Shown: in pieces, positions 1 through 64,000 of the stretch | Layout: each line of letters begins with the position of its first letter | How positions within the stretch are numbered: the first letter of the stretch is position 1 | Origin: Leptospiria bacterium | GTDB taxonomy: Bacteria > Spirochaetota > Leptospiria > Turneriellales > CBDBES01 | Direction of reading: 5' to 3' | DNA: 64,000 nt | NCBI GenBank assembly: GCA_965261485.1 | Contig: CBDHCY010000005.1 | Coordinates: 1,228,901 to 1,292,900 of the forward strand | Notes under the pieces: model-generated | Seen by the model: only the letters and a program-made list of their open reading frames with translations | The model's database searches: none | What the model was told of the DNA's origin: nothing | Translations under genes and position numbers: made by a program

Positions 1-93
1 AAATGGTCAGGCATTACGATATGTTGTGTTACTAATTCCATATCTTTTTTTAGGGAATGACGCTCTAACATAAGTTATAAACTCAAATTAAGA

Positions 94-1809
94 TTATTGC
101 AAGTAAATTTCAACTCTCCTATTTTTAGCTTTAGAAATACTATCTTTTTTTACTGATACCGGTCTAGAAAAACCATGCCATTCATTAACCAGTTGCTCTT
201 GAGGTATACCTATTTTAAAAAATTTTTCTTTGATAAAACGTGATCTCTGGCGGGATATTTTTTTTTGTTGTCTAAAGTTTCCTTCTCTTCCAGAGTGACC
301 GCTAATGGTTATTTTTCTACTTTTATCTTTTAGCCAGATAGAATATATTCTTTTTACCTCATCATCACTTTTATTAGTAACTGCAATGCTTACAGAAAAA
401 TAAATAATACCAACCTTTATTTTTTTTTGAAGTCTGTATTTCATATTTTTTATATCTTTTTTTACTAAAGGTGTTAAAATAGGTTCTTTTGATACAATTG
501 AATTTTTTTTAGTTTGCATTATTATTTTTTTATTTTTTACTTGATTTTCCATGGGCATGATAAAATTTTTCTTAGTTACCGTATCTTCGATCTTACTCAG
601 AAAAAATATTTTTTCTTTCTTTTGATTTTCATGAATCACATTTTTTAAATTAAGTTGATATTGTTTAGTTTGATAACCAGGGGCAGATATTTTCACATAA
701 TACAGATCATTACTTTGTAATTGGGTTAAAAAATTACCTCCCGGCAACTTAGTAGAAAAATTATTCTTAAATTTTCGATTAGATATTTTTATATTTGCTT
801 CTATACCTTTTCTAGTATTTTTAATATAAACATTTCCTAGAAAAATAACAGATAATTTTGACTGAAATTCAAATTTAAGTTTCTGTTGATAAATATCATA
901 TAAACCCTTTCCTTGAGCCCGATTCGATGAGAAATAGATATACTTTCCATCTCCAGATAGACTGATACCTTCTTCATCATATCGTGAATTATAATTATTC
1001 CCAAGATTTTTAGGTTTTGTCCATACCTCTCCCTCTGGTATTCTTTTTCTTTGAGAAAGATAAATATCAAAACCACCATGTCCTCCCATTCGGTTAGATG
1101 AAAAATAAAGAGATGCTTTATTTTGATGAATTGTAGGTGAAATTTCATCAAATTTTGTATTGATCATGCCCCCTGCATTTGTCGGTTTTTTCCATTTTTT
1201 ATTTTGTTTGTCATATTCTGACTTCCAAATATCTTCACCTCCATAACCGCCCGGTCGATTCGAAGAAAAAAGCAGTATCGACCCATCTGGCACAATATAG
1301 GGCATTCTGTCGTGAAAAATAGTGTTGATCTCTTTTAACGATGACGGTTCAGCCCAAATACCGTCTTTGAAAGAAGAAAAGAAAATATCAGTTTCTCCTA
1401 CACCATCTCGTTTATCGTTTAAAATACTTGTGAAATAAAGGTGCCAGTGTTTCTCCGTTTTCCATTGAAGTGAAAACATTCCTTCTAAAAACTTTGTATT
1501 TATAGGAGCACCTAAATTTTGAGGAGGTAAAAAATTTACTTCTTCAAGAAATGCTGTATCTCTACGAGATATCCAAATATCAGAGCTTCCAGAATGAAGG
1601 CTACCATCAGGGCGATCTGATTGAAAGAATAAAAAATTTCCATTAGGACTCACAAAAGGCATATACTCATTATAAGAAGTATTCAATGATAAATTTTTAG
1701 CCTTCAAATTATTTGAATTTATTTGAGCAATAAGCCTCTGAGTGTCCGTTTGTGGTGATACTATAGACATAATCAACATTAATATTATAAATTTTAAATT
1801 ATTATTCAT
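94..1809 (-). CDS. OmpA-family protein with TolB-like (PD40) beta-propeller repeats
   Basis: 571-aa ORF with a hydrophobic N-terminal signal (MNNNLKFIILMLIMSIVS). It has repeated PD40-type motifs (FVSPNGNFLFFQSDRPDG, IVPDGSILLFSSNRPGGYGGEDIW, YFSSNRMGGHGGFDIY, IYFSSNRAQGKGLYDIY). The C-terminus (ISGHSGREGN...ISRQRS...NRRVEIYLQ) matches the OmpA/MotB peptidoglycan-binding signature. Its start overlaps the stop of the upstream gene by 8 nt, suggesting an operon. Confidence 0.8.
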   Translation of the reverse strand: MNNNLKFIILMLIMSIVSPQTDTQRLIAQINSNNLKAKNLSLNTSYNEYMPFVSPNGNFLFFQSDRPDGSLHSGSSDIWISRRDTAFLEEVNFLPPQNLGAPINTKFLEGMFSLQWKTEKHWHLYFTSILNDKRDGVGETDIFFSSFKDGIWAEPSSLKEINTIFHDRMPYIVPDGSILLFSSNRPGGYGGEDIWKSEYDKQNKKWKKPTNAGGMINTKFDEISPTIHQNKASLYFSSNRMGGHGGFDIYLSQRKRIPEGEVWTKPKNLGNNYNSRYDEEGISLSGDGKYIYFSSNRAQGKGLYDIYQQKLKFEFQSKLSVIFLGNVYIKNTRKGIEANIKISNRKFKNNFSTKLPGGNFLTQLQSNDLYYVKISAPGYQTKQYQLNLKNVIHENQKKEKIFFLSKIEDTVTKKNFIMPMENQVKNKKIIMQTKKNSIVSKEPILTPLVKKDIKNMKYRLQKKIKVGIIYFSVSIAVTNKSDDEVKRIYSIWLKDKSRKITISGHSGREGNFRQQKKISRQRSRFIKEKFFKIGIPQEQLVNEWHGFSRPVSVKKDSISKAKNRRVEIYLQ

Positions 1810-4117
1810 TGAACCCTCTTACAACATGACCTTCATGAATATCTTTTAGAGAAGAAAGCCCCATTATTTTAAGAATATTCTGCAATTCATCAATATATTT
1901 TTTAAGTAAATCATAAACTCCAAATCTACCGTAAGCTACAGCTGAAATAACGATAGGTCTCCCAATAAGAACAGCTTTAGCACCAAGGGCGATCATTTTA
2001 AAAACATCACTCCCTGAACGAATTCCACCATCCACCAAGATATCGACATCAGGATAATTTTTTTTAATAAAATTAGTGATAGAAGGGAGTACTTGAACAC
2101 TGGCAGGTACACCATCTAATACTCGACCTCCATGGTTACTTACAATAATGCCAGAAACACCAGCTTCACAAGCAATTTGAGCATCAGCAACGCTCATGAT
2201 TCCTTTTAAAAAGAAAGGTAATCGTGAACATTTTTTTAGTCTTAGCAACTCTTGATAAGTTTTTCTTTTGGTCCTCTGAGCTTTTGCTTGCATTGTTTTG
2301 AACCAAACTCCGTCTACATCCATCCCCCATGCCTTAGCACCCACCAACTCAGCTTTATTAATACGTTTTTCTAGTTCTAATAAATTCTCTCTGGGTTTAA
2401 ATACAGGTAAACCAAGCATCAATTTATGAATTACCTTTAAACCAATCCAATATTTATCAGAACTGGCTCCATCTCCAAATGTTGGTATCAAACCTAACTC
2501 TTTAGCGGCAATGGCTGTCTCATAAGCATACTCCCATTCTGAGATACTTCCCCCCATATTTGTAATACTACCAGTTATAGGTGCCGTCAAGATTGGTGCC
2601 TTCGTTGAAATTCCTAAAACATCTGTTTTTATGGAAATTTCTTCAAATTCAGTTTTATTGTCTTCTTCAAGATAATTAGGTAAAATTTTAATTTGTTGAA
2701 GAGCTTTATTATTTTCATGAAAAGTTTGCATATGATTGATTCCACCCATGCCGGGCACAGATGAAGCACAATTCAGACCATCACATATTTTACAAACCCA
2801 ACAATATTTTGGATTAAATTTTTTGACGGCTTGCCTTCGCATGGCTCTTACTTCAAAAGATGGATAATTAATCAGAGGAGATATCGTGTTCTTAATCTCT
2901 TCCCAAAAATTTTCTGCAATTTCAATATATTTTGATGTAATGATTGCGTGCGCGTATTTACCAACATTATTTTTGATAGGCCAAATGATATCTTCTTCCT
3001 TGTAGTTTACAAAAAGATCACATAAATGAGCGTCTTTATTTACGAATTTTTTTTTTTGTGGAACATCTTTAGTTTTCAATTTTCCCGGTTTAGTAAAAAT
3101 AGAGCGTTCAATACAAACGGATGTATGATGAATATCTCTCACCACACTAAAAAATGCAGTATTATTTTTTGTAATAAGGTCGAGATATAATTTCATGAGA
3201 TTAACTCCAGTTGAATAGGGAAACGTATGCGTACTCATAAAACCTCCTGATAAACGGGAAGCTACTTCACCTACAATAATTTCATTTTTATCTGTATATT
3301 TTAAATCACCCTTAAGAGCCCCATGATAAGGAGACACTTTAGAAGATAAAGCATCTGCAATACGTTGCATGGTGATTTTGATTTTTTGCACAACATCTTG
3401 ACTTTGTGCAGTAGGCATACTATGTCCAGTTTCAATAAAATACATATCATCCACTCTCTGAATTATTCGATCAGCAACTCCTGTGAGAAAACATTCTCCT
3501 TCATATACCAAAGCATCTACCGAAATTTCATCTCCTTCAATATAATCTTCAACAATTACTTCTTTTGAAACTGATTCCCGTTGAGCTAGCTCAAAAGCAA
3601 AACTAGTATCCATAGGATCTTTAAAATAAATTACACCACGAGCACCCATATTATCTACAGGTTTAATGACAAATTGATGTTGGTCTTGTTGAGTATTAAT
3701 CCAATTATCGATATCACTTTTATGAGAGCTGTATTTAAATTTTGGTTGAACACAAGCCGATGTTTTTAAAAACTCCCGCATCTTACCTTTATGTGAGGTT
3801 ACTTCACTCTGTTGTACACTCAAACCGCTAAGATTAAAATGAGCATTAATTTTAGCCATACTTGAGGTCATATCTGTGCCAACAGTAACACAGTGAGTTA
3901 ATTCTTTTTTAAATGGGAGGGCTTCTACTTTTTGAATAATTTCTTGTGGATTTTTTATTGAAACTTCAAGAAAATAGTCCGCTTCTTTGACTCCTGGGGC
4001 ATTTGGATTCATGTCAACGGCAATTGATCGACCACCATATTTTCTAATCTCTTTAATTAAAGGATGTTGCCCTACTCCAGCACCCAAAACGAGTACGTAG
4101 CCAAGGGGATTAATCAT
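1802..4117 (-). CDS. Fusion protein: N-terminal ATP-grasp ligase domain plus C-terminal FMN-dependent alpha-hydroxy-acid dehydrogenase/oxidase TIM barrel
   Basis: 771-aa ORF. The N-terminal half has ATP-grasp motifs (VLVLGAGVGQHPLI, FVIKPVDNMGARGVIYF, VIVEDYIEGDEISVDAL). The C-terminal half has the FMN-dehydrogenase signature (IIVSNHGGRVLDG...VDGGIRSGSDVFKMIALGAKAVLIGRP). A Cys-rich linker (CWVCKICDGLNC) joins them. Confidence 0.75.
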   Translation of the reverse strand: MINPLGYVLVLGAGVGQHPLIKEIRKYGGRSIAVDMNPNAPGVKEADYFLEVSIKNPQEIIQKVEALPFKKELTHCVTVGTDMTSSMAKINAHFNLSGLSVQQSEVTSHKGKMREFLKTSACVQPKFKYSSHKSDIDNWINTQQDQHQFVIKPVDNMGARGVIYFKDPMDTSFAFELAQRESVSKEVIVEDYIEGDEISVDALVYEGECFLTGVADRIIQRVDDMYFIETGHSMPTAQSQDVVQKIKITMQRIADALSSKVSPYHGALKGDLKYTDKNEIIVGEVASRLSGGFMSTHTFPYSTGVNLMKLYLDLITKNNTAFFSVVRDIHHTSVCIERSIFTKPGKLKTKDVPQKKKFVNKDAHLCDLFVNYKEEDIIWPIKNNVGKYAHAIITSKYIEIAENFWEEIKNTISPLINYPSFEVRAMRRQAVKKFNPKYCWVCKICDGLNCASSVPGMGGINHMQTFHENNKALQQIKILPNYLEEDNKTEFEEISIKTDVLGISTKAPILTAPITGSITNMGGSISEWEYAYETAIAAKELGLIPTFGDGASSDKYWIGLKVIHKLMLGLPVFKPRENLLELEKRINKAELVGAKAWGMDVDGVWFKTMQAKAQRTKRKTYQELLRLKKCSRLPFFLKGIMSVADAQIACEAGVSGIIVSNHGGRVLDGVPASVQVLPSITNFIKKNYPDVDILVDGGIRSGSDVFKMIALGAKAVLIGRPIVISAVAYGRFGVYDLLKKYIDELQNILKIMGLSSLKDIHEGHVVRGFNE

Positions 4118-4907
4118 TTTTTTTTGAAAACGAATGCAGAAAGATTCCTGCAGCGACCCCCACGTTTAAACTGTCAATTTTAGCACTATGGGGAATACGA
4201 ACTAAAAAATCTAATTCATTCTTGAGAGCAGCCGAAATTCCATTTTCCTCATCTCCTAAAACTAGAAAAATTTTTTGATACTTTTTTTGAATTTGATCTA
4301 AGAATATGCTCTTCATTGGTTCACCAGTAAGGCTAGCACCAATAAAACAAGACTTTCTTTTATTTATTTCTTTCTCTTTTAATTTTTTGATAAAATTTTG
4401 GCATCCATTTGACCATAAAATGGGAAGATGAGAAAGAGCACCCGTAGAAACCTTCCAAACAACTTGCCCTAAGGGCGGTGTTTTTTTTTTATTCATTATA
4501 AGAGCCTGAGATCCAAAAGCAACCATCGAGCGGACAATCGAACCTAGATTTTGGGGGTCATTGAGACGCTCAATCAGAACGTAAAGCCCAGAAGGCTGAC
4601 TTACAATCTCTTGTGCACTAATTTCAGGATAAATAAAATTTTCACAACGAATTAATAAAACTCCCTGATGTTTTTTTCTAGAAGTTAATTCTTCAATTTT
4701 TTTGGAAGCTACTTGTTGAATTTTAGCTCCTGAACGCTTAGCTTTTTGAATTATTTTTTGTAAACGAATATGAGGTGACTTTTGAGAAATATAAATAACA
4801 TCCGTTTGATAAAAGCCAGTTGTTTTTGAAATTTCGTCGCATGGTCGAACTCCATAAATCATAGTTTTTTCTAATTTCTGATGGTCGTTCATAAGGCTCA
4901 CAAACAT
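4110..4907 (-). CDS. rlmB: SpoU/TrmH-family RNA 2'-O-methyltransferase (RlmB-like)
   Basis: 265-aa ORF with SpoU motifs (LNDPQNLGSIVRSMVAFG, LVLGDEENGIS, IPHSAKIDSLNVGVAAGIFLH). It lies directly downstream of cysS, a common cysS-rlmB arrangement. Confidence 0.7.
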   Translation of the reverse strand: MFVSLMNDHQKLEKTMIYGVRPCDEISKTTGFYQTDVIYISQKSPHIRLQKIIQKAKRSGAKIQQVASKKIEELTSRKKHQGVLLIRCENFIYPEISAQEIVSQPSGLYVLIERLNDPQNLGSIVRSMVAFGSQALIMNKKKTPPLGQVVWKVSTGALSHLPILWSNGCQNFIKKLKEKEINKRKSCFIGASLTGEPMKSIFLDQIQKKYQKIFLVLGDEENGISAALKNELDFLVRIPHSAKIDSLNVGVAAGIFLHSFSKKND

Positions 4908-4920
4908 GTATTACTAATCA

Positions 4921-6420
4921 TTATATTTTGATTTTTCTAATTTGGCTTCCCCCTTTTTCTTTACTATCAAGAATTTCATAGCCAGCTTTTAAAATTTCTT
5001 CTCTTAGTTTATCTGCTTTTAAAAAATTTTTATCAGACCTCGCTTCATTCCTTTTATTTAATAACTCAAGAATTATCAGAGGAACATCTTTCACTTTTAT
5101 TAAGTCATTATGGCAAGATAAAATACTAAGTACCGAATCATAATATTGAAAAGATTTGTAAATACGTTGTTTGATTGCTTTCGGCATACCTTCACTCAAT
5201 TCATCCAACCAAATATTTACTTGTTTCAAAAAATCATGAAATATAGCTAAAGTTTTTGCTGTATTCAAATCATCTTTCAGATAATTTAAAAATTTTTTTT
5301 CATGCTCTTTACAGATAATATCTATCGAAGCAAAATTTGTGATTGAGTTATCTTTTTGAACTTTAGCCATCAAAAAACGATTATAGGTACCCCATATTCC
5401 TTTGATTGTTTGACTAATCGCATCTAAACCTGCAAGCGTGAAATTTATTTTTTGTCTGTAGGGCACCGAGATTAAAAAATATCGAATAGCCATTGCATGA
5501 TAACCTTTTTTGAGTAAATCTCTCAATGTATAAAAGTTATTTGATGATTTAGACATTTTTCTACCATCTACCTGTAAATGTTCACAGTGTAGCCAATACT
5601 TCGCTAATTTACCACCAAAGGCAGTTTCACTCTGGGCAATTTCATTTTCATGATGTGGGAAGATAAGATCAATACCACCAGTATGAATATCTAATTGTTT
5701 GTCAAAGAGACGATGAATCATAGCAGAGCATTCGAGATGCCACCCTGGGCGCCCCTTACCAAAAGGGCTCTCCCATGCAAGAGACTCTTCTGATCTTTCT
5801 TTTTTCCATAGAACAAAATCTCTGATATCTTCTTTTGAATACTCATCGGTGTTATATCTCAGCCCTGTTTTCATTTTAGAAAGATCAAGTTTAGACAATT
5901 TACCATAAGTATCTTTTTTTTTTATTGAAAAATATAGAGAGCCATCTTTTTCATAGGCTGCCTGTTTATTCAAGAGATATTGAATGAGTTGAAGCATTTC
6001 ATTGATGTGTTCCGTCGCTTTTGGATAATCAGAAGCCGGTCGAATATTCATTTGGCGAATATCTTCAAAAAACATTTGGATAAATGGTTGAGTGTACTCT
6101 GTTAGATCGTTTAAATTAGGTATAACTTTTTTTTTAAATACAGCATTGATTGTTTTATCATCAACATCGGTGATATTCATAGCACTTTTGACCTGATAAC
6201 CAGCAAGGCATAACGATTTTACCAAAATATCAGTGAAAAGATATGAACGAAAATTTCCAATATGAGCAACATCATAAACAGTTGGTCCGCAAGAATAAAT
6301 ATTAACCTTTTCTCGATTAAGCTCTTTAGGCATGAAATCTTCAAGTTTTTTACTTAGTGAATTAAAGAATCTAAAAGGTCTAACGCCACACTTTATTTTT
6401 TGATCTAATATCTTTTTCAT
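4921..6420 (-). CDS. cysS: Cysteine--tRNA ligase
   Basis: 499-aa ORF with the class I aaRS HIGH-type motif (VAHIGNFRSY) and KMSKS (RKMSKSSNNF). WHLECSAM and FPHHENEIAQSE are typical of CysRS. Confidence 0.95.
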   Translation of the reverse strand: MKKILDQKIKCGVRPFRFFNSLSKKLEDFMPKELNREKVNIYSCGPTVYDVAHIGNFRSYLFTDILVKSLCLAGYQVKSAMNITDVDDKTINAVFKKKVIPNLNDLTEYTQPFIQMFFEDIRQMNIRPASDYPKATEHINEMLQLIQYLLNKQAAYEKDGSLYFSIKKKDTYGKLSKLDLSKMKTGLRYNTDEYSKEDIRDFVLWKKERSEESLAWESPFGKGRPGWHLECSAMIHRLFDKQLDIHTGGIDLIFPHHENEIAQSETAFGGKLAKYWLHCEHLQVDGRKMSKSSNNFYTLRDLLKKGYHAMAIRYFLISVPYRQKINFTLAGLDAISQTIKGIWGTYNRFLMAKVQKDNSITNFASIDIICKEHEKKFLNYLKDDLNTAKTLAIFHDFLKQVNIWLDELSEGMPKAIKQRIYKSFQYYDSVLSILSCHNDLIKVKDVPLIILELLNKRNEARSDKNFLKADKLREEILKAGYEILDSKEKGGSQIRKIKI

Positions 6421-6608
6421 TTTAACGTTGTACCTCCAATAACTCTATCGCAGACTACTAGTCATGCTCTTTCTAAGAATTATTAATTTAGCAACTTAAG
6501 TTTAGTGTAAGTTTCGTCTCGAAGTGCAAGAAGTGAATTCGAACAATAAAATACAGTAACTTTTTAAAATAGAATTGACAAAACAGCTTTTATGTAAGAA
6601 AAAAAGAG

Positions 6609-6875
6609 ATGCCCACTGTAAAAAAAAGAGTAAAATCAGAGATTGATATTCAAAATCTTGATAGCACACAGATGCTATTTTATCTCATACAACGAATTGA
6701 TCAGAAAATAGATCGTCTTGACGATCGAATTGATAATGTCGAAAGCAAACTCAGCGACAGAATTGATAGTGTCGAAAATAAACTCAGCGATCGAATTGAT
6801 AATAATTTCAAATGGTTGGTCGGTATTATAATTACTGGTTTTCTCACGATGTTAGGCAGTTTCTTTTTGAAATAA
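6609..6875 (+). CDS. Bdr-like coiled-coil protein with C-terminal membrane anchor, copy 1 (2 x 11-aa repeats)
   Basis: 88 aa. Conserved N-terminus MPTVKKRVKSEIDIQNLDSTQMLFYLIQRIDQKIDR, repeats IDNVESKLSDR and IDSVENKLSDR, and hydrophobic tail NNFKWLVGIIITGFLTMLGSFFLK. Confidence 0.8.
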   Translation: MPTVKKRVKSEIDIQNLDSTQMLFYLIQRIDQKIDRLDDRIDNVESKLSDRIDSVENKLSDRIDNNFKWLVGIIITGFLTMLGSFFLK

Positions 6876-6900
6876 TTTTATCTTTTTTGATTTATAGTTA

Positions 6901-6934
6901 ACTTACTTATAAAAATATAATTATATAAGTAAGT
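6901..6934 (+). terminator. AT-rich inverted repeat in the spacer after each Bdr-like gene (possible terminator; first copy given)
   Basis: The arms acttacttata (6901-6911) and tataagtaagt (6924-6934) are exact reverse complements around a 12-nt loop. An equivalent hairpin (ttacttata ... tataagtaa) recurs in every spacer. There is no strong T-tract, so terminator function is uncertain. Confidence 0.35.
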
Positions 6935-7029
6935 AAGATTTAAATTATTGAAAGTGAATTCGAACAACAAAATATAGTAACTTGCTAAAATAGAATTGAC
7001 AAAACAGCTTTTATGTAAGAAAAAAAGAG

Positions 7030-7329
7030 ATGCCCACTGTAAAAAAAAGAGTAAAATCAGAGATTGATATTCAAAATCTTGATAGCACACAGATGCTATT
7101 TTATCTCATACAACGAATTGATCAGAAAATAGATCGTATTGATGACAAAATTGATAGTGTCGAAAATAAACTCAGCGACAGAATTGATAATGTCGAAAAT
7201 AAACTCAGCGACAGAATTGATAGTGTCGAAAATAAACTCAGCGATCGAATTGATAATAATTTCAAATGGTTGGTCGGTATTATAATTACTGGTTTTCTCA
7301 CGATGTTAGGCAGTTTCTTTTTGAAATAA
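7030..7329 (+). CDS. Bdr-like coiled-coil membrane-anchored protein, copy 2 (3 repeats)
   Basis: 99 aa with the same N- and C-termini as copy 1 and three ID[SN]VENKLSDR units. Confidence 0.8.
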   Translation: MPTVKKRVKSEIDIQNLDSTQMLFYLIQRIDQKIDRIDDKIDSVENKLSDRIDNVENKLSDRIDSVENKLSDRIDNNFKWLVGIIITGFLTMLGSFFLK

Positions 7330-7483
7330 TTTTATCTTTTTGGGTTTATAGTTAAATTACTTATAGAAATATAATGATATAAGTAAGTAAGATTTAAATT
7401 ATTGAAAGTGAATTCGAACAACAAAATATAGTAACTTGCTAAAATAGAATTGACAAAACAACTTTTATGTAAGAAAAAAAGAG

Positions 7484-7804
7484 ATGCCCACTGTAGAAAA
7501 AAGAGTAAAATCAGAGATTGATATTCAAAATCTTGATAGCACACAGATGCTATTTTATCTCATACAACGAATTGATCAGAAAATAGATCGTATTGATGAC
7601 AAAATTGATAGTGTCGAAAATAAACTCAGCGATCGAATTGATAGTGTCGAAAGCAAACTTAGCGATCGAATTGATAGTGTCGAAAATAAACTCAGCGACC
7701 GCATAGAGAAACTAGAGAAAAAGGTTGATAATAATTTCAAATGGTTGGTCGGTATTATAATTACTGGTTTTCTCACGATGTTAGGCAGTTTCTTTTTGAA
7801 ATAA
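7484..7804 (+). CDS. Bdr-like coiled-coil membrane-anchored protein, copy 3 (3 repeats plus EKLEKKV module)
   Basis: 106 aa with three 11-aa units followed by an extra 7-aa EKLEKKV segment before the NNFKW anchor. Confidence 0.8.
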   Translation: MPTVEKRVKSEIDIQNLDSTQMLFYLIQRIDQKIDRIDDKIDSVENKLSDRIDSVESKLSDRIDSVENKLSDRIEKLEKKVDNNFKWLVGIIITGFLTMLGSFFLK

Positions 7805-7958
7805 TTTTATCTTTTTGGGTTTATAGTTAAATTACTTATAGAAATATAATTATATAAGTAAGTAAGATTTAAATTATTGAAAGTAGATTTGAACAATAAA
7901 ATACAGTAACTTTTTAAAATAGAATTGACAAAACAGCTTTTATGTAAGAAAAGAAGAG

Positions 7959-8324
7959 ATGCCCACTGTAGAAAAAAGAGTAAAATCAGAGATTGATATT
8001 CAAAATCTTGATAGCACACAGATGCTATTTTATCTCATACAACGAATTGATCAGAAAATAGATCGTATTGATGACAAAATTGATAGTGTCGAAAATAAAC
8101 TCAGCGATCGAATTGATAGTGTCGAAAGCAAACTTAGCGATCGAATTGATAGTGTCGAAAATAAACTCAGCGATCGAATTGATAGTGTCGAAAATAAACT
8201 CAGCGATCGAATTGATAGTGTCGAAAATAAACTCAGCGATCGAATTGATAATAATTTCAAATGGTTGGTCGGTATTATAATTACTGGTTTTCTCACGATG
8301 TTAGGCAGTTTTTTCTTGAAATAA
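7959..8324 (+). CDS. Bdr-like coiled-coil membrane-anchored protein, copy 4 (5 repeats)
   Basis: 121 aa with five IDSVE[NS]KLSDR units and the same termini. Confidence 0.8.
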   Translation: MPTVEKRVKSEIDIQNLDSTQMLFYLIQRIDQKIDRIDDKIDSVENKLSDRIDSVESKLSDRIDSVENKLSDRIDSVENKLSDRIDSVENKLSDRIDNNFKWLVGIIITGFLTMLGSFFLK

Positions 8325-8478
8325 TTTCATCTTTTTGGGTTTATAGTTAAATTACTTATAGAAATATAATTATATAAGTAAGTAAGATTTAAATTATTGA
8401 AAGTAAATTTGAATAACAAAATATAGTAACTTTCTAAAATAGAATTGACAAAACAGCTTTTATGTAAGAAAAGAAGAG

Positions 8479-8877
8479 ATGCCCACTGTAGAAAAAAGAG
8501 TAAAATCAGAGATTGATATTCAAAATCTTGATAGCACACAGATGCTATTTTATCTCATACAACGAATTGATCAAAAAATAGATCGTATTGATGACAAAAT
8601 TGATAGTGTCGAAAATAAACTCAGCGACAGAATTGATAATGTCGAAAATAAACTCAGCGATCGAATTGATAGTGTCGAAAGCAAACTTAGCGATCGAATT
8701 GATAGTGTCGAAAATAAACTCAGCGATCGAATTGATAGTGTCGAAAATAAACTCAGCGATCAAATTGATAGTGTCGAAAATAAACTCAGCGATCGAATTG
8801 ATAATAATTTCAAATGGTTGGTCGGTATTATAATTACTGGTTTTCTCACGATGTTAGGCAGTTTTTTCTTGAAATAA
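8479..8877 (+). CDS. Bdr-like coiled-coil membrane-anchored protein, copy 5 (6 repeats)
   Basis: 132 aa with six 11-aa units (one ends in Q: KLSDQ) and the same termini. Confidence 0.8.
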   Translation: MPTVEKRVKSEIDIQNLDSTQMLFYLIQRIDQKIDRIDDKIDSVENKLSDRIDNVENKLSDRIDSVESKLSDRIDSVENKLSDRIDSVENKLSDQIDSVENKLSDRIDNNFKWLVGIIITGFLTMLGSFFLK

Positions 8878-9031
8878 TTTCATCTTTTTTGATTTATAGT
8901 TAAATTACTTATAGAAATATAATTATATAAGTAAGTAAGATTTAAATTATTGAAAGTAAATTTGAATAACAAAATATAGTAACTTTCTAAAATAGAATTG
9001 ACAAAACAGCTTTTATGTAAGAAAAGAAGAG

Positions 9032-9319
9032 ATGCCCACTGTAGAAAAAAGAGTAAAATCAGAGATTGATATTCAAAATCTTGATAGCACACAGATGCTA
9101 TTTTATCTCATACAACGAATTGATCAAAAAATAGATCGTATTGATGACAAAATTGATAGTGTCGAAAATAAACTCAGCGACAGAATTGATAATGTCGAAA
9201 ATAAACTCAGCGACAGAACAGAAAAACTAGAGAAAAAGGTTGATAATAATTTCAAATGGTTGGTCGGTATTATAATTACTGGTTTTCTCACGATGTTAGG
9301 CAGTTTTTTCTTGAAATAA
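9032..9319 (+). CDS. Bdr-like coiled-coil membrane-anchored protein, copy 6 (2 repeats plus EKLEKKV module)
   Basis: 95 aa with two 11-aa units, then TEKLEKKV, and the same termini. Confidence 0.8.
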   Translation: MPTVEKRVKSEIDIQNLDSTQMLFYLIQRIDQKIDRIDDKIDSVENKLSDRIDNVENKLSDRTEKLEKKVDNNFKWLVGIIITGFLTMLGSFFLK

Positions 9320-9473
9320 TTTTATCTTTTTGGGTTTATAGTTAAATTACTTATAGAAATATAATTATATAAGTAAGTAAGATTTAAATTATTGAAAGTA
9401 AATTTGAACAATAAAATACAGTAACTTTTTAAAATAGAATTGACAAAACAGCTTTTATGTAAGAAAAGAAGAG

Positions 9474-9806
9474 ATGCCCACTGTAGAAAAAAGAGTAAAA
9501 TCAGAGATTGATATTCAAAATCTTGATAGCACACAGATGCTATTTTATCTCATACAACGAATTGATCAGAAAATAGATCGTATTGATGACAAAATTGATA
9601 GTGTCGAAAATAAACTCAGCGACAGAATTGATAATGTCGAAAATAAACTCAGCGATCGAATTGATGATGTCGAAAATAAACTCAGCGATCGAATTGATAG
9701 TGTCGAAAATAAACTCAGCGATCGAATTGATAATAATTTCAAATGGTTGGTCGGTATTATAATTACTGGTTTTCTCACAATGTTAGGCAGTTTCTTTTTG
9801 AAATAA
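9474..9806 (+). CDS. Bdr-like coiled-coil membrane-anchored protein, copy 7 (4 repeats)
   Basis: 110 aa with four 11-aa units (IDSV, IDNV, IDDV, IDSV) and the same termini. Confidence 0.8.
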   Translation: MPTVEKRVKSEIDIQNLDSTQMLFYLIQRIDQKIDRIDDKIDSVENKLSDRIDNVENKLSDRIDDVENKLSDRIDSVENKLSDRIDNNFKWLVGIIITGFLTMLGSFFLK

Positions 9807-10123
9807 TTTCATCTTTTTTATAAAAATAAACTTCATCGGTGAGTGAACTCTCTTGTTTGAGCTAGAGTAGAGATTTAGCATATAAATATAGCTTTTTTCC
9901 ATTATTTGCACACTTTTGTATTTGATATTATTTTAAAAAAGATGTCATCTTTATAATATAATAGAAAAATATTTTATTTTTTTTATTTATTTTGGACTAT
10001 CACAATTCGACAAAACTTAAATTAAAACTCAAAAAATGAACAGAAGATTAAAAAAAATAAATATTTCTTGATATTACGTGTTACTTAAAAATTATTATAC
10101 ATAGTGGGTCTGTAACATTCACG

Positions 10124-10813
10124 ATGTTAGATTATGAAAGAAAGAAAATAGCAGAATTAGAGCTTCTTTATGTTCAGGGTGATAAAGAAGCTCCTTCCAT
10201 TTGTCTTTTGCATGGATATGGTGCTAATGCTTTTGACTTACTGCCCTTTTCAAAAATAATCCAACCAACAAATACCCTGAAGCTAAATTGGTATTTTCCA
10301 AAAGCCCCTTTAGCTGTTAATCTTGGTATGGGCTATCAAGGACGTGCTTGGTTTCCTCTTAATTTAGAAGCCTTGCAAAACTTCTCTTCTTCAAAACATT
10401 ATTCTGAAATTGAGCCTGAGGGCATGAAAAAAGCTAGAGAGCAATTAATTGCAATGCTAGTAGAACTTGATTTAAAACCATCTCAACTTATTTTAGGTGG
10501 TTTTAGCCAAGGTGCTATGATGACTGTTGATGTTTGTTTGCATCTTAAAGAAGCTTTAAAGGCTTTTATACTTCTTTCAGGAACTCTTGTAAATAGCCCT
10601 CAATGGAATAAAAAAGCAAAAGATCACTTAAAGACAAAATTTTTTCAAAGTCATGGTAAAGCTGACCCTGTTCTACAAATCAATGGTGCTCTCAAATTGT
10701 ATAATCTTTTAAAGGATGCTAATTTTGAAGGAAGCTTTTTTGAATTTGAAGGCGAGCATGATATTCCTCAAGAAGTAATTATTGAAGTAACAAATTTTTT
10801 ATCAAAAATTTAA
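10124..10813 (+). CDS. Phospholipase/carboxylesterase-family alpha/beta hydrolase
   Basis: 229 aa with the nucleophile elbow GGFSQGAMM and the family-typical LHGYGANAFDL and FPKAP...RAWFP motifs. Confidence 0.8.
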   Translation: MLDYERKKIAELELLYVQGDKEAPSICLLHGYGANAFDLLPFSKIIQPTNTLKLNWYFPKAPLAVNLGMGYQGRAWFPLNLEALQNFSSSKHYSEIEPEGMKKAREQLIAMLVELDLKPSQLILGGFSQGAMMTVDVCLHLKEALKAFILLSGTLVNSPQWNKKAKDHLKTKFFQSHGKADPVLQINGALKLYNLLKDANFEGSFFEFEGEHDIPQEVIIEVTNFLSKI

Positions 10814-10816
10814 GTA

Positions 10817-11827
10817 ATGAAAGCTTTTCAATTTTATAAATTTGGTTTGGAAAATTTGAAATTTATGGAAATACCTGAACCAAAAATTAAAAAACCAACT
10901 GAAGTCAAAATTAAATTTAAAGCTCAATCTATAAACTTTAGAGACTATCTTATGATTATGGGTAAATATAATCATAACCAAAAACTACCTTTGATTCCTT
11001 TATCAGACGGCGTTGGAGAAGTAATTGAAGTAGGGGAAGAAGTAATTTCCTTTAAAAAAGGTGATCACCTTTCCCCTATATTCGCTCAAAATTGGATTTC
11101 TGGTTCACTTCCAAGCAATGCACTCAAAAACTCTTTAGGAGGTCCACTGAATGGTACTCTTTGCGAATATGCTGTTTTTCCAGAAAATGCTCTTGTAAAA
11201 GTACCCGATAGTATGAGTTTTGTTGAAGCTGCTACCCTACCTTGTGCTGCTTTGACTGCTTATAGTGCCTTAATAACCCACGGTCAAATAAAAGAAGGTT
11301 ATCGAGTTTTAATTTTAGGTAGTGGAGGAGTTTCTATATTTGCGATTCAAATTGCTAAAATTTTTAAAGCATATATTATAGTAATTACGAGTCAAGAGAG
11401 CAAAATAAATACATTATATGAGCTTGGTGCGAATGACGTAATTTATTCAAAAAAGTTCCCTGAATGGCATGAAGAGGTACTTAGGCTTACACAAAATCAA
11501 GGTGCTAATATTGTTATTGAGGTAGGTGGTGCTGGAACACTATATAAATCAATGAGAGCTGTATCTTCAGCTGGACACATTAGTTTAATTGGAATTCTTG
11601 CTGGTAAAGAAACGAGTCTAAACTTGCTGCCCATTTTGATGCGTAATATATGTATTCAAGGAATTTTGGTGGGAAGTAAGACCCAATTTGAGTTAATGAA
11701 TCTTCTTTTTTCCGAGAAAAAGGTAAAACCAGTGATACATCGAACGTTTCCATTTGAAGAGAGTATAGAAGCTTTTAAACACCTTCAAGCCGCAAATCAT
11801 ATCGGTAAAATTTGTATTTCTAATTAA
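10817..11827 (+). CDS. Zinc-type alcohol dehydrogenase / quinone oxidoreductase (MDR superfamily)
   Basis: 336 aa with a GroES-like N-terminus (PLIPLSDGVGEVIEVGEEV) and a Rossmann motif (VLILGSGGVSIFAIQIAK). The C-terminus HIGKICI is typical of MDR enzymes. Confidence 0.85.
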   Translation: MKAFQFYKFGLENLKFMEIPEPKIKKPTEVKIKFKAQSINFRDYLMIMGKYNHNQKLPLIPLSDGVGEVIEVGEEVISFKKGDHLSPIFAQNWISGSLPSNALKNSLGGPLNGTLCEYAVFPENALVKVPDSMSFVEAATLPCAALTAYSALITHGQIKEGYRVLILGSGGVSIFAIQIAKIFKAYIIVITSQESKINTLYELGANDVIYSKKFPEWHEEVLRLTQNQGANIVIEVGGAGTLYKSMRAVSSAGHISLIGILAGKETSLNLLPILMRNICIQGILVGSKTQFELMNLLFSEKKVKPVIHRTFPFEESIEAFKHLQAANHIGKICISN

Positions 11828-12659
11828 TATTACTTTTTTTTATTCTTTTAACGTTGATTAAAAAAAACCAATAAAAAACTGAAAAAAAACGATACCATAA
11901 AAAAGGATTTTTAAAAATATTCCAAAACCATACTAGATGTTTTTTTTTAAAAAAATTAGGTGGAGCTTTTTTAAAACCAGCCAGTACATTAAATTCATTA
12001 GACATATTAACAACAATAGAGCTATTGAATTCAGATTTATAATTTTTCATCCAATTAAGACCACGCACATTGCCCAGATCCATTAAAATAATGTCTGGCT
12101 TTATTTTATTCCATGCTTGACGAATCAGTTTAGCCTCCTCATCAATAATCTCACCGTGATGCCTTCCCATAATAAGGAGATTAGGAAATGCGTGTTTAAG
12201 ATTAAAAAATAATTTCTCAGAACCTCTTTGACTACCTCCAATGAGAAAGATACTATAATTTTTAGCCTCCGCCAAGCGAAGTAAGCTCATCACATAACTA
12301 ACAGTAGGAACAATGCTAGGAATAGGGTTTCCCAATACTCTGCTCATCCAACAAATGCCTGAACCTACAGGAAGATTAATAAAAGAAGCTTGAGCAATCT
12401 CAGTATATTTTTTATTTAAACGCAATCGAATTAATTGATAGGGGTCAATGGGTAAAATATATAAAGGTTCTACAGACTTTCTCTGAGAGTTGGATTCTAA
12501 TTTGTGCAATGTTATATCAAGAAGCCCCATTAAATTAGTTTGAAAGAAGGGAAATCCAAGATAGTTCTTAGGCTTTTTAAGCACAAAGTTCGCCTTCGTA
12601 TTTCTTGATTCTAAAATCGGATCATTGTTTGTTTTATTTGTATTATAAGAATTTGACAT
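11820..12659 (-). CDS. WecG/TagA/CpsF-family glycosyltransferase
   Basis: 279 aa. IFLIGGSQRGSEKLFFNLKHAFPNLLIMGRHHGEI...IKPDIILMDLGNVRGLNWM matches the family core (LlGg...P.l.i.G.hhGyf...pDil.v.mG.P.QE.w). Confidence 0.7.
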   Translation of the reverse strand: MSNSYNTNKTNNDPILESRNTKANFVLKKPKNYLGFPFFQTNLMGLLDITLHKLESNSQRKSVEPLYILPIDPYQLIRLRLNKKYTEIAQASFINLPVGSGICWMSRVLGNPIPSIVPTVSYVMSLLRLAEAKNYSIFLIGGSQRGSEKLFFNLKHAFPNLLIMGRHHGEIIDEEAKLIRQAWNKIKPDIILMDLGNVRGLNWMKNYKSEFNSSIVVNMSNEFNVLAGFKKAPPNFFKKKHLVWFWNIFKNPFLWYRFFSVFYWFFLINVKRIKKSNIN

Positions 12660-12792
12660 TTTAGGACCTAAAGGGTAAAGTAGCGATTAGTTTTATTGAG
12701 AGAGAGACTGTCAATAAAAATTATTTTTATTCCCCCATCCAAAATTATTATATAGTACTTTGATCTCTTATAATTTAAGTTTTATTACAAGA

Positions 12793-14085
12793 TCAAACTG
12801 CTAAACTCTTTGCCCAAGAAAGAGCTTTATTAAGACCAGATATCGTCAATTTTGTTTGCCAAAAAAACCTTGTATAATCTTCTGATTTTAATATCTTTTG
12901 TTTTCTCTCATTGTTTTTGGATAAAGACAAATAATTTTGAATTAAATGTATATTTTTATCTAAATTTACTGTTTCTCTACCATCAGACATAAAGTCTTCT
13001 CCTAAATCATGCATGGAATATTCAAAGGAATGTCGCTCAAAATCTCCCGATTTTTTTTTCACTGAGCAATGAATTACAACAGGTTTTGACAATGAAAATG
13101 TAAGTGAGCCTTCTCTACCTTTTCGTATGACAATATTGATAGGGAATCCTGCAAATTCTCCTAATGACAACATTTTTTCGAGAAAAGGTTCATGAAAGGC
13201 GGAGGTAATTGAAATACCTGCACCCATAACACGAGTAAATTTTTCTAAGGTCGCCATAAAAGGACGTTTAATCATACGTTTTCTTAGATTTCGCCAGTGC
13301 TCCCATGAGCCACTAAGAGCCTTGTGATCAAGATATGTTCCCCACTGTGATTCATGTAAGACAGGCTTTTGATTAGAGTTTATAAATGGAGCATTCAGTT
13401 TTTCACCTATATTTTTTAATGTGACACCATATTTTGGTCCTGATGAATCACCACAAAGAGAAAGAACATAAAAACCTTGATCTCTCAAAGATAAAGCAAT
13501 CAAAGGTGTAATGAGAGGAGATTTTTCTACACCATTAAATGGTTCTGATAACTGAATAAGGTTTTTATTTGTTACCATTTTTTGAGAAAAGGGTGCCTGC
13601 AAGGTTTTCATAAAAGAAGAATGTAAACCCGAATATTCTCCGTTAGAGGCATATCTAAGCCTCAACCACGTAGCACTCATTGCCCTTGCCATATCATCCT
13701 CTTCAGTGGAATATTTAGTAATATTGAATAAAAAATCTCCCAGTTTCTCTGACTCTTTACGAGAAAATATATCACCTCGCAAAATTTTAAGAAGATTACT
13801 TTGAACAGATAATTTTGTGTGAGGGATAAATTGATTTATGAAAGAGTCTGGCTTGATCTCCCTCCCTGAGAGTAAATATTTTAAAAGCAATTGTTCATGT
13901 TCGTTGGGTCCCTTGAAATAAAGGGCCACAGCTAAAACTGTTTTTTGAATAGGATCAATCACTAGATCATCAATCTCACTTTTCTGAAAGGTATTGAGTA
14001 AATTTTTGACTAAATCTTGACTAAGAGAGCGATTGCCTTTTTTACCAATCGAAACAAGCTTGATCGCTTCTTTTAGATAATGCAA
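12793..14085 (-). CDS. Hypothetical protein, distantly glycosyltransferase-family-3 (TrpD)-like
   Basis: 430-aa ORF. The N-terminal helical region (YLKEAIKLVSIGKKGNRSLSQDL) and the central LCGDSSGPKYGVTLKNIGEKL and KRPFMATLEKF loosely parallel TrpD motifs. The canonical GTGGD and KHGN motifs are absent, so function is unknown. Confidence 0.4.
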   Translation of the reverse strand: MHYLKEAIKLVSIGKKGNRSLSQDLVKNLLNTFQKSEIDDLVIDPIQKTVLAVALYFKGPNEHEQLLLKYLLSGREIKPDSFINQFIPHTKLSVQSNLLKILRGDIFSRKESEKLGDFLFNITKYSTEEDDMARAMSATWLRLRYASNGEYSGLHSSFMKTLQAPFSQKMVTNKNLIQLSEPFNGVEKSPLITPLIALSLRDQGFYVLSLCGDSSGPKYGVTLKNIGEKLNAPFINSNQKPVLHESQWGTYLDHKALSGSWEHWRNLRKRMIKRPFMATLEKFTRVMGAGISITSAFHEPFLEKMLSLGEFAGFPINIVIRKGREGSLTFSLSKPVVIHCSVKKKSGDFERHSFEYSMHDLGEDFMSDGRETVNLDKNIHLIQNYLSLSKNNERKQKILKSEDYTRFFWQTKLTISGLNKALSWAKSLAV

Positions 14086-14192
14086 AATGACCTGATAATA
14101 ATCACAAAAACACGATTAAGCAGCCCATAAGAATTAGGCTTGGGCTATTTAAAATAAGAACCACTCAACAGAAAATAAAATAAAGCTTCAGG

Positions 14193-15050
14193 CTAGCTTT
14201 CCTTTATTTGACGACAAAATAAAATAAAAATTCCACAAGTTACAAACATAATCAAACTATACACTGCTGCGACAATTCCATAACTAGTATTCGCAAGAAG
14301 CAGTGTTGCGATTGAAATAGCTAGAGTTCCATTTTGGATTCCACTTTCAATTGCAATTGAAATACGCTGTTTGATGGATAAGTTTAAAATTTTACCAATA
14401 CCTAACCCAATTGACATTGCTGAAACATTTAATATGAGAGCTAATACACCCGCTTTTTGAAAATAAGGGATAACATTCTTTCTTTCGGCCATGATAATTC
14501 CAACAAAAATTAATACAAACACAATAACGGAAGCTCGGCGAACAATTGGTTCTACTTTTTTAGCGAATAGTTCTTTTTTAGCTCTCGTTAACATACCTAG
14601 AGTAACTGGAATAATTACAACAACAAATACTTGAGCGATTGTAGATAAAATATTTAGTTGTCTATCAGTATCTGACCCAAGTATCTCCCGAATACCAAAA
14701 TTAATCAGAAAAGGTATAGTAAACAATGTGATAAAACTACAAATTGCTGTTAAACTAACAGAGAGAGCAGTATCCCCTTTCGCCAAATAAGTTATCATGT
14801 TAGAGGTTGACCCACCCGGACAAGCGACCAAAATAACAATACCGATTAAAATCTCAGGAGGAGCAGAAATAGACTTAATCAAGATGAAACCAATAATTGG
14901 CAATAATATCAACTGACTCGTTAAACCAGCTAACATTGCTTTCGGCTTAACAAAAACTTGACGAAAATCCTCAAGAACCAATGATAGCCCCATCCCAAAC
15001 ATTATAATGATCAAAGACACAGCTAATATTATAGTAGATACTTTATCCAT
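14193..15050 (-). CDS. Bile acid:sodium symporter (BASS/SBF) family transporter
   Basis: 285 aa and polytopic. The N-terminus MFGMGLSLVLEDFRQVFVKPKAMLAGLTSQLILLPIIGF and ACPGGSTSN are characteristic of SBF-like transporters. Confidence 0.85.
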   Translation of the reverse strand: MDKVSTIILAVSLIIIMFGMGLSLVLEDFRQVFVKPKAMLAGLTSQLILLPIIGFILIKSISAPPEILIGIVILVACPGGSTSNMITYLAKGDTALSVSLTAICSFITLFTIPFLINFGIREILGSDTDRQLNILSTIAQVFVVVIIPVTLGMLTRAKKELFAKKVEPIVRRASVIVFVLIFVGIIMAERKNVIPYFQKAGVLALILNVSAMSIGLGIGKILNLSIKQRISIAIESGIQNGTLAISIATLLLANTSYGIVAAVYSLIMFVTCGIFILFCRQIKES

Positions 15051-15235
15051 ATATTTTAAACTCCAAATTTTTTTTACACATCACATACCATCCAGATATC
15101 AATAACCTTAGGTAAGATTTTTAAGATAGCCAGACTAACTTCTGGTTACTTAATTTAGCACAAATATCCCGACAAGTAAAATAAATGATTTATACATATT
15201 TAAAATATTTAGATCGTCTCAAGAAAGTTTTCCCT

Positions 15236-16988
15236 TCCACCCTTCGCTCAGAAATCAAAGCATCACTCGTGACTATCGGTCAGAGCACCCTCCAATCGCC
15301 ATCGCGATTGGCGATCGTCACTCTTCGCTCAGCGAGCAAGGCATCACTCGCTACTATCGGTCGCCACTCTTCGCTCAGAGATCAAAGCATCACTCGCGAT
15401 TGTCCGTCGACCTCCGCCCAGCGATCAAAGCATCACTCGCGATTGGCGGTCGGCCGTTTATCGTTGCCCTTCGAGCGAAGCATCACTCGTGACTATCGGT
15501 CAGAGCACCCTCCAATCGCCATCGCGATTGGCGATCGTCACTCTTCGCTCAGCGAGCAAGGCATCACTCGCTACTATCAGTCGCCACTCTTCGCACAACA
15601 AAGTATCACTAGCGATTATCGATCGGCACTCTTCGTACAACAAAGCATCACTCGCGACTTGTCGATCGTCACTCTCCGCTCAGAGATCAAAGCATCACTC
15701 GCGACTATCGGCGTTTTCTTCGCTCAGCGAGTAAAGCATCACTCGCGACTTGTCGATCGGCGTTTTCTTCGCTCAGCGAGTAAAGCATCACTCGCGACTT
15801 GTCGATCGGCGTGCCCTTCGCTCAGAGATCAAAGCATCACTCGTGACTGTCGGTTGGCTCTCTTCGCTCAGAGATCAAAGCATCACTCGCGACTGGCGGT
15901 CGTCACTCTTCGCTCAGAGATCAAAGCATCACTCGCGACTATCGGCGTTTTCTTCGCTCAGCGAGTAAAGCATCACTCGCGACTTGTCGATCGGCGTGCC
16001 CTTCGCTCAGAGATCAAAGCATCACTCGTGACTGTCGGTTGGCTCTCTTCGCTCAGAGATCAAAGCATCACTCGTGACTAGCGATCGTCACTCTTCGCTC
16101 AGCGAGTAAGCATCACTCGAGACTGTCGGTCGTCACCCTTCGCACAACAAAGCATCACTCGCGACTGTCGATCGTCACTCTTCGCACAACAAAGCATCAC
16201 TCGCGGCTTGTCGATCGCCACTCTTCGCCTTGCGAGCGAAGCATCATCCACAATTATCGATCGCCACTCTCCGCACAACAAAGCATCACTCGTGACTGGC
16301 GGTCGTCACTCTTCGCTCAGAGATCAAAGCATCACTCGCGATTGGCGATCGTCACTCTTCGCTCAGCGAGCAAGGCATCACTCGCTACTATCGGTCGCCA
16401 CTCTTCGCTCAGAGATCAAAGCATCACTCGCGATTGTCCGTCGACCTCCGCCCAGCGATCAAAGCATCACTCGCGATTGGCGGTCGGCCGTTTATCGTTG
16501 CCCTTCGAGCGAAGCATCACTCGAGACTATCGGTCGCCACCCTTCGCACAACAAAGTATCACTAGCGATTATCGATCGGCACTCTTCGTACAACAAAGCA
16601 TCACTCGCTACTATCGGTCGCCACTCTTCGCTCAGAGATCAAAGCATCACTCGCGATTGTCCGTCGACCTCCGCCCAGCGATCAAAGCATCACTCGCGAT
16701 TGGCGATCGTCACTCTTCGCTCAGCGAACAAAGCATCACTCGCGACTGTCGGTCGTCACTCTTCGCCCAGCGATCAAAGCATCACTCGTGACTGGCGGTT
16801 GACACTCTTTGTCTGCGAGTGCATCACTCGCGACTGTCGATCGTTTATCGTTGCCCGGAGAGCGAAGCATCACTCGTGACTGTCGATCGTCACCCTTCGC
16901 CCAGAGATCAAAGTATCACTCGCGATTATCGGTCGGCGTGCCCTTCGCCTAGCGAGCGAATCGCCATTCGTGACTGGCGGTCGACCGT
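15236..16988. repeat. GC/CpG-rich co-oriented tandem array of degenerate 42-47-bp units (about 37 units by eye), abutting the stop codon of the lipoprotein gene at 16989
   Basis: The core GCATCACTCG[CT]GA recurs every 42-47 bp (for example at 15261, 15341, 15387, 15430 ... 16867, 16913). Consensus unit: aaagcatcactcgcgactgtcggtcgtcactcttcgctcagagatc. The array has higher-order duplications (15302-15490 matches 16336-16524, and 15261-15360 matches 15481-15580). GC content contrasts sharply with the AT-rich surroundings. Confidence 0.95.
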
Positions 16989-18965
16989 TTATCGTTGCCC
17001 GGGGAGCAGAGTATCGTATGACGCACATACGCCGTTTGTTATTGGGCTGACACATCTTTTGATCGCAGGCAGCTGCTTGGCAGTGCCTAGGTCCCAAGCA
17101 CTACCTAAACCATCGGGGTGCATGCCAGTTATGCTCTTTAGCTGGGCCAGCGTAAGGCCCGTCGCATTTACACTACTCCCAGAATTTACACTACTCCCGG
17201 AACCCTGTGCCTTCTTATTCTCAAGCGTTCGTTCGGTGACATTCACACTTTGGGGTGCGTCGGTGTTCCAATAACTATCTGTTATCGTCATAATAAAAGA
17301 AGAAGCAAAAGGAGAAGCGCCCAGCAGACCACCTGAATTAGAAACAGCAATAGCAATACTACTAAAAGAAGAGATTTTACCAGAACCACTAAAATAACTA
17401 TTAGTTATTACTAAAGATTTCTCAGAATAACCCACCAGACCACCTGAAGTAGAACCAGCACTAGTATTATTAGAAGAAGAAAATATTTCACCAGAGCCAT
17501 TAAAATAACTATTCACTATCGTCAAAGAAGCAGAAGACTGGCCCACCAGACCGCCTGAAGTAGAATGCAAAACATTGGCATAAGAAGATATATCACCAGA
17601 ACCACTAACATAACTATTCATTATTACTAAAGAATTCTTAGAATAACCCACCAGACCGCCTGAGCCAAAAGACTTAAAAGTATTGGTAAGCTTGTTAGAG
17701 TAAGAAGAAACCCCAGCAGAACCACTAAAAATACTATTTATAATTACTAAACCAGTATCAGTTGAGGCGAAAACTTCACCCACCAAACCGCCTGATCGAG
17801 ACTGTTCAGAAGAACTAAAGACCCCACCTGAGCCACTGAAAGTGCATTCGCTTATTGTCAGAGAACCAGAAACACGACCAACCAAACCACCCACAGAATT
17901 AAAAGTAGTAACCAGAGCAGCATTAGCATAGATCGAGCCAGAGATGATCTCCACATTGCGAATCATTCCTCCATCTACCTGACCAAATAAACCGACAGCT
18001 ACAAGACTTGAATGCACCCAAAGATTGGCGATCGTATGATTATTTCCATCAAAAGTGCCAGTGAAGCTAGCAATAGTAGAGCCAATGGGTTCCAAAGAGG
18101 TGTCTATACTGGTGTCAATCACAGTTATCCGCTCGCCTGCATCGTCTTCATCACCGTCGGCATTTTTATCGATGCTCACCTCTGTTGTATCGATCACCCC
18201 ATTAGGTGTACCGTTCTTTCCACCGCCTGTATCAAGCAAGCTCAAAAGGTCAATGTTGGCTGTTAGCTCGTAGCCGTTGCAACTTCCTGAGGAGCAACCG
18301 CTTGAATTATTAGGTCCACCATTCTTCACACTTCTATAACTTGTGCCCGCCAAATTATGACGCATGTTATTGAGCATCTCAGCGGTATATATTTCAATTA
18401 AGCCATCACCATCATGATCAGCCTTAGAGCCTCCACCAGAGATCTCAACACCCGAAGCATAATTAAAGCTCATGTCATAAGCGAAAAGCTTATAAAAATA
18501 ATGGGTTGAAGCTGTAGCCTCGGAATCGATGAATGTAGTTTCGCTTGAGTTATACACCACCACACTTGAGGCACCAATTGACACGCCACTCGCATAATCT
18601 TGCCCTGTCGTGGGGGCATCTGATATGCTGCTTTCACTTCTCAAGATTAAAACCTTAGAAAAATCATCATCGCTAGGCTCGCTCCAAGTTAGAGTGATGC
18701 TAGTGCTATCTAAACTTGAGAAGCCACCACTTATAACGTTCTTTGGTGATGTTTTATCTTCTTCAGACCTAACACCCGGTCCTGGCATATCAGGTGCATC
18801 AGGTGCATCAGGTGAAACAGGTGGAACATTGTTGGGATTTTCTTTAGAACAAGACGCACCAAAAACGATACAAAATAATAAAAAACTAGCGACCACAGCC
18901 ATTAAACCACCTTTGATCACGCGAGCCACATAAAGTCTCATCCAATATTGTACATTTTCACACAT
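16989..18965 (-). CDS. Surface lipoprotein with FN3-like domain, Ca-binding DxDGDG motif and 6 GLUG-type (GGLVG) repeats (paralog L1)
   Basis: The ORF runs to 18998. I prefer the ATG at 18965 because GAGGAGG lies 6 nt upstream. Lipobox-type signal ...LLFCIVFGASC, FN3-like ITLTWSEPSDDDFSKVLILRS...YFYKLFAYD, then DHDGDGLIEIYTAEMLNNM. Six modules of GGLVGxSxxSLxIxNSYFSGSGxxSS follow, with the conserved C-terminus SYWNTDAPQSV...CASYDTLLPGQR. Confidence 0.85.
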   Translation of the reverse strand: MCENVQYWMRLYVARVIKGGLMAVVASFLLFCIVFGASCSKENPNNVPPVSPDAPDAPDMPGPGVRSEEDKTSPKNVISGGFSSLDSTSITLTWSEPSDDDFSKVLILRSESSISDAPTTGQDYASGVSIGASSVVVYNSSETTFIDSEATASTHYFYKLFAYDMSFNYASGVEISGGGSKADHDGDGLIEIYTAEMLNNMRHNLAGTSYRSVKNGGPNNSSGCSSGSCNGYELTANIDLLSLLDTGGGKNGTPNGVIDTTEVSIDKNADGDEDDAGERITVIDTSIDTSLEPIGSTIASFTGTFDGNNHTIANLWVHSSLVAVGLFGQVDGGMIRNVEIISGSIYANAALVTTFNSVGGLVGRVSGSLTISECTFSGSGGVFSSSEQSRSGGLVGEVFASTDTGLVIINSIFSGSAGVSSYSNKLTNTFKSFGSGGLVGYSKNSLVIMNSYVSGSGDISSYANVLHSTSGGLVGQSSASLTIVNSYFNGSGEIFSSSNNTSAGSTSGGLVGYSEKSLVITNSYFSGSGKISSFSSIAIAVSNSGGLLGASPFASSFIMTITDSYWNTDAPQSVNVTERTLENKKAQGSGSSVNSGSSVNATGLTLAQLKSITGMHPDGLGSAWDLGTAKQLPAIKRCVSPITNGVCASYDTLLPGQR

Positions 18966-19059
18966 AAAACGCCTCCTCAGACATTGACCGCATTTCACTA
19001 TGCCGATCTTGCAAATAAATTAAGTTAGAATCGCCTTCAATCTTGATGGGTGCTTCAAC

Positions 19060-19122
19060 ACCACGAAAAAAATAAAATAAAAGGCCAAAGATTTCAGCAA
19101 AAGCCACGACTTTTGCTGAAAT
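19060..19122 (-). terminator. Rho-independent-type terminator hairpin between the microsatellite and the L1 gene
   Basis: Perfect 13-bp inverted repeat atttcagcaaaag (19091-19103) / cttttgctgaaat (19110-19122) with a 6-nt loop. On the minus strand it is followed by ctttggccttttattttattttttt. Confidence 0.55.
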
Positions 19123-19232
19123 AACATGCATGATAATTAGGGCTAACGCCCCGCTTCTAAAATTTTTGAGAAAAATGCCGCGAAGGCACGACCTATTTTT
19201 TTTAGAGAATAAACTAAGACCTAAGTCTAGTG

Positions 19233-19386
19233 TCTGTAGTTCTGTAGTTCTGTAGTTCTGTAGTTCTGTAGTTCTGTAGTTCTGTAGTTCTGTAGTTCTG
19301 TAGTTCTGTAGTTCTGTAGTTCTGTAGTTCTGTAGTTCTGTAGTTCTGTAGTTCTGTAGTTCTGTAGTTCTGTAGTTCTGTAGTTC
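19233..19386. repeat. Perfect octanucleotide microsatellite (tctgtagt / actacaga), about 19 copies
   Basis: Uninterrupted tctgtagt repeats run from 19233 to about 19386. They lie between the stop of the Rpn gene (19563) and the terminator hairpin upstream of L1. Confidence 0.97.
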
Positions 19387-19562
19387 ATTCATTTTTCCAA
19401 GCCCCACACAGAGACAGCCTCAGTCAACAATGCCTGCACATGTTGTCAACGTTTTTTTATTTTTTATGTAAAATTGATGTCGCAACTTCGCACATGACGT
19501 GTGAAAAAAGCGGGTAAAAAAAGAGACTATTTTCTGCTAATCACAAACGATGCCAGATCCGC

Positions 19563-20564
19563 CTATGGTCGTAAATGCTCAATCTCTTCTATAGAAAGAC
19601 CGGTGCTTCTTGAGATCACTTTAATAGAGAAACCCTCTTTCAAGAGACTTTGAGCTACTTCAGCCTTGCCCTTAGCCACGCCCTTAGTCATGCCCTTAGT
19701 CATGCCCTCGGTTATGCCCTCGGTTATGCCTTCGGCTCTGCCCTTAGTCATGCCCTTAGTCATGCCCTCAGTTATGCCCTTAGCTATTAGCTCGTCTGCA
19801 ATGGATCTCATATCCCCTCCTGCCTTTGGTGAAATGTATTGCCCAGCACTCTTTACAATAAAATCAATAGTAAACCCGCCAGTGCTAGTAATAATATAGT
19901 TCAATAAAACATCAAGCATTTTCTTATTTTCTTGAGAGATTCGTGCATAATAATCTTTGAAAAGATCTTCTAAGCGTGACCTGCTCGATAAAAACCAAAT
20001 ATCCTGTAGACTTTTTAAAAATGCCTGTACAGCCACAGAGAAATCGGTGAACTCTGTTTTATCTGAGCGAAGATCAAGTAATTCATAGTGAAAGTCTGGT
20101 ATGTATTTTTGTAAAGACTTTCTCAGATGCTCAGGAATCACTAAAGAACTGCTGAAGAGCGTGGGAATATCCCACTCTTTTTTTCCGTGATAAAGCACTA
20201 AAGGAATCACGGGCATTGTGCTCGTTTTATAAATTCCAGCTAAATACATGAGAAGCTGTGAATGAATATTTTTTTCTTTATACGATTTATGTTCTATCAG
20301 ACAAAAAACGCCCAGCCTTTTTGATTCCAAAGATTTCGCAGATTCTGAATCTGATTGCTTTTTGATAGGTACGCTGTAGAGAATATCAGTGAATCGTTCT
20401 TGATCTGTTGCATCAATAAAGCACCCTTTCTCTATTTGTAATTTTATAAAGTCTAGCTCTGATGTGATCTCTTTAGGCAGAGCATTTTTAAGAAAATCTA
20501 CCGCATAAGTTTTTTGTGATAAAACTTGTTTGGTTATGATGTCGTGTTGGTTTAGCTTTGCCAT
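19563..20564 (-). CDS. Rpn/YhgA-like recombination-promoting nuclease (PD-(D/E)XK putative transposase family)
   Basis: 333 aa. The N-terminus (HDIITKQVLSQKTYAVDFLKNALP ... RFTDILYSV ... FCLIEHKSYKEK...QLLMYL) matches the Rpn/YhgA-like nuclease core. The C-terminus has 5-aa repeats (GITEG/GMTKG, 15-bp units, about 19672-19790) and a helix-rich tail (AQSLLKEGFSIKVISRSTGLSIEEIEHL) typical of the family. Confidence 0.8.
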   Translation of the reverse strand: MAKLNQHDIITKQVLSQKTYAVDFLKNALPKEITSELDFIKLQIEKGCFIDATDQERFTDILYSVPIKKQSDSESAKSLESKRLGVFCLIEHKSYKEKNIHSQLLMYLAGIYKTSTMPVIPLVLYHGKKEWDIPTLFSSSLVIPEHLRKSLQKYIPDFHYELLDLRSDKTEFTDFSVAVQAFLKSLQDIWFLSSRSRLEDLFKDYYARISQENKKMLDVLLNYIITSTGGFTIDFIVKSAGQYISPKAGGDMRSIADELIAKGITEGMTKGMTKGRAEGITEGITEGMTKGMTKGVAKGKAEVAQSLLKEGFSIKVISRSTGLSIEEIEHLRP

Positions 20565-20687
20565 AAGATGTTCATCTTATAATTGATAGACAAAGCAAAA
20601 ACCATTAAAAAATACTTTTGAAAGCGTCAATGGGGATTCAAGCTCTAAAGTTTGGGCAGGGCAGAATATTACTTACTCCCGACCTGC

Positions 20688-21785
20688 GAACAAAGCATCA
20701 CTCGCGACTGTCGGTCGTCACTCTCCGCACAACAAAGCATCACTCGCGATTATCGATCGTCACTCTTCGCCCAGCGATCAAAGCATCACTCGTGACTGGC
20801 GGTTGACACTCTTTGTCTGCGAGTGCATCACTCGCGACTATCGGCGTTCCCTTCGCCCAGAGATCAAAGCATCACTCGCGATTATCGATCGTCACTCTTC
20901 GCCCAACGATCAAAGCATCACTCGTGACTGTCGGGTCGTCACTCTCCGCACAACAAAGCATCACTCACAACTGTCGGTCGTCGTGCCCTTCGCTCAGAGA
21001 TCAAAGCATCACTCGCTACTTGTCGATCGACACCCTTCGCACAACAAAGCATCACTCGCGATTGTCCGTCGACCTCCGCCCAGCGATCAAAGCATCACTC
21101 GCGATTGGCGATCGTCACTCTTCGCTCAGAGAGCGAAGCATCACTCGCGATTGGCGATCGTCGACTCTCCGCCCAGCGATCAAAGCATCACTCGCGATTG
21201 GCGATCGTCGACTCTCCGCCCAGCGATCAAAGCATCACTCGCGATTGGCGATCGTCGACTCTCCGCCCAGCGATCAAAGCATCACTCGCGATTGTCCGTC
21301 GACCTCCGCCCAGCGATCAAAGCATCACTCGCGATTATCGGTCGTCACTCTCCGCACAACAAAGCATCACTCGCGACTATCGGCGTTCCCTTCGCCCAGA
21401 GAGCGAAGCATCACTCGCGACTGTCGGGTCGCCACTCTTCGCCCAGAGATCAAAGCATCACTCGTGACTGTCGGGTCGTCACTCTCCGCACAACAAAGCA
21501 TCACTCACAACTGTCGGTCGTCGTGCCCTTCGCTCAGAGATCAAAGCATCACTCGCTACTTGTCGATCGACACCCTTCGCACAACAAAGCATCACTCGCT
21601 ACTGTCGATCGTCACTCTTCGCACAACAAAGCATCACTCGCGACTGTCGATCGTCACTCTTCGCACAACAAAGCATCACTCGTGACTGGCGGTCGCCACT
21701 CTTCGCCCAGCGATCAAAGCATCACTCGCGATTATTCGGTCGGCGTGCCCTTCGCTCTGCGAGTGCATCACTCGCGACTGTCCGT
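20688..21785. repeat. Second GC/CpG-rich co-oriented array of the same 42-47-bp unit family (about 25 units by eye), abutting the stop codon of the lipoprotein gene at 21786
   Basis: The same GCATCACTCG[CT]GA core recurs at 20694, 20737, 20782 ... 21719, 21765. There is an internal duplication (20914-21060 matches 21454-21600) and a shared segment with array 1 (20782-20838 matches 16779-16835). Orientation relative to the adjacent gene is the same as in array 1. Confidence 0.95.
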
Positions 21786-23687
21786 TTATCGTTGCCCGGG
21801 GAGCAGAGTATCGTATGACGCACATACGCCGTTTGTTATTGGCCTGACACATCTTTTGATCGCAGGTAATTGCATATCGGTGCCTAGGTCCCAAGCACTA
21901 CCTAAACCATCGGGGTGCATGCCAGTTATGTTTTTTAGCTGGGCCAGCGTAAGAGCCCCATCCATACCCACAGCATTACCTCGTGCCTTCTTATCTTGGA
22001 GCGTTCGTTCGGCGACATTCACACTTTGGGGTGCGTCGGTGTTCCAATAACTATCTGTTATCGTTATAGAAGCAGCAAAACCATTTCCTATCAAACCACC
22101 TGAATTAGAACCAGCAATAGCAATACTAAAAGAAGAGATTTTACCAGAACCACTAAAATAACTATTAGTTATTGGCAAAGTACCTTCAGAAGAACCCACC
22201 AGACCACCTGAAGAAGAATTAGCAAGCCCATGATTAGAATAAGAAAAGATTTCACCAGAGCCATTAAAATAACTATTCATTATTGTCAAAGAAGCCTTAG
22301 AATAACCCACCAGACCACCTGAAGCAGAATGCAAAGCCTTGGTATAAGAAGATATATCACCAGAACCACTAACATAACTATTCATTATTACTAAAGACTT
22401 CCCAGAATAACCCACCAGACCGCCTGAGCCATAAGAGTCAGCAGTATTGGTAGGCTTGCTAGAGTAAGAAGAAACCCCAGCAGAACCACTAAAAATACTA
22501 TTTATAATTACTAAACTAGTACCAATCGAGGCGGAAACTTCACCCACCAAACCGCCTGATCGAGACTGTATAGAAGAACTAAAGACCCCACCTGAGCCAC
22601 TGAAAGTGCATTCGCTTATTGTCAGAGAACCATAAACAAGACCAACCAAACCACCCACAAAATTAAAAGCAGTAGCCAGATCAGCATAAATCGAGCCAGA
22701 GATGATCTCCACATTGCGAATTTGAACAGTTTCACTAGCTCCTCCATCTACCTGACCAAATAAACCGACAGTTGAAAGAGTTGAATGCATCCAAAGATTG
22801 GCGATGGTATGATTATTTCCATCAAAAGTGCCAGTGAAGTTATTAGTAGTAGCAATGGGTATCCAGGAGGTGTCCATACTGATGTCAATCACTGTTATCC
22901 GCTCGCCTGCATCGTCTTTATCACCGTCGGTATTTTTATCGACACTCTCCTCTGTTGTATCGATCTCACCGTTGGGGGCAACATAACCATTCTCACCAAT
23001 TTCACCAATCCCATCAAGCAAGCTCAAAAGGTCAATGTTGGCTGTTAGCTCGTAGCCATGGCAACCTGAGAGGCAACCGCTTGAATTAGGTCTACCATTC
23101 TTCACACTTCTATAACTTGTGCCCGCCAAGTTATGACGCATGTTATTGAGCATCTCAGCCGTATATATTTCAATTAAGCCATCCTCATCATGATCAGCCT
23201 TAGAGCCTCCACCAGAGATCTCAACACCCGAAGCATAATTAAAGCTCATGTCATAAGCGAAAAGCTTATAAAAATAATGGGTTGAAGCTGTAGCCTCGGA
23301 ATCGATGAATGTAGTTTCGCTTGAGTTATACACCACACTTGAGGCACCAATTGACACGCCACTCGCATAATCTTGCCCTGTCGTGGGGGCATCTGATATG
23401 CTGCTTTCACTTCTCAAGATTAAAACCTTAGAAAAATTAGTATCACTAGGCTCGCTCCAAGTTAGAGTGATGCTAGTGCTATCTAAACTTGAGAAGCCAC
23501 CACTTATAACGTTCTTTGGTGATGTTTTATCTTCTTCAGACCTAACACCCGGTCCCGGCATATCAGGTGCATCAGGTGAAACAGGCGGAACATTGTTGGG
23601 ATTTTCTTTAGAACAAGACGCACCAAAAACGATACAAAATAATATCAGAGCTTGAGCGATCTTGCAGAGTAATTTTATTATATTCAT
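21786..23687 (-). CDS. Surface lipoprotein with FN3-like domain, DxDxDG motif and 6 GLUG-type repeats (paralog L2)
   Basis: The ORF extends to a TTG at 23723. I prefer the ATG at 23687 (MNIIKLLCKIAQALILFCIVFGASC). The N-terminal roughly 170 aa are almost identical to L1. The centre is diverged and the C-terminus is ...CASYDTLLPGQR. Confidence 0.85.
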   Translation of the reverse strand: MNIIKLLCKIAQALILFCIVFGASCSKENPNNVPPVSPDAPDMPGPGVRSEEDKTSPKNVISGGFSSLDSTSITLTWSEPSDTNFSKVLILRSESSISDAPTTGQDYASGVSIGASSVVYNSSETTFIDSEATASTHYFYKLFAYDMSFNYASGVEISGGGSKADHDEDGLIEIYTAEMLNNMRHNLAGTSYRSVKNGRPNSSGCLSGCHGYELTANIDLLSLLDGIGEIGENGYVAPNGEIDTTEESVDKNTDGDKDDAGERITVIDISMDTSWIPIATTNNFTGTFDGNNHTIANLWMHSTLSTVGLFGQVDGGASETVQIRNVEIISGSIYADLATAFNFVGGLVGLVYGSLTISECTFSGSGGVFSSSIQSRSGGLVGEVSASIGTSLVIINSIFSGSAGVSSYSSKPTNTADSYGSGGLVGYSGKSLVIMNSYVSGSGDISSYTKALHSASGGLVGYSKASLTIMNSYFNGSGEIFSYSNHGLANSSSGGLVGSSEGTLPITNSYFSGSGKISSFSIAIAGSNSGGLIGNGFAASITITDSYWNTDAPQSVNVAERTLQDKKARGNAVGMDGALTLAQLKNITGMHPDGLGSAWDLGTDMQLPAIKRCVRPITNGVCASYDTLLPGQR

Positions 23688-23730
23688 AGGCGTCTTATGA
23701 AAGAAGTCTGTATATCCCGTCAAATAAAAT

Positions 23731-25713
23731 TTATTCTAAACTCTCTAACCATAATTTCACATCAGCATCGCTAGGCATTCTCCAATCTGTTCGTGATGAA
23801 AGAGCAACAGAGCCAATCTTTACTCCATCAGGCATCGCTGACCTCTTAAACTGATATTTAAAAAATCGCTTATAAAAAATAATAAGCCACTTTTTAATCG
23901 TTACTTGGTTATATTTTTTATTAAAGGCTGTCTCTGCTAAAAATAATATTTTTTTAGGATGAAAACCATAACGAATCATGTAAAAGATAAAAAAATCATG
24001 AAGCTCGTAAGGTCCAATTTTTTCTTCTGTTTTTTGAGTGATTCGCTCACCATCAGTTGGTAAAAGCTCAGGTGAAATCGGTGTGTCACAAATACTTTTA
24101 AGTACTTCTTGAATCTCCCCCTTATACTCAACCTCAGAAAACCACTCAACCAAAGAATAGACCAATGTTTTGGGCACACCAGAGTTTACCTGATACATCG
24201 ACATATGATCTCCATTATAGGTACACCAACCTAAAGCAATTTCTGAAAGATCACCAGTCCCTATAACTATACCATTGATTTGATTTGCAATATCCATAAG
24301 AATTTGTGTTCTTTCTCTCGCTTGAGAGTTTTCAAAAACAATATTGTATTGACCAATTTCATGTTGGATATCTTTAAAATGTTGATTTAACGCATTTGTT
24401 ATTTCGATTGTGCGTAAGCTAGCTCCTAATAAAGTACACAATTTTTGAGCGTTCTTTTTTGTCGTTTGGGTTGTACCAGGACCAGGCATTGTAATTACGA
24501 TAATATCTTTTGAAGAATAGCCTAATATCTGATAGGCTTTTAGAGTAACCAAAAAAGCTAAAGTGGAATCAAGACCCCCAGAAAGACCAATAACATTTTT
24601 TATAGAGCCTACTTTTTTAAGCCGTTTAACAAGAGCGGCGGTTTGAATAGAAAAAATCTCTTGGCAAACCTTTGAACGCTCTGATTTATCTTCTGGTACA
24701 AAAGGTTTTGGAGGTATAGAACGATACAAATTTTTAATGAAACACTTATCTCTATTTTTTTTGAGGAGATTAAGCTCAAAGGGAATTGTCGTATATGTGC
24801 TACTCGATGAAAATGTCGAAAAGACACTACTTTTAAGCCGTTCATGAGTAAGTCTGCCAATATCAATATCTGAAATAATGTACGAACCATCAAAACAAAA
24901 AAGTTGACTTTCTTTAAGTAAAACTCCATTTTCTGCAATTAAACAATGTCCAGAAAAAACAGTATCTGTCGTAGATTCATTAGGCCCAGCGGAGGCATAC
25001 AAATAAGCAGATAGACACCGAGCAGATTGTTGTTTAACTAAATCTCGACGATAATTAGCCTTACCCAAGGTTTCGTTTGAAGCTGACAGATTTAAAAAAA
25101 CATTCCCACCATTTAATGCCATTTCACTACTAGGTGGGTTGGGAGCCCATAAATCTTCACAGATATCAACACCAAAAATACATTCTTCAAAATCTCTAGC
25201 CTGAAATAAGAGGCGAGGACCAAATAATACTTTTTGTTCCCCAAAAATAATTGTTTGTGTTAGTTCCGTTTTTCCCGAACTAAACCAACGGTTTTCATAA
25301 TATTCATTTTTATTGGGTAAATATGACTTTGGTATCAAACCTAATAAATTACCTTGGCTAATAAATGCAGCAACATTATAGAGCCTCCCTTTAAGCTCTA
25401 TAGGTAAACCAACGATACAGGTCATATTTGTTTTAGCAGAAACTTTACTAATTATTTTTAATCCTTTTTTACACGCATCTAATAGATTTTTTTGATAAAA
25501 GAGATCTCCACAAGTATACCCGCTAATACAAAGTTCTGGGAAAAGAGCAATTTTTGATTGTTTGTTTGATGCAATTTTTAAGTGTTCTACAATATTATTT
25601 ATATTGTAATTCACATTGGCAACCTCTAATGGAGGGGAGTGAACCGTAACACGTAAAAATTGCAAATAGTCTACTTGCATAGACCTAGAATTAAACGAAT
25701 AACAAATTGTCAT
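23731..25713 (-). CDS. nadE: Glutamine-dependent NAD+ synthetase
   Basis: 660 aa. The N-terminal CN-hydrolase domain (FPELCISGYTCGDLF, CEDLW) is fused to an NAD synthetase domain (GLSGGLDSTL). The real start may be the internal ATG at 25680. Confidence 0.9.
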   Translation of the reverse strand: MTICYSFNSRSMQVDYLQFLRVTVHSPPLEVANVNYNINNIVEHLKIASNKQSKIALFPELCISGYTCGDLFYQKNLLDACKKGLKIISKVSAKTNMTCIVGLPIELKGRLYNVAAFISQGNLLGLIPKSYLPNKNEYYENRWFSSGKTELTQTIIFGEQKVLFGPRLLFQARDFEECIFGVDICEDLWAPNPPSSEMALNGGNVFLNLSASNETLGKANYRRDLVKQQSARCLSAYLYASAGPNESTTDTVFSGHCLIAENGVLLKESQLFCFDGSYIISDIDIGRLTHERLKSSVFSTFSSSSTYTTIPFELNLLKKNRDKCFIKNLYRSIPPKPFVPEDKSERSKVCQEIFSIQTAALVKRLKKVGSIKNVIGLSGGLDSTLAFLVTLKAYQILGYSSKDIIVITMPGPGTTQTTKKNAQKLCTLLGASLRTIEITNALNQHFKDIQHEIGQYNIVFENSQARERTQILMDIANQINGIVIGTGDLSEIALGWCTYNGDHMSMYQVNSGVPKTLVYSLVEWFSEVEYKGEIQEVLKSICDTPISPELLPTDGERITQKTEEKIGPYELHDFFIFYMIRYGFHPKKILFLAETAFNKKYNQVTIKKWLIIFYKRFFKYQFKRSAMPDGVKIGSVALSSRTDWRMPSDADVKLWLESLE

Positions 25714-25747
25714 TGACTTCTTAGAGAAATCTTAAACGATAGCAATC

Positions 25748-26074
25748 GTGCCTACCTATGATTATCAATGTGAGCATTGTTCTCACCTATTTGAAGCTTT
25801 TCATGGAATAAAAGAGACCCCCAATCTTTCTTGCCCTCAATGTAAAACTCAAAAAGTTAAACGTAAAATATCTAAAGGTGCTGGAATTCACTTCAAAGGG
25901 AGTGGTTTTTATGTGAATGACTATAAGAAGAAGCAATCTAATTCAACTTCCACGCAAACAGAACCTCCAAAGCCTAAGTCTTCTTCTGCAGAAAAAAAAG
26001 AAACCTCCAACTCTGTAAAAGAAAAAGGAAATCAACCAAGCAAAAAAAAAGAGACTAAAATACAAAAAAATTAA
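25748..26074 (+). CDS. FmdB-family zinc-ribbon protein with a Lys/Ser-rich tail
   Basis: GTG start. MPTYDYQCEHCSHLFE...CPQC is the CxxC...CxxC signature of the FmdB/CxxC_CxxC_SSSS family. Confidence 0.7.
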   Translation: MPTYDYQCEHCSHLFEAFHGIKETPNLSCPQCKTQKVKRKISKGAGIHFKGSGFYVNDYKKKQSNSTSTQTEPPKPKSSSAEKKETSNSVKEKGNQPSKKKETKIQKN

Positions 26075-26076
26075 TC

Positions 26077-26961
26077 ATGAATAGACCTTCTGTCGTGCTT
26101 CCTGAAGTTGAAGTCAACACTTTTCGTAAAAAAACACCACTTGAAGCTGAGGTTATCAAAAATCAAAGACTTTTTAACAATCAAGATAATGAAAACGATG
26201 CTCGTCATATTGTTTTTTCTGCTCCTAAAATAAATTATTGGGAAGGGCAAAGTATCGGTGTTTTGGTTCCCGGACTCAATGCAAAAAATAAAGCTCATGC
26301 TGTGCGGCTTTATTCAATCGCTTCTGTTGGAAATAATATGACCGTTAAAAATAAAGATCATCTTGATATCTGTGTAAAGCGTGTAACTTATATCGATAAA
26401 TTAACTGGTGAACAAAAATATGGAGTGGCTTCCAATTATTTATGTGACCTCAAAGTTGGTGATCGTGTTCAACTAACAGGCCCAGCGGGAAGAACATTTC
26501 TATTACCCATAAAAGAAGAGATCAACCGACCTTATTTATTTTTTGCAACAGGTACGGGTATCGCCCCTTTTCGAGGTATGTTACATCGACTTTTTAAGTC
26601 AGATCATCCGCTTCAACAAGATGTTTATCTTTTTTTTGGTGCAAAAAAAGAAAATGAGCTAATCTATCATGAAGAACTCAAAGCCTATACTTCGTTTTCA
26701 AATTTTTATTATCGAACTGCCTGCAGTCGAGAACAAACGACCCAGCATGGTGAAAAACTTTATGTTTATCACCTTATCGAAGCTGAGAAAAATAATATTT
26801 CTCAGCTCTTAAATAACCCAAAGGCCCTTATTTATTTATGCGGGCTTAAGGGTATGGAAAAAGGCATCTTTGAAAAATTAGCAGAAACTTTAGATCTGAC
26901 TGCAACTTCACCAGAGTTTGAAAATTTAATCTCTGAGAAAGTCTTTATGGAAGTCTATTAA
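26077..26961 (+). CDS. Ferredoxin--NADP+ reductase, plant (plastidic) type
   Basis: 294 aa with the FAD-binding RLYSIAS motif, the NADP motif GTGIAPFRG, CGLKGME, and a terminal aromatic residue (...FMEVY-stop) characteristic of plant-type FNR. Confidence 0.9.
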   Translation: MNRPSVVLPEVEVNTFRKKTPLEAEVIKNQRLFNNQDNENDARHIVFSAPKINYWEGQSIGVLVPGLNAKNKAHAVRLYSIASVGNNMTVKNKDHLDICVKRVTYIDKLTGEQKYGVASNYLCDLKVGDRVQLTGPAGRTFLLPIKEEINRPYLFFATGTGIAPFRGMLHRLFKSDHPLQQDVYLFFGAKKENELIYHEELKAYTSFSNFYYRTACSREQTTQHGEKLYVYHLIEAEKNNISQLLNNPKALIYLCGLKGMEKGIFEKLAETLDLTATSPEFENLISEKVFMEVY

Positions 26962-27172
26962 AGCGGCTAATGATCACCTAAAAACTATTGCGAAAAAAAA
27001 ATTAATCTCTGTACCCCTCTTGGAAAAAATTACTGCTGAGCCCCCTACCCTTGCTGAAGAAAATATTATCGAACTGCATACAAAAAATAATGCTTATAGA
27101 ATAATAATACTACAATTACAAGATACTTCCACTGTTTTAGGTAAATTTTGAGGAATATATAGAAAATACTGA

Positions 27173-28378
27173 ATGTTCCAAAGCGTCGCTAAAACAATCA
27201 TAATTATTATAGATTCTTTGGGAGCAGGCTCACTTCCAGATTCGTTTGATTATGATGACTATGATGTAAATTGTTTAACAAATATTTCTGAGTTTATAGG
27301 TGAGCTAAGTCTCCCTTATTTAGCTCAATTAGGTTTCGGAAATATTACCTATATGAAAAATATTCAACGCTACCATGAAACTCAAGCTTTTTATGGAAAA
27401 ATAAAACCATGTTCTTCGGGTAAAGAAAAATTGATTGCTTACTGGGAAATAATGGGAGTCATTACAAATATGATACCAACCACTTACACAGATGAAATTC
27501 CAAAAGATGTTTTGCATCAATTTTCGCAAGTATCTGGTCATAACTTTTTAGATGGCAAGTTTGGCAAGAGTTCCTCTATTTTAGAACAAAAATTTGATGA
27601 ACATAAAAAGACCAAAAGACCCATCATCCATGCTTCTCCGGATGGGTCAATACAAGTGCTCGCACATGAAGAGATTATCACTCCAGAAGATCTTTATAAA
27701 ATTTGTTTCACATTACGAAAAATTTGTGATCAACATAAAATTATGAGACTTATCGCCAAACCTTGTTCAGGTAAAACACAACCTAAAATTTTATTTGACA
27801 AAGAAAAAATTTTTGCAATGCCCATCCCTTACCCAGGGATGATGGATATCTTAAGTATTCAAGATATTGATATCTACTCAGTTGGTAGAGTTTCTGATTA
27901 TTTTAATGATATAGGATTTTTAGATACTTACAGAACAAACAATTATTTAGAAAGCTTAGAACAAGCTGCTTCTCTACTGAAGAAAAGAGAAAATAATCAA
28001 AATTCTCGAGAAATAATTTTAGTGGAGTATAATAATAATTATGAGGAAAATAATATAGATAAAGCTACCTCATACGCTCTTTTTCTTGAAGGCATTGATT
28101 CATATCTTCCTATCATCCAAAAAAATATGCATCTAGAAGATATTTTAATAATTATAGGAGATCAGCCTGCAGATCAAACTAAAGAGAATAAAATATTTAC
28201 AAGAGAATATATCCCTTTTTTATTTTTTTCAAAACTATTTAAACCTTATGATTCTGGAAACCTAGGGATTCGAAAAACGCTTGCAGATATTGCTCTTACA
28301 CTGGCTGATATGTATAATTTTAAATTACCACACACACAAGGGAGCAGTTTTTGGCAAAAAGTTAGCTCTCAAATTTAG
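27173..28378 (+). CDS. Phosphopentomutase (DeoB)-like metalloenzyme-superfamily protein, divergent
   Basis: 401 aa. The N-terminus IIIIDSLGAGSLPDS...LPYLAQLGFGNI and the C-terminus FTREYIPFLFF parallel DeoB (VLDSxGIG...PNLxxLGL, HTREYVPLL). Several remembered metal-ligand motifs appear substituted. Confidence 0.6.
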   Translation: MFQSVAKTIIIIIDSLGAGSLPDSFDYDDYDVNCLTNISEFIGELSLPYLAQLGFGNITYMKNIQRYHETQAFYGKIKPCSSGKEKLIAYWEIMGVITNMIPTTYTDEIPKDVLHQFSQVSGHNFLDGKFGKSSSILEQKFDEHKKTKRPIIHASPDGSIQVLAHEEIITPEDLYKICFTLRKICDQHKIMRLIAKPCSGKTQPKILFDKEKIFAMPIPYPGMMDILSIQDIDIYSVGRVSDYFNDIGFLDTYRTNNYLESLEQAASLLKKRENNQNSREIILVEYNNNYEENNIDKATSYALFLEGIDSYLPIIQKNMHLEDILIIIGDQPADQTKENKIFTREYIPFLFFSKLFKPYDSGNLGIRKTLADIALTLADMYNFKLPHTQGSSFWQKVSSQI

Positions 28379-29195
28379 ATTTAAATTTATTATTACAATT
28401 AATGATTCCCCTTTTGGAGGCAGATATAAAATTTATAAATTCATTTACTAATCGATGTGATTCTGCCTTTTCTTTTATTTGAGGTAATAAAACTTGCTTA
28501 ATTTCACTAATTACATTTTTAATATATTTATTTTCTTGATAAACTAGGTCAAAAACTTTTCTTAAAGAAGAAAGTGAGTCAGAAGTGATCCCCACTCTTT
28601 TCATACCTCGAACATTTAATGTATCAGCTAAAGCTGGATGTCCGGCAACCATTATGAAAGGTGGAACATCTTGTGTAATTTTTGAGAAACCACCAATCAT
28701 AGCAAGTTTACCAATTCGACAATGTTGGTGAATGCCAACATATGCTGAAATAAAAGCACGCTCTTCAACATGAACAAAACCAGCTAAGGAGCTACTATTA
28801 GCAATAATTACAAAATCACCTAAAACACAATCATGTGCAATGTGTGAGTAAACCATAAAATAACAACCATTACCTATCTGAGTTAAACCATCATCTTTAT
28901 TGGGACGATGAAGCGTAGAGTGCTCACGAAAAATATTATTATCTCCAATCACAACACATCCATCTTCACTATGATATTGAATATCTTGTGCTTTCTCTCC
29001 TATACTACACGCATGAAAAAATTGATTGGAGTTTCCAATTTTTGTATTACCAGTAATACGAACATGAGAACTAATATAAGAGTTATCTCCAATTTCTACC
29101 TCTGCCCCGATAATAGAATAGGGACCAATCTCAACATTAACACCAACTTTAGCCTTAGGATCGACAATTGCCGTTGGATGAACTGTCATAGACAT
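28362..29195 (-). CDS. lpxA: Acyl-ACP--UDP-N-acetylglucosamine O-acyltransferase
   Basis: 277 aa with left-handed beta-helix hexapeptide repeats from the N-terminus (VHPTAIVDPKAKVGVNVEIGPYSIIG...). The IAHDCVLGD and RGMKRVG motifs are typical of LpxA. Confidence 0.85.
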   Translation of the reverse strand: MSMTVHPTAIVDPKAKVGVNVEIGPYSIIGAEVEIGDNSYISSHVRITGNTKIGNSNQFFHACSIGEKAQDIQYHSEDGCVVIGDNNIFREHSTLHRPNKDDGLTQIGNGCYFMVYSHIAHDCVLGDFVIIANSSSLAGFVHVEERAFISAYVGIHQHCRIGKLAMIGGFSKITQDVPPFIMVAGHPALADTLNVRGMKRVGITSDSLSSLRKVFDLVYQENKYIKNVISEIKQVLLPQIKEKAESHRLVNEFINFISASKRGIINCNNKFKSKFES

Positions 29196-29208
29196 TTCAG
29201 TTTAGTTA

Positions 29209-31230
29209 TTAATTGGCGATACTTTTTTCTAAAACTTCAGCGATATCAAGCGTAACAACACTTTCATTTTTATCTTGAGCATTCACGCCATCAGTAATCA
29301 TGGTCACACAAAAAGGGCAGGCAGAAGCAATTGTTTTAGTTTCTGTAGCTAATAATTGGTTTGTTCTTTTTATATTCACCCTCTCGGTACCCTTTTCTTC
29401 CTCTTTCCACATTTGAGCTCCACCAGCACCACAACAAAGCGATTTACTATGATTATCAACAGCTTCAACAATTTTTTTACCAGTCGCTTTCTCTAATACA
29501 TTTCTAGGAGCCGAATAATTATCATTATACCTCCCTAAATAACAGGAATCATGGTATACTGCCTGAGTAAGTTTTTGTGCTTTTTCTTTATCTACTTGTA
29601 ATTTATCTTTTTGAAGAAGTTCATCAAGGAGTTCACTATGATGCGACACTTCATATTTTCCGCCTAACTGAGGGTATTCATTTTTAATAGTGTTAAAACA
29701 ATGCGGACAAGCGGTTACAATCTTTTTCACACCATAACCATCCATCGTTTCAATATTAGTCTGAGCCATCATTTGAAACAAATATTCATTACCAGCTCTT
29801 CTGGCCGAATCTCCCGTACAGTTCTCTTCAGTACCTAAGATGCCAAAATTGAGATTTGCCTTTTGCATCAGCCCAGCAAAAGACTGAACAATTTTTTTAT
29901 TTCTATCATCAAAGGCACCAGCACAACCAACCCAAAAAAGGATGTCTGGTTCCTTCCCCTCTTTCTTCCATTGTGCCATTGTTTTAATATTTAAACCTTC
30001 TGCCCATTCTTCTCTCTTGTGAGAACCAACACCCCAAGGGTTAGATTGATTCTCAATATTAGTAAGTGCACTCTGTACATCATTTGGTAAACTTCCTTCA
30101 TTGAGAACAAGTGATCGACGCATTTCAATAATTGAATCAACTTGATTATTACCTACAGGACAAGCTTCGACACAAGCATAACAGGTAGTGCAAGCCCACA
30201 AAGCCTCCGTTGAAGTGTAATTATCAATAACCCGAATCTCTGTGTCAGAGGTAATTTTTTCAGATTTTTGTTTGGCAGATTGAACTTTTGGCATTTTCTC
30301 CATTAAAGCATGCTTCAAGTCAACCATAATACTTTTAGGCGATAAAATTTTTCCTGTTTGTGAAGCAGGACACTCAAGTTGACATCGGCCACATTCAATA
30401 CAAGACAATCCATCAAGCAAACTCTTCCACGAAAAATCATTGATATTAGATGCTCCCCACAATTCAGTATTTTCTACATCTAAAAATCGAATCGCCCCTC
30501 GTGGAGTTGGTCTCGCAAAAAAATAATTAAGTGGTGCCCAAATTAAATGAGCATGTTTAGAACGAGGCACATAAATAGTTAAGCTAAATACTGTAAGAAT
30601 ATGAGCCCACCAACCTATTTTAAAAAGAAACGGAGCATAATTAACTAGATCATATGAATAATACAGTTCAACCAAAAAACTTCTAATTGGATTTAAGTTT
30701 TCTTGTGATAAAAGAATCGACTTTGCCGATTCTCCAATTAACGTAGAAATCATGAGAAGAGCAATTAATTGGATAATAATAAAACTTTGAAAAGAAGGGC
30801 GATCTAATTCGGGTGCCTTCAGTAGCCATCTTCGACAAGAAAAAAAGATCAGACCAGCAATAACTGATAGCGAGGCAATATCAAGAATATAATCATAAAC
30901 GTGTTCAATCTCAGCACCTAGCATCATTGGGATATAAAAATAATAATCACCCAAAAAACCTCCTATAAGCTGACTCGTAGTGTGAACTCCATATACAAGA
31001 AAACCATAAAAAACGAGTACATGGAAGAACCCTCGAACAGGTCTTTTAAATAATTTTTTTTGTAAAAAAACATTGAGGAATACACTTTTTAAGCGAAAAA
31101 ATAACGATGATTTAATCACTTCTGGTTGACCAAGATGGATCATCCGATAATAATTATATACGGTATAGCCCCCTAAAGCAAAAGCAACGCTAGCCATCGA
31201 TGAAAAAAGAATTATTGCAATCAAACTCAT
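29209..31230 (-). CDS. Membrane-anchored (Fe-S)-binding oxidoreductase with CCG domains (HdrD/DsrK/GlpC-like)
   Basis: 673 aa. The N-terminal multi-TM region resembles the NarI-gamma type. There are two 4Fe-4S motifs (CIECGRCQLECP, CTTCYACVEACP). The C-terminal Cys-rich CCG-type repeats include WVGCAG, CPHC, CCGAGG and CPFC. Confidence 0.8.
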   Translation of the reverse strand: MSLIAIILFSSMASVAFALGGYTVYNYYRMIHLGQPEVIKSSLFFRLKSVFLNVFLQKKLFKRPVRGFFHVLVFYGFLVYGVHTTSQLIGGFLGDYYFYIPMMLGAEIEHVYDYILDIASLSVIAGLIFFSCRRWLLKAPELDRPSFQSFIIIQLIALLMISTLIGESAKSILLSQENLNPIRSFLVELYYSYDLVNYAPFLFKIGWWAHILTVFSLTIYVPRSKHAHLIWAPLNYFFARPTPRGAIRFLDVENTELWGASNINDFSWKSLLDGLSCIECGRCQLECPASQTGKILSPKSIMVDLKHALMEKMPKVQSAKQKSEKITSDTEIRVIDNYTSTEALWACTTCYACVEACPVGNNQVDSIIEMRRSLVLNEGSLPNDVQSALTNIENQSNPWGVGSHKREEWAEGLNIKTMAQWKKEGKEPDILFWVGCAGAFDDRNKKIVQSFAGLMQKANLNFGILGTEENCTGDSARRAGNEYLFQMMAQTNIETMDGYGVKKIVTACPHCFNTIKNEYPQLGGKYEVSHHSELLDELLQKDKLQVDKEKAQKLTQAVYHDSCYLGRYNDNYSAPRNVLEKATGKKIVEAVDNHSKSLCCGAGGAQMWKEEEKGTERVNIKRTNQLLATETKTIASACPFCVTMITDGVNAQDKNESVVTLDIAEVLEKSIAN

Positions 31231-31405
31231 ATTAACGACACTCTTTTTTTCATAAATTATTAGTCAATACTTTGTTTGGTTTAAAGTAGAAATACGATTT
31301 AAAAAAAAAGACTAAACTTCATCCAAAAGTAATAGATGTTACTACAAAAACAAATTAAAGCGTCTGTTTCATGGCAGAATATCTACCCCAAATCTCAATT
31401 CAGCC

Positions 31406-33952
31406 CTATCTTTGCCCGGGGAGTAGGGCACCGTATGACGCACACGTCCTCCAATCAGTGACACCATTCGTTGTAATTGTGGGAATACACAACTTAACCG
31501 CGGGTAATTGCATGTTGCTGCCTAGGTCCCAAGCTTTTGTGTTATCAGCAGCACTATGTGAGAGACCACCGTCGGGATCGGTGTTACTTATGGCTTGTAG
31601 TTGCACTAGCGTAAGACCTGTTATACCTGATGGGTCAACTACATCCGCGGCATTACCCAATGCCCGATCGGCGACGAGCGTTTGTCCAGAGATACTTTGA
31701 GGTGCATCGGTATTCCAGTAAGACCTCATGACTGTCAAAGAAGAAAGAATTCGCCCCACCAAACCGCCAGAATAAGAAAAAGGATCTACGAAAGAAGATA
31801 CACCACTAGAACCACTAAAATAACTATTCACTATTATTGAAGAAGCTCCCAAATAACCCACCAGACCACCAGAATAAGAAGGAGCAGCAGCAGAAGAAGA
31901 AGAGACTTCACCAGAACCACTAAAATAACTATTCACTATTCTTGAATCACCAGCAGAATAACCCACCAGACCACCAGAAGCAGAATAAGAAGCAGCAGAA
32001 GAAGAAGAAGAAGAAACTCCACCAGAACCACTAAAATAACTATTCACTATTTTTGAAGCACTCGCAGAAAAACCCAGCAGACCACCTGAATAAGCATAAG
32101 AAGAAGAAGAAGAGGAGACTCCACCAGAACCACTAAAATAACTATTCACTATTATTGGAGCACTAGCAGAAGAACCCACCAGACCACCGGCAATAGTAGA
32201 AGGAGTAGTAGAAGGGGAGGAAGAGAAGGAAGATACACCACCCAATCCACTAAAATAGCTGCTAATCATCGTCAAAGAAGAAAGAGTTCGCCCCACCAAA
32301 CCGCCAGAAGAGGAAGCATAAGAAGAAGAAGAAGAAGAGACTCCACCAGAACCACTAAAATAACTATTAGTTATTGTCAAAGAAGAAGTGTTGGAAAGTC
32401 CCACTAGACCACCTGAATAAGAAAAAGAAAAAGAAGAAGAAGAGACTCCACCAGAACCACTAAAATAACATTTGATTATCCTCAAAACACCTTCAGAAGA
32501 ACCCACCAGACCACCTAAAGAAGAAGCAGCAAAAGAAGAAGAAGAGACGACTCCACCAGAACCACTAAAATAACTATTTATTATCGTCAAATCATCTTCA
32601 GAAGAACCCACCAGACCACCGGCAATAGTAGAAAGAGTAGTAGAAATAGAAGAAGCAAATACTGATCCTGAAATGATTCCCACATTGTGAATCTCTACAG
32701 ACCCTTTGACAAAACCAAATAAACCCGCATAAACATCACTTGTGGAAGAATCAATATTCACCCAAAGATTCCCAATGGTATGGTTGTTACCCTCGAAAAT
32801 GCTAGTAAATGGAGCAGATGCATCGCCAATAGGCACCCAGCTTGTGTCTTTGCCCGTGTCCGTATTAATCACCTTCACCTTCTCACCTGCATCATCAGTG
32901 TTTCCGTTGGCATTTTTATCAATGCCCTTCGGCGTCGTATCGATTTTTCCATTTCTGTTTGCATCAAGCAAACTCAAAAGATCAATATGGGCTGTTAACT
33001 CATAGCCATTGCAAACGTTGTTTGGACAACCATCAACATTACCTCTTGCTTGTTCTGCTGCCGAGCTTTTATAACTTGCACCTGCCAAATCATGACGCAT
33101 GTTATCGAGCATTTCAGCAGTATATATCTCAATCAAGCCATCACCATCATGATCGGCCTTAAAGCCTCCGCCAGAAATTTCAATACCTGAAGCATAATTA
33201 AAACTCGAATCATAAGCAAATAGCTTATAATAATAATGGGTTGAGGCTACTCTAGCCCCTGCCTCGGAATCTTTAAATGTAGTTGTATTTGAGTTATACA
33301 CCATGATTGAGCTACCAATTGAATTAGAATTTGCATAATCTTGCCCTGTTGTTGGAACATATGATATTGAATTTTCACTCCTTAAAATCAAAATTTTATA
33401 AAAATTAGCACCGATAGGGTTGCTCCAAGCTAGAGTTATGCCCTCATTATCTAAATTTAAAAACCTACTATTTATGACATTTTTGGGTGATGTGGGTGAT
33501 ATGGTACCTCCTTCAAATTCAACGCCCGAAGCATAATTAAAGCTACTGTCATAAGCAAAAATCTTATAAAAATAAGTGGCACCTTCTGTAATTTTCATGT
33601 CTGTAAAAGTTGACATCTCTGCGTGATGCACCACTTTTGAGCCACCAATCAAATCAACATTTACATAGCTTTTCCCTACCTCAGGAGTATCTGATATTGA
33701 GCTTTCACTCCTTAAAATTAAAACCTGAGAAAAATCAACATCGGTAGGGTTGCTCCAGCTTAACATTATTTCGTTTGAATTACGCCGAAAAACAAAATTT
33801 GTGATATTGCCTGGTGGGTTCTCATCTAAGATTATTGGTAATCTATCATTTGGTAGATCACTCAGATCTTTTTTAACACAAAACGCACTAAAGATGATGC
33901 AAACTAAGACTAAACCTCGGGTAACCTTAAACAATGATTTAACTACACTCAT
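31406..33952 (-). CDS. Surface lipoprotein with two FN3-like domains, DHDGDG motif and 9 GLUG-type repeats with Ser tracts (paralog L3)
   Basis: 848 aa. Signal MSVVKSLFKVTRGLVLVCIIFSAFC, two copies of the [IM]LSWSNPTD/ITLAWSNPI...YFYK[IL]FAYDSSFNYASG module, and nine GGL[VL]G modules. The C-terminus is ...CASYGALLPGQR. Confidence 0.85.
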   Translation of the reverse strand: MSVVKSLFKVTRGLVLVCIIFSAFCVKKDLSDLPNDRLPIILDENPPGNITNFVFRRNSNEIMLSWSNPTDVDFSQVLILRSESSISDTPEVGKSYVNVDLIGGSKVVHHAEMSTFTDMKITEGATYFYKIFAYDSSFNYASGVEFEGGTISPTSPKNVINSRFLNLDNEGITLAWSNPIGANFYKILILRSENSISYVPTTGQDYANSNSIGSSIMVYNSNTTTFKDSEAGARVASTHYYYKLFAYDSSFNYASGIEISGGGFKADHDGDGLIEIYTAEMLDNMRHDLAGASYKSSAAEQARGNVDGCPNNVCNGYELTAHIDLLSLLDANRNGKIDTTPKGIDKNANGNTDDAGEKVKVINTDTGKDTSWVPIGDASAPFTSIFEGNNHTIGNLWVNIDSSTSDVYAGLFGFVKGSVEIHNVGIISGSVFASSISTTLSTIAGGLVGSSEDDLTIINSYFSGSGGVVSSSSFAASSLGGLVGSSEGVLRIIKCYFSGSGGVSSSSFSFSYSGGLVGLSNTSSLTITNSYFSGSGGVSSSSSSYASSSGGLVGRTLSSLTMISSYFSGLGGVSSFSSSPSTTPSTIAGGLVGSSASAPIIVNSYFSGSGGVSSSSSSYAYSGGLLGFSASASKIVNSYFSGSGGVSSSSSSAASYSASGGLVGYSAGDSRIVNSYFSGSGEVSSSSAAAPSYSGGLVGYLGASSIIVNSYFSGSSGVSSFVDPFSYSGGLVGRILSSLTVMRSYWNTDAPQSISGQTLVADRALGNAADVVDPSGITGLTLVQLQAISNTDPDGGLSHSAADNTKAWDLGSNMQLPAVKLCIPTITTNGVTDWRTCASYGALLPGQR

Positions 33953-34001
33953 TCAAACATCTCTATCTATTATAAAATATACCTCAACTCTTCACGGAAG
34001 A

Positions 34002-34030
34002 TTATCTCATGGAAGATATATTTTGTCAAA
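34002..34030 (-). promoter_or_regulatory. Sigma-70-like promoter candidate for L3 (TTGACA-N17-GATAAT)
   Basis: On the minus strand, ttgaca (34030-34025), a 17-nt spacer, then gataat (34007-34002), about 50 nt upstream of the L3 ATG at 33952. Confidence 0.45.
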
Positions 34031-34104
34031 TATAAAAATAATAAAGTTGATCAAAAAAAATATTTTTTCATGGCAGAATATCTACCCAAAATCTCAGTTC
34101 AGCC

Positions 34105-36676
34105 CTATCTTTGCCCGGGGAGTAGGGCACCGTATGACGCACACATCGCCCAATCAGTGACACCATTCGTTCTAATTGTAGGAATACACAACTTAACCGC
34201 GGGTAATTGCGTGTTGCTGCCTAGGTCCCAAGCTTTTATGTTATCAGCAGCACTATGTGAGAGACCACCGTCGGGATCGGTGTTACTTATGGCTTGTAGT
34301 TGAACTAGCGTAAGACCCGTCGTACCTACTACCTCCACAGTACCTGATTCACCCACCAAAGCAGCTGAGTTGCTACTCTCAACATCACCCTGCGCCCGTT
34401 TTGGGTCTTGATTAGTGCCGCCAACACTTTGAGGTGCGTCGGTGTTCCAGTAAGACCTCATGACCATCAAAGGAAAAGGAGTTCGCCCCACCAAACCACC
34501 AAAATAAGAATTAGAAGGATCTATAGACAAAGATACACCACCAGAACCACTAAAATAACTATTAGTTATTGTCAAAGCATCTCCAGAATAACCTACCAGA
34601 CCACCTGAAGTAGAAGAAGAAGTAGAAGAAGAAGTAGAAGAAGAGACTCCACCCGCACCGCTAAAATAACTATTAACTATTTCTGAAGCACCAGCAGAAG
34701 AACCCACCAGACCACCTGAAGAAGAAGTAGAAGAAGAAGAAGAAGAAACCCCAGCAGAACCACTAAAATAACTATTAACTATCGTCAAAAAACTATCAGA
34801 AGAACCCACCAGACCGCCTGAATAAGAAGAAGAAGGAGAAGAAGAAGTAGAAGAAGAGACTCCACCCGCACCGCTAAAATAACTATTAACTATTATTGAA
34901 ACACTAGCAGAAGAACCCACCAGACCGCCTGAATAAGAAAAAGGAGAAGAGGAAGAAAAAACCCCAGCAGAACCACTAAAATAACTATTAATTATCGTCA
35001 AATCATCTCCAGTATAACCCACCAGACCACCTGAATAAGAAAGAGAAGAAGAAGAAGAAGAAGAGACTCCACCCGAACCACTAAAATAACTATCAACTAT
35101 CGTCAAAAAACTATCAGAAGAACCCACCAGACCGCCTGAATAAGAAGAAGAAGAAGAAGAAGAAGAGACTCCACCCATACCGCTAAAATAACATTTGATT
35201 ATCCTCAAAACACCTTCAGAAGAACCCACCAGACCACCTAAATAAGAAGCAGCAAAAGAAGAAGAAGAGACGACTCCACCAGAACCACTAAAATAACTAT
35301 TTATTATCGTCAAATCATCTTCAGAATAACCCACCAGACCACCGGCAATAGTAGAAGGAGTAGGAAATAGAAGAAGCAAATACTGATCCTGAAATGATTC
35401 CCACATTGTGAATCTCTACAGACCCTTTGACAAAACCAAATAAACCCGCATAAACATCACTTGTGGAAGAATCAATATTCACCCAAAGATTCGCTATGGT
35501 ATGGTTGTTACCCTCAAAAATGCTAGTAAATGGAGCAGATGCATCGCCAATGGGCACCCAGCTTGTGTCTTTGCCCGTGTCCGTATTAATCACCTTCACC
35601 TTCTCACCTGCATCATCAGTGTTTCCGTTGGCATTTTTATCAATGCCCTTCGGCGTCGTATCGATTTTTCCATTTCTGTTTGCATCAAGCAAACTCAAAA
35701 GATCAATATGGGCTGTTAGCTCATAGCCATTGCAAACGTTGTTTGGACAACCATCAACATTACCTCTTGCTTGTTCTGCTGTCGAGCTTTTATAACTTGC
35801 ACCTGCCAAATCATGACGCATGTTATCGAGCATTTCAGCAGTATATATCTCAATCAAGCCATCACCATCATGATCGGCCTCAGAGCCTCCGCCAGAAATT
35901 TCAATACCTGAAGCATAATTAAAATTCGAATCATAAGCAAATAGCTTATAATAATAATGGGTTGAAACTACTGTAGCTCCCCTATCTTTAAATGTAGTTG
36001 CATTTGAGTTATACACCATGGTTAAGCTACCAATTGAATTAAAATTCGCATAATCTTGCCCTCTTGTTGGAACATATGATATTGAATTTTCACTCCTTAA
36101 AATTAAAATTTTATAAAAATTAGCATCGATAGGGTTGCTCCAAGCTAGAGTTATGCCCTCATTATTTAAATTTAAAAACCTACTATTTATGACATTTTTG
36201 GGTGATATGGGTGATATGGGTGATATGGTACTTCCTTCAAATTCAACGCCCGAAGCGTAATTAAAGCTACTGTCGTAAGCAAAAATCTTATAAAAATAAG
36301 TGGCACCTTCTGTAATTTTTATGTCTGTAAAAGTTGATATCTCTGCGTGATACATCACTTTTGAACCACCAATCAAATCAACATTTACATAGCTTTTCCC
36401 TACCTCAGGAGTATCTGATATTGAGCTTTCACTCTTTAAAATTAAAACCTGAGAAAAATCAACATCAGTAGGGTTGCTCCAGCTTAATATTATTTCGTTT
36501 GAATTACGCCGAAAAACAAAATTTGTGATATTGCCTGGTGGGTTCTCATCTAAGATTATTGGTAATCTATCATTTGGTAGATTACCCAGATCTTTTTTAA
36601 CACAAGACGCACTAAAAATGATGCAAACTAAGACTAAACCTCGGGTAACCTTAAACAATGATTTAACTACACTCAT
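34105..36676 (-). pseudogene. GLUG-repeat lipoprotein paralog L4, split by a 2-bp deletion (frameshift)
   Basis: Two overlapping ORFs, 35321..36676 (N-terminal 451 aa) and 34105..35406 (C-terminal part with 9 GLUG modules), together align end to end with L3. At about 35355-35365 L4 reads ggagtaggaaat, where L3 (about 32645-32660) reads agagtagtagaaat. The frame shifts from ...ASSISTTLSTIAGGLVG to ...ASSISYSFYYCRWSGGLF-stop. Confidence 0.8.
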
Positions 36677-36724
36677 TCAAACATCTCTATCTATTATAAA
36701 ATATACTCCAACTCTTCACGGAAG

Positions 36725-36753
36725 ATTATCTCATGGAAGATATATTTTGTCAA
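36725..36753 (-). promoter_or_regulatory. Sigma-70-like promoter candidate for L4 (TTGACA-N17-GATAAT)
   Basis: Same motif pair as upstream of L3: ttgaca at 36753-36748 and gataat at 36730-36725 on the minus strand. Confidence 0.45.
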
Positions 36754-36828
36754 ATATAAAAATAATAAAATTTATCAAAAAATTTATTTTTTCATGGCAG
36801 AATATCTACCCAAAATCTCAGTTCAGCC

Positions 36829-39561
<2,733 letters not shown>

Positions 39562-39699
39562 TCAAACATCTCTATTTATTAGAAAATATACCTCAAACTC
39601 TTCATGGAAGATATATTTTGTCAAATATAAAAATAATAAAGTTGACCAAAAAAATTATTTTTTCATGGCAGAATATCTACCCAAAATCTCAGTTCAGCC

Positions 39700-42303
39700 C
39701 TATCTTTGCCCGGGGAGTAGGGCACCGTATGACGCACACATCGCCCAATCAGTGACACCATTCGTTCTAATTGTAGGAATACACAACTTAACCGCGGGTA
39801 ATTGCGTGTTGCTGCCTAGGTCCCAAGCTTTTATGTTATCAGCAGCACTAGGTGAGAGACCACCGTCGGGATCGGTGTTACTTATGGCTTGTAGTTGAAC
39901 TAGCGTAAGACCCGTCGTACCTGCTACCTCCACAGTACCTGATTCACCCACCAAAGCAGCTGAGTTGCTACTCTCAACATTACCCTGCGCCCGTTTTGGG
40001 TTTTGATCAGTGTCGCCAATACTTTGAGGTGCATCGGTGTTCCAGTAAGACCTCATGATCGTCAAAGAAATAGAAGAACCCACCAGACCACCTGAAGAAG
40101 AAGAAGAAGAAGAAGAAGAAGAAGAAGCAAATACACCACCCAATCCACTAAAATAACTATTTATTATCGTCAAAGCAGCTTCAGAAGAACCCACCAGACC
40201 GCCTGAATAAGAAAGAGAAGAAGCAGAAGAAGAGGAGGAGGAGGAAGAAACCCCAGCAGAACCACTAAAATAACTATTAATTATTTTGAGAGTACTAGTA
40301 GAATAACCCACCAGACCACCTGAATAAGAAGAAGAACCAGAAGAGAAGGAAGAAACCCCAGCAGAACCACTAAAATAACTATTAACTATTGTCAAAGAAA
40401 TAGAAGAACCCACCAAACCACCTGAAGAAGAAGAAGAACCAGAAGAAGAAGAGATTCCACCAGAACCACTAAAATAACTATTAGTTATTGTCAAAGTACT
40501 AGTAGAAGAACCCACCAGACCACCTGAACGAGAAAAAGAAGGGGAAAAAGAAGATACACCACCCAATCCACTAAAATAACTATTAACTATCGTCAAAGAA
40601 CTATCAGAAAACCCCACCAGACCGCCTGAGGTAGAAGAAGAGGAAGAAGAAGAAGAAGAAGAGGAAGAAGAGACTCCACCAGAACCACTAAAATAACTAT
40701 TAGTTATTGTCAAAGCACCTTCAGGAGAACCCACCAGACCACCTGAATAAGAAAAAGAAAAAGAAGAAGAAGTAGAAGAAGAGACTCCACCAGAACCACT
40801 AAAATAACTATTAGTTATTGTCAAAGCACCTTCAGAAGAACCCACCAGACCACCTGAATAAGAAAAAGAAGAAGAAAAAGAAGAAGAAGAAGAAGAAGAG
40901 ACTCCACCAGAACCACTAAAATAACACTTAATTATCGTCAAAGCACTAGCAGAATAACCCACCAGACCACCTGAATAAGAAAAAAAAGAAGAAGAAGAAG
41001 CAAATACTGATCCTGAAATGATTCCCACATTGTGAATCTCTACAGACCCTTTGACAAAACCAAATAAACCCGCATAAACATTACTTGTGGAAGAATCAAT
41101 ATTCACCCAAAGATTCGCGATGGTATGATTGTTGCCCTCAAAAATACCCGTAAAGGCATTAGTGTTAGAATCACCAATGGGCACCCAGCTTCTGTCTTTG
41201 GCAGTATCAATCACCTTCACCTTCTCACCTGTATCTGACGTATCGTCATCGGCATTTTTATCAATGCCCTTCGACGTCGTATCGATTTTTCCATTTCTGT
41301 TTGCATCAAGCAAATTCAAAAGATCAATATGGGCTGTTAACTCATAGCCATTGCAAACGTTGTTTGGACAACCATCAACATTACCTCTTGCTTGTTCTGC
41401 TGCCGAGCTTTTATAACTTGCACCTACCAAATCATGACGCATGTTATCGAGCATTTCAGCAGTATATATCTCAATCAAACCATCACCATCATGATCGGCC
41501 TTAGAGCCTCCGCCAGAAATTTCAATACCTGAAGCATAATTAAAACTCGAATCATAAGCAAATAGCTTATAATAATAATGGGTTGAAGCTACTGTAGCCC
41601 CTGCCCCAGAATCTTTAAATGTAGTTGCATTTGAGTTATACACCATGGTTAAGCTACCAATTGAATTAAAATTCGCATAATCTTGCCCTCTTGTTGGAAC
41701 ATATGATATTGAATTTTCACTCCTTAAAATTAAAATTTTATAAAAATTAGCATCGATAGGGTTGCTCCAAGCTAGAGTTATGCCCTCATTATTTAAATTT
41801 AAAAACCTACTATTTATGACATTTTTGGGTGATATGGGTGATATGGGTGATATGGTACCTCCTTCAAACTCAACGCCCGAAGCATAATTAAAGCTACTAT
41901 CATAAGCAAAAATCTTATAAAAATAAGTGACACCTTCTGTAATTTTTATATCTGTAAAAGTTGATATCTCTTCGTGATACATCACTTTTGAGCCACCAAT
42001 CAAATCAACATTTACATAGCTTTTCCCTACCTCAGGAGCATCTGATATTGAGCTTTCACTCCTTAAAATTAAAACCTGAGAAAAATCAACATCGGTAGGG
42101 TTGCTCCAGCTTAACATTATTTTGTTTGAATTACGCCGAAAAACAAAATTCATGATATTGCCTGGTGATATCTCATCTAAGATTATTGGTGATGTATTAT
42201 TTGGTAGATTACTCAGATCATTTTTGACACAAGACGCACCAAAAATAATGCAAACTAAGACTAAACCTCGGGTGATCTTAAACAATGATTTAACTATACT
42301 CAT
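39700..42303 (-). CDS. Surface lipoprotein with two FN3-like domains and 9 GLUG-type repeats (paralog L6)
   Basis: 867 aa. The N-terminal roughly 330 aa are almost identical to L5. It has nine GGLVG modules and poly-Ser runs of up to 11 residues. The C-terminus is ...CASYGALLPGQR. Confidence 0.85.
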   Translation of the reverse strand: MSIVKSLFKITRGLVLVCIIFGASCVKNDLSNLPNNTSPIILDEISPGNIMNFVFRRNSNKIMLSWSNPTDVDFSQVLILRSESSISDAPEVGKSYVNVDLIGGSKVMYHEEISTFTDIKITEGVTYFYKIFAYDSSFNYASGVEFEGGTISPISPISPKNVINSRFLNLNNEGITLAWSNPIDANFYKILILRSENSISYVPTRGQDYANFNSIGSLTMVYNSNATTFKDSGAGATVASTHYYYKLFAYDSSFNYASGIEISGGGSKADHDGDGLIEIYTAEMLDNMRHDLVGASYKSSAAEQARGNVDGCPNNVCNGYELTAHIDLLNLLDANRNGKIDTTSKGIDKNADDDTSDTGEKVKVIDTAKDRSWVPIGDSNTNAFTGIFEGNNHTIANLWVNIDSSTSNVYAGLFGFVKGSVEIHNVGIISGSVFASSSSFFSYSGGLVGYSASALTIIKCYFSGSGGVSSSSSSSFSSSFSYSGGLVGSSEGALTITNSYFSGSGGVSSSTSSSFSFSYSGGLVGSPEGALTITNSYFSGSGGVSSSSSSSSSSSSSTSGGLVGFSDSSLTIVNSYFSGLGGVSSFSPSFSRSGGLVGSSTSTLTITNSYFSGSGGISSSSGSSSSSGGLVGSSISLTIVNSYFSGSAGVSSFSSGSSSYSGGLVGYSTSTLKIINSYFSGSAGVSSSSSSSSASSLSYSGGLVGSSEAALTIINSYFSGLGGVFASSSSSSSSSSSGGLVGSSISLTIMRSYWNTDAPQSIGDTDQNPKRAQGNVESSNSAALVGESGTVEVAGTTGLTLVQLQAISNTDPDGGLSPSAADNIKAWDLGSNTQLPAVKLCIPTIRTNGVTDWAMCASYGALLPGQR

Positions 42304-42827
42304 TCAAACATCTCTATTTATTAGAAAATATACCTCGATTTTTCATGGAAGATATATTTTGTCAAATATAAAAATAATAAAGTTGATCAAAAAGTTTATT
42401 ATTTCATATATAATCAACCTCACTATTGGTGACGAGACCTAAAAAATCGAGCTATACGATATTTTACAGATTTTTAGGTAAATTATTTATCTACAAGTTA
42501 AATTGTAAAACAGCTTCTCCGGTAATTTTATTGAAATAAAAATTTTTAAAAAAATCTTCTAAAAGAGGAGGTGCATACGCTATAAAAGATAAAAAATAGT
42601 GTATCAATTGTTTCTAAAATTAAAGATCTCTTAGTTCTATAAAAAAAATACAAATTTAAGTGCCCGAGCTACACCAAAAAAAGTAAACAAAAAAATAAAA
42701 ATCTACAATAATATCTTGAGAAAAAGTACACACTCATGAACTTAAACCTACAACATAAAAAATTCATATAAAAGATAAAAGATCTTGTCCTTCTACAAAA
42801 ACTTTAATAAGGAAACCATAGATATCT

Positions 42828-45146
42828 ATGAAACATCCCGTGACTGTAATAACATCACAAGATATTCCTATTCTAGGAGTATCTCTAAACAAGAGTGAAT
42901 TTAAATTACCAAAAATAAAACATCAATTTTCTATCCATAAAGAGCAATTAACTAATAAAAAATCCACCATAATTGAGATACAATTTACTAAAGAAGCCTC
43001 CTATAATCAACTTAAACTTGATTTTTATATTAAACATATCAACAATATCAATATATTTTTTTCACATGATAATATATTTTGGTTTCGTATTCCCATTCGA
43101 TCAATCACAAATAAAGAAAATTCTACTACGCTAAGGTTACCTTTAATACGATCTAAATATTTACAGATTGTTATTTCTAATATAGAGATACTCAACTCTT
43201 TATCGGGCTCTATCTCTAAATCTGTGGATATTCATTTTGAAAGTTCTTCCAATAAAGATCGTTTATGGGTGCCTGAAAATCTAATTGATAAAAGAGAAGA
43301 TTATGGTTGGTCTCCCAATACAAAGCAACAATCTCAAGATGAATTTGTAATGCTTGATCTGGGAGATACTTATTACATTCATGATATTAGCCTAAGGGCA
43401 ACAAAAGCAGGTTTAACCAATTTTCCTAAAAATTTTTTAATCGAATTATCTAAAGATAAAAATAATTGGGATACGGTGGTCAGGGAAGGAAATTTTTCAG
43501 CTGCTCCACTATCTTGGTATCGATGGTCTGATCTTTTATGCCACGTTAGATATATAAAAATTAAGATCATCGAAATTAATATCAAGAAACAACCATTTTA
43601 TGAAATTTTAAAACTAGATATCTTTGCAATACCTGACAATGAGATAACTGAATGGGGAAAAAATTCTAATCATCAATGTGAAGCAAGTGAAATAAGACCT
43701 GGGCCTGTTCGTTTTGCAGAACTCAATAGTGTCCACCCCCTCCGTGCTGTTCAAGCTAACGACCCTCGATTAAAACATGGAACTACGACACGCCCAGGAA
43801 TTTTTAGAATTGCTAAAGATAACGAAAGTACCCCCATGATCGCTTTACAATCAAATGATTCAAGAATTACTTCCGCCACAGAGCAAAAAGAAGGCATCAT
43901 TCGTCTTGCGAAAGATAAAGAATCAATTCAGGGTGCCGCTCTTCAGTCAAATGATTCCAGGTTGAGAATCTCTAGCACTAAATTTCCAGGTATTATACAA
44001 CTCGCTGAAAATAAATCAGTGAGCCCTGGATATGCTGTACAATCCAATGATGATAGACTACGGTTTGCTTCAACGACTTGGCCTGGTATTATTCAATTAG
44101 CGAAACACGGAGAAATACATCAAGATAAGGTAGTTTTATCGGATGACCCGCGTTTGTTAGAAGCAAATGAAGAGACAAAAGGTCGAGTCAGATTCGCCAG
44201 AGATAAAGGAAAGGAGCCATTTACAGCTGTTCAAGGGGATGACTCTAGATTAACTTTATGTACGGATAAAAGAGTAGGTTTGGTCAAATTTGCGAATCTT
44301 AATCAAAAAAAAGAATTTTTAGCCGTTCAAAGTAATGATCCTAGGCTAGAAAATGCAAGAGCCTCCCTACCTCATCAACATGATTATGCATCCAAAAATC
44401 ATATTTTAAATTCTCATGAAGGAGCCCTTAATTTAACGATAACTAAAAAAATTAAAAATAATTTTAAATATAATTTAATTGATTTACAAAGCTTTCCTTT
44501 ATCTGTCCAAAATAAAGAAGGTATGAGTGCTGCTTTTCAAGGTGGAGTTGTGATTGAAGGCAATGAAGAGCCTGCACTTCATACATTTTCAAAAACAAAT
44601 GTAGCCTTAAAAGCAAAATCAAAAAATAAACCAGCTGGTATTTTCTTTTCTGAAAAAGATTTTAGCCTTCATTTGCCCGCAAAACTTGATGAATTAATGG
44701 GTTCATCTAAATCAATTTTAGCTGAGGGAGATGCTGTATTTCGTCAAAATATCTCTTTCGAAAACGGACTTTTTATCGCAATCTCTTGGTCTATTTTTTC
44801 TGACGAACTTTTTGTTGATGGTGACCTCTTAACAATACAAGATAACTTAATCTGTAAGCTAAAGAGCAACCATCAACCATTTATTGGTGTTTTTATTAAA
44901 GAACCTCCATTCTATTTGTCCCAGACTGCAGAGCAAGAAAGTGTTGTAAAAATTGCTATTTTAGGAGTGATAAATATTCGAGTTAAAGGTAAGATTAACT
45001 CAGGAGATTGGATCGGTTACCTTGATGACGAACCTGGTATCGCACGGCAAATCAATCCAGTGCAAAAACAACATGGTTTTGCTGTTGCAATGGAATCGTC
45101 TGGTAAGGAAACAGAAAAGTTAATTCCTTGTTTACTTAAACGTTAA
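42828..45146 (+). CDS. F5/8 type C (discoidin) domain protein with seven 32-aa tail-fibre-like repeats
   Basis: 772 aa. Discoidin-like segment (WSPNTKQQSQDEFVMLDLGDTYYIHDISLRA...FPKNFLIELSKDKNNWDTV). Then 7 x 32 aa of G[IV]xR[LF]A...A[VL]QSND[SP]RL (about 43690-44390). Confidence 0.7.
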   Translation: MKHPVTVITSQDIPILGVSLNKSEFKLPKIKHQFSIHKEQLTNKKSTIIEIQFTKEASYNQLKLDFYIKHINNINIFFSHDNIFWFRIPIRSITNKENSTTLRLPLIRSKYLQIVISNIEILNSLSGSISKSVDIHFESSSNKDRLWVPENLIDKREDYGWSPNTKQQSQDEFVMLDLGDTYYIHDISLRATKAGLTNFPKNFLIELSKDKNNWDTVVREGNFSAAPLSWYRWSDLLCHVRYIKIKIIEINIKKQPFYEILKLDIFAIPDNEITEWGKNSNHQCEASEIRPGPVRFAELNSVHPLRAVQANDPRLKHGTTTRPGIFRIAKDNESTPMIALQSNDSRITSATEQKEGIIRLAKDKESIQGAALQSNDSRLRISSTKFPGIIQLAENKSVSPGYAVQSNDDRLRFASTTWPGIIQLAKHGEIHQDKVVLSDDPRLLEANEETKGRVRFARDKGKEPFTAVQGDDSRLTLCTDKRVGLVKFANLNQKKEFLAVQSNDPRLENARASLPHQHDYASKNHILNSHEGALNLTITKKIKNNFKYNLIDLQSFPLSVQNKEGMSAAFQGGVVIEGNEEPALHTFSKTNVALKAKSKNKPAGIFFSEKDFSLHLPAKLDELMGSSKSILAEGDAVFRQNISFENGLFIAISWSIFSDELFVDGDLLTIQDNLICKLKSNHQPFIGVFIKEPPFYLSQTAEQESVVKIAILGVINIRVKGKINSGDWIGYLDDEPGIARQINPVQKQHGFAVAMESSGKETEKLIPCLLKR

Positions 45147-45189
45147 TCAAGCCTGTCAAAATAATTTTAATAGACTGATGTTACGTCTC

Positions 45190-45900
45190 TTATTGATACA
45201 ACCAACCAAAATAAAATAAATATCCTCCAATAAAAAAGGCTATGATAATTTTAATTAAATAAGGAGATCTCTTCCTAATTAACCAATCACAGTATCCTGT
45301 AAATATAGCCGTACTGGCAGTAAAAACACCACTTGACAAATAATTAAAATTTTGATAGTATACACTTATACCAATTATCGTAATAATTAAAGAATCAAAA
45401 AAATCTAAGATTTGTGGACGTCTAAAAATTATTTTAAAATAATTTTTAAATGTTTTAAATCCCTTGCGAAAAATTTGAAGTAGAATATCTGAATCAGTTT
45501 TATTATTGTTATGACTAATATCTTTTTGATTAAAAGTGCGAACCAACACACCATAATTATTACCGATAATTTTAAGTAAGCCATTATCAGGGAGTGAACT
45601 AATTTCTTGATGGTAGGAGGCAAAAAAATGTTCAAGATATTTACTCCTATTTATATTTACATCTCTTTCATCAATTACTATACCATTACTAATAACACTC
45701 TCATTACAATCACCAGTTGGATTTGTTATTTTAATTTTAATTTTACCTTTAAAAGAATTTCCCTTTATTTCAATAAAATGATTTTTACCTAATGCCAATC
45801 GATATTGATCGGGTAATTCAATACCAAAAAATTGATTGTGCTTCCACTTAACTTCCATCATCATCATAGATCGGTTAAGCTTCGGCTTTAGCTGAGTCAT
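45190..45900 (-). CDS. Hypothetical membrane protein
   Basis: 236-aa ORF with a soluble N-terminal part and C-terminal hydrophobic helices (LIITIIGISVYY, IIIAFFIGGYLFYFGWLY). No recognisable motif. Confidence 0.5.
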   Translation of the reverse strand: MTQLKPKLNRSMMMMEVKWKHNQFFGIELPDQYRLALGKNHFIEIKGNSFKGKIKIKITNPTGDCNESVISNGIVIDERDVNINRSKYLEHFFASYHQEISSLPDNGLLKIIGNNYGVLVRTFNQKDISHNNNKTDSDILLQIFRKGFKTFKNYFKIIFRRPQILDFFDSLIITIIGISVYYQNFNYLSSGVFTASTAIFTGYCDWLIRKRSPYLIKIIIAFFIGGYLFYFGWLYQ

Positions 45901-45910
45901 TTTGAACCTC

Positions 45911-47353
45911 TCAAGAACACCGAAACAAAATAAATTGATTCATTTGATCAACAACACGACACTCTTTAGGTAGATTACCTAAATATGAAAATCCAAATTT
46001 ATTTTTTTGAGAACCTTGCCTTTCTCCAAAACAAACTCCAAGTTGAGGAAACCTCTCTAGCGGAGAACGAAAGAGATAACCTTGGTCCCATGGAAAATCA
46101 GGATTTTGATAAATAAGCTTACGACATTCTTCATAGGTAGTATCTTTTCTCCAAGGTTGGACATAATTTTTCAAATCCATACCAAATCGTTCAAAAAGTG
46201 GAATTATAAAGCCTATCAAAAGTAAAAGACGAAATAATTTAAGGTGAGTATGCTTCCATGCAGCAAAATAGAGCAAACAACAGAAAGGAGTTGCTCCAAT
46301 AAAATAATACATATGAGAATATCCTTGTTTTCCTGCTAATAAAGCGACAAAAAGGAATTGAAGCACTATCATAAACCAAATCCAATGAATACGATATCGT
46401 TTCACTTTTATAGTTTTGGCAATGAGAATACTAAAAATAATAAAAAAACCACCAAAAAAAAAGAGAACCTGCCCAAAAAGTTTAACTATATATATATAGT
46501 TCTCTGAGAGTTCTACCAAAGCTTGAGATAGTGGAATTGTTTTTAAGTAAAATGTATCAGGGACATCCTGAAATTTTTCAATCCATTTTTTTATTTGTAT
46601 GAAATAGAATAAAGAGAGTGATGAAGAAATACTCACTACAATAAAAGGAATAAATAAAGGTCTAAATTGGTCAAAATTTATTATCTTAGTTTTTCTTTGA
46701 AATAACCAAGAATTTCCTATTAAAAGAGCAAAAATAATAATCGATGTAGGTTTAAGTAAAAGTCCTAAAGAACAAAATAAAAGGCTTAACCATATATTTT
46801 TTTTTGTTGGAGTATCTTTCCATATCAAGGCGATTCCCATACACACCAAAAGTAAAGAGAGATAATCTGGCATAAATTTACAAGACCAAGTAAGACCAAC
46901 TGAAAATAGAGGTAAAAGTAAAAAGGCAGGATATGCTTGAAGCCCGAAGATCTTTTTACCTTTCCAAATTTTAGCATTAATAATCGTTAAGGCCAAAGTG
47001 AGGAGATATAAAAAAGAAGAGGCCAAACCTCTACCAATTTCATGACCAAACACAAAGAAAGGAGCTGTCAAAATATTGAGAAGGGGGAATTCCATGGGGA
47101 CAATACCAAAAAAATCACCTGAATTTAAAATAGCCGGTAAAATATATTTTTCTAAAAATCCAAAGTTCTGGGGAAAACTTTCTAACGACCACCTACTCCA
47201 ATAACGAAGACTAATTCCCATCGTATCATATTGTCTCCAAACCTCAGGAAGCACAAAAGGGAGAAAAGATCGAATTACAAGAATAAGGTATTTTAGACCT
47301 AAACTTAGATAAATCCAATGAAGAATATTTTTTTTATTGAATTTTATTATCAA
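45911..47353 (-). CDS. Polytopic membrane protein, possibly an ArnT/PMT-like (GT-C) glycosyltransferase
   Basis: 480 aa with more than 10 predicted hydrophobic helices and a soluble C-terminal domain. The layout resembles GT39/GT83 enzymes, but no catalytic motif was verified. Confidence 0.45.
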   Translation of the reverse strand: MIIKFNKKNILHWIYLSLGLKYLILVIRSFLPFVLPEVWRQYDTMGISLRYWSRWSLESFPQNFGFLEKYILPAILNSGDFFGIVPMEFPLLNILTAPFFVFGHEIGRGLASSFLYLLTLALTIINAKIWKGKKIFGLQAYPAFLLLPLFSVGLTWSCKFMPDYLSLLLVCMGIALIWKDTPTKKNIWLSLLFCSLGLLLKPTSIIIFALLIGNSWLFQRKTKIINFDQFRPLFIPFIVVSISSSLSLFYFIQIKKWIEKFQDVPDTFYLKTIPLSQALVELSENYIYIVKLFGQVLFFFGGFFIIFSILIAKTIKVKRYRIHWIWFMIVLQFLFVALLAGKQGYSHMYYFIGATPFCCLLYFAAWKHTHLKLFRLLLLIGFIIPLFERFGMDLKNYVQPWRKDTTYEECRKLIYQNPDFPWDQGYLFRSPLERFPQLGVCFGERQGSQKNKFGFSYLGNLPKECRVVDQMNQFILFRCS

Positions 47354-47398
47354 AAGGTTAGTTCTATTTTTTTATTGTAAAATGGAAGTACAAAAAAA

Positions 47399-48091
47399 TT
47401 ACTGCACAGGTCTCATGCTCATCATATCAGCACCAAAGAGCTTTTGGAAGGCTTCGCTCATAATACGAATCAACTCAGACCTTGATATTTTTAAAGATGT
47501 TAAAATAATGAAATCACTGTGCCTTCTTTTTTTTCGATAGTCAGGTTGCTTAGATGGCATTTTCAGATAATAAGCAATTTTATATCGATGATTTGTTTGA
47601 TACAAAAAGGTTCCATGATGCATTAAATATCCTTTTTTACGCACCTGGCTATTACCTGATATTTTACGATGGGTGCCCTTTTGCATTACACATAAGTCAG
47701 AAAGACCATTCCTCTCAAGAATAAAACCTTTATTATAAAACATATTACATAAAGAGTCTAAAATTAATTGATACGAATCGTGGATTGAAAAAAACTTGGG
47801 AAACTTTTTCAAAGAAAATATTAAAGAATAATTTAAGTTTCCAGAAAAGTGAACAACACTCCCCCCTCCGCTCATCCTCCGTAAAATAGGGATATCTTGT
47901 TTATGTAAAAATATTTCTTCGCTAAATTTTAAAGATTTACCCAAAATAATTGATGGTAAATTTTCATAAAAAAGTAAGTGTACAATATTTAAATCCTTTT
48001 CTTCTCTATCGCATGTTAATATAGATTCTTCCGTTAAAAAATTTTTCCACGGATTTTTTGTCGGCAACAAAGATATTTGTAACTTTATCAT
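47399..48091 (-). CDS. Lipoate/octanoate-protein ligase family protein (BPL/LPL catalytic domain)
   Basis: 230 aa. RRMSGGGSVVHFSGNLNYSLIF matches the RRxSGGGAVyHDxGNLnfS motif of LplA/LipM-type enzymes, and a KISGNSQ lysine motif is present. Confidence 0.7.
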   Translation of the reverse strand: MIKLQISLLPTKNPWKNFLTEESILTCDREEKDLNIVHLLFYENLPSIILGKSLKFSEEIFLHKQDIPILRRMSGGGSVVHFSGNLNYSLIFSLKKFPKFFSIHDSYQLILDSLCNMFYNKGFILERNGLSDLCVMQKGTHRKISGNSQVRKKGYLMHHGTFLYQTNHRYKIAYYLKMPSKQPDYRKKRRHSDFIILTSLKISRSELIRIMSEAFQKLFGADMMSMRPVQ

Positions 48092-48217
48092 TTATTCTTC
48101 GCCCACAGTTATTTTTATTTGTTGCATTTAAAATACAAAAGTATTTAAGATAGTCATATTTTATTTTTAAAAAATAAAATATATTTGCATTCTTAAAGCT
48201 TCTTCCGTATTCGGACT

Positions 48218-49480
48218 TTGATGCTCCAATATCTCCTACTATATTTAAGTATTTTCTTCTTTCTAGATTGTGGGCTCAATGGTCAAGTTTTAGCTAGTTA
48301 CTCAGATAACAAGGTTAAAAGAAAACAAATGAGAGAAATTATCAAATGGTATAATCTCGAAGATAGTATGAAAGATGTAAAATCACAAAAAATTTTGATA
48401 AAGCAAATTGTAATTACTGAAATATTATCAAAAAAAGCCAAAGAGCTAGATTTTGATAAATCAGAGACCATACGTGCCTACGAACAAATAATAAAACAAA
48501 AAACTTTGGCCAGAATATTGCTTTCCCGATGGAAAGAAAATGAAGAAAAAAAACCTGAAACATTATATCAAACTGAATCTATTGTTCTCACCAAAGGACA
48601 AAATAAGAAATCACAGTTATTAATAAAAGGAGAAGAGCAAAAACAACAAGCACTCATGCGAAAGATTAGAGAAAAAATAATTAATAAAAAGCTTAATTTT
48701 GGAGACGTACCTAATTACGCGAATAAATACAATAAAATAATAAAGTATTTCAATCTAGAATATTTACCTGCTAACGCTATGGAAAAATCTTATTACACAA
48801 TTGTGAAAAAATTAATTACAACAAAAGAGTATATATCTCAACCAATCTCCACACCCTATGGTTGGCAATTAATACGCCTAAATGATACAGTGACAGTAAC
48901 AAAAAATAAGTTTGATGAATACTTTGATCATGAAAACTTAAATAAAATGTCCCATACAGGAAGACTTTACTGGAATCGCACCCTAAATTTTCGTAATATC
49001 AATTGGAAAAAATATTTATTTGAAAAATATGACATTAAATTAGAAAAATTGCCTAAATTACCCGACCATTGGCGAACCCAAACGACACTTTTTAAAAATA
49101 AAAAGCTTAAAATACAAACTGCAGACTTTGATTTATTTTGTAAACTAAACCTTGGGGGTATAAGTTCCACTCATAATCAATTTTGGAGCAACAAACGTGA
49201 AAAAGAAGCTGATAAGTTATTGAAAACTTTTTTTGAACTAATTATTTTTTCAAATGAAGCGATGAATCAAAAATTAAATCAAAATAATGAATTTAAAAGA
49301 TTAAAAGACTGGGAAGAAAAAAATTTATTGGTGAGGGAATATCTTCAAAAGATTTGGCTGGTTCAGAGAAATTCTAAAGATGAAAAAAGGAATAATAAAC
49401 GAGAAGAAAAAGAAAAAATGATTTTAAAAGAGTATAATTTTAAAATCATGGACGCTAACTTTAGAAATAATCTTATTTGA
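48218..49480 (+). CDS. Putative SurA/PpiD-like peptidyl-prolyl isomerase (parvulin-type) or chaperone
   Basis: 420 aa with a signal-like N-terminus ending ...FFFLDCG (possible lipobox). A parvulin-like segment ISQPISTPYGWQLIRLND is present. The assignment is weak. Confidence 0.4.
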   Translation: MMLQYLLLYLSIFFFLDCGLNGQVLASYSDNKVKRKQMREIIKWYNLEDSMKDVKSQKILIKQIVITEILSKKAKELDFDKSETIRAYEQIIKQKTLARILLSRWKENEEKKPETLYQTESIVLTKGQNKKSQLLIKGEEQKQQALMRKIREKIINKKLNFGDVPNYANKYNKIIKYFNLEYLPANAMEKSYYTIVKKLITTKEYISQPISTPYGWQLIRLNDTVTVTKNKFDEYFDHENLNKMSHTGRLYWNRTLNFRNINWKKYLFEKYDIKLEKLPKLPDHWRTQTTLFKNKKLKIQTADFDLFCKLNLGGISSTHNQFWSNKREKEADKLLKTFFELIIFSNEAMNQKLNQNNEFKRLKDWEEKNLLVREYLQKIWLVQRNSKDEKRNNKREEKEKMILKEYNFKIMDANFRNNLI

Positions 49481-49818
49481 ATACGATGCCAAATAATACA
49501 AACTTACAAAAAGAAATCACTCTAATCTCTTCAGATATCGAATTCTCAGGTGACTTACAGTTTGATCGAGAATTAGAGATTAAGGGTTCCTTTGAAGGAA
49601 AAATAGAAACAAAAGGTTCCATTACTATTCATTCTAATTCTGTAGTTAGAGCTGATATCAATGTAGGTTCAATTTATATAGCGGGTAAATTACAAGGTAC
49701 AATTAAAGATGCAAAATTTGTTCATGCCAAACAAAATGCACAAATTAAAGCAGACATTCGTTGTAAAGAAATACAAATTGATAGAAAGGCACATATAAAT
49801 GGTATAATATTAATGTGA
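49477..49818 (+). CDS. Bactofilin-family cytoskeletal protein
   Basis: 113 aa with beta-helical bactofilin repeats (GDLQFDRELEIKGSFEGKIETKGSITIHSNSVVRADINVGSIYIAGKLQGTI). The likely real start is the ATG at 49486. Confidence 0.8.
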   Translation: MNTMPNNTNLQKEITLISSDIEFSGDLQFDRELEIKGSFEGKIETKGSITIHSNSVVRADINVGSIYIAGKLQGTIKDAKFVHAKQNAQIKADIRCKEIQIDRKAHINGIILM

Positions 49819-49831
49819 TGGTTCCCAATAG

Positions 49832-52036
49832 GTGAATTTTGAGCCACCTTTTTTAACAACTCTTTCTTGGTTGCGAGGCATAACATCCAAATATAGTAAG
49901 ATGCAGCAGATAATTTATTCTGCATGGCTTAAAAGAGTAAATCTTTATATTTCTGAATTTAATTTACCTAAAAAAGATGCGGATACTCTTTTACAAAAAA
50001 AGGCATTTTCTTACTTCTTCCCTCATCATTCAATGATGCGTCCAGCTTTTGAACTCCCAGATATTCATAGTGCTATTTCTATTCTTAAAACATGCTATTA
50101 CAGTAAAGAGCAAAGAATTATTTTTTATGGTGATCGTGATGCTGACGGCATTTCTTCTTTAGCGATTCTTTATCTATTTTTACGTGACCAACTAAAATAT
50201 CCTGAAAAGAATCTCATTCCTTTAGTTCCTCGTGAACATGATAAATATGGTATTACCGAAGAGGTCGCTGATAGAATATTAAATCATAAGCCTGATGTGC
50301 TAATCATATTAGATTGTGGTTCCTCAAACCACAAAGAAATTACATATCTACATAAACAATATCAAAGCCTCAATAATGGTAATTTAAAGCTTAAAACAAT
50401 CATTATAGATCATCACTTTATACCTGAAAGTAAACAAGATTATCCCCATGTTGATGCCTTTATAAATCCTAAACGATTACTCCAAGGCAACCCAAATCGA
50501 GAACTTTGTACAGCAGGTTTGGCCTATAAGCTAATTTGGGGATTAACCTACTCATTTACCAGTGAGTATGAGAAGCTATACCAAGTTACTGTGTTAAAAG
50601 AAGACTCTCCTTCCGAATCAAAATTTATTTATTTTAAAAATTTAATTCAAAGCTATAGTGAGAAGATAAAAATTAAAATTAACCATGATTTTTCTGGAGA
50701 AGATAGCGAAACTCAAAAAGATAGTTCATCTATTCAAGGAGAGTGTCACAACATTGAGCTTGCCCCTCTTTGGAATAAGATGGTATCATCAAACTCTTTT
50801 TTTTCTCGTATTCAGAATTTTTTACATTTTACTAAGTTTACATTAAGTGTAGAAGATCAATCTCTATTTTTATTTCAAGCTAATTTCAGGAATATTCGCG
50901 AAAAAACTCAAAATTATTTAATTTTTTCTGCTATTGGTAGTATCGCCGATATGGTGCCTTTAATTGATGACAATAGAATCATAGTAAAAGAAGGACTAAG
51001 TTTACTCAATCAATATCTAAAAGTCGAATACCCGCTGCACCCTTCTTTAGAAGGTATAATTGCACTAGTACGTTTTTTCTTTTCACAACAAAATCAAATC
51101 TGGGAGGAGAATCTATCTTTTGTAATTTGCCCTGCTATAAATGCAGCGGGTAGATTAGGCAAAGCTGAAGTCGCCTTAAATAGCCTAATCGAAAAAGATC
51201 GACTCATCGCTGTAAAAAAAGCTTCCGAACTCAAAAAACTCAACGAAGAAAGAAAGAAAATATCAAAAGATATAACAAAAAAAATCATATTTTCATCTGA
51301 CATAACTACCCACCAAAAAGAAATTTTAATCGTTTATGACGAGAGAATTCATAGAGGTATCTCAGGGCTCATCGCGAATCGGCTGTCTGATCATTTTGGA
51401 AAACCTGCCCTCGTTTTAGTTAATGACGATGATTCCATCAGAGGATCGATACGCTCTGCTCAAAATCAAAATGTTTTTTCATTTTTAATGACTTTAGAAC
51501 ATTGGTTCATTCAATTTGGAGGTCATAAACAAGCAGCTGGATGCTCTTTAGAAAAAAACAAATTAAAAAATTTTATTAAAGCAGCCCAAGAACTGGGTGA
51601 AAAATTTTTTCCAAAAGAACAAAAGACTGATTCTAAAAAAGAGAAAACTCATGATGAATACTTTGAGCCAATCTCTATAAATGACTACGAAATAACAACC
51701 ACCATCTGGGAAGAGTGTAATTTATTCGCCCCTTTTGGTAAAAAGAATCCAGCCCCCGTATTAGCAATCAGACTAACTCAACCTGTAATGTGTGAAAATA
51801 TCGGAAAAAGTGAAGAGCATGTAAAAATAAAATTTTTTGCTTGTAAAAATGAGTTAATCGAAGGGGTCTGGTTTTTTCATAAGGGAGAAGCTGACAAACT
51901 AAGTAAGCATGCTATCGAAGAAAAGCCTCAAATTTTATTTGCAGAACCTTCCATGGATTCTTGGCGAGGACGCAAAGTATATCGTCTCAAGGTTACAAAA
52001 ATTTCACCTGATCAAACTTCCTCCATCTCTGTTTAA
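49832..52036 (+). CDS. recJ: Single-stranded-DNA-specific exonuclease RecJ
   Basis: 734 aa with DHH-family motifs (FYGDRDADGISS, LDCGSSN, IIDHH) and a DHHA1-like GGHKQAAG. Confidence 0.85.
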   Translation: MNFEPPFLTTLSWLRGITSKYSKMQQIIYSAWLKRVNLYISEFNLPKKDADTLLQKKAFSYFFPHHSMMRPAFELPDIHSAISILKTCYYSKEQRIIFYGDRDADGISSLAILYLFLRDQLKYPEKNLIPLVPREHDKYGITEEVADRILNHKPDVLIILDCGSSNHKEITYLHKQYQSLNNGNLKLKTIIIDHHFIPESKQDYPHVDAFINPKRLLQGNPNRELCTAGLAYKLIWGLTYSFTSEYEKLYQVTVLKEDSPSESKFIYFKNLIQSYSEKIKIKINHDFSGEDSETQKDSSSIQGECHNIELAPLWNKMVSSNSFFSRIQNFLHFTKFTLSVEDQSLFLFQANFRNIREKTQNYLIFSAIGSIADMVPLIDDNRIIVKEGLSLLNQYLKVEYPLHPSLEGIIALVRFFFSQQNQIWEENLSFVICPAINAAGRLGKAEVALNSLIEKDRLIAVKKASELKKLNEERKKISKDITKKIIFSSDITTHQKEILIVYDERIHRGISGLIANRLSDHFGKPALVLVNDDDSIRGSIRSAQNQNVFSFLMTLEHWFIQFGGHKQAAGCSLEKNKLKNFIKAAQELGEKFFPKEQKTDSKKEKTHDEYFEPISINDYEITTTIWEECNLFAPFGKKNPAPVLAIRLTQPVMCENIGKSEEHVKIKFFACKNELIEGVWFFHKGEADKLSKHAIEEKPQILFAEPSMDSWRGRKVYRLKVTKISPDQTSSISV

Positions 52037-53564
52037 TCGCTTCTGAATAAAGATTCTCGAACAAAAGAGCTTGGTTGTAGAGAGCCACAGGATGATCTCC
52101 ACTCTGTTTTTGCATCTTTTTGAATATTTTTTGAGCTTCTCGTGTTTTATTCATATTAATGCAATATACCGCATATTCGTTAACCACAGATAAATTATCA
52201 GGATGATCATCTAAAAGTTTTCTGATCTCTTGAAAATATTTCTCTTTATCGTTAGCATCATGAAAGAGACATCTCAATCGAAAAAGTTTACCAGCAACCT
52301 GATTACGATAAATACCAAGCGATTCATAAAATATTAATCCTTTTTTCCATTTTTTGAGATATACTAAATATTGAAAAAATATCCATCGCATACCTAATGG
52401 CAGTAATTTTGGATGTTCCATTATATTTTTAATCTCACAATCATTCATTCCATATTTTGTTATAGTATCAATGGAAGCATTAATTGCTTTTAGATAATAA
52501 AATATATGTAATTTTGGATACCTCTGCTGAGATAAATATTTGATGACTAATTCTTTTTTGCTTTTGCTTATTCTAAGATCATCTTGTCCTTGATTATTTT
52601 GAAAGATACTTAAAATAAATATTTTTAACTCTCCAGAAATATCAGGTATTTTAAGTAACTTTTGATAGTTACCAAACTTAAAAATAGTCTCTAAAATTAT
52701 TTTTTCTCCAATTTTTCCTAAAAACCGAGTAAAATTTAATGCGATATAGCTACGTAACATTCGCGTACTCTTTGATATAAGAAATACCAATAATTCTTTC
52801 ATAGGTGGATGAGCTTCAATCTCTTTTAATATACAAAATGAGCGAACTTGTTCTCTAAACGTGATAATATTCCAAGGGTACTCATGGGAGCTAATTATTT
52901 TAGAGAATAACAAATTCTCAGTCTGATAATGTGTTTCTATTTCTTCAACAGGAAAGCGAGTAATATCCACAGGTTTTTTTAAAATATCCTGAAAATAGAG
53001 CCACAATAAACTTTTTTGTGATATATTTATTCCAGGATAATTGAGAAATTTCAATAGAATTGATTTAATATCGTCTTTTTCGATAGGGAAAAGATAAATC
53101 ATCAAAATCAAAGGCAATTTGGGATGACGAAAACCTAGCTCCCAAAAAGTATACAATTCTTCAATTTGTCTATTCCTTTCATGACTTGGATAACATTTAA
53201 ATTTAATTTTATAGGTCTTCAAATCTTGAAATAAAATAGGGCTCCTCACTTTAAGAAATTGATCAAAATCATCCGCCATAAATTGATCAACAGAACAAAA
53301 AAATATTTCTGCAAGCTTTCTTTTACTTATATTAGTAATATTTAATTTCATTTTATCACAAAATTCTTCGTTAAAAATAATTTTTTTTTCCTTCTTTACT
53401 TTCTTAATAAGCAGTATTTTAGAAGACAGACTGCGATAAATTTTATATGAGCAATAACTTAATAGAAATATAGAGCTAAGACTAATAATGAAAAAATTTT
53501 CATGAAAAAATTTATCCCATAAAAAAGAGTGAAGAAAATCCAAAATTTGCTGACTATACTCCAC
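51993..53564 (-). CDS. Hypothetical protein with an N-terminal TM helix and a TPR-like C-terminus
   Basis: 523-aa ORF with a helical-repeat-like C-terminal region (REAQKIFKKMQKQSGDHPVALYNQALLFENL). The 3' end overlaps the recJ 3' end by 44 nt, convergently. Confidence 0.45.
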   Translation of the reverse strand: MEYSQQILDFLHSFLWDKFFHENFFIISLSSIFLLSYCSYKIYRSLSSKILLIKKVKKEKKIIFNEEFCDKMKLNITNISKRKLAEIFFCSVDQFMADDFDQFLKVRSPILFQDLKTYKIKFKCYPSHERNRQIEELYTFWELGFRHPKLPLILMIYLFPIEKDDIKSILLKFLNYPGINISQKSLLWLYFQDILKKPVDITRFPVEEIETHYQTENLLFSKIISSHEYPWNIITFREQVRSFCILKEIEAHPPMKELLVFLISKSTRMLRSYIALNFTRFLGKIGEKIILETIFKFGNYQKLLKIPDISGELKIFILSIFQNNQGQDDLRISKSKKELVIKYLSQQRYPKLHIFYYLKAINASIDTITKYGMNDCEIKNIMEHPKLLPLGMRWIFFQYLVYLKKWKKGLIFYESLGIYRNQVAGKLFRLRCLFHDANDKEKYFQEIRKLLDDHPDNLSVVNEYAVYCINMNKTREAQKIFKKMQKQSGDHPVALYNQALLFENLYSEAIKQRWRKFDQVKFL

Positions 53565-53614
53565 CTATATAATACTATCGACTTAAAGTATTGTCTACAA
53601 AGTAATTTTAGCCA

Positions 53615-54214
53615 TTACCACTCAATACCTTTTTGAGCGAGAATTCCTTGCTCATCAAAAGGATGTTTAATATTTTTCATCTCTGTTACGAGATCTGCTA
53701 CATTACATAGTGCACTACTAGCATTTCTACCTGTTAAAATAAGATGAATATCAGGAGGTTTTTCATTTTTCAAAAAATCAAGTACGATATTCTCATCGAT
53801 AAAATTATAATCAAGCACATAAATAATCTCATCTAAAAGCACCAGACGATATTTTTTTGAAAGTATAATTTCTTTAGATTTTTCCCATGTATCTAACGTT
53901 GTTTTAATATCAAGAGCTCTATTTTTTGTATCCCATGTAAAGCCAGCACCCATCGTAAAAACATCTAAATTATCATATTTCTTTTCTAATTTATGCTCCG
54001 CATATTTAAAATCATCAGAATTTTTCATAAATTGTACAATTGCAGCATTCCAACCATGAGCAACCGTGCGCATAACGGTACCTAATGCTGCGGTAGTTTT
54101 ACCTTTGCCATCTCCCGTATGAATTATAGTTAAATATTTTTTTTTTGATTTTTTTTTTCTTGTTTTAATTTGCTCAATGGCAATTTTATCTTCAATTTCA
54201 CTTCGACCAGTCAT
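53615..54214 (-). CDS. cobO: Cob(I)yrinic acid a,c-diamide adenosyltransferase
   Basis: 199 aa. TGDGKGKTTAALGTVMRTVAHGWNAAIVQFMK and LVLLDEI...LILTGR match CobO/BtuR-type ATP:corrinoid adenosyltransferases. Confidence 0.85.
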   Translation of the reverse strand: MTGRSEIEDKIAIEQIKTRKKKSKKKYLTIIHTGDGKGKTTAALGTVMRTVAHGWNAAIVQFMKNSDDFKYAEHKLEKKYDNLDVFTMGAGFTWDTKNRALDIKTTLDTWEKSKEIILSKKYRLVLLDEIIYVLDYNFIDENIVLDFLKNEKPPDIHLILTGRNASSALCNVADLVTEMKNIKHPFDEQGILAQKGIEW

Positions 54215-54585
54215 AGTAATATTATTTTTTTAAGTATTACTTTGGCTCACTCACAATGGTCGATACCTGGTATATTTGAAATAGTGACCATCTGAATCAA
54301 ATATCCTATCATGCTACAGTAAGCATATTTTTCAATTTGAAGCGAACGCTCAGAAATAATATGAAATTTTGTTTTATAGATATACCAAACAAAATAAAAT
54401 AAGGCAAGAAAAATAAGAGAGAATAGAGTAAAATTACACCGATTCATTGTTGATCTAGGAACCTAGACTAAGTCAAGCTCCCCAGTTACCAAATAGTGAT
54501 TATAAAGTCAATACCTTTTATTAGAGTTGTTATATAAAAAAAAAAGTATAATAATAATCTCCCTACTGGTATATAACAAATTTAT

Positions 54586-55476
54586 CTACACTCTTAATAC
54601 AGATAAATTATAGCCAATAAGGAATAGCACACAAAATAGAAAAAGAATCAATCCGTTAAGTGTAAGTACCTGATTGAGCTCCTCAATCTTTTTATGGAAA
54701 TAAATTTTTCTTATGGAAATAAACATCAACGGAACTATCATCAAAACAAGCAACACTCCTTTTCCGAAGCGGGGAATTAAAAAAAATAGATTGCTGATGG
54801 CTACAACAGAGATACCCACATAAAGTATTTTTGAGTATAGCAGACCTAGTTTTACGACGAGAGTATTTTTACCCTGTTTACGATCAGTTTCGTAATCACG
54901 AATATTATTGACCATTAATATCAGCATAGATAAAAGTCCTGGAGCGATAGAAACCAATAGTATTTTAGTTCCTTCATCAAAAGTAAAGTGAAAAGTTCTT
55001 TGTGTATAATAAGAGCCAATAACTGCAACAGGACCAAAAAATAAAAAAACAAAGATTTCCCCCAAACCATGATACGCCAGTGAGTATGCTCCACCCGTAT
55101 AAAGATAAGCAAAAATGAGTGATAAAATTCCGATTAGCAAAATATAATAATCAGTTTGCTTGACAAGCCATCCTCCTAAAAAGAGACATAAGATAACCAA
55201 GCTAAAAATAGCCTTTTTCATAGCCTCTGGCTGAATTCTTCCTGTTTGCAGCATTCTGGCAGGGCCTACTCTTTCTTCAACATCGGCTCCTTTTTTAAAA
55301 TCATAATAATCATTAATATAATTTGTAAGAATTTGAATCAAAATCGTTGTTAATAAAGTAAAGCCTGCGAGCTGGACATCCAAAAAACCTTCATGCTCAA
55401 CAATACCAAGACCCAACAAAACAGGTGAGATACTAGCAAATAATGTTTTTGGGCGAGCCGCGAGTAACCAAGCCAT
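54586..55476 (-). CDS. menA: 1,4-dihydroxy-2-naphthoate polyprenyltransferase
   Basis: 296 aa, a UbiA-family polytopic protein with NYINDYYDFKKGAD and NNIRDYETDRKQGKNTL motifs. It lies adjacent to, and is translationally coupled with, menB. Confidence 0.85.
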   Translation of the reverse strand: MAWLLAARPKTLFASISPVLLGLGIVEHEGFLDVQLAGFTLLTTILIQILTNYINDYYDFKKGADVEERVGPARMLQTGRIQPEAMKKAIFSLVILCLFLGGWLVKQTDYYILLIGILSLIFAYLYTGGAYSLAYHGLGEIFVFLFFGPVAVIGSYYTQRTFHFTFDEGTKILLVSIAPGLLSMLILMVNNIRDYETDRKQGKNTLVVKLGLLYSKILYVGISVVAISNLFFLIPRFGKGVLLVLMIVPLMFISIRKIYFHKKIEELNQVLTLNGLILFLFCVLFLIGYNLSVLRV

Positions 55477-56297
55477 TAAGCTTGACGAGGAAATTTAGAG
55501 AAATCTGGTTTTCTTTTTTCGTTAAATGCGTTTTTACCTTCCTGCCCTTCTTCTGACATATAATAAAGCATTGTAGTATTTCCAGCTAATTCTTGAAGAC
55601 CCATTTGACCATCACAATCTGCATTAAAAGCAGATTTCAAACACCTTAAAGCAATTGGTGATAAAGCAAGCATCTCTTGACACCACTGAACTGTCTCACC
55701 TTCAAGTTTTTCGAATGGAACAACCTTATTTACAAGACCCATCTGAAGGGCTTCTTCAGCACTATACTGCCTACATAAAAACCAAATCTCGCGTGCTTTT
55801 TTTTGACCAACAATTCGAGCTAAATAGCTAGCTCCCAAACCTCCATCAAAAGAGCCGACCCTAGGGCCAGTTTGACCAAATATTGCATTTTCTGAAGCAA
55901 TACTCAAATCACAAATTACATGTAAAACGTGACCACCCCCTATGGCAAACCCATTAACCATAGCAATCACTGGCTTTGGACATGTTCTAATATATCTTTG
56001 TAGATCAAGAACATTCAAGCGCATAACTCCTTTATCATCCTTATAACCTGAATTTCCTCGAATTCTTTGATCTCCTCCCGAACAAAAGGCCTTGTCTCCA
56101 GAACCTGTTAAAATAATAACACCAATTTTTTTGTCTTCACGAGCATCACAAAAAGCATCACTCATTTCAAAAATAGTTCGAGGACGAAAAGCATTTCTAA
56201 CTTCAGGTCGATTAATTGTTACTTTTGCAATTCCTTCCCATTTTTGATAAATAATATCTTGATATTTTTTATATTTTTTCCACTTTACCTTAACCAC
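55476..56297 (-). CDS. menB: 1,4-dihydroxy-2-naphthoyl-CoA synthase
   Basis: 273 aa with a crotonase fold and MenB-typical [30 protein letters not shown] and [14 protein letters not shown]. Confidence 0.9.
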
Positions 56298-56371
56298 ACA
56301 AACAATTTCAAAAATTATTTTAGGCGGTCAAACTTTATTAATAAAATTTGATTTATTTATTTTTTAAGTTT

Positions 56372-56532
56372 TTATACTTTGTAGATGCTATTCGCAGATT
56401 GAATGCCTAAACACGAATTCTCTGAAAAATACTCCCCGCCTGATTCAGATAACTATCAGCTGTTTGTACAAAACTAATACCATCCTCAGTATTTCGTTCT
56501 GCTTGACGTAGCCCTCTTCTTTGAATTCTCAT
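56372..56532 (-). pseudogene. Relic of a second flagellin (flaB-like) gene, truncated at both ends and frameshifted
   Basis: The minus strand translates to [41 protein letters not shown]-stop, then in another frame GIQSANSIYKV-stop. This aligns with FlaB residues about 51-105 ([52 protein letters not shown]). It is too short to appear in the ORF track. Confidence 0.6.
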
Positions 56533-56560
56533 TTGACACTCTTATGTTTTTTTTGAGTGC

Positions 56561-56604
56561 GAAAGAATAAAATAATCGGTGCTAAATAATTTTTCAGCAC
56601 CGAT
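56561..56604 (-). terminator. Rho-independent terminator of flaB
   Basis: Perfect 9-bp inverted repeat atcggtgct (56575-56583) / agcaccgat (56596-56604), 13 nt after the flaB stop. On the minus strand it is followed by tattttattctttc. Confidence 0.7.
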
Positions 56605-56616
56605 TTAATTACTAAC

Positions 56617-57462
56617 TTATCTTAATAATTGTAAGACAGTTTGTGGTTTCACATTTGCTTGTGCTAGGATTGCCGTACCACTCTGAACTAATATTTGATT
56701 TTTAGTAAAATCAGACATTTCTTCAGCCATATCTGTATCTCTGATACGAGATTCAGAAGCTTGAATATTTTCATAAGCGTTCATTAAACCCTTAGCAGTA
56801 TATTCTAACCTATTATAATAAGCACCTAAATTTGCTCTTTGCTTATTAATCTTGAACAATGCCTCATCCATAACACCAATTACATCATTGGCTTTAGATG
56901 GGGTAGAGATACTGAGGATATTTCCATCAGTTAACCTCATATTCAATGCTTGAGCTGTCATAGTTCTTATATAGACTCGCTTCCTTTGATGCATATTCGG
57001 TCCAACATGAAACCACATGGAAGCAGTTCTGGAATCTCTTCCAAAATCTCCCTGAAACAGTTTCAATGTATTGAACTCTGCTTGCGAAGCAACTCTGTCC
57101 ACTTCATCAATTAATTGAGATACTTCCAGTTGTATCATTTGACGATCTTCAGCTGTGTAGATTCCATTTGAACTCTGAATAGACAGTGTCCTTATGCGAT
57201 GAATCATGGCACCTATCTGATTCAAATAACCCTCAGTAGTTTGTATCAGACTCATACCGTTTTCTGTATTTTGCTCAGCTTGACGCAAACCCTGTACCTG
57301 AGCACGCATTTTTTCGGATACCGCAAGACCTGAAGCATCGTCTCCAGCACGATTAATGCGCATACCACTGGATAATTTTTCCATGTTCTTATTAACATTC
57401 CAGTGTTGAAATTTAAGAACACGGTGCGTATTAATCGCAGACATATTGTGATTTATGATCAT
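56617..57462 (-). CDS. flaB: Periplasmic-flagellum core flagellin FlaB
   Basis: 281 aa. [14 protein letters not shown]...[23 protein letters not shown]...[11 protein letters not shown]...[25 protein letters not shown] is the spirochaete FlaB pattern. A strong AAGGAGG lies 7-8 nt upstream of the ATG. Confidence 0.95.
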
Positions 57463-58067
57463 TTTCGATTCCTCCTTGAACCATCTCTAAACATAGTAGA
57501 CTAAAAACTTCTTGTCTAAATTCCTACTACATCGATAAAATAAATAACTAAGAAAAGCCTCAACGAAAGACCGCTTACGAAGCAAGACTAAATTTAGCTT
57601 TAAGTAGTCACCCACTTAGGGAGATTTTCGGAAAGCCGAGACACCTAACTTAAGGTGAGATAAATAAGATTAGATCAAGTTAAGCCCTAAAAAACCTAAA
57701 GAATAACGATTATATCACATTTAAACTATGATAACTTTAGTACAAAAATATGAAAGCTAATGTGCAAATTTTGGTAAATTATACTTTTTATTAAGATCTT
57801 TTTAGTTTGGATTAATAAAACTGTTCTCAGTCTCATATTCATGGCCTTCTCTAAAATACACAAGATAAATAAATAAGGAGTGTATCATATGATGCAAAAA
57901 ATGGCTATTTTTAGCTTATAAATTAAATAAGTTAAAGCCAAAATTAAATATTTATATTTGATTTTGTTTTACTTTTCACAAAATACAAGAGCTTATAATT
58001 TTAAGACTGAACTCAAAAACTTTATAAAATTCTTGACATAGAGAATTGACAATCAAGTATTAGTTGT

Positions 58068-59057
58068 ATGGTTCTCGAAACTGATACCAAAAAATACCTT
58101 CAAACCGCCGGGGAGATATATAAAGATGCCGCACAAAATCCTGATGTCGGACTTTGTTGTACGACAACACCGATATGGTCTCTTCCTGGATTAACCATAC
58201 CTCAAAAAATGTTAGAAATGAATTATGGTTGTGGTAGCACAGTACATCCAAGAGATTTAGTTAATAATCCTAAAATTTTATATGTCGGTGTTGGAGGAGG
58301 AATGGAACTATTACAGTTTTGTTACTTCAATCAGCAAAGAAAAGGAATAATTGGCATAGACGTGGTCGATGAAATGCTACTCGCTTGCAAAAAAAATTTT
58401 ATTGAAGCGGAAAAAATCAATCCTTGGTTTGAACCTAATTTTATTGATTTACGGCATGGAGATGCTTTGAATTTACCTATTGAAGATAATACAATTAATG
58501 TTGCAGCACAAAATTGTTTATTTAATATCTTCAAAGAAGAAGAATTAAAACAAGCTTTAAAAGAAATGTATCGGGTTCTTAAACCCCATGGTCGACTTGT
58601 TCTTTCGGATCCCGTTAGTGAAGATACAGTACCTGAAAACCTTAAAAATGATGCTAATTTGAGAGGCTTGTGTCTGAGCGGTGCCCTATCACTCAAAGAA
58701 TACGTTAATATAATAACGAATATTGGATTTGGTACCGTAGAAATTAGAGCGAAGAGACCTTATCGTATTTTGGCTCCAGCACATTATGATACAAAAGAAA
58801 ATATTTATATCGAAAGTGTTGAGGTTTGTGCAATAAAAGATACCATGCCTGATGATGGTCCATGTGTTTTTACCGGTAGATCTGCTATCTATATCGGAAA
58901 AAAAGAAAGCTATGATGATGGTAAGGGTCATATATTTATGAATAACCAACCACTGTCAATATGTGATAAAACAGCTGAAGATATTGAGCAGCGTTGTGAT
59001 GATGAAATTGTTATAACAAAAAGTACTTTTTTTTATGATGGTGGAGGTTGCTGTTAA
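58068..59057 (+). CDS. SAM-dependent methyltransferase, arsenite methyltransferase (ArsM)-like
   Basis: 329 aa. The N-terminal Cys pair (VGLCCTT) and NYGCGS, plus SAM motif I (ILYVGVGGGMELL), resemble ArsM-type enzymes. The C-terminus is Cys-rich (GGGCC). Confidence 0.65.
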   Translation: MVLETDTKKYLQTAGEIYKDAAQNPDVGLCCTTTPIWSLPGLTIPQKMLEMNYGCGSTVHPRDLVNNPKILYVGVGGGMELLQFCYFNQQRKGIIGIDVVDEMLLACKKNFIEAEKINPWFEPNFIDLRHGDALNLPIEDNTINVAAQNCLFNIFKEEELKQALKEMYRVLKPHGRLVLSDPVSEDTVPENLKNDANLRGLCLSGALSLKEYVNIITNIGFGTVEIRAKRPYRILAPAHYDTKENIYIESVEVCAIKDTMPDDGPCVFTGRSAIYIGKKESYDDGKGHIFMNNQPLSICDKTAEDIEQRCDDEIVITKSTFFYDGGGCC

Positions 59058-59179
59058 CCCAAGCTCTCATTTTAGAACCTATACATGCTAGCTGTCTCGC
59101 TCATAGTAGGTATGTAATATTTATTAGTAATAGTGAAAGTATAATTAATTTGCGTTTTATCCATTTCTTTACTTAATCT

Positions 59180-59701
59180 ATGCTATACAGTTTAGGTGAT
59201 AAAAAACCTTTTGTCCATTCTTCGGCCTATATTGCTCCTTCTGCAGAGTTAATTGGCGATGTAAAAATTGGTGAGAATTCTTCAGTCTGGTTTCACTGTA
59301 CCTTACGAGGGGATGGTTTTCCAATTGTTGTAGGTAAAGGTACTAATATACAAGATAATACAGTTGTTCATATTCAAACGGGTAAAATCAAAACGGTCAT
59401 TGGTAATTATGTGACAATTGGACACAATGCCGTCATTCACGCAGCCTTCCTTGAAGATTATAGTTTTATTGGAATTAGTGCCACTTTATTAGATAATGTA
59501 ACAGTAAAGTCTTATGGTTTTGTTGCAGCCGGTGCTTTGGTGCCTCCTGGGTTTGAAGTTCCAGAAAAAACACTTGTGGCTGGTATTCCTGCTAAAGTTA
59601 TTCGACCTCTAAAAAAACTAGAGATAAAAATGATCGAAGAATCTGCTAAAAATTATCAAGAAAATACAAAAATCTTTAAACAAAAGTTGCTACAGTTATA
59701 A
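59180..59701 (+). CDS. Gamma-class carbonic anhydrase family (hexapeptide-repeat) protein
   Basis: 173 aa. FVHSSAYIAPSAELIGDVKIGENSSVWFHCTLRGD and GHNAVIHAA match the PaaY/YrdA/gamma-CA family. Confidence 0.85.
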   Translation: MLYSLGDKKPFVHSSAYIAPSAELIGDVKIGENSSVWFHCTLRGDGFPIVVGKGTNIQDNTVVHIQTGKIKTVIGNYVTIGHNAVIHAAFLEDYSFIGISATLLDNVTVKSYGFVAAGALVPPGFEVPEKTLVAGIPAKVIRPLKKLEIKMIEESAKNYQENTKIFKQKLLQL

Positions 59702-59710
59702 AATTTTCCT

Positions 59711-61399
59711 GTGCTCACTGTAAAAAGAAAAATTAGTTTTGTTTTTTTCTTATGTGTTTTTTTGAATATATTTTCACAAGATCAAGTAAAACAAGAAAAA
59801 TCTACTTTTAATATCGAAGAAGAATTTATAGAAGATTTAGGTGGTGAGGAGCAACTTACTTCTGAAGAAAAAATATTAAAATTGAAAGAAAAAGATCATA
59901 TTATTGTGCAAGGTGATGATGAGCTTCTAATTAAAAGTCGTAAAAAACAAGGAACTTTGATTGAACCAATTTCAGAAAAAAATATTGAATGGAGTTTTTA
60001 CGAACAGACTCAACAATCAACAGATAATTATAATCAAGAAAAAAAATTGGAAAGAATCGCAAACATTTATGCAGGATATGGATTATACAATAATTTTTTC
60101 ATAAAGAGCTCAATCAATGCAAGCTCTAAAAATAATGCCCACGCCATTGTATATCAAAGAGCTTACCAAGAGGGTGAGGGTTATAATGGTATTATTCTTG
60201 ACAATTCTTCCTCTAATTTTGATCAAATTATTTCAACAAATATCTTCAGAATTTCTAATTTCTATCGAATTTTTCTAAAAGGCTCTTTTTTATTAAAAGA
60301 TCAGGAGCTACAAGAAAACCTTACTTTTTTCAATCAAGATCAAAGAGCACTTTTTGCAGAATTTGCCAATTTATTTGTCTTCCCTGAACAAAAATTTAAA
60401 ATCTCCGGCGAAATTCATAATATAATGTCTGAGGCCCATAGGGTGGATATCCAAGAGAAGTTATCAGAAAAAGCAAGCTTTACATCAATTGATATTAAAA
60501 GCTCATGGGACTATTTTTTCGGAGAAAGAAATTCTTTAGGTGCCACAGGTCATGTATTTTATGCAGATAATCAACTTTACAATAATAAAGCTAAACATTA
60601 TCTTCAGGGAACGATGGGAGTTTGGGTGCTTATGCCTATTTATTCTGCCATTTTGGAAAAAGATAGCGTGCCATGGAATGTTTATCTAAAAGTTAGTTTT
60701 GATGTATTTATCTCAGAACCAAATAAGGCAATATTTACTCCTAAATTCGATTTAGAAAGTCAATTGGGCATATGGTTATTTCGTTTGTCAATATATCGTA
60801 AAACTGAAACCCCTAATATTACAGAAGCTTATTTAGAAAAAAAATTTTTCAAACCAATTCATTTTGATAGTCCTGAAGATAAATGGGGTACTGGCCTTAG
60901 AAATGAACTTAATTTTCATCGAATGTCAAGAATCTTTTTGGAAGGAGGTTTCTATTATTATAATGTCTATTATTATCCAGCATTAAGCTTTGATTCTTTA
61001 TATCAATATACACCACAAAAATTACGACTTGCATATGGGCATCTCGGGTTAGAGTATACACCTTTTAAATTTATTCAATATTCTTTTGAACTAAGATATG
61101 AATATTTTATTGACCTCGTTCACTTCAGGCCACCCCTTTCATTTCTCACTGAAGTTCAAGTTAATTGGAATAAATTTATTATTGTAACTGAAGTAGAAAT
61201 TATAGATAAAAGAAGTACTCCTAATCAACTGCTATCTCTATATATTTTACTCAATTTAAATATTTCTCTAAAGCTGACTAAGGTAATGGAGTTTTATGTT
61301 ACTATAAATAATATTCTTAATCAAAGATATCTTTTATTACCACTCTACAAAACATCAGGTATCACTTTTGTTACGGGTGCTAAGATTGATATATATTGA
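59711..61399 (+). CDS. Putative outer-membrane beta-barrel protein
   Basis: 562 aa with a GTG start and signal peptide (ISFVFFLCVFLNIFSQD). It has alternating aromatic/hydrophobic beta-strand patterns and a C-terminal ...GAKIDIY. It lies immediately upstream of a TonB-dependent receptor. No plug motif was recognised. Confidence 0.4.
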   Translation: MLTVKRKISFVFFLCVFLNIFSQDQVKQEKSTFNIEEEFIEDLGGEEQLTSEEKILKLKEKDHIIVQGDDELLIKSRKKQGTLIEPISEKNIEWSFYEQTQQSTDNYNQEKKLERIANIYAGYGLYNNFFIKSSINASSKNNAHAIVYQRAYQEGEGYNGIILDNSSSNFDQIISTNIFRISNFYRIFLKGSFLLKDQELQENLTFFNQDQRALFAEFANLFVFPEQKFKISGEIHNIMSEAHRVDIQEKLSEKASFTSIDIKSSWDYFFGERNSLGATGHVFYADNQLYNNKAKHYLQGTMGVWVLMPIYSAILEKDSVPWNVYLKVSFDVFISEPNKAIFTPKFDLESQLGIWLFRLSIYRKTETPNITEAYLEKKFFKPIHFDSPEDKWGTGLRNELNFHRMSRIFLEGGFYYYNVYYYPALSFDSLYQYTPQKLRLAYGHLGLEYTPFKFIQYSFELRYEYFIDLVHFRPPLSFLTEVQVNWNKFIIVTEVEIIDKRSTPNQLLSLYILLNLNISLKLTKVMEFYVTINNILNQRYLLLPLYKTSGITFVTGAKIDIY

Positions 61400-61457
61400 T
61401 TACTTTATATATTTACATGTTTATTCAAAACGATTAAATCGATAAAAGAACAATATT

Positions 61458-63524
61458 GTGAAAAATATTTTTTGTCGAATTATAATTTGGATATTTTTGA
61501 CCTTAACATTCATCAAAACCAATTTCATTGTTTTAAATAAAAAAAATATAAAAGAGGAGCAACAAAAAAATAATAGAAATAAAATTTATGTAAGTGCTCA
61601 GCGTGATCATCCTAAAAATTTAAATGAGAAAGGAAATTCTATTTATTTATCCGAAGATGCAAATAAATCAGAAAATTATTTATCAGATATTCTTCAGAAA
61701 CAATCAGGAGTCACTCTCAAACGCTACGGAGGACCAGGAAGTTTTAGTGAGCTATCTATTCGAGGCTCTTATTCTCATCAAACAAATATTTATATTGATG
61801 GAATTTTAATGAATAATGCACTAGGAGCTGGAGTTAATCTTGAAGAGTTTCCTATTGATTTATTTAGTAAAGTTGAAATTTATCCCTCTTACATTCCAAC
61901 CCACCTTTTGGGTAATAATTTAGGCGGGGCTGTCGATTTAATCCCTCAATTTTCTACAGATAAAACAAAAAATTTATTCTTTAAAACCTTCGCTCATAGT
62001 TTGTACGGTGGTGGCTTAGGTATTGGACTTGTTGATAAAAACCAAATTCACTTCGCCTATCTTGAGGGGAGTTTAAATCAGTATCGTTATTTAGATGACA
62101 ATGGTACAAAATTAATCAATTCTAGAGACGATAAAATGAAGAAACGTGAAAATGAAGATTATCTTCAAGGTAGCTATACTAGTTTTTTTAGAATACCCAT
62201 CGCAGAAAAAAATATCAAGGTCTTTATTAATTATTTTGGAAAAGAGCGTGGACTTCCCGGACCTCTTAATTTTAAGTTGCATAAAGCTCGCTACGATATC
62301 CATCGACTGATTATCAAACCATCAATTGACTATGCTATTTCTTCTCAAATATTTTTAAATATATTGGCTGGATTCGTTGGACAATACTCTTATCTTGATG
62401 ACCCTGATAATGAACTTTTTTTTTTCAAATCAAAACGCAAACGATATTCCCTGAACAATCAAGTAGCACTAAGACCTACTTTTTTTCTATTTTCTGAGAG
62501 ATTAATTATTCATTCTTCTTTTACTTACGCTTTTCATAAATTATATCTTAACGAGCAAACTTTAGGTCAACGTATGAAAGTGGAATTTGGCACATCAGCA
62601 AAATATATTCCTTTCTCGTGGTTAGGGTATTTGAGTGTAGGAGGGAAATATCTATATATTCCAGATACACCAGGTAAAGTATATCAGAATATTCTTTTTA
62701 TTCAACCTGACTTAAACATAAAACATAATCATTTATTTGGTGGAAGTATAAGAGCAGGAATTTACCCACTCAATATTTTTAATAAAATAAGAAAAAACAA
62801 AAAAAAAAAAGATCTACTCGAGTTTTTCATGATGATTTCTCATGCTGAGCGAACACCTTCTTTAAGTGAAGCTTATGGAGATGGCTCTTTTTTATTACCC
62901 AATTCAAAACTTAATAATGAAAATTCAATTACTTATACAACTGGTTTATTCAAAAAAAAAGATTATAAAATAGTCACGTATTCTTTTGACATCTCCTATT
63001 TTTATACTCAGTCAAGAAATCTCATTATTTTAATTAGTAATTCTCGTAGAAGTGCTAAATATTTTAATATTTCAGCTTCTTACAGTCATGGTATAGAATT
63101 TGATTTAAAGTTTTTTTATTCTACTTATTTTTTAATTGATATTAAAGCCTCCTATCTAAGAGCAATCGATAATAGTGATCTTACTTTTTATAGAGGAAAA
63201 TTCTTACCTTTCAAACCAATTTATATCATCACAGGATACCTTGAAGGAGGTTATCAACGATTACAAAGTTTTCTAAATTTTACATGGCGAGGACAAGTAT
63301 ATCGTGATCGCTTTAATCAAAAAAGAAGTCTTATACCGAATCAATTTTTTCTGGATATCGGCCTAATATATTATTTTCAGAAAAATAGAAATTATTCTAT
63401 TTTATTCAAAGTAAAAAATATATTAGGGAACTTTGTAAGTGATATTCTTAATTATCCTCTACCTGGACGATATTTTGAATTACGATGTACGGGAAAGTTG
63501 GAGTTTGAAGGAGGTAAAATTTAA
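61458..63524 (+). CDS. TonB-dependent receptor
   Basis: 688 aa with a signal peptide and plug-domain motif (LSDILQKQSGVTLKRYGGPGSFSELSIRGSYSHQTNIYIDGILMN). The C-terminal barrel ends near ...LPGRYFELRCTGKLEF. Confidence 0.75.
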   Translation: MKNIFCRIIIWIFLTLTFIKTNFIVLNKKNIKEEQQKNNRNKIYVSAQRDHPKNLNEKGNSIYLSEDANKSENYLSDILQKQSGVTLKRYGGPGSFSELSIRGSYSHQTNIYIDGILMNNALGAGVNLEEFPIDLFSKVEIYPSYIPTHLLGNNLGGAVDLIPQFSTDKTKNLFFKTFAHSLYGGGLGIGLVDKNQIHFAYLEGSLNQYRYLDDNGTKLINSRDDKMKKRENEDYLQGSYTSFFRIPIAEKNIKVFINYFGKERGLPGPLNFKLHKARYDIHRLIIKPSIDYAISSQIFLNILAGFVGQYSYLDDPDNELFFFKSKRKRYSLNNQVALRPTFFLFSERLIIHSSFTYAFHKLYLNEQTLGQRMKVEFGTSAKYIPFSWLGYLSVGGKYLYIPDTPGKVYQNILFIQPDLNIKHNHLFGGSIRAGIYPLNIFNKIRKNKKKKDLLEFFMMISHAERTPSLSEAYGDGSFLLPNSKLNNENSITYTTGLFKKKDYKIVTYSFDISYFYTQSRNLIILISNSRRSAKYFNISASYSHGIEFDLKFFYSTYFLIDIKASYLRAIDNSDLTFYRGKFLPFKPIYIITGYLEGGYQRLQSFLNFTWRGQVYRDRFNQKRSLIPNQFFLDIGLIYYFQKNRNYSILFKVKNILGNFVSDILNYPLPGRYFELRCTGKLEFEGGKI

Positions 63525-63879
63525 ACTAGATTATTTTTTTAATAAATCTACGACAAAAAATAATTAATAAATTTACTGTAAAAAATTAGTAAACTATAAA
63601 GATAATATAAATTTTTCTATGGATAATATAGAGATCAAATGAGAGTAATTTAAGGATAAATTATTATTTTAAATTTTATAATCGACACAGTGCTTTTCAA
63701 TAAACTAAAGACTATCATAATTCAAGTTTATATTAGTCATGAAGAAATTATTTGAGAATGTTGAATGATAATTTTAAAGGAGTATTTTCACATATTTATA
63801 AGTGAATAGTCTTTTTTTATCCTATTAGTTAAGCTTTTAAAGTTGAAGTGATTATATCTGTTTCATATAGAAAATTATT

Positions 63880-64000
63880 ATGTTAAAAAAATATTTTTTA
63901 CAAATTACAATAATCATTCTTGGCATACTTTGTTCATGCACGAGTAGACAAATTATTACCCAACAAATATTTTTTAGTCAATATCTTAAATATAATTTGA
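63880..64000 (+). CDS. Partial CDS (5' end only): putative lipoprotein
   Basis: An ATG at 63880 opens MLKKYFLQITIIILGILCSCTSRQ..., a signal peptide with a lipobox-like LCSC. The frame is still open at the window edge. Confidence 0.35.
   Translation, partial: MLKKYFLQITIIILGILCSCTSRQIITQQIFFSQYLKYNL

Follow-up and report, generated by a model that had tools for sequence, protein, structure and literature searches.

Bdr proteins, which are associated with the inner membrane and vary in repeat number from strain to strain (PMC10016077, PMC3303823, PMC4370689), are said to be "unique to Borrelia", where they are encoded on linear or circular plasmids (cp32-type prophages) (PMC4370689). A run of small repeat-containing genes in the 64-kb window analyzed here (the whole stretch of DNA under study, from a Leptospirales-like spirochete) was likened to this family in the original prediction, raising the question of whether these genes are chromosomal Bdr genes or belong to another family.

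Layout of the array and its flanks

In the assembled sequence, the ORF listing contains seven intact genes arranged head-to-tail on the + strand at positions 6609–9806. Copies 1 (6609–6875), 2 (7030–7329), 3 (7484–7804), 4 (7959–8324), 5 (8479–8877), 6 (9032–9319), and 7 (9474–9806) encode products of 88, 99, 106, 121, 132, 95, and 110 aa, respectively, i.e., seven proteins of seven different lengths, the longest being that of copy 5. A codon-by-codon breakdown assigned to them 2, 3, 3, 5, 6, 2, and 4 full hendecad (11-aa) units, exactly the numbers given in the original prediction, and the 7-aa EKLEKKV module noted at the same time is confined to copies 3 and 6, where it reads IEKLEKKV and TEKLEKKV. 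Tandem Repeats Finder delineated seven 33-bp tracts with 86 to 95% matches, embedded in a higher-order repeat whose period is 442 to 475 bp. Copy 1 is the most divergent (L37, R40, and K5), copy 2 matches the family profile (hmmsearch E 1e-41), and the 3′ flank of copy 7 is unique. An A8 run occurs within codons 4 to 7 of copy 1. Further copies of the family were not found elsewhere in the window.

The genes are separated by six nearly identical spacers of 154 bp each (6876–7029, 7330–7483, 7805–7958, 8325–8478, 8878–9031, and 9320–9473), whose near identity had been predicted. A 30-nt spacer motif occurs six times, with none expected by chance, and each spacer contains an AT-rich imperfect palindrome (~27+27 nt) that is absent from the rest of the window and from the fetched loci. 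The spacer between copies 3 and 4 (7805–7958), the one that was folded, yields an RNA fold whose stability does not exceed that of shuffled sequence (z = 0.24), and intrinsic terminators were not predicted on the + strand between the array genes. After the palindrome comes a shared upstream segment. Alignment and pairwise difference tables for the region upstream of copy 1 (6514–6608, + strand) revealed that its last ~75 bp recur ahead of all copies, including TAAAAT and TTGACA hexamers and an AAGAG immediately before the ATG. A promoter scan of this region yielded weak consensus matches only, and the segment is regarded as a putative promoter.

The array is part of a 2.13-Mb contig, where cysS borders it on one side and housekeeping genes on the other, in agreement with the prediction of a single chromosomal array beside cysS in a Leptospira-like context. 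The divergent left neighbor (4921–6420, − strand) encodes cysteine–tRNA ligase, as identified by a Pfam tRNA-synt_1e match made on the copy in a 98.9%-identical strain (L001); CysS homologues number in the thousands, and the closest of those with a name come from Spirochaetia, Leptospirales, and Leptospiraceae MAGs (45 to 54% identity). Just downstream are an Abhydrolase_2 / FSH1 serine hydrolase gene (10124–10813, + strand; 229 aa), which also forms the right flank in L001, and a gene for a zinc-type alcohol dehydrogenase of 336 aa; neither product is a lysis protein. A search for a conserved operon partner pointing to function found none.

Protein architecture and predicted topology

The first 36 residues are the same in all seven copies except for K or E at residue 5, and the C-terminal anchor NNFKWLVGIIITGFLTMLGSFFLK is identical in 7/7 copies, confirming the two shared ends described in the original prediction. 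Between them, the repeats follow the consensus (L/I)(S/D)D(R/K)ID(S/N/D)VE(N/S)K, in which most units carry RID rather than KID. The hydrophobic stretch WLVGIIITGFLTMLGSFFL lies near the C-terminus with K as the only residue after it, and these last ~20 residues are predicted to form a membrane anchor. In an AF2 model of the 88-aa copy, residues 19 to 87 form one continuous helix (mean pLDDT 90.9); residues 1 to 18 make up a short, basic, and probably disordered N-terminus. A hydrophobic seam, built in the repeats from I, V, and L at positions 1, 4, and 8 of IDSVENKLSDR, runs unbroken over the 48 to 92 residues before the anchor, with heptad spacing first and hendecads next. Because all length changes are multiples of 11 residues or one heptad, the seam is kept in phase, and its pattern fits that typical of an oligomeric coiled-coil stalk. 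With 0.15 nm for each residue, such stalks would have a predicted reach of about 7 to 14 nm. The proteins have no signal peptide and a single residue past the anchor, making a cytoplasm-facing stalk the more probable topology. The products, previously described as envelope proteins, are better viewed as predicted inner-membrane tail-anchored proteins.

Relationship to Borrelia Bdr and to the XhlA superfamily

The proposed likeness to Bdr holds for the repeat and the anchor, in both of which specific similarity to this family was detected. The array proteins follow the same tripartite layout as Bdr (PFam80 or KID-repeat proteins; IPR003900, PF02524): an N-terminal region comes first, then 11-residue repeats in variable number, built on a [KR]-I-D core with hydrophobic residues at a/d/h, and finally a hydrophobic C-terminal anchor in which the motif N.KW..G is conserved; both are multicopy families of spirochete hosts in which repeat number varies between paralogues (in Bdr also between strains, PMC3303823). 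RIDSVENKLSD of the array and KIDTVENNLNN from a Bdr protein of B. miyamotoi align in register and have the same a/d/h pattern, and the anchor motifs NFKW..G....LT.LG.F (array) and NNKW..G....LT.LG.F (Bdr) are alike. With the 132-aa product of copy 5 as the query for the Bdr comparison, BLASTP gave 46% identity over 96 aa in an alignment extending through the anchor, while hhalign of the two family alignments matched the anchor alone (97.9% probability, E 6e-13, 21 columns). In a tblastn search against plasmids, 288 of 297 matching records were Borrelia or Borreliella bdr genes, with E values down to 1e-16, a result biased by the heavy enrichment of the database in Borrelia plasmids.

These observations could be taken to mean that the genes are true Bdr orthologues, i.e., an ancestral spirochete form of the Borrelia plasmid genes that sits on the chromosome and was passed on by vertical inheritance, but family-level comparisons make this unlikely. 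Neither NCBIfam model of the Bdr N-terminal domain (Bdr_N_group1, NF040499; Bdr_N_group2, NF040500; cut-off 40 bits) is among the seven families matched by the 88-aa copy, or among the best 25 of 39 (106 aa) and best 25 of 54 (132 aa) families at E ≤ 10, whereas scores of 100 and 91 bits are obtained with genuine Bdr proteins. The KID repeat PF02524 remains below its gathering score of 20.8 bits for the 132-aa (18.0 bits) and 88-aa (11.5 bits) copies and is not among the 25 best matches listed for the 106-aa copy; genuine Bdr proteins reach 40.6 to 41.7 bits. One Bdr protein ranks 5th in 156 family matches for the 132-aa copy, yet with the 88-aa copy, which is dominated by non-repeat residues, Bdr proteins occupy ranks 51 to 133 of 156, behind ~50 better-scoring non-Borrelia proteins that include Cysteiniphilum (gammaproteobacterial) and many metagenomic ones. 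In addition, the same hendecad is present in a Leucobacter protein and many metagenomic proteins. Unlike Bdr, moreover, the array proteins have an unrelated N-terminal domain, are shorter (88 to 132 aa, compared to 143 to 243 aa for seven Bdr proteins), and are encoded by a Leptospirales-like lineage in one tight chromosomal head-to-tail array by housekeeping genes, whereas Bdr genes are scattered on prophage-plasmids. The array proteins thus fall outside the Bdr family definition, and Bdr is not their nearest relative once the repeats are discounted.

The array proteins are best classified in the XhlA superfamily (PF10779), whose widespread members are small, tail-anchored, and coiled-coil. 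A profile search for XhlA-like anchors, as suggested in the original prediction, placed the 88-aa copy above the gathering score (37.0 bits, cut-off 34.7 bits) over profile positions 6 to 66 of 67. The longer copies are below this cut-off (31.6 bits for 132 aa and 19.6 bits for 106 aa), their extra repeats probably interrupting the alignment to the profile. Database entries of 88, 95, and 99 aa carry precomputed PF10779 assignments; one of these entries is P0003, to which the copy 6 product is identical. A phmmer search returned 461 relatives at E ≤ 1e-3, many of them 80 to 200 aa long with a near-invariant W..G anchor motif, and XhlA is the commonest Pfam match of the full-length ones (33/69). 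Bdr proteins themselves give weak XhlA matches (22.7 to 30.1 bits), across the Bdr anchor. Similarity scores are inflated by coiled-coil and repeat composition, and many unrelated coiled-coil Pfam families also score E < 1e-3 with the array proteins; a pairwise BLAST with SPP1 gp24.1, which has been studied experimentally, gave no significant match (E 0.66). Like B. subtilis PBSX XhlA and phage SPP1 gp24.1, the shortest products are small (~80 to 90 aa), with a helical N-terminal part and a single, here predicted, C-terminal transmembrane helix (PMC6316719). Unlike XhlA, they are encoded outside a phage, next to cysS and Abhydrolase_2 and without an adjacent endolysin or XhlB-type holin (two-TM; gp26 in SPP1), and they show hendecad repeat expansion and form a set of seven graded paralogues.

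Origin, function, and alternative readings

Overall, the array is probably a lineage-specific tandem amplification of one small XhlA-like superfamily gene, with Bdr as a specialized branch of the same superfamily. The original prediction considered the nested repeats a substrate for recombination, and this is borne out by the units themselves: upstream segments group the copies as {2,3}{5,6}{4,7} and C-termini as {1,2,3}{4,5,6}{7}, which is evidence for recombination among units, and the resulting SNP mosaics point to unequal crossover and gene conversion. Unequal crossover would have duplicated units of ~420 to 550 bp, each made up of the upstream segment, the gene, and the palindromic junction; the different repeat numbers would have arisen as 33-bp units slipped in frame or recombined, and gene conversion may have kept the ends uniform. 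However, the coding ends are only slightly better conserved than the spacers, so their uniformity could reflect recent amplification and not selection; none of the three anchor-region substitutions changes an amino acid.

The suggested synteny comparison is consistent with a lineage-specific amplification. L001 has one intact and one 5′-truncated copy, compared to seven here, while more distant relatives (CysS 64 to 67% identical) retain the cysS-SpoU-ATP-grasp-OmpA side but have no array-type gene adjoining cysS. A second array (L002), on another contig, has at least four units of unequal length by an Slt-type transglycosylase gene. Both L001 (2x coverage) and L002 (5x) contain evident indel errors. 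L001 and L002 aside, arrays were absent from the 40 other loci examined, and relatives sharing the N-terminal motif are single-copy genes in housekeeping contexts. These include P0012, P0018, P0019, and P0023, which share S.Q(M/L)LF(Y/F) with the array proteins and derive from metagenomes that also yielded the closest CysS relatives of the array host. Other small tail-anchored hendecad proteins, e.g., Cysteiniphilum halobium WP_440682158.1 (P0010), with near-identical KIDSVDSKLSA hendecads, and Neomoorella humiferrea WP_338832837.1 (P0109 cluster), have the same architecture; proteins of this type share the anchor motif D[SN]NFKW..G but, unlike the array, are single copy.

As to function, a membrane-anchored coiled-coil scaffold or spacer, in which the seven products may form homo- or hetero-oligomers of different reach, is tentatively favored as the likeliest role. 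Less likely, and improbable in itself, is a phage-type lysis role, in which the genes, as XhlA-type one-TM holin components or a prophage remnant, would contribute to permeabilization with a partner holin and endolysin. XhlA and SPP1 gp24.1 kill only jointly with a two-TM holin, each having a C-terminal transmembrane helix (PMC6316719, PMC5589764), and near the array there is no holin, endolysin, or other phage gene, nor was a tRNA or integrase-type boundary found. Besides the XhlA score of the 88-aa copy, weak PHROG matches ("hemolysin" phrog_1193 and "holin" phrog_689), the presence of some family members on viral contigs, and the position of Borrelia bdr amid prophage genes (tape measure, portal, and terminase) are compatible with such a role. 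Nevertheless, tblastn gave no matches to phage records, the viral homologues seen adjoin regulatory, partition, or replication genes and not lysis cassettes, the architecture of the Slt-like neighbor next to the second array is of a housekeeping type, and seven graded copies are without precedent in lysis cassettes.

Still less probable is a reading of the 11-mers as amphipathic helices lying on a membrane or lipid surface (apolipoprotein, perilipin, or LEA-type) instead of a coiled-coil stalk. Apolipoprotein A1/A4/E is the top Pfam match of the 132-aa copy, a sequence comparison with PDB entries ranked apolipoprotein A-IV first (E 4e-6), and the source name of one relative is "apolipoprotein A1/A4/E family protein", but the Pfam score is far under the family cut-off (36.4 bits, compared to 90), proline punctuation is absent, only 3/11 positions are hydrophobic, in a narrow a/d/h seam continuous into the TM helix, and the heptad insertion keeps the coiled-coil register. 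That copy number or order is a repeat-caused assembly artifact might be suspected from the near identity of units of roughly 420 to 550 bp and from the much shorter locus in the closely related L001, and yet it is very improbable, given that each unit is marked by its own SNPs and a unique repeat count, that the SNP patterns are mosaic and not duplicated, that none of the seven ORFs is disrupted, that the contig of origin spans 2.13 Mb, and that same-family tandem units are seen independently on two other contigs. Nor is L001 the array in collapsed form, as it has a distinct allele (with NVKNK and SVEDK among its repeats) and its junction differs.

Amplification of an XhlA-like gene thus remains the preferred reading, and the array genes would link the enigmatic Bdr proteins of Borrelia to the widespread, phage-associated XhlA family, and not to anything confined to Borrelia.

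Architecture and origin of the array

The genes at 6609-9806 probably represent a lineage-specific, recombination-driven tandem amplification of a gene from the XhlA/Bdr superfamily, encoding tail-anchored coiled-coil rods of graded length. Seven head-to-tail ORFs on the + strand, all found intact in the ORF listing as originally predicted, make up the array: copy 1 (6609-6875, 88 aa, two repeat units), copy 2 (7030-7329, 99 aa, three units), copy 3 (7484-7804, 106 aa, three units plus a heptad), copy 4 (7959-8324, 121 aa, five units), copy 5 (8479-8877, 132 aa, six units), copy 6 (9032-9319, 95 aa, two units plus a heptad), and copy 7 (9474-9806, 110 aa, four units). Splitting the genes into 33-nt blocks reproduced the predicted series of 2, 3, 3, 5, 6, 2 and 4 complete units. 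Tandem Repeats Finder detected the 33-bp repeat within each of the seven genes (2.2-6.2 copies, 86-95% matches), as well as a higher-order period of 442-475 bp across the array. The repeat unit reads (L/I)(S/D)D(R/K)ID(S/N/D)VE(N/S)K, and the additional 7-aa module noted in copies 3 and 6 is a single heptad, [I/T]EKLEKKV. The 36-residue N-terminus is common to all copies, with residue 5 (K/E) as the sole difference, and the 24-residue C-terminal anchor NNFKWLVGIIITGFLTMLGSFFLK is the same in all seven. The six spacers, described beforehand as near-identical, are each 154 bp long. Minus-strand ORFs of 55-81 aa across the array were read as by-products of the repeats, since the family homology lies on the + strand. 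An A8 run in codons 4-7 (GTA AAA AAA AGA) of copies 1 and 2 (6618-6627 and 7039-7048) and an A7 run just 5′ of the ATG in copies 1-3 (e.g., 6599-6605 and 7020-7026) are broken by G in later copies; these tracts could be slippage-prone.

The ~75 bp in front of copy 1, including TAAAAT and TTGACA hexamers and AAGAG before the ATG, recur in every unit, together with a junction of ~65-80 bp that contains an AT-rich imperfect palindrome. The palindrome (~27+27 nt; 6890-6945 in the first spacer) lies 15-70 nt past each stop codon except the last and is confined to the six spacers, being absent 5′ of copy 1, 3′ of copy 7, and from all other loci fetched. Its identity as a structured RNA was rejected because the fold is no better than that of shuffled sequences (z = 0.24), as was a terminator role, with no + strand intrinsic terminator predicted between the genes. 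Single-nucleotide differences group the copies as {2,3}, {5,6} and {4,7} in the upstream region, as {1,2,3}, {4,5,6} and {7} in the C-terminal 75 nt, and as {2,5,6,7} versus {3,4} in the first internal repeat. Because the partition changes from segment to segment, the units are mosaics, pointing to unequal crossover and gene conversion; an assembly artefact is disfavored since these mosaic differences mark every unit individually. The anchor region contains three substitutions, all synonymous, and overall conservation is only slightly higher in the coding ends than in the spacers.

Variation among relatives was observed in two contigs from one metagenome with 2x and 5x coverage. The first, L001, is 98.9% identical to the window over the left flank and ~96% identical from copy 7 into the right flank, and contains a single intact gene (99 aa) whose repeat variants are its own, as well as a 5′-truncated copy that retains repeats, heptad and anchor and is bordered by a duplicate of the 3′ flank. 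The second, L002, starts inside another array (L002:1-1568) of at least four units of unequal length with 39-nt spacers, equivalent to ~174, 124, 96 and 98 codons; the 124-aa unit is the only intact one, and the others bear indels typical of low-coverage long reads. This second array lies directly 5′ of a gene for a 777-aa Slt70-like lytic transglycosylase, and beyond that array L002 does not resemble the window. Relatives with an N-terminal S.Q(M/L)LF(Y/F) motif are single-copy. Given the differences among L001, L002 and the single-copy relatives, copy number and unit length vary among close relatives, as the proposal of a population-variable gene set had anticipated, with the low (2x and 5x) coverage as a caveat.

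Genomic neighborhood and host

The array is flanked on the left by cysS (4921-6420, − strand) and on the right by genes for an Abhydrolase_2/FSH1 hydrolase (10124-10813, + strand) and then a zinc-dependent dehydrogenase; exact copies of the window proteins are present on a 2.13-Mb NCBI/ENA contig. The window has a GC content of ~31%. Its CysS is closest to proteins from metagenome-assembled genomes (58-67% identity) and, among named sequences, to those of Spirochaetia, Leptospirales, Leptospiraceae, Turneriella and Leptospira (45-54%). Together with two FlaA genes in one relative that shares the cysS-side synteny, these neighbors suggest that the host is an uncultured, deep-branching, Leptospirales-like spirochete. 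In three relatives whose CysS is 64-67% identical (L015, L016 and L017), the block of cysS, SpoU methylase, ATP-grasp/FMN protein, PD40/OmpA protein, 4HBT and SHMT genes is kept in two (L015 and L017), and L016 has rpsP-khpA-trmD after cysS instead. On the other side of cysS, none of the three has a family member; unrelated genes occupy that position, placing the array at a synteny break and arguing that it is lineage-specific. Rfam and tRNA scans of the window gave no match, and thus no RNA element or tRNA-type integration site was found there.

Two other regions of the window stand apart from their surroundings. A GC-rich island at 14000-24000 (40-49% GC against the ~31% background) may have been horizontally acquired, and within it a 669-aa ORF (16989-18998, − strand) matches no Pfam or NCBIfam model. 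At 31406-42303 on the − strand, 21 kb from the XhlA-like array, large paralogous proteins with the GLUG motif (PF07581) are encoded in a tandem array; they measure 848 aa, 433 + 451 aa (a pair that may belong to a single split gene), 910 aa and 867 aa, and the 848- and 867-aa ORFs alone have a Pfam GLUG match. A GLUG protein of 48% identity is encoded directly 5′ of the single-copy metagenomic relative P0012, and another such relative, P0023, adjoins a large protein that has repeats of GGLVG type and a faint GLUG match (L020:4234-6798 and L019:1945-3732), so that the GLUG neighborhood recurs in relatives.

Relationship to XhlA and Borrelia Bdr proteins

Copy 1 (88 aa) scores 37.0 bits on the XhlA profile (PF10779; cut-off, 34.7), over positions 6-66 of 67. 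Longer copies fall under the cut-off (31.6 and 19.6 bits), probably because inserted repeats interrupt the match. PF10779 is precomputed on database entries of 88, 95 and 99 aa; since automated annotation already assigns the short copies to it, novelty does not extend to the gene family. Among 1.84 billion representative proteins, searched exhaustively with phmmer, there are 461 relatives at E<=1e-3, many of 80-200 aa, with alignments extending through the C-terminus. Among 69 aligned relatives, XhlA is the most frequent Pfam match (33 of 69), anchor residues W69 and G72 are near-invariant, and the consensus reads ...RIDxLxxxIDxxxxxLxxRIDxxxxxLxxKxDxxFxWxxGI.... Named members include a Cysteiniphilum halobium protein with KIDSVDSKLSA hendecads and an SNFKW anchor, and one from Neomoorella humiferrea; a protein from Leucobacter sp. 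Psy1 has the same hendecad without the C-terminal anchor. A scan of genome contigs with the coiled-coil pattern D[RK][IL]DDK[IM]D gave generic coiled-coil matches only (Bryobacterales, Acidimicrobiales).

The original prediction had likened the genes to the Borrelia Bdr (Borrelia direct repeat) family, and the repeat and the anchor agree with that comparison. In a tblastn search of 72,556 plasmids, the 132-aa copy matched 297 records, 288 of them from Borrelia or Borreliella, in genes annotated as "Bdr family repetitive protein" with E-values down to 1e-16. By BLASTP, it is 46% identical over 96 residues to a B. miyamotoi Bdr, whose KIDTVENNLNN is in register with the array's RIDSVENKLSD and whose anchor sequence NNKWIFGLTFALWLTVLGGF aligns with NNFKWLVGIIITGFLTMLGSF of the array; when a profile of the window clade was compared with one of seven Bdr proteins, 21 anchor columns aligned at 97.9% probability. 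However, neither NCBIfam Bdr N-terminal model, on which real Bdr proteins score 91-100 bits, is among the matches listed for the 88-, 106- and 132-aa copies, and the array proteins reach only 18.0 bits on the KID repeat model (cut-off, 20.8) versus ~41 bits for real Bdr. When family hits and the seven Bdr proteins were ranked together (156 in total), Bdr came 51st or lower with the 88-aa query, and one Bdr ranked 5th with the repeat-rich 132-aa query. Real Bdr proteins themselves match XhlA over their C-terminal 60 residues at sub-threshold scores of 22.7 and 30.1 bits (E-values, 1e-4 and 5e-7). In our reading, the array proteins and Bdr both fall within a broad XhlA-like superfamily that commonly carries xIDxVExxLxx hendecads; Bdr would be a branch confined to Borrelia and distinguished by an N-terminal domain of its own, and the array genes are not strictly Bdr. 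The original observation stands in full, and its interpretation is supported in part.

Bdr has been called unique to Borrelia in one genome paper (PMC4370689). [quoted passage not shown] No paper naming both "Bdr" and "XhlA" was found in the literature searched. Sampled bdr genes on three Borrelia plasmids (L013, L021 and L022) adjoin tape measure, portal and PBSX-family terminase genes. One viral contig has a ParA-like gene, a 66-aa ORF and then an XhlA-like gene of 84 aa, an order similar to that of ParA, partition protein and bdr in Borrelia cp32 (L028:4899-6165; L014:411-2330); this single case hints at a link between XhlA-like genes and partition modules.

Predicted rods, function and graded lengths

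AlphaFold2, run with the 69-sequence alignment, models residues 19-87 of the 88-aa copy as one continuous helix (mean pLDDT, 90.9), with low confidence limited to residues 1-18. Hydrophobic residues are spaced 4-3-4-3 from I30, then 3-4-4 through the repeats (in IDSVENKLSDR, I at position 1, V at 4 and L at 8) and on into the anchor; judged from the sequence, the heptad IEKLEKKV leaves this seam in phase. Since only three of the 11 positions per hendecad are hydrophobic, the pattern fits a coiled-coil core better than a lipid-binding face. Apolipoprotein matches are far under threshold, at 36 versus 90 bits (PDB ApoA-IV, E 4e-6). The PDB sequence search gave sub-threshold coiled-coil matches only, and thus no solved relative. 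The lack of a signal peptide and the presence of one residue after the anchor suggest a tail-anchored protein with its rod in the cytoplasm, as is general for proteins anchored in this way. At 0.15 nm per residue, the predicted rod from residue 19 to the anchor would measure ~7 nm for the 88-aa product and ~14 nm for the 132-aa product.

XhlA and SPP1 gp24.1, a studied one-TM holin component of XhlA type, need a two-TM holin and an endolysin to act (PMC6316719, PMC5589764). Neither two-TM holin nor endolysin genes were found near the array, pairwise similarity to SPP1 gp24.1 was not significant, PHROG matches to "hemolysin" and "holin" families were weak, and a tblastn search of phage genomes gave no match. 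No conserved operon partner emerged among the flanking ORFs of 23 family members. Small TM or lipoprotein ORFs occur sporadically beside family members, in a pattern inconsistent across loci: tiny hydrophobic ORFs follow single-copy or viral members at L018:8417-8554 (45 aa, lipoprotein-like with a poly-proline tail) and L027:6242-6400 (52 aa, one TM). A scaffold or spacer role is the leading guess for the array products, tentative as it is.

The seven products all differ in length: the five heptad-free genes have 2, 3, 4, 5 and 6 units, each number once, and the two heptad-bearing genes are of intermediate length. With repeat numbers uniform over 2-6, five different values would arise by chance in 120/3125 cases (~4%), a post hoc calculation that is only suggestive. 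It is conceivable, if improbable, that the graded lengths were selected rather than accidental, the rods jointly forming a length-coded spacer or ruler, or combinatorial hetero-oligomers, with Bdr following the same principle; this proposal draws on the 2-6 series, the heptad genes between its steps, and the unequal units of L002. If true, the cell would have at its disposal tail-anchored coiled-coil rods of graded reach, ~7-14 nm from the inner membrane, and the Borrelia Bdr families would be a plasmid-borne counterpart, both derived from phage XhlA-like genes.

The arrangement is new: seven genes in a chromosomal ladder, in a spirochete other than Borrelia. So is the bridge that it provides between Bdr and the XhlA superfamily. 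The array is a clean natural case of nested repeat dynamics, with 33-bp repeats inside ~450-bp units and a full series of protein lengths, and it differs even among strains that are nearly identical. The repeat-plus-anchor module of Bdr is present in a spirochete outside Borrelia and also in other bacteria, among them the gammaproteobacterium Cysteiniphilum, and both the array and Bdr tie to XhlA, a family of phage one-TM holin components. Bdr research thereby gains an evolutionary frame, as well as more tractable models in B. subtilis XhlA, SPP1 gp24.1 and free-living relatives.

What the first reader, a model, noticed from the sequence alone, without database searches (positions are those of the whole stretch)
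15236..23723. Duplicated lipoprotein-plus-3'-repeat-array modules flanking an Rpn-type recombination nuclease: a candidate undescribed variation or recombination locus
**Layout (seen in sequence).** On the minus strand the order is: nadE, L2 lipoprotein, array 2 (about 25 units), Rpn/YhgA-like nuclease, (actacaga)x19 microsatellite, terminator hairpin, L1 lipoprotein, array 1 (about 37 units).
- L1 and L2 are nearly identical over the N-terminal roughly 170 aa and again at the C-terminus, but mosaic in between.
- Both stop codons run directly into co-oriented arrays of the same GC/CpG-rich 42-47-bp unit.
- The four subfamily-B paralogs at 31-42 kb have no such array.
- The arrays share segments with each other (16779-16835 matches 20782-20838).

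**Interpretation (inference).** Rpn-family proteins are described as RecA-independent recombination-promoting nucleases. A nuclease gene sandwiched between two hyper-repetitive modules attached to surface-protein genes suggests a dedicated recombination or variation cassette. Two alternatives are a 3'-UTR RNA-element system, or a mobile module that duplicated as a unit. I know of no described system with this layout.
Basis: partly seen in the sequence, partly recalled or inferred. Interest (0 to 1): 0.85.

Follow-up and report, generated by a model that had tools for sequence, protein, structure and literature searches.

The report
Repeat arrays behind variable lipoprotein genes
Two surface-lipoprotein genes each run straight into a long array of a 46-bp non-coding repeat; comparison with a second strain shows that the locus breaks, recombines and changes gene number at these arrays, and that the arrays also hold toxin-nuclease (rpn) genes, so the nuclease looks more like a passenger than a dedicated switch.

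Summary
The layout is real. On the minus strand the order is nadE, L2, array of 25 units, rpn, (ACTACAGA)19, L1, array of 38 units, SBF transporter. All 63 units in the 64-kb window lie in the two arrays.

A second strain of the same species (flanks 97.6-99.2% identical) has four L-array modules in the same nadE-SBF interval instead of two. Array lengths and microsatellite copy numbers differ, and the L alleles are mosaic. The structural difference is bounded by the conserved 5' block of L2 and the last unit of array 1. One array in that strain is a chimera of the starts of both window arrays.

Every primary array seen (10 of 10) starts at an L stop codon. Seven of 8 rpn genes seen in this species lie directly 3' of array units, some embedded between units. 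An XhlA-like small gene also sits inside arrays.

The Rpn is an ordinary RpnL/RpnS-type intragenic toxin-antitoxin nuclease, with at least 21 paralogs in the 2.13-Mb genome that differ in 4-aa repeat number.

No conserved RNA fold, coding potential or CRISPR, integron or NIME signature was found. The unit was not found outside this species.

Best reading: a lineage-specific 3'-UTR minisatellite acting as dispersed homology. A dedicated Rpn-driven system is not shown.

The parts
23731..25713 (-). nadE (glutamine-dependent NAD synthetase). It belongs to the conserved right flank of the variable interval.
   Evidence: Matches CN_hydrolase and NAD_synthase. Window 23013-30340 is 98.6% identical to the second strain.
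21786..23687 (-). L2, a head-type GLUG-repeat lipoprotein with leader MNIIKLLCKIAQALILFCIVFGASC. The first ~675 bp form the conserved 5' block. The rest is variable.
   Evidence: ORF. Identical to P0001 (633 aa). Weak GLUG match. Strain homology breaks at 23013. Mosaic pattern. dN/dS is 1.1-1.5 in the middle.
20677..21785 (-). Array 2: 25 units of 42-48 bp, non-coding, starting at the L2 stop codon.
   Evidence: Its first two units are 100% identical to the array at the lepA locus of the second strain.
20565..20676 (-). Remnant of the original L 3'UTR (GGGAGTAAGTAATATTCTGCC) followed by the rpn 5' flank with TTGACG...TTAATG.
   Evidence: The remnant is homologous to the subfamily-B 3'UTR GGGTAGATATTCTGCC. 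The rpn 5' flank is shared with other rpn copies from 20658 downwards.
19563..20564 (-). rpnL: an Rpn/YhgA-type PD-(D/E)XK nuclease gene of 333 aa.
   Evidence: PF04754 at E 2.8e-33. TIGR01784 scores 62.9 against a cut-off of 52.1. D8, D60 and E91-x-K93 are present. One of at least 21 paralogs in the genome.
19563..19811 (-). Putative intragenic rpnS (antitoxin) frame. AGGAGG lies 5 nt before the internal ATG (Met252), followed after 12 residues by nine 4-aa repeats (12-bp repeat at 19667-19783).
   Evidence: The architecture is as described in PMC10400941. Expression was not tested.
19467..19562 (-). rpn 3' flank, ancestral to the rpn cassette.
   Evidence: Shared with rpn copies in L113, L115 and L130, and recognisable in another species (L131).
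18958..19466 (-). Leader of follower-type L genes. It holds (ACTACAGA)19 at 19233-19384, two ATGs in different frames at 19392 and 19388, an open frame running through the repeat to a TGA at 18960 that overlaps the L1 ATG (ATGTGTGA), and hairpins at 19177-19192 and 19091-19122.
   Evidence: The same leader precedes an L gene downstream of tyrS with no rpn nearby (L128). Copy numbers in the other four copies are 14, 9, 13 and 10.
16989..18965 (-). L1, a follower-type GLUG-repeat lipoprotein. AGGAGG lies 6 nt before the ATG at 18965, and the leader is MCENVQYWMRLYVARVIKGGLMAVVASFLLFCIVFGASC.
15238..16988 (-). Array 1: 38 units, starting at the L1 stop codon. It contains higher-order repeats, with exact internal duplicates of up to 188 bp.
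   Evidence: Only its last unit (up to 15288) is colinear with the second strain.
14193..15050 (-). SBF-family transporter gene. It belongs to the conserved left flank of the variable interval.
   Evidence: Pfam SBF. Window 12061-15288 is 97.6% identical to the second strain.
31406..42303 (-). Four tandem subfamily-B GLUG lipoprotein genes, one of them split. They serve as an internal control: same C-terminus, but no array, no rpn and no microsatellite.

Best explanation
**What it is.** The 46-bp arrays are a lineage-specific, non-coding minisatellite. It grew inside the 3'UTR of one branch of a large GLUG-repeat surface-lipoprotein family, starting from a short segment that spans the stop codon.

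**How it works.**
- The same repeat now follows many L genes, so it provides 0.5-2 kb of homology on the 3' side of each gene that can pair in any register.
- Together with the nearly identical first ~600 bp of the genes, it brackets the variable middle.
- Ordinary homologous recombination and slippage between these blocks then produce four outcomes:
  1. patchwise gene conversion, giving mosaic L alleles;
  2. unequal crossing-over that changes the number of L-array modules;
  3. rapid change in array length and unit order;
  4. copying of anything embedded in an array from one array to another.
- The rpn genes are typical RpnL/RpnS toxin-antitoxin (antiphage-type) nuclease cassettes. They, and an XhlA-like small membrane-protein gene, ride in the arrays and multiply with them.
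- The 8-bp microsatellite belongs to the leader of follower-type L genes. It is most likely a separate slippage-prone element affecting translation of a leader frame that ends on the L start codon.

**Shown versus inferred.**
- Shown: the anatomy, the recurrence of the module, the differences between strains, mosaic genes, chimeric arrays, and the family membership and copy number of Rpn.
- Inferred: that the arrays cause the recombination rather than merely record it, that Rpn is a passenger, and that the microsatellite switches expression.
For: **Arrays are tied to L genes.**
- All 10 primary arrays seen start at an L stop codon: window x2, the nadE chain x4, and the lepA, tyrS, L129 and L130 loci.
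- The sequence after array 2 is homologous to the array-less subfamily-B 3'UTR. The gene end GGGCAACGATAA recurs inside the arrays.

**The second strain is the same species but structurally different.**
- Flanks are 97.6-99.2% identical, and the differences are mostly substitutions.
- Between nadE and SBF it has 4 modules against 2 in the window. Arrays have 23, 11, 21 and 12 units against 25 and 38.
- The colinear flanks end at 23013, inside the conserved L2 5' block, and at 15288, in the last array unit.

**Genes and arrays exchange segments.**
- In 100-bp windows, the lepA-locus gene of the second strain is 97% like L1 at 701-800 and 97-99% like L2 at 901-1100.
- Its array begins with the first two units of array 2 (100%) and continues with the start of array 1 (97%).
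- Exact blocks of 83-85 bp are shared between the two window arrays, and of 223 and 171 bp between arrays of the other strain.
- dN/dS is 1.1-1.5 over L codons 190-560.

**Rpn looks like a passenger.**
- There are at least 21 paralogs, differing mainly in 4-aa repeat number; all lengths are 1 mod 4.
- It has an internal SD/ATG.
- The cassette junctions with the arrays differ between copies, and there are no terminal inverted repeats. This matches the published picture of rpn genes spreading by duplication of genomic regions rather than transposition (PMC10400941).
- Two adjacent rpn copies in L129 differ only by two 4-aa repeats and are separated by array units.
- A second, unrelated cassette (XhlA-like) sits in arrays at three loci.

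**Other roles for the units were not supported.** There is no excess RNA folding (z -0.24 and -0.54) and no consensus structure on either strand. Unit lengths of 42-50 bp are not multiples of three.
Against: - The link between arrays and recombination is correlative. Breakpoints would be hard to place anywhere else in such repetitive DNA.
- Only two strains were compared. The second comes from low-coverage metagenome contigs (names carry 2x-4x), so misassembly inside repeats cannot be excluded.
- The rest of the 2.13-Mb source genome could not be read, so genome-wide counts of arrays, rpn genes and L genes are missing.
- The same unit positions are conserved in both strains (GAGTGATGCTT, G.GCG, G.CGA, CG). 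This could reflect a binding site rather than homogenisation.
- The 7-of-8 adjacency of rpn to units, with units directly after the rpn stop codon in L129, is tighter than simple hitch-hiking requires.
Confidence: 0.55

Rival explanations
1. A dedicated programmed-variation system. The adjacent Rpn nuclease cuts within the array next to an L gene. The break is repaired from another L-array locus, so the variable part of the lipoprotein is replaced at high frequency.
For: - rpn lies directly 3' of array units in 7 of 8 copies seen.
- Mosaic L genes and chimeric arrays exist.
- Rpn proteins raise RecA-independent recombination in E. coli (PMC5350276).
Against: - There are at least 21 rpn paralogs for a handful of such loci.
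- The gene has the toxin-antitoxin architecture with hypervariable 4-aa repeats (PMC10400941).
- Arrays and mosaic genes also occur at loci without rpn: lepA, tyrS, and the SBF-proximal array.
- RpnA showed no sequence specificity in vitro.
- In a more distant species, rpn sits next to an L homolog with no array.
Confidence: 0.12
2. A selfish or integron-like cassette platform. The 46-bp unit is the recognition or homing site of this Rpn clade, read through its C-terminal helix-turn-helix-like domain. rpn and other cassettes are inserted into or copied between arrays by Rpn itself, and the lipoprotein genes are bystanders whose 3' ends happen to carry the target.
For: - In L129, rpn genes are embedded between array units. 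Units resume 1-2 nt after the stop codon.
- A solitary unit follows the rpn pair in L130.
- A second cassette type sits in arrays with a constant junction.
- A conserved core is shared by all units in both strains.
Against: - The array-rpn junctions fall at different unit positions, and the cassette ends vary: -55, -94 or -136 on the 5' side, and +1 or about +97 on the 3' side.
- There are no target-site duplications or inverted repeats.
- Every primary array starts at an L stop codon, which points to origin with the L gene.
- Published analysis finds no evidence that rpn genes transpose.
Confidence: 0.15
3. A functional array acting as RNA or as a protein-binding platform. Examples are a long structured 3'UTR that stabilises or terminates L transcripts, or a bank of operator sites that titrates RpnS/RpnL and controls rpn expression.
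For: - The arrays are co-oriented with and contiguous to L. No terminator was detected between L, the array and rpn.
- A small imperfect hairpin, CTTYGMTC-N3-GRGCGRAG, pairs in 86% of cells when G-U pairs are allowed.
- The arrays reach to 55 nt from the rpn start in several copies.
Against: - Folding energy is no better than shuffles on either strand.
- RNAalifold gives no consensus structure.
- There are no compensatory changes, and many C-A cells occur.
- There is no Rfam match.
- Unit number varies from 5 to over 43 without an obvious constraint.
Confidence: 0.08
4. An inert satellite. The arrays are junk DNA inherited with duplicated gene segments. The variation between strains is driven entirely by the coding homology of the L family and by selection on the proteins, with the arrays contributing nothing.
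For: - The unit is confined to one species. It is absent from JGI metagenomes, IMG/VR and plasmids, and from a related species.
- Subfamily-B genes form a tandem cluster without any array.
Against: - One boundary of the structural difference between strains lies in an array.
- Arrays at different loci are chimeras of one another, with crossovers at unit cores.
- Cassettes are found specifically within arrays.
Confidence: 0.1

Closest known systems
Neisserial intergenic mosaic element (NIME) arrays: dRS3 repeats separated by RS elements
   Same: - Both are non-coding repeat arrays next to surface-protein genes.
- In both, arrays sit at syntenic positions but differ in repeat number and length between strains.
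- In both, recombination end-points fall in or near the arrays, other elements insert opportunistically, and the arrays are proposed substrates for homologous recombination or a specific recombinase (PMC1797815).
   Different: - There is no 20-bp dRS3 inverted repeat.
- This is one homogeneous 46-bp unit in head-to-tail copies, not mosaics of more than 100 RS families.
- The arrays begin exactly at the stop codon of one gene family.
- The organism is an AT-rich flagellated diderm, not Neisseria.
RpnL/RpnS intragenic toxin-antitoxin nucleases (Rpn/YhgA family, PF04754, TIGR01784)
   Same: - PD-(D/E)XK domain with the catalytic acidic residues.
- An internal start for a small C-terminal protein.
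- A 4-aa repeat number that is hypervariable between copies.
- Many copies per genome and tandem duplicates.
- No inverted repeats or target duplications (PMC10400941, PMC5350276).
   Different: Here the genes are embedded in, or directly follow, a specific tandem repeat attached to lipoprotein genes. [quoted passage not shown]
Chromosomal integron cassette arrays (for example Vibrio VCR/attC arrays)
   Same: Repeat-gene-repeat-gene organisation, as in L129 (array-rpn-array-rpn-array-small gene). The cargo includes toxin-antitoxin-type genes.
   Different: - No integrase was found in the window.
- The units lack an attC-like conserved imperfect palindrome.
- Several to dozens of tandem units lie between genes.
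- The cassettes carry their own upstream regions.
REP/BIME clusters with their RAYT transposases
   Same: A short GC-rich extragenic repeat clustered at the 3' ends of genes, associated with a nuclease or transposase-like gene flanked by the repeats.
   Different: - The units are not palindromic and do not alternate in orientation.
- The associated protein is a PD-(D/E)XK Rpn, not a Y1 (HUH) transposase.
- The repeats are confined to one gene family's 3' ends rather than spread genome-wide, as far as could be seen.
Ssn nuclease and NTS repeats of Neisseria
   Same: A nuclease gene family associated with a short repeat that is present in many copies around important genes and shapes genome dynamics (PMC11893778).
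   Different: - Ssn is a GIY-YIG single-strand-specific enzyme with demonstrated sequence specificity.
- No specificity is known for Rpn, and none was tested here.
Simple-sequence contingency loci (phase variation by slipped-strand mispairing)
   Same: An 8-bp unit repeated 9-19 times just upstream of a surface-protein gene, with a different copy number at every copy of the leader.
   Different: - The repeat lies in a leader frame that ends on the L start codon, not in the L coding sequence or between promoter hexamers.
- All three frames of the repeat are open, and two ATGs in different frames precede it.
- An on/off effect is therefore unproven.

Membership tests
Rpn/YhgA family (PF04754, TIGR01784) | Transposase_31 / PD-(D/E)XK domain scoring above the curated cut-offs | tested here: met
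   PF04754 at E 2.8e-33, 115.7 bits against a cut-off of 21. TIGR01784 at 62.9 bits against 52.1. The nearest plasmid homologs are all annotated as Rpn family.
Rpn/YhgA family (PF04754, TIGR01784) | Catalytic residues equivalent to RpnA D11, D63 and E82-x-Q/K84 | tested here: met
   D8, D60 and E91-H-K93 are present in the sequence and kept in all paralogs read. The residue list is from PMC5350276. The positions were matched by eye, not by a structural alignment.
RpnL/RpnS intragenic toxin-antitoxin | An internal translation start giving a small C-terminal protein, with 4-aa repeats beginning 8-20 residues after that Met and varying in number | tested here: met
   AGGAGG lies 5 nt before the ATG of Met252, and the repeats begin 12 residues later. 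Paralogs carry from about 1 to 14 repeats, and the full-length ones are 301-349 aa, all 1 mod 4. The criterion is from PMC10400941.
RpnL/RpnS intragenic toxin-antitoxin | Toxic nuclease activity, neutralisation by the cognate RpnS, and protection against phage | not testable with these tools
   Needs expression and plaque assays.
NIME arrays | dRS3 inverted repeats (ATTCCC-N8-GGGAAT) flanking RS elements | tested here: not met
   No match in the window with up to 1 mismatch. The units are one homologous family.
NIME arrays | Non-coding arrays next to surface-protein genes whose length varies between strains and which coincide with recombination end-points | tested here: met
   This is a functional resemblance only.
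Integron | IntI tyrosine recombinase with attI next to the cassette array | tested here: not met
   No integrase, recombinase or reverse-transcriptase domain in any ORF of at least 150 aa scanned in the window, and none in the precomputed Pfam listing for the genes called in the fetched loci of the second strain.
Integron | attC sites with a conserved imperfect-palindrome fold | tested here: not met
   RNAalifold gives no consensus structure on either strand. The only candidate stem has 62% Watson-Crick cells.
CRISPR array | Identical repeats separated by unrelated spacers, with cas genes nearby | tested here: not met
   The whole 42-50-bp unit aligns between copies, and the same positions vary in all arrays. 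No cas domains were found in the window.
REP/BIME with RAYT | Palindromic units in alternating orientation, with a Y1 transposase flanked by them | tested here: not met
   All units in an array are on one strand. There is no palindrome. The associated gene is an Rpn.
Diversity-generating retroelement | A reverse transcriptase with a template repeat and a variable repeat at the 3' end of the target gene | tested here: not met
   No RT domain in the window. The variation is patchwise between paralogs, not adenine-specific.
Simple-sequence contingency locus | A repeat tract whose length changes switch expression of the adjacent gene | tested here: inconclusive
   The tract length differs at all five copies: 19, 14, 9, 13 and 10 units. 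The frame through the tract stays open in all four copies tested, so no OFF state was seen. Expression is not testable here.
Bacterial lipoprotein | A signal peptide ending in a lipobox cysteine | not tested
   The sequence shows LFCIVFGASC after a basic and hydrophobic N-terminus in L1, L2 and the paralogs. No signal-peptide predictor was available.

The most novel reading that the evidence does not exclude
The 46-bp unit is the cognate DNA site of this expanded Rpn clade. The arrays would then be a previously unrecognised, integrase-free cassette platform. Rpn nucleases would cut or bind the unit core, which would both drive copying of rpn and other small toxin-like cassettes between arrays and trigger replacement of the variable part of the adjacent surface lipoprotein. 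That would give Rpn proteins their first natural DNA target and a role in programmed surface variation.
Probability: 0.15. Interest if true: 0.85.

Novelty: new variant of a known kind. Interest (0 to 1): 0.55.

Why it matters
- Non-coding repeat arrays that promote exchange of neighbouring surface-protein genes have been argued for mainly in Neisseria. The authors of that work wrote that such arrays had not been seen elsewhere (PMC1797815). This locus is an independent example with a much simpler repeat, in an unrelated AT-rich bacterium, with two strains already showing different module numbers.
- It is also, as far as the searched literature goes, the first setting in which rpn genes sit inside a specific repeat. 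[quoted passage not shown]
- That makes two open questions testable with simple oligonucleotide and deletion experiments: how rpn genes multiply, and whether Rpn nucleases have preferred DNA targets.
- If the arrays are only passive homology, the finding is still a clean natural case of a minisatellite shaping a bacterial surface-antigen family.

Tried and rejected
1. **Genome-collection scan.** My single scan (AGTGATGC-N30-42, three times) was too loose. None of the 112 loci contains GAGTGATGCTTTG. As a result the source genome and other species' genomes could not be searched for arrays.
2. **Fetching the source genome.** Exact look-ups of window proteins and of paralogs P0003 and P0004 failed. 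The other loci of the 2.13-Mb genome were therefore never seen.
3. **Stricter pattern elsewhere.** The pattern returned only unrelated repeats in JGI metagenomes and IMG/VR. There was no blastn match in plasmids. No relatives of Rpn or L2 were found in viral contigs, and no L2 relative in plasmids.
4. **Coding arrays: rejected.** Unit lengths of 42-50 bp break any frame. The long plus-strand ORFs match only other array ORFs of the same species.
5. **RNA element: rejected as unsupported.** There is no Rfam family, folding z-scores are -0.24 and -0.54, and there is no alifold structure. My own two-hairpin proposal shows only one-sided changes and many mismatches.
6. **CRISPR, integron, NIME, REP and DGR readings: rejected** on their defining features (see the membership rows).
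7. **Transposon-like rpn cassette: rejected.** The ends vary and there are no inverted repeats.
8. **PDB sequence search with Rpn.** It gave only spurious ankyrin matches.
9. **Organism.** It could not be named. No source names were attached to any protein.

Full report
**1. What is in the window**

- nadE lies at 23731-25713.
- L2 lies at 21786-23687.
- A tandem array lies at 20677-21785.
- An Rpn/YhgA gene lies at 19563-20564.
- A perfect (ACTACAGA)19 tract lies at 19233-19384.
- Two terminator-like hairpins follow.
- L1 lies at 16989-18965.
- A second array lies at 15238-16988.
- An SBF transporter gene lies at 14193-15050.

Splitting on the conserved core, and an nhmmer scan with a profile built from 123 distinct units, give 38 and 25 units. 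All are on the minus strand, and there is no further unit anywhere in the 64 kb. The arrays are 48-55% G+C in a region of about 27-36%.

A unit is 42-50 bp, with the consensus GAGTGATGCTTyGmTCkCTGrGCGrAGrGTGaCGAyCGmcAgTCrC. The same positions are conserved and the same positions vary in both strains examined. Both L stop codons lie in unit-like sequence, and the gene end GGGCAACGATAA recurs inside array 1.

**2. What the arrays are not**

- They do not code. Unit lengths are not multiples of three. The long plus-strand ORFs match only other array ORFs of the same species among 5.8 billion proteins.
- They match no Rfam family, and there is no tRNA in the window.
- Three hundred nucleotides of array fold no better than dinucleotide shuffles on either strand (z -0.24 and -0.54).
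- RNAalifold finds no consensus structure in 123 units on either strand.
- A small hairpin I proposed by eye pairs in 86% of cells only if G-U pairs are allowed. It shows no two-sided changes.
- They are not CRISPR-like, because the whole unit is homologous between copies.
- There is no dRS3 motif.
- No integrase, invertase, reverse transcriptase or cas domain was found in the window.

**3. A second strain**

The L2 protein search showed that the source is a 2,133,161-bp contig carrying at least 27 proteins of the L family. That genome could not be fetched.

Contigs from one ENA metagenome assembly (ERZ26693861) carry close relatives. Their housekeeping flanks are 97.6%, 98.6% and 99.2% identical to the window over 3.2, 7.4 and 3.7 kb, and the differences are mostly substitutions. 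This is therefore another strain of the same species.

In that strain the nadE-SBF interval reads: nadE, L, array (23 units), rpn, (ACTACAGA)14, L, array (11), rpn, (ACTACAGA)9, L, array (21), rpn, (ACTACAGA)13, L, array (12), SBF. That is four modules against two in the window.

Colinearity with the window ends at 23013, about 675 bp into L2, and at 15288, inside the last unit of array 1. The contig names indicate low coverage, so a misassembly inside repeats cannot be fully excluded.

**4. Grammar of the module**

Other loci of the second strain show the following arrangements.
- uvrB-lepA, L, array (10 units), small gene, array (6 units), SBF-like gene.
- tyrS, (ACTACAGA)10, L, array of at least 43 units.
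- L, array (19), rpn, array (6), rpn, array (5), small gene, tRNA-like sequence (read by eye, not scanned), asd.
- L, array (20), rpn, rpn, one unit, small gene.

From these, three patterns follow.
- All 10 primary arrays start at an L stop codon.
- Seven of 8 rpn genes have units directly 5'. In L129, units resume 1-2 nt after the rpn stop codon.
- The microsatellite and about 80 bp upstream of it belong to the leader of follower-type L genes, not to rpn. The same leader follows tyrS with no rpn present.

The rpn cassette has variable ends. On the 5' side the arrays abut at -55, or the flank extends to -94 or -136. On the 3' side there are either about 97 bp of ancestral flank or array units. 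There are no terminal inverted repeats.

In another species from the same sample (Rpn 76% identical), rpn lies next to a convergent L homolog with no 46-bp unit.

The unit was not found in JGI metagenomes, IMG/VR or plasmids. My one scan of the genome collection was wasted on too loose a pattern.

**5. Origin of the arrays**

The subfamily-B genes at 31-42 kb end with the same ...LLPGQR*. A short 3'UTR containing GGGTAGATATTCTGCC follows. The sequence right after array 2 is GGGAGTAAGTAATATTCTGCC. The array therefore sits inside the original L 3'UTR, immediately after the stop codon. Units carrying GGGCAACGATAA look like copies of the stop-codon region. That the arrays expanded from this segment is an inference.

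**6. Evidence for recombination**

- In 100-bp windows, L1 and L2 are 95-100% identical over positions 101-600 and 60-94% identical beyond. The lepA-locus gene of the second strain is 97% like L1 at 701-800 and 97-99% like L2 at 901-1100.
- L2 is only 78.5% identical in protein to the gene at the same position in the other strain. L1 is only 45% identical to its positional counterpart.
- The array at the lepA locus begins with the first two units of window array 2 (100%) and continues with the start of window array 1 (97%, 89%).
- Exact blocks of up to 188 bp repeat within arrays. Blocks of 83-85 bp are shared between the two window arrays, and of 223 and 171 bp between arrays of the other strain. 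Few blocks are shared between strains.
- dN/dS is 1.1-1.5 across L codons 190-560 and 0.4-0.6 at the C-terminus.

**7. What the Rpn is**

- It meets the Pfam and NCBIfam cut-offs and keeps D8, D60 and E91-x-K93. These correspond to the residues shown to be essential in RpnA (PMC5350276).
- It has AGGAGG 5 nt before an internal ATG (Met252), followed 12 residues later by nine 4-aa repeats. This is the RpnL/RpnS gene-within-gene toxin-antitoxin architecture, for which phage defence has been shown (PMC10400941).
- The source genome holds at least 21 distinct paralogs, 76-100% identical to the window copy. They differ mainly in repeat number, and all the full-length ones (301-349 aa) are 1 mod 4 in length.
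- The two adjacent copies in L129 differ only by two repeats.
[quoted passage not shown] RpnA cuts DNA without detectable specificity.

**8. Second passenger**

A small gene encoding a coiled-coil protein with a C-terminal membrane segment sits within or at the distal end of arrays at three loci. It has a weak XhlA-like match, below the cut-off. All three copies share the same upstream junction. More distant paralogs form a seven-gene tandem cluster at window 6609-9806.

**9. Interpretation**

The best-supported reading is a lineage-specific minisatellite in the 3'UTR of one branch of a surface-lipoprotein family. It acts as dispersed homology that can pair in any register. With the conserved 5' block it brackets the variable part of the genes. 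This explains mosaic alleles, change in module number, array turnover and the spread of embedded cassettes.

Rpn is most simply a multicopy toxin-antitoxin passenger. It remains possible that it contributes breaks or recognises the unit core, but this was not tested.

The closest described analogue is the NIME array of Neisseria (PMC1797815). This locus resembles it in behaviour but fails its defining sequence feature.

Noticed in passing
window 6609-9806 (+): Seven tandem paralogous small genes (88-132 aa). Each has an identical N-terminus, 2-7 copies of an 11-aa coiled-coil repeat (DRIDSVENKLS, 33-bp DNA repeat) and a C-terminal membrane segment. The Pfam match to XhlA is weak and below cut-off, and PHROGs matches are holin/hemolysin-like.
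   Followed up: partly
L114 12429-12695; L129 about 3787-3905; L130 from about 4395: A related small coiled-coil/membrane gene is embedded in, or sits at the distal end of, the 46-bp arrays at three loci of the second strain. All share the same upstream junction, cTTGACAGGyTGArGCTTyAAAGTTAGGCTCACCTATG. This is a second cassette type riding in the arrays.
   Followed up: partly
window 18958-19392 (-): An open frame starts at either of two ATGs in different frames (19392, 19388). It runs through the 8-bp microsatellite, where all three frames encode the same octapeptide repeat, and through both hairpins. It ends at a TGA that overlaps the L1 start (ATGTGTGA). The frame is open in all four copies where it was tested, although amino-acid changes look near-neutral. 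This suggests that translation of the leader matters more than the peptide (coupling or attenuation).
   Followed up: partly
source genome (not in window); proteins P0126-P0138, P0203-P0215: All the full-length Rpn paralogs of the genome (301-349 aa) have lengths equal to 1 mod 4. They differ by whole 4-aa repeats (about 1 to 14). This fits the published idea that repeat number insulates cognate RpnL/RpnS pairs.
   Followed up: yes
window 34105-36676 (-): One of the four subfamily-B lipoprotein genes is split into two overlapping ORFs of 451 and 433 aa. It is either a frameshifted pseudogene or a slippage site in its repeat region.
   Followed up: no
L113 11302-12949 and 15379-17254: The two internal L genes of the four-module chain in the second strain are broken into 2-3 ORFs, and two of its three rpn genes are also split. 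These could be silent or decaying copies, or indel errors of a low-coverage assembly.
   Followed up: no
L131 11020-11110: In the related species without arrays, the 3' end of the L homolog (GCAACGATAG) is present twice about 60 bp apart. This may be a first duplication of the stop-codon segment of the kind that could seed an array.
   Followed up: no
window 16989-18998 (-): The L1 protein is absent from the 15-billion-protein collection with any of three start codons. L2, the Rpn and the array ORFs of the same genome are present. P0002 and P0004 carry the L1-type leader but are different genes. Unexplained.
   Followed up: partly
window 56617-57462 (-): A 281-aa flagellin with only the conserved N- and C-terminal domains. 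lpxA, a TolB/Pal-like gene and a TonB-dependent receptor lie elsewhere in the window.
   Followed up: no
L128 3228-3885: The 723-aa L gene downstream of tyrS has a different N-terminal region containing a 357-bp internal duplication. It still carries the follower-type leader, the microsatellite and a 3' array of at least 43 units. The array is therefore not restricted to one narrow subfamily.
   Followed up: partly

Follow-up and report, generated by a model that had tools for sequence, protein, structure and literature searches.

The 64,000-nucleotide stretch of DNA analysed here (the window) raises the question of how 1-2 kb of GC-rich, CpG-dense repetitive sequence came to lie directly behind a lipoprotein gene in an AT-rich bacterial genome. 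The reading favoured here, with a probability of roughly 0.7, is that two such arrays in the window are a recombination-driven minisatellite that arose from a gene terminus, inside a hypervariable lipoprotein island. This minisatellite is non-coding and specific to this lineage. The features concerned are as follows, in window coordinates.

15236..16988, minus strand: array 1, non-coding, about 38 units (42-50 bp each), directly 3' of L1
15302..15489, no strand assigned: exact 188-bp segmental duplicate, copy 1 (four units), identical to 16336-16523
15455..15469, minus strand: gene-end 15-mer GGGCAACGATAAACG (GQR-stop), internal copy within the 188-bp duplicate
16336..16523, no strand assigned: exact 188-bp segmental duplicate, copy 2, identical to 15302-15489
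16489..16503, minus strand: gene-end 15-mer GGGCAACGATAAACG, internal copy, same event as 15455-15469
16842..16856, minus strand: gene-end 15-mer GGGCAACGATAAACG, second independent internal copy, in array 1
16989..17030, minus strand: founder-type segment at the L1 end, the last codons (..SYDTLLPGQR) plus stop, homologous to the units
16989..18998, minus strand: L1, lipoprotein paralog of the GLUG family, lipobox FGASC, stop codon TAA
19563..20564, minus strand: Rpn (YhgA-like, PF04754, TIGR01784) nuclease gene, immediately downstream of array 2, part of a repeated cassette
20686..21785, minus strand: array 2, made up of 25 units related to those of array 1, 3' of L2
21786..23723, minus strand: L2, GLUG-motif lipoprotein paralog, 100% identical to database protein P0001 (2.13-Mb contig)

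A preliminary description of this locus had counted about 37 units of 42-47 bp, all in one orientation and beginning immediately after the stop codon of L1. When array 1 was parsed on its recurrent core, 35 cores were found, spaced 42-50 bp apart or separated by one of three double-length intervals (81, 81 and 89 bp), which gives about 38 units; the tandem array was thus upheld, while the range of unit lengths had to be widened to 42-50 bp. Tandem Repeats Finder (TRF), as had been proposed, formalised this organisation as a 46-bp periodicity at 15319-15442 and 15522-16937, with a copy number of 31 (that is, head-to-tail units of tens of base pairs) and a higher-order period of 223 bp. The single orientation and the immediate start were likewise borne out: the 10-mer GCATCACTCG occurs 55 times in the window, only on the plus strand and only within 15260-16876 (array 1) or 20695-21774 (array 2), against 0.05 copies in shuffled sequence, and the L1 reading frame ends at 16989, with a degenerate first unit following without a gap. 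The modular build reported earlier is also visible in the unit listing, where a core, a CG-rich linker, a cactcttcgc block and one of a few alternative tails succeed one another; the consensus unit of array 1, read in gene sense, is GAGTGATGCTTTGATCTCTGAGCGAAGAGTGACGACCGACAGTCGC. No unit was found elsewhere in the window, the sole core match outside the arrays (at 56153) being a chance one within a naphthoate-synthase-like gene.

The composition of the arrays is as distinctive as their periodicity, with a GC content of 0.55-0.56 and a CpG observed/expected ratio of 1.6, compared with 0.33 and 0.72, respectively, in the remaining window. The palindromes TCGCGA and CGATCG occur 36 and 26 times in both arrays together, where 0.8 of each would be expected, and each is present in roughly half of the units rather than in most of them as first described. 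A Dam/GATC cluster was considered and rejected: outside the arrays GATC is as frequent as expected, so that its excess inside them is a consequence of repetition only.

The earlier observation that the end of the gene recurs inside array 1 was confirmed, as was that of a repeated block (given as 15302-15490 and 16336-16524), which proved to be an exact duplicate of 188 bp. The 15-mer GGGCAACGATAAACG lies at both true gene ends (16986-17000 and 21783-21797) and at the three internal positions listed above, two of which fall inside the 188-bp duplicate, so that only two independent internal events are represented. The unit holding 16842-16856, together with a neighbouring unit, is similar to the junction between L2 and array 2; arrays 1 and 2 further have exact blocks of 83 and 85 bp and three identical unit types in common.

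The genes that precede the arrays are closely connected as well. The GLUG motif itself is detected in L2, the paralog of L1; both proteins have signal peptides and full length and look complete, and the true start of L1, whose C-terminal end reads ...CASYDTLLPGQR, probably lies downstream of the first GTG of its ORF. The two genes are mosaic paralogs whose last 57 aligned nucleotides are identical, and the identity between 16985-17045 and 21782-21842 (61 bp) extends past the L1 stop. The family is large, with about 35 of 120 listed matches located on the source contig, where L3-L6 of the same family carry no array.

The proposal that the units are serial duplications of a segment of about 45 nt spanning the end of the coding sequence was examined against shuffled controls, a comparison that nearly refuted it. 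In a phase-free local alignment of the 37 distinct ordinary window units with the last 48 nt of the CDS, z was 0.6-0.7, no better than shuffles, whereas comparison of the units with the terminus in register gave z 4.4 for the inter-core segment as a whole and 2.2-2.5 for its CDS-only part. Homology within the window therefore rests on register and on the two independent junction-like units. The relatives, whose contigs have low coverage (2-3x), supply the intermediates. In L144, a 187-bp higher-order repeat begins within the CDS, every unit retains CTGGGC..CGACCATAA (codons plus the stop), and the scores of four representative units against the CDS-only terminus were each reached by 2-41 of 5000 shuffles; in L017, a single or double unit matches the terminus at 19/24 positions, and 1 of 2000 shuffles was as good. 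The homology of two window unit types to the L017 unit extends past the core (5-13 of 3000 shuffles), and an L016 unit was similarly related to it (39 of 3000). CDS ends and units align colinearly across the entire unit, and the core then corresponds to founder codons (Y)GAL. A GQR C-terminus is found in more than 80 of 120 listed family proteins, and this wide conservation identifies the terminus as the ancestor and the unit as the derivative. At the level of sequence comparison, these results establish the descent of the arrays from a tandemly duplicated gene terminus, with support that comes mainly from the relatives and not from the window alone.

Across the relatives, the series runs from one unit, through nine in which the stop codon is still preserved, to 38 that have diverged, and makes a clear example of the stepwise, traceable birth of a bacterial minisatellite out of the end of a gene, last codons and stop included. 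It also explains, with no need for selection on composition, how such GC-rich, CpG-dense DNA can reach 1-2 kb in an AT-rich genome: a GC content of 54% is already present in the founder segment, from which the arrays presumably inherited theirs. The earlier suggestion that CpG density implied either selection or an active generating mechanism accordingly keeps only its latter part, in the form of active turnover.

That turnover is evident when related genomes are compared. Arrays are present behind L1, L2 and their homologs in L016, L140, L144, L017 and L018; the related arrays, on five independent contigs from several related genomes, have a uniform orientation and all follow the stop codon of a GLUG-family paralog, either immediately or past a short run of AATTGAC repeats. 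The units of L017, L144 and L140 are flanked by the lipoprotein gene on one side and by a small downstream gene on the other, and more distant relatives have only one or two units. When the window is set against L016, identity amounts to 99.6% in NadE and to 98-100% over 6.6 kb of flank, compared with 62-92% for L2 and 60-80% for array 2, and the orthologous arrays (25 units versus about 23) have no unit type in common. The setting is shown by these comparisons to be a hypervariable island, consisting of lipoprotein gene, array and Rpn gene, between flanks that are about 99% identical among strains, and the sequences clearly point to very active array turnover between near-identical strains. 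The L140 gene end and first two units are, moreover, 100% identical to those of L2 and array 2 in a different genomic context, and the L144 array holds gene-end copies from a different paralog type.

The origin that these comparisons show is a stretch of about 45 nt, duplicated in tandem, from the end of a GLUG-family surface-lipoprotein gene, comprising roughly the last nine codons, the stop codon and 12-15 following bases. The first stop codon would remain in place and the protein would be unaffected, so that duplications could accumulate. Growth and reshuffling, which can be followed in outline through their products in the arrays, proceed through unequal crossing-over or slippage and through gene conversion: blocks of a higher order (91, 188 and 223 bp) are duplicated, unit variants are amplified locally, sequence passes between the arrays of the two paralogs within a genome, and authentic gene-end sequence is now and then copied back into the array. 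The arrays may, in turn, supply the paralogs with a long common 3' tract in which exchange between them can start or end.

This last role as a 3' homology tract is plausible, and leads to the principal alternative: that the arrays have been selected as a cis-element and provide a downstream homology tract for programmed gene conversion or cassette exchange in surface (antigenic) variation. As a general account of the arrays it is considered unlikely. It draws on the position of arrays 3' of surface-lipoprotein paralogs in several genomes, on the size of that family, on the mosaic structure of L1 and L2 with their identical ends, on the reappearance of the L2/array 2 junction in L140, on the hypervariability of the island, on the homogenisation of arrays within one genome and on the paralog ends carried by another array; a precedent exists in the downstream homology sequence (DHS) of Borrelia hermsii, which is needed for antigenic switching (PMC6011951). 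However, family members L3-L6 do without an array, one or two units suffice in the more distant relatives, neither a single expression site nor promoterless silent copies were seen (L1 and L2 both look complete), a significant inverted repeat was not found, and all of the evidence would be equally expected if the array were a mere by-product of recombination. A bank of protein-binding sites, in which the core GAGTGATGCTT and a GAGTGAC-like half-site some 20-26 bp away would be contacted by a regulator, by a nucleoid protein or by the Rpn nuclease encoded nearby, is improbable. The core and the block CTGNGCGRAGRG are indeed the best-conserved columns over 121 units, but the units were collected via the core, which partly accounts for its conservation, and the core derives from founder codons. 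Its near-invariance within the window arrays could reflect selection on a putative binding site instead of recent amplification; the much looser core of L144 argues for the latter. Nor does the distribution of Rpn genes, whose products belong to the PD-(D/E)XK nuclease class, follow that of the arrays: such a gene lies after array 2, and all three arrays of L016 are followed by Transposase_31/Rpn genes, of which two are only partial, but neither array 1 nor the L140 array is adjacent to an Rpn gene, and in L142 such a gene occurs without an array. The window Rpn gene also contains repeats of four residues, as is typical of Rpn genes in toxin/antitoxin defence (PMC10400941).

A function at the level of RNA, in which the array would stabilise or terminate the lipoprotein mRNA from its 3' UTR or give rise to small RNAs, appears very improbable, in spite of the contiguity and co-orientation of array and gene and of a stretch between stop codon and array in which an intrinsic terminator was looked for and none found. 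The 6-bp hairpin (GCGAGT/ACTCGC) noted previously does exist as sequence in some units, but its register differs, by reading, between the window and L017, and folding of the arrays is no better than that of shuffled sequence: against dinucleotide shuffles, z was about 0 on both strands in six of seven segments (-0.4 to +0.5 for the sense strand of these 300-nt pieces), and only 15260-15559 reached -3. A structured RNA was rejected on these scores and on the lack of any Rfam match across the whole window; the sense RNA, being G-rich rather than C-rich, would also make a poor Rho loading site. Finally, it is scarcely credible that the array results from misassembly, that it was inserted from a foreign source and has no relation to the gene, or that it encodes protein on the antisense strand. 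Long antisense ORFs (298-415 aa) and a GC content of 0.55 against a genomic value of 0.33 could be cited in favour; however, similar arrays stand behind homologous genes on the five independent contigs, the units are homologous to the gene terminus, plasmids, phages and viral contigs gave zero matches, and the antisense ORFs are not kept in L016a, where 7-16 stops per frame break them. Sense translation fares no better, with 30-45 stops per frame; a recoding of TGA was rejected on unit lengths that are mostly not multiples of three, and translational coupling via the TGATG of the core on the sole ATG-led frame of the main unit type (ATG CTT TGA), which ends after two codons.

The search for similar arrays reached beyond the relatives. 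A two-unit pattern returned only single chance matches in genome contigs (Amycolatopsis and two MAGs) and no array, and a three-core pattern returned at least 120 matches in metagenome contigs, of which all among the matches listed were unrelated tandem repeats (best global score 11 over about 46 columns). A scan of viral contigs found one unrelated coding repeat and no relative, and BLAST against plasmids and phages gave no match to the array.

Several known systems bear comparison with the minisatellite proposed here. In Neisseria, the Sma/Cla repeat and the RS1 repeats of pilE/pilS are conserved, non-coding and located 3' of variable surface-protein loci, and are implicated in recombination; these are single copies and are not known to form long arrays or to derive from a stop-codon region. 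The window arrays have the same placement but are unrelated in sequence, long and tandem, and derived from the stop region. REP/BIME and BOX elements are likewise modular extragenic repeats 3' of genes, but are palindromic, hairpin-forming and dispersed through genomes, whereas the array unit is not palindromic; with respect to REP/REPIN, folding is not in excess and the neighbouring gene encodes an Rpn nuclease rather than a RAYT. The units abut one another without the spacers of a CRISPR array. MIRUs, which also form tandem units of 40-100 bp between co-oriented genes and touch the ends of reading frames, are described as mobile units that insert at start codons and couple an ORF to the downstream gene (PMC12548453); the array units stem instead from the stop region of the upstream gene, begin at its stop codon, have no conserved ORF and give no sign of mobility to unrelated sites within the window. 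The DHS of B. hermsii is comparable in position, being an extragenic repeat 3' of surface-lipoprotein genes that is common to many members of the vmp family, at loci that diversify by gene conversion. That element is, however, a single copy of 214 bp with a 31-bp inverted repeat required for switching, and works with one expression site and silent copies (PMC6011951), whereas the window has tandem 46-bp units, no significant internal inverted repeat and no such expression-site architecture. If the arrays do serve as crossover tracts, they would represent a new architecture among the known mechanisms of bacterial antigenic variation. Its fast change also makes the locus a candidate for the diversification of surface lipoproteins in an uncultured lineage.

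The nearest class is that of bacterial intergenic minisatellites or VNTRs, such as the 34-46-bp VNTRs used for Leptospira typing. The arrays resemble these loci in being intergenic, with head-to-tail non-coding units of tens of base pairs, higher-order blocks, and a sequence and copy number that vary between close strains; they differ in being much longer (25-38 units, 1.1-1.75 kb) and strongly GC-rich in an AT-rich genome, and in recurring behind one gene family from whose coding terminus, including the stop, they derive. They are tandem beyond chance, non-coding and polymorphic between close strains, as is expected of a minisatellite, and because the locus evolves much more rapidly than the sequence around it in strains with about 99% identity elsewhere, it would provide a practical strain marker.

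Two of the GLUG-family surface-lipoprotein genes in the window, L1 and L2, are each followed by an array of approximately 46-bp units, and that unit descends from the end of the coding sequence, comprising its last codons, the stop codon and a short flank. The minus-strand gene order is NadE, L2, array 2, an Rpn (YhgA-like) nuclease, an 8-bp microsatellite, L1, array 1 and an SBF-family transporter, and the principal features are as follows.

15236-16988, minus-strand sense, directly 3' of L1: array 1, tandem repeat (TRF, core parsing)
16989-18998, minus strand: L1, lipoprotein paralog (ORF, lipobox FGASC)
19563-20564: Rpn/YhgA-like nuclease gene, with a repeat tract at 19667-19783
20686-21785, minus-strand sense, directly 3' of L2: array 2, tandem repeat of 25 units (core parsing)
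21786-23723, minus strand: L2, lipoprotein paralog (ORF, lipobox FGASC)
31406-42303: L3-L6, four more paralogs, ending in PGQR with stop TAG

The L1 and L2 proteins, whose family matches the GLUG motif, carry a lipoprotein signal with the lipobox FGASC and share the C-terminal end ...CASYDTLLPGQR. No array lies behind L3-L6, and their 3' flank differs from that of L1 and L2. One of them, L4 (34105-36676), consists of two overlapping ORFs (35321-36676 and 34105-35406), probably split by a frameshift in serine-rich 102-bp coding repeats, and is probably a pseudogene or a phase-off copy. Searches of the whole window for Rfam families and tRNAs returned none.

The block at 15236-16988 is a genuine tandem array, as the preliminary description had proposed: TRF returned a 46-bp period together with a 223-bp higher-order period, and the 64-kb window contains 55 copies of the core 10-mer GCATCACTCG versus 0.05 in dinucleotide shuffles, with every copy on the plus strand and within either 15260-16876 or 20695-21774. 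Parsed at this core, array 1 contains 35 cores at intervals of 42-50 bp, plus three double-length intervals, and hence approximately 38 units. The modular build described earlier was likewise recovered in the core-parsed listing, in the order core, CG-rich linker, cactcttcgc block and one of a few alternative tails. Both arrays display a GC content of 0.55-0.56 and a CpG observed/expected ratio of about 1.6, versus 0.33 and 0.72 in the remainder of the window.

Within the window alone, the homology of ordinary units to the gene terminus, which the preliminary description had suggested comparing with shuffled controls, depends on the test used. Against the final 48 nt of the CDS, the 37 distinct ordinary units scored no higher than shuffles in a phase-free local alignment (z 0.6-0.7), whereas alignment in register, with the register set by the gene/array junction, gave z 4.4 for the inter-core segment (0 of 500 shuffles) and 2.2-2.5 for the CDS-only part (4-6 of 500 shuffles). 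Contigs of related genomes, which were taken from two ENA assemblies (coverage 2-12x) and carry flagellar genes, LpxA, an Lsa36-like domain and a Treponema-named Rpn subfamily, a weak pointer to a spirochaete-like lineage, settled the terminus origin and thereby supported the earlier proposal. On the 1.92-Mb circular contig L017, one or two 52-nt units lie behind each of four paralogs and match the CDS terminus at 19 of 24 positions (TGCTCTACTCACTGGGCAAAGATA against TGCTCTGCTTGCCGGGCAACGATA), a score reached in 1 of 2000 shuffles. On contig L144, a 187-bp higher-order repeat starts at 9299, inside a CDS that ends at 9321; each unit retains CTGGGC...CGACCATAAGCCGCG, comprising codons and the TAA stop. 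Four representative units, each scored against the CDS-only terminus, gave values that 2-41 of 5000 shuffles reached. Homology between the two window unit types and the L017 unit extends past the shared core (5-13 of 3000 shuffles), as does that between a unit of contig L016 and the L017 unit (39 of 3000). Three CDS ends and ten units aligned colinearly over the entire unit, the invariant core GATGCT corresponding to codons for (Y)GAL and CTGRGCGRAGA to PGQR. For the L2 protein, 373 homologs were found, of which 120 were listed; about 35 of these fall on one 2.13-Mb contig, the source genome. Because more than 80 of the 120 share the GQR C-terminus, the terminus is ancestral and the unit derivative.

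Copies of the true gene end also recur inside array 1. The 15-mer GGGCAACGATAAACG, which represents GQR-stop plus three bases, is present at the ends of both L1 and L2 and, internally, at 15455-15469, 16489-16503 and 16842-16856. The three sites reported previously therefore stand, but they correspond to only two independent events, because the first two lie within an exact 188-bp duplicate (15302-15489 and 16336-16523), itself the higher-order block noted in the preliminary description (15302-15490 and 16336-16524). Internal copies are absent from all three arrays of L016.

The contig L016, which comes from a very close strain, is syntenic with the window across NadE, the L2 ortholog, the array and Rpn. 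Their NadE genes are 99.6% identical and a 6.6-kb flank (30200-23600) is 98-100% identical; identity drops to 62-92% at the first codons of L2 and to 60-80% in the array, and past it is regained only to 92-94% in Rpn. The hypervariable island (window 23600-18000, L016 6700-12400) runs at 40-94% identity through array, Rpn and L1, and holds three lipoprotein-array-Rpn cassettes in L016 and two in the window. The orthologous arrays (25 versus approximately 23 units) have no identical unit type in common; arrays 1 and 2, in the same genome, share three of their unit types along with 83- and 85-bp blocks that match exactly, and the nearest relative of most units lies in their own array. Exchange between paralogs has also left signs: L1 and L2 form a mosaic (94-99% identity in nt 200-700, 55-90% mid-gene, 100% over the last 57 nt), the L144 array also holds gene-end copies from another paralog type (GGGCAACGATAGACGA), and on contig L140 the gene end and first two units are 100% identical to L2 and array 2 in a different upstream context (LepA/UvrB). 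These sequence comparisons show local amplification, segmental duplication, within-genome homogenisation and between-strain replacement. The arrays are non-coding, unstructured sequences that turn over far faster than their surroundings and exchange with a paralog's array, behaving as a recombination-driven satellite in a hypervariable island.

Sense-strand coding is rejected by 30-45 stops per frame and by unit lengths of 42-50 bp, most of which are not divisible by three. Antisense coding is rejected as well: the long ORFs on that strand of the window arrays (up to 415 aa) result from a consensus free of stop triplets in that direction, and in the orthologous array of L016 they are interrupted by 7-16 stops per frame. 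Long ORFs also lie antisense to the 3' ends of all L genes (31371-31700, 36794-37135, 39359-39898, 16819-17274 and 20803-22050) with a conserved translation (..PGSRAPYDAH..), probably as a side effect of the conserved C-terminal coding region, whose complement is GC-rich and poor in stops. A structured RNA is likewise rejected: of seven 300-nt pieces folded on both strands, six show no gain in folding over dinucleotide shuffles (z -1.5 to +0.5), and the sole piece at z -3 (15260-15559) contains a local palindrome. A search for an intrinsic terminator between stop codon and array found none. Like arrays behind homologous genes on five independent contigs exclude an assembly artefact or foreign DNA; plasmids, phages and viral contigs contained nothing similar, and scans of representative genomes and, among the matches listed, JGI metagenomes returned only unrelated sequences.

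The array is a bacterial intergenic minisatellite, displaying all three defining features of that class. REP, BIME and BOX elements are excluded, since its unit is neither palindromic nor dispersed, as is a CRISPR array, since its units lack spacers; nor is it a MIRU, a class of unit inserted at start codons and bearing a coupled ORF (PMC12548453). The array is unusual in that its descent from a segment spanning the stop codon can be traced, in its size and GC contrast, and in the way it recurs, within a hypervariable island, behind members of a single surface-lipoprotein family.

A duplication spanning the stop codon would leave the protein unchanged and would be tolerated for that reason; in a family already rich in 102-123-bp coding repeats, such duplications could let unequal exchange continue at the 3' end. 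The founder segment has a GC content of 54%, so that the richness of the arrays may simply have been handed down, with no selection on composition needed. A selected role, in which shared arrays would supply 3' homology for gene conversion among the paralogs, is plausible but unproven. Its logic is comparable to that of the downstream homology sequence of Borrelia hermsii, a 214-bp extragenic element at vmp loci that is needed for antigenic switching (PMC6011951). That element is single, however, and the array, which lacks its inverted repeat and any sequence relation to it, is not a member of that family. Such a role is disfavoured by the absence of arrays behind L3-L6 and by the presence of just one or two units in more distant relatives; nor was an inverted repeat or an expression-site architecture seen.

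An Rpn gene lies 3' of array 2 and, whole or partial, of all three L016 arrays; none lies behind array 1 or the L140 array, and contig L142 has Rpn with no array. Near its C-terminus the window gene carries a 12-bp, four-residue repeat tract (GMTK/GITE...), resembling the variable tetrapeptide repeats reported in E. coli Rpn toxin/internal-antitoxin defence genes (PMC10400941). Given this patchy distribution and defence-type tract, a link between Rpn and the arrays is treated as unproven. Between Rpn and L1 lies a perfect 8-bp microsatellite (19228-19386; TAGTTCTG x 19.8, 99% matches), inside a 149-aa ORF (18958-19407, repeat ELQNYRTT) overlapping the start of the L1 ORF; in near-identical L016 the orthologous site carries 15 copies and a second cassette carries 10. 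Since eight is not a multiple of three, the tract is a candidate for switching the lipoprotein gene by slipped-strand phase variation.

Additional elements accompany the arrays of relatives. In L017, an uncalled orphan coding fragment 3' of the units (15480-15657 and 18250-18446) encodes a second, divergent copy of the lipoprotein family's C-terminal module (..KGAWNFGTLMQIPALKYADYDGTG..NCGEFIPGQGR-stop) and resembles either an old C-terminus that was displaced or a remnant of recombination between tandem paralogs. Short runs of a 7-bp repeat, AATTGAC (containing TTGACA), absent from the window arrays, lie between stop codon and first unit in L016 (8592-8625, 13251-13285), L018 (6665-6700) and L144 (5578-5610, 9448-9476, 9634-9665), those of L144 at higher-order repeat boundaries. 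The L140 array contains a small gene (12429-12695) for an 88-aa coiled-coil/transmembrane protein, with a palindromic 3' end (ATGCTTTCAAAGCATTGA) of which a second copy lies at the distal array end (12985-13005); in L017, L018 and L144, the usual 3' neighbour of the units is a gene of this family, with a TTGACA-type promoter just past the last unit. In the window, tandem repeats of approximately 450 bp on the plus strand (6722-9734), each with 33-bp coding repeats (IDSVENKLSDR...), probably correspond to several genes in tandem, encoding small coiled-coil membrane proteins that belong to the family found 3' of the relatives' arrays.

Follow-up and report, generated by a model that had tools for sequence, protein, structure and literature searches.

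A hypervariable octanucleotide array in a leader reading frame as a candidate phase switch of a 16-member lipoprotein family in a Leptospira relative

The window, by which we mean the whole 64,000-nucleotide stretch analysed here (C5:1228901-1292900 of a 2.21-Mb genome with 33% GC), carries a perfect octanucleotide array upstream of a lipoprotein gene, L1. The array lies inside a small leader open reading frame (ORF) whose long frame stops on the start codon of L1. This anatomy is conserved 16-fold in the genome, the array length is hypervariable among the paralogous loci, and the leader ORF originates from a repeat-gated signal peptide. From these features, we give somewhat better than even chances to the reading that the array is a slipped-strand switch of the L1 surface-lipoprotein gene and acts via translation of the leader ORF, in a manner similar to the pil1 switch of S. 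gallolyticus.

The array consists of 19.25 units of TCTGTAGT without a single mismatch. TRF agrees, reporting a period of 8, 19.8 copies and 99% matches over 19228-19386, and the uninterrupted 8-bp repeat of 19 units that the initial annotation had described is thus confirmed. A probe of three octamer units gives 17 in-register matches, compared with 0 expected from 100 dinucleotide-preserving shuffles. Read on the lipoprotein strand, the array is free of stop codons in all three frames and encodes the repeated peptide NYRTTELQ; the opposite strand contains TAG. Freedom from stops was rejected as coding evidence: a base-composition estimate puts the share of random AT-rich octamers that lack stops on any one strand at about half, so that a stop-free array alone is weak evidence. 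Three hallmarks of contingency loci are found at this site. The tandem repeat of a short unit is long and uninterrupted, and its non-triplet 8-nt unit is in an expression-relevant position, within an ORF that starts with ATG. The third hallmark, a link to a gene for the cell surface or for host interaction, is seen in the downstream gene, which encodes a lipoprotein signal peptide and is one of 16 paralogs, a family in which GLUG motifs occur. From this arrangement we infer that a change of array length would alter lipoprotein expression.

Perfect arrays of the octamer unit are present at 16 loci of the genome, with 6.4 to 50.2 copies each (51-402 bp). At a 17th copy of the cassette (C5:1877250), the array is degenerate and interrupted. 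Alignment of the flanks on the lipoprotein strand places all 16 arrays within a single conserved cassette, to which a lipoprotein gene is fused. Specifically, the cassette contains, in order, an A-tract with TTGACA, 16 nt, TTGACT, a short variable stretch (with a 33-nt insertion in five loci), a G-rich motif, ATG, (ACTACAGA)n, a leader of ~265 nt that includes a 14-bp hairpin and a U-run, GAGGAGG, 6 nt, and the lipoprotein ATG. Homology starts ~25 nt before TTGACA irrespective of the upstream DNA, extends through the signal peptide of the downstream gene and then falls off.

The leader and the 5' coding sequence are 91-100% identical among the 16 copies, whereas the mature proteins are only 39-88% identical. 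Because leaders of such similarity carry repeat numbers that span an about eight-fold range, tract length appears to change much faster than the flanks mutate. For example, the leader at C5:101557 is 99% identical to that of the window locus, and the two arrays have 50 and 19 units, respectively. This length contrast between paralogs is the best available evidence of fast tract-length change, as judged from the genome itself, and it supports the hypermutable, contingency-type behaviour proposed in the initial annotation. Near-identical strains were not found with the Rpn and NadE proteins of the window as queries, and the cassette was found neither in the 40 relatives searched nor in JGI metagenome contigs. 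The bare octamer occurs in 42 metagenome contigs, which were rejected as unrelated microsatellites (37-64% GC, flanks without homology). Judged against the 40 relatives searched, the detached leader-ORF design is apparently special to this genome.

The features of the window locus are listed in Table 1. Their order (rpn, array, hairpin, lipoprotein gene) is the one stated in the initial annotation.

Table 1. Features of the octamer cassette and its neighbour in the window.
Feature	Position	Strand	Remarks
Rpn/YhgA-like (Transposase_31) gene	19563..20564	-	Pfam E=2.8e-33; stop codon 19563-19565
5' cassette edge: A-rich tract (acataaaaaataaaaaaacg), then perfect -35-like TTGACA (19449-19444)	19444..19470	-	putative promoter/-35; homology of the 16 cassettes starts here
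Second TTGAC(T) motif	19422..19427	-	16 nt after the first; direct repeat GTTGAC..GTTGAC, 22-bp period; kept or nearly so in 16/16
G-rich SD-like motif GGGG	19401..19405	-	GAGG or AGGG in sister loci; 9-11 nt before leader ATG
Leader-ORF start codons ATGAATG	19386..19392	-	two ATGs, 19392-19390 and 19388-19386, in different frames
Long-frame leader ORF, 144 codons in window locus	18958..19392	-	first ATG through array, all hairpins and U-run to TGA 18960-18958
Perfect octanucleotide array	19233..19386	-	reads (ACTACAGA)x19.25 on lipoprotein strand
Stops of the two short (predicted OFF) frames	19214..19229	-	TAG 19229-19227, TAG 19216-19214
Hairpin A, GUGCC-uucgc-GGCAU, then UUUUUCUC	19175..19192	-	weakly terminator-like (consensus scan); dG -6.6, z=-1.2
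Hairpin C, 14-bp stem AUUUCAGCAAAAGU-cgug-GCUUUUGCUGAAAU	19091..19122	-	dG -18.7 kcal/mol, z=-2.9
U-run (UUUUAUUUUAUUUUUUU), 17 nt	19066..19082	-	conserved 16/16; starts 8-10 nt after hairpin C
Strong SD of L1, GAGGAGG	18972..18978	-	predicted in local hairpin
Lipoprotein gene L1, 658 aa	16989..18965	-	ATG 18965-18963 overlaps leader stop (ATGTGTGA); signal peptide MCENVQYWMRLYVARVIKGGLMAVVASFLLFCIVFGASC

The three frames that leave the array have very different fates. Two of them terminate 3-20 nt past the array in 16/16 loci, and the third is open for ~89 codons. This long frame reaches +5 of the lipoprotein ATG in 14 of the 16 loci, with the stop/start overlap ATGTGTGA or ATGTATAA; in the other two, which have a 1-nt insertion near the 3' end, it stops at a TGA inside the SD. 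The other leader frames contain 4-13 stops. In 20,000 dinucleotide-preserving shuffles, the leader is fully open by chance in 0.6% for a given frame and in 1.9% for any frame. Six loci, at C5:57191, 87790, 1224976, 1248133, 1394450 and 1855417, enter the long frame and are the predicted ON copies; this number out of 16 is randomly expected, and the window locus is among the six if its first ATG is used.

The relation of these frames to hairpin C is that of a pil1-type switch, in which long peptides reach or pass the stem-loop and short ones end well before it: the short frames end ~90-105 nt before hairpin C, and the long frame ends ~130 nt past it, on the lipoprotein ATG. In an opa-type switch, the repeat is in frame with the coding sequence of the switched protein itself. 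That is the case in a heptamer sister family of this genome and in homologs of a related genome (see below), but not here: the long frame and the lipoprotein frame do not coincide, and the former terminates at +5 of the lipoprotein ATG. With the start of the lipoprotein ORF at the end of the repeat-bearing ORF and in a different frame, the action of the switch must be indirect. Coding selection in the long frame is not significant (59 events; 24 synonymous vs 17.9 expected; 0 new stops vs 0.93 expected, P=0.4), so the open frame could be inherited rather than maintained.

Every one of the 16 arrays is immediately preceded by an ATG. The SD-like motif ahead of this ATG is weak when set against the lipoprotein gene's GAGGAGG; the 16S rRNA 3' end is ...CACCUCCUU, with the standard anti-SD CCUCC. 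At the window locus, the first ATG (19392) leads into the long frame and the second (19388) into a short frame. The predicted state of this locus is ambiguous, because ATGAATG offers two start codons in different frames. In keeping with one suggestion of the initial annotation, a separate short transcript outside the L1 core promoter, the tract lies in a separate short reading frame and not in a core promoter.

Further upstream, the A-tract and TTGACA are also kept in the heptamer sister family, and the second TTGAC(T) motif could be a -10 region or the binding site of a regulator. A sigma-70 consensus scan of both strands of 18800-19700 gave no promoter and no convincing -10 element for TTGACA, and a hand search for sigma-54, sigma-28 and extended -10 motifs gave unconvincing matches. 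As TTGACA has no matching -10, the block is treated here as a putative promoter.

The leader RNA is predicted to fold with -74.4 kcal/mol (z=-2.2 vs shuffles). Hairpin A is also present in the coding region of the heptamer family and is therefore regarded as ancestral; it is weak and was the only hairpin flagged by the terminator consensus scan, which passed over hairpin C. Hairpin C and the U-run lie wholly inside the long frame. They are terminator-like, but the 8-10-nt offset between them is not that of a canonical intrinsic terminator. Over the 16 copies, 2/192 cells of the hairpin C stem are broken on the lipoprotein strand vs 21/192 on the other strand, because the substitutions are compatible with G-U pairing. 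Such strand-specific pairing indicates that hairpin C acts as RNA in the lipoprotein sense. In RNAalifold and MFE folds, the lipoprotein SD is predicted to lie in a local hairpin and the start codon to pair with a segment just upstream of hairpin C. RNAalifold found only one compensatory pair, which is negligible covariation support for the fold, because the 16 copies are too similar to one another. No Rfam family matched within 18800-19700.

These elements suggest a mechanism. Transcription would probably start in the conserved block of A-tract and TTGACA upstream of the array, and ribosomes would initiate at the array-abutting ATG and then proceed through the octamers, which lack stops. Since 3 does not divide 8, each octamer gained or lost would shift the ribosome to another frame of the 265-nt leader. 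In the two short frames, translation would stop just past the array and leave a long untranslated leader, in which the 14-bp hairpin and the U-run, possibly with Rho, would terminate transcription and the SD and AUG would stay folded, so that L1 would be OFF or low. In the third frame, ribosomes would cross the hairpin and the U-run and stop on the codon that overlaps the lipoprotein ATG (ATGTGTGA). Translation of the long frame would prevent termination and pass ribosomes to the lipoprotein start, turning L1 ON. In this scheme we infer where transcription starts, that the leader ORF is translated and how lipoprotein expression is affected. Irrespective of predicted state, none of the 16 downstream genes is disrupted, which fits a reversible switch; their products are paralogs of 561-739 aa with 39-88% identity. 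The L1 paralogs carry GLUG motifs, and L1 itself has no match in Pfam and none in a PDB sequence search.

The origin of the leader ORF can be traced within the same genome. A census of long perfect non-triplet repeats gave at least 35 tracts in 2.2 Mb, which comprise four multi-locus families plus single loci. The families are the ACTACAGA family described above (16 loci), a decamer family (8 loci, plus 1 with an 11-mer variant), a AAGGACGT family (5 loci) and a GAGCACA heptamer family (5 loci, in tandem at C5:540-548 kb). In two of them, AAGGACGT and GAGCACA, the signal-peptide ORF of the lipoprotein itself contains the repeat. The genuine signal peptide of the (GAGCACA)n lipoproteins has a homolog in the long-frame peptide of the octamer leader (BLASTP E=6e-11, one 13-residue gap), with ...FKKNRSCLHGIFLNNFNRFNSGASALIIGIGLLFCFFC followed by GGTDS in the heptamer family and ...SKKNRSCLRGIFLKNFRSGALALIIMHVISAKVVAFAEIFGLLFYFFRGVEAP in the octamer long frame. 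Three indels separate the two families, and all are multiples of 3 (3, 9 and 39 nt). Hairpin C lies in the 39-nt in-frame insertion. The lipobox Cys of the old signal peptide is Arg in the octamer leader, and the U-run derives from the old Leu/Phe-rich signal-peptide core, being homologous to the LLFCFF codons of the heptamer family. Among the octamer copies themselves there is a 3-nt indel, and the sole 1-nt indel lies past the hairpin and the U-run. In the 17th copy, an apparent 6-nt insertion is seen by eye (uncounted).

The homology to a true signal peptide, together with indels in multiples of 3, shows that the leader ORF was once translated. By these comparisons, the leader ORF is the relic of an in-gene switch of the opa type; its homology to a repeat-gated signal peptide, as detected by alignment, is a new result of this work. 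The indels also suggest that this frame has remained intact across the hairpin ever since. We put at about an even chance the more specific proposal that a repeat-gated signal-peptide ORF was turned into a portable leader-peptide switch, in which a hairpin placed in frame before the old Leu/Phe U-run would serve as attenuator, the ORF would be docked on the start of a new gene, and 16 paralogs would be gated independently.

A further comparison is provided by G003, a Spirochaetota MAG (CBDBLF01) of the same GTDB family and a different genus. It encodes homologs of these lipoproteins with 39-52% identity, and a perfect octamer of different sequence, (ATTCAATC)n, is present at at least 13 loci in 5.5-13.9 copies. 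The G003 repeat lies inside the signal-peptide ORF, between ATG-Tyr-Lys-(Glu/Arg)-Lys and the signal-peptide core, and a canonical TTGACT-N17-TATAAT promoter is located ahead of it. Two of the seven loci examined are in frame. The presence of octamers at homologous lipoproteins indicates that gating of the lipoprotein family by an 8-nt repeat is a lineage trait.

The descent from a signal peptide would equally be expected if the switch were a fossil, which is the main rival reading. The leader ORF would then be the leftover 5' end of an ancestral lipoprotein gene, behind which a new unit of SD, ATG, signal peptide and gene had recombined; L1 would be expressed from its own strong SD, perhaps from its own promoter, and the repeat would slip neutrally with little or no effect on L1. 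The replaced lipobox Cys and the Leu/Phe-derived U-run fit such a history, as do substitutions without a significant coding signature and a lipoprotein gene with a complete start of its own (GAGGAGG-N6-ATG), and slippage alone keeps arrays pure, so that purity needs no selection. A mere leftover, however, leaves it unexplained that the frame remains open for ~45 codons past the former signal peptide and in 14/16 loci terminates precisely at the start codon of the new gene, that the hairpin was inserted in frame and its stem preserved by G-U-compatible changes, and that the ATG and an SD-like motif are retained in 16/16 loci. What decay looks like is seen at the interrupted copy C5:1877250, from which the other 16 differ. 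In addition, from established knowledge of translational coupling and polarity, a 265-nt leader that ends on a start codon, whether translated or not, will very probably influence the gene behind it. We therefore consider the fossil reading unlikely, though to be taken seriously.

Less likely again, and in our judgement improbable, is that array length as such, rather than length modulo 3, tunes expression, either through the distance or helical phase between TTGAC and a promoter or through stability of the 5'-UTR, like the (GAA)n repeat of vlhA. The position of the array, between the conserved TTGACA/TTGACT motifs and the gene, would suit such a role, and TTGACA is followed by no clear -10. 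Moreover, the T-run and TTGAAG after the hairpin resemble the T-run and TTGACT promoter of the G003 homologs, and vlhA offers a precedent for upstream repeats that control a lipoprotein multigene family (PMC6258824). Yet a range of 51-402 bp is far too wide for a spacing-critical element, a consensus promoter is absent downstream of the array too, and the sister families and G003 use such repeats as a reading-frame switch. An effect of length would also leave unexplained the abutting ATG, the immediate stops in two frames and the 89-codon frame that docks on the start codon, all of which are accounted for by the proposed leader-ORF switch.

That the array is part of the rpn 3'-UTR, as the initial annotation had thought probable, or another rpn-linked element, is very improbable: although the array lies 176 nt past the rpn stop on the same strand, an rpn paralog is found 160-215 nt upstream at 8/16 arrays and 23/24 rpn copies lie within 8.5 kb of an array, the DNA upstream of the 16 arrays includes a full or partial rpn paralog at only these 8, an rpn remnant at 1 and unrelated DNA at 7, at least 4/16 cassettes have a divergently oriented upstream gene, and cassette homology begins ~95 nt after the rpn stop and runs into the lipoprotein gene in 16/16. 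Since every one of the 16 arrays is followed by the same leader and by the same signal-peptide sequence of a lipoprotein, the array is part of the lipoprotein gene's 5' control region, and rpn is, on this genomic evidence, a neighbour and not a component of the switch.

If the leader-ORF switch operates as proposed, the 16 loci could generate up to 2^16 surface states in an uncultured Leptospira relative. Repeat-driven leader-peptide attenuation would then be known from two cases, of which this one would be the first in a diderm bacterium and the first whose evolutionary path, from an in-gene switch of the opa type, can be seen. A natural series exists within one genome, from three sister families whose signal peptide contains the repeat to a 16-copy family in which the ORF is a detached leader; the series shows how a leader-type switch can evolve and supplies 16 internally replicated test cases. 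More broadly, the census of at least 35 long non-triplet tracts in 2.2 Mb suggests that Leptospira relatives, free-living or host-associated, carry a large set of switchable surface genes.

Short repeats are a familiar cause of phase variation, and in almost all cases the repeat is inside the gene or between promoter elements. In the literature searched, control of a leader-peptide reading frame by repeats was found only for S. gallolyticus pili, octanucleotide repeats coupled with phase variation received few mentions, and repeat-switched lipoproteins were not described in Leptospira relatives.

In S. gallolyticus pil1, the length of a leader peptide depends on GCAGA repeats, and it was shown experimentally that long peptides destabilise a premature terminator of -18.7 kcal/mol (Danne et al. 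2014, PMC3894217). The cassette described here resembles pil1 (and pil3) in having a perfect non-triplet repeat inside a small 5'-leader ORF. In both systems the short frame stops before the stem-loop (39 bp before it in pil1, ~90-105 nt here), frameshifted long peptides reach or pass the stem-loop, and a surface structure is switched stochastically, which is a prediction in the present case; the stem-loop energies are identical by coincidence. The two systems differ in unit length (8 nt here, 5 nt in pil1) and in that one frame of three is long here, running 265 nt to a stop that overlaps the ATG of the structural gene. Because the long frame ends on that ATG, translational coupling is possible besides anti-termination. 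In the present cassette there is a gap between stem and U-run, the loci that could switch independently number 16 rather than one or two, the bacterium is a spirochaete of Gram-negative type, and the leader ORF is a recognisable signal-peptide relic.

The opa genes of Neisseria carry CTCTT repeats in the signal-peptide coding region and form a multigene surface family in which every copy has a non-triplet repeat of its own, so that on/off states combine. Exactly this design is found in the sister families (heptamer, AAGGACGT octamer and decamer) and in the G003 homologs; in the ACTACAGA cassette, by contrast, the repeat-bearing ORF is no longer the gene itself.

A different design is found in M. 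gallisepticum vlhA, where a variable (GAA)n triplet ~40 nt upstream of the promoters acts on transcription initiation (PMC6258824). Both systems are large lipoprotein families with a variable repeat upstream of every coding region in a conserved 5' region. The repeat described here differs from that of vlhA in being an octamer, in lying downstream of a putative -35 and in being located inside an ORF.

In classical attenuation, as in trp and erm, the position of the ribosome on a leader ORF decides the fate of a downstream hairpin, and at AUGA-type junctions a stop overlaps the next start. Both elements recur in the mechanism proposed here, namely control of the hairpin by the ribosome on the leader ORF and a stop codon that overlaps the next start. 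The input would be different, being a heritable, reversible change of repeat number instead of amino-acid supply or an antibiotic. Compared with all of these systems, the distinctive points of the octamer cassette are the octamer unit, the stop/start overlap with the structural gene, the 16 gated paralogs and the traceable origin from an in-gene switch.

The octamer array, which is separated from the lipoprotein gene that follows it by a leader of ~265 nt, belongs to a larger set: the source genome contains 35 or more long and perfect repeat tracts with a non-triplet unit, including a decamer family at eight loci and one 11-mer. The leader is homologous to the 5' region of the heptamer lipoprotein genes, each of which (5/5) carries its (GAGCACA)n tract within its own signal-peptide open reading frame (ORF). 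All five heptamer genes are apparently out of frame in the present assembly, whichever candidate ATG is used. The arrays of the second octamer family are likewise situated inside the signal-peptide coding region of their lipoprotein genes.

Repeat families and other features (C5, contig CBDHCY010000005.1)
Feature	Location	Repeat units or size	Context
Perfect heptamer, (GAGCACA)n	C5:540297-548378, beyond the window	8.6-22.6 units	Five tandem lipoprotein genes
Second octamer, (GTCCTTAC)n / AAGGACGT	C5:139047, 234671, 1125003, 1589562, 1598823	9-21 units	Other lipoprotein family
Imperfect 12-nt repeat, TGCCCTTAGTCA	Window 19667-19783	About 10 units	Rpn C-terminus; encodes (G-M/I-T-K/E) repeats
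Rpn/YhgA-like gene	Window 19563-20564
Lipoprotein L2	Window 21786-23723		Mature part a close relative of L1
nadE	Window 23731-25713
Long GC-rich array	Window 15319-16937	About 31 units of ~46 bp	Directly 3' of L1
Long GC-rich array	Window 20686-21733	About 23 units of ~46 bp	Directly 3' of L2
Four further large ORFs	Window 31406-42303, minus strand	433-910 aa	Internal repeats of 102-117 bp and GAA runs; GLUG motif in at least one

In one of the 16 octamer cassettes (C5:2058235-2058398) the array is compound, with (ACTACAGA)6 giving way to (CCTACAGA)14; a unit variant has therefore spread by slippage. Five of the 16 have an insertion of ~33 nt between the upstream TTGACT motif and the leader ATG, indicating that the spacing between these two elements is not critical. 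The inserted sequence (…gcctacaatttgagattgcctacaactgaagtt…) forms an imperfect direct repeat of its own. The carriers include C5:164961, 367871, 372801 and 1224976, with a shorter version in 2058235. A 17th copy, at C5:1877250, is missing the 5'-most 54 nt of its leader, and its ACCTACAA/ACCTAGGA units are interrupted, with in-frame TAGs present; it looks like a decayed switch.

Paralogs of the Rpn/YhgA-like gene, with 78-91% identity to the window copy, occur at 24 places across the genome, partly in tandem runs of 4-5 genes (C5:168975-174905 and 2061497-2066730), and 23 of the 24 have an octamer array within 8.5 kb. The paralogs may provide a recombination function tied to the variable lipoprotein loci. 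The unit count of their C-terminal 12-nt repeat varies among copies.

The N-terminus of L2 is unlike that of L1, and the switch cassette is absent from L2, which starts 8 nt past nadE. L2 may be constitutively co-transcribed, or else may be a silent donor copy.

Homologous lipoprotein genes of a CBDBLF01 Spirochaetota metagenome-assembled genome from another genus (L024, L027, L029, L031, L032, L036 and L037) carry perfect (ATTCAATC)n within the signal-peptide ORF, downstream of a canonical TTGACT-N17-TATAAT promoter. That genome contains at least 13 (ATTCAATC)n arrays.
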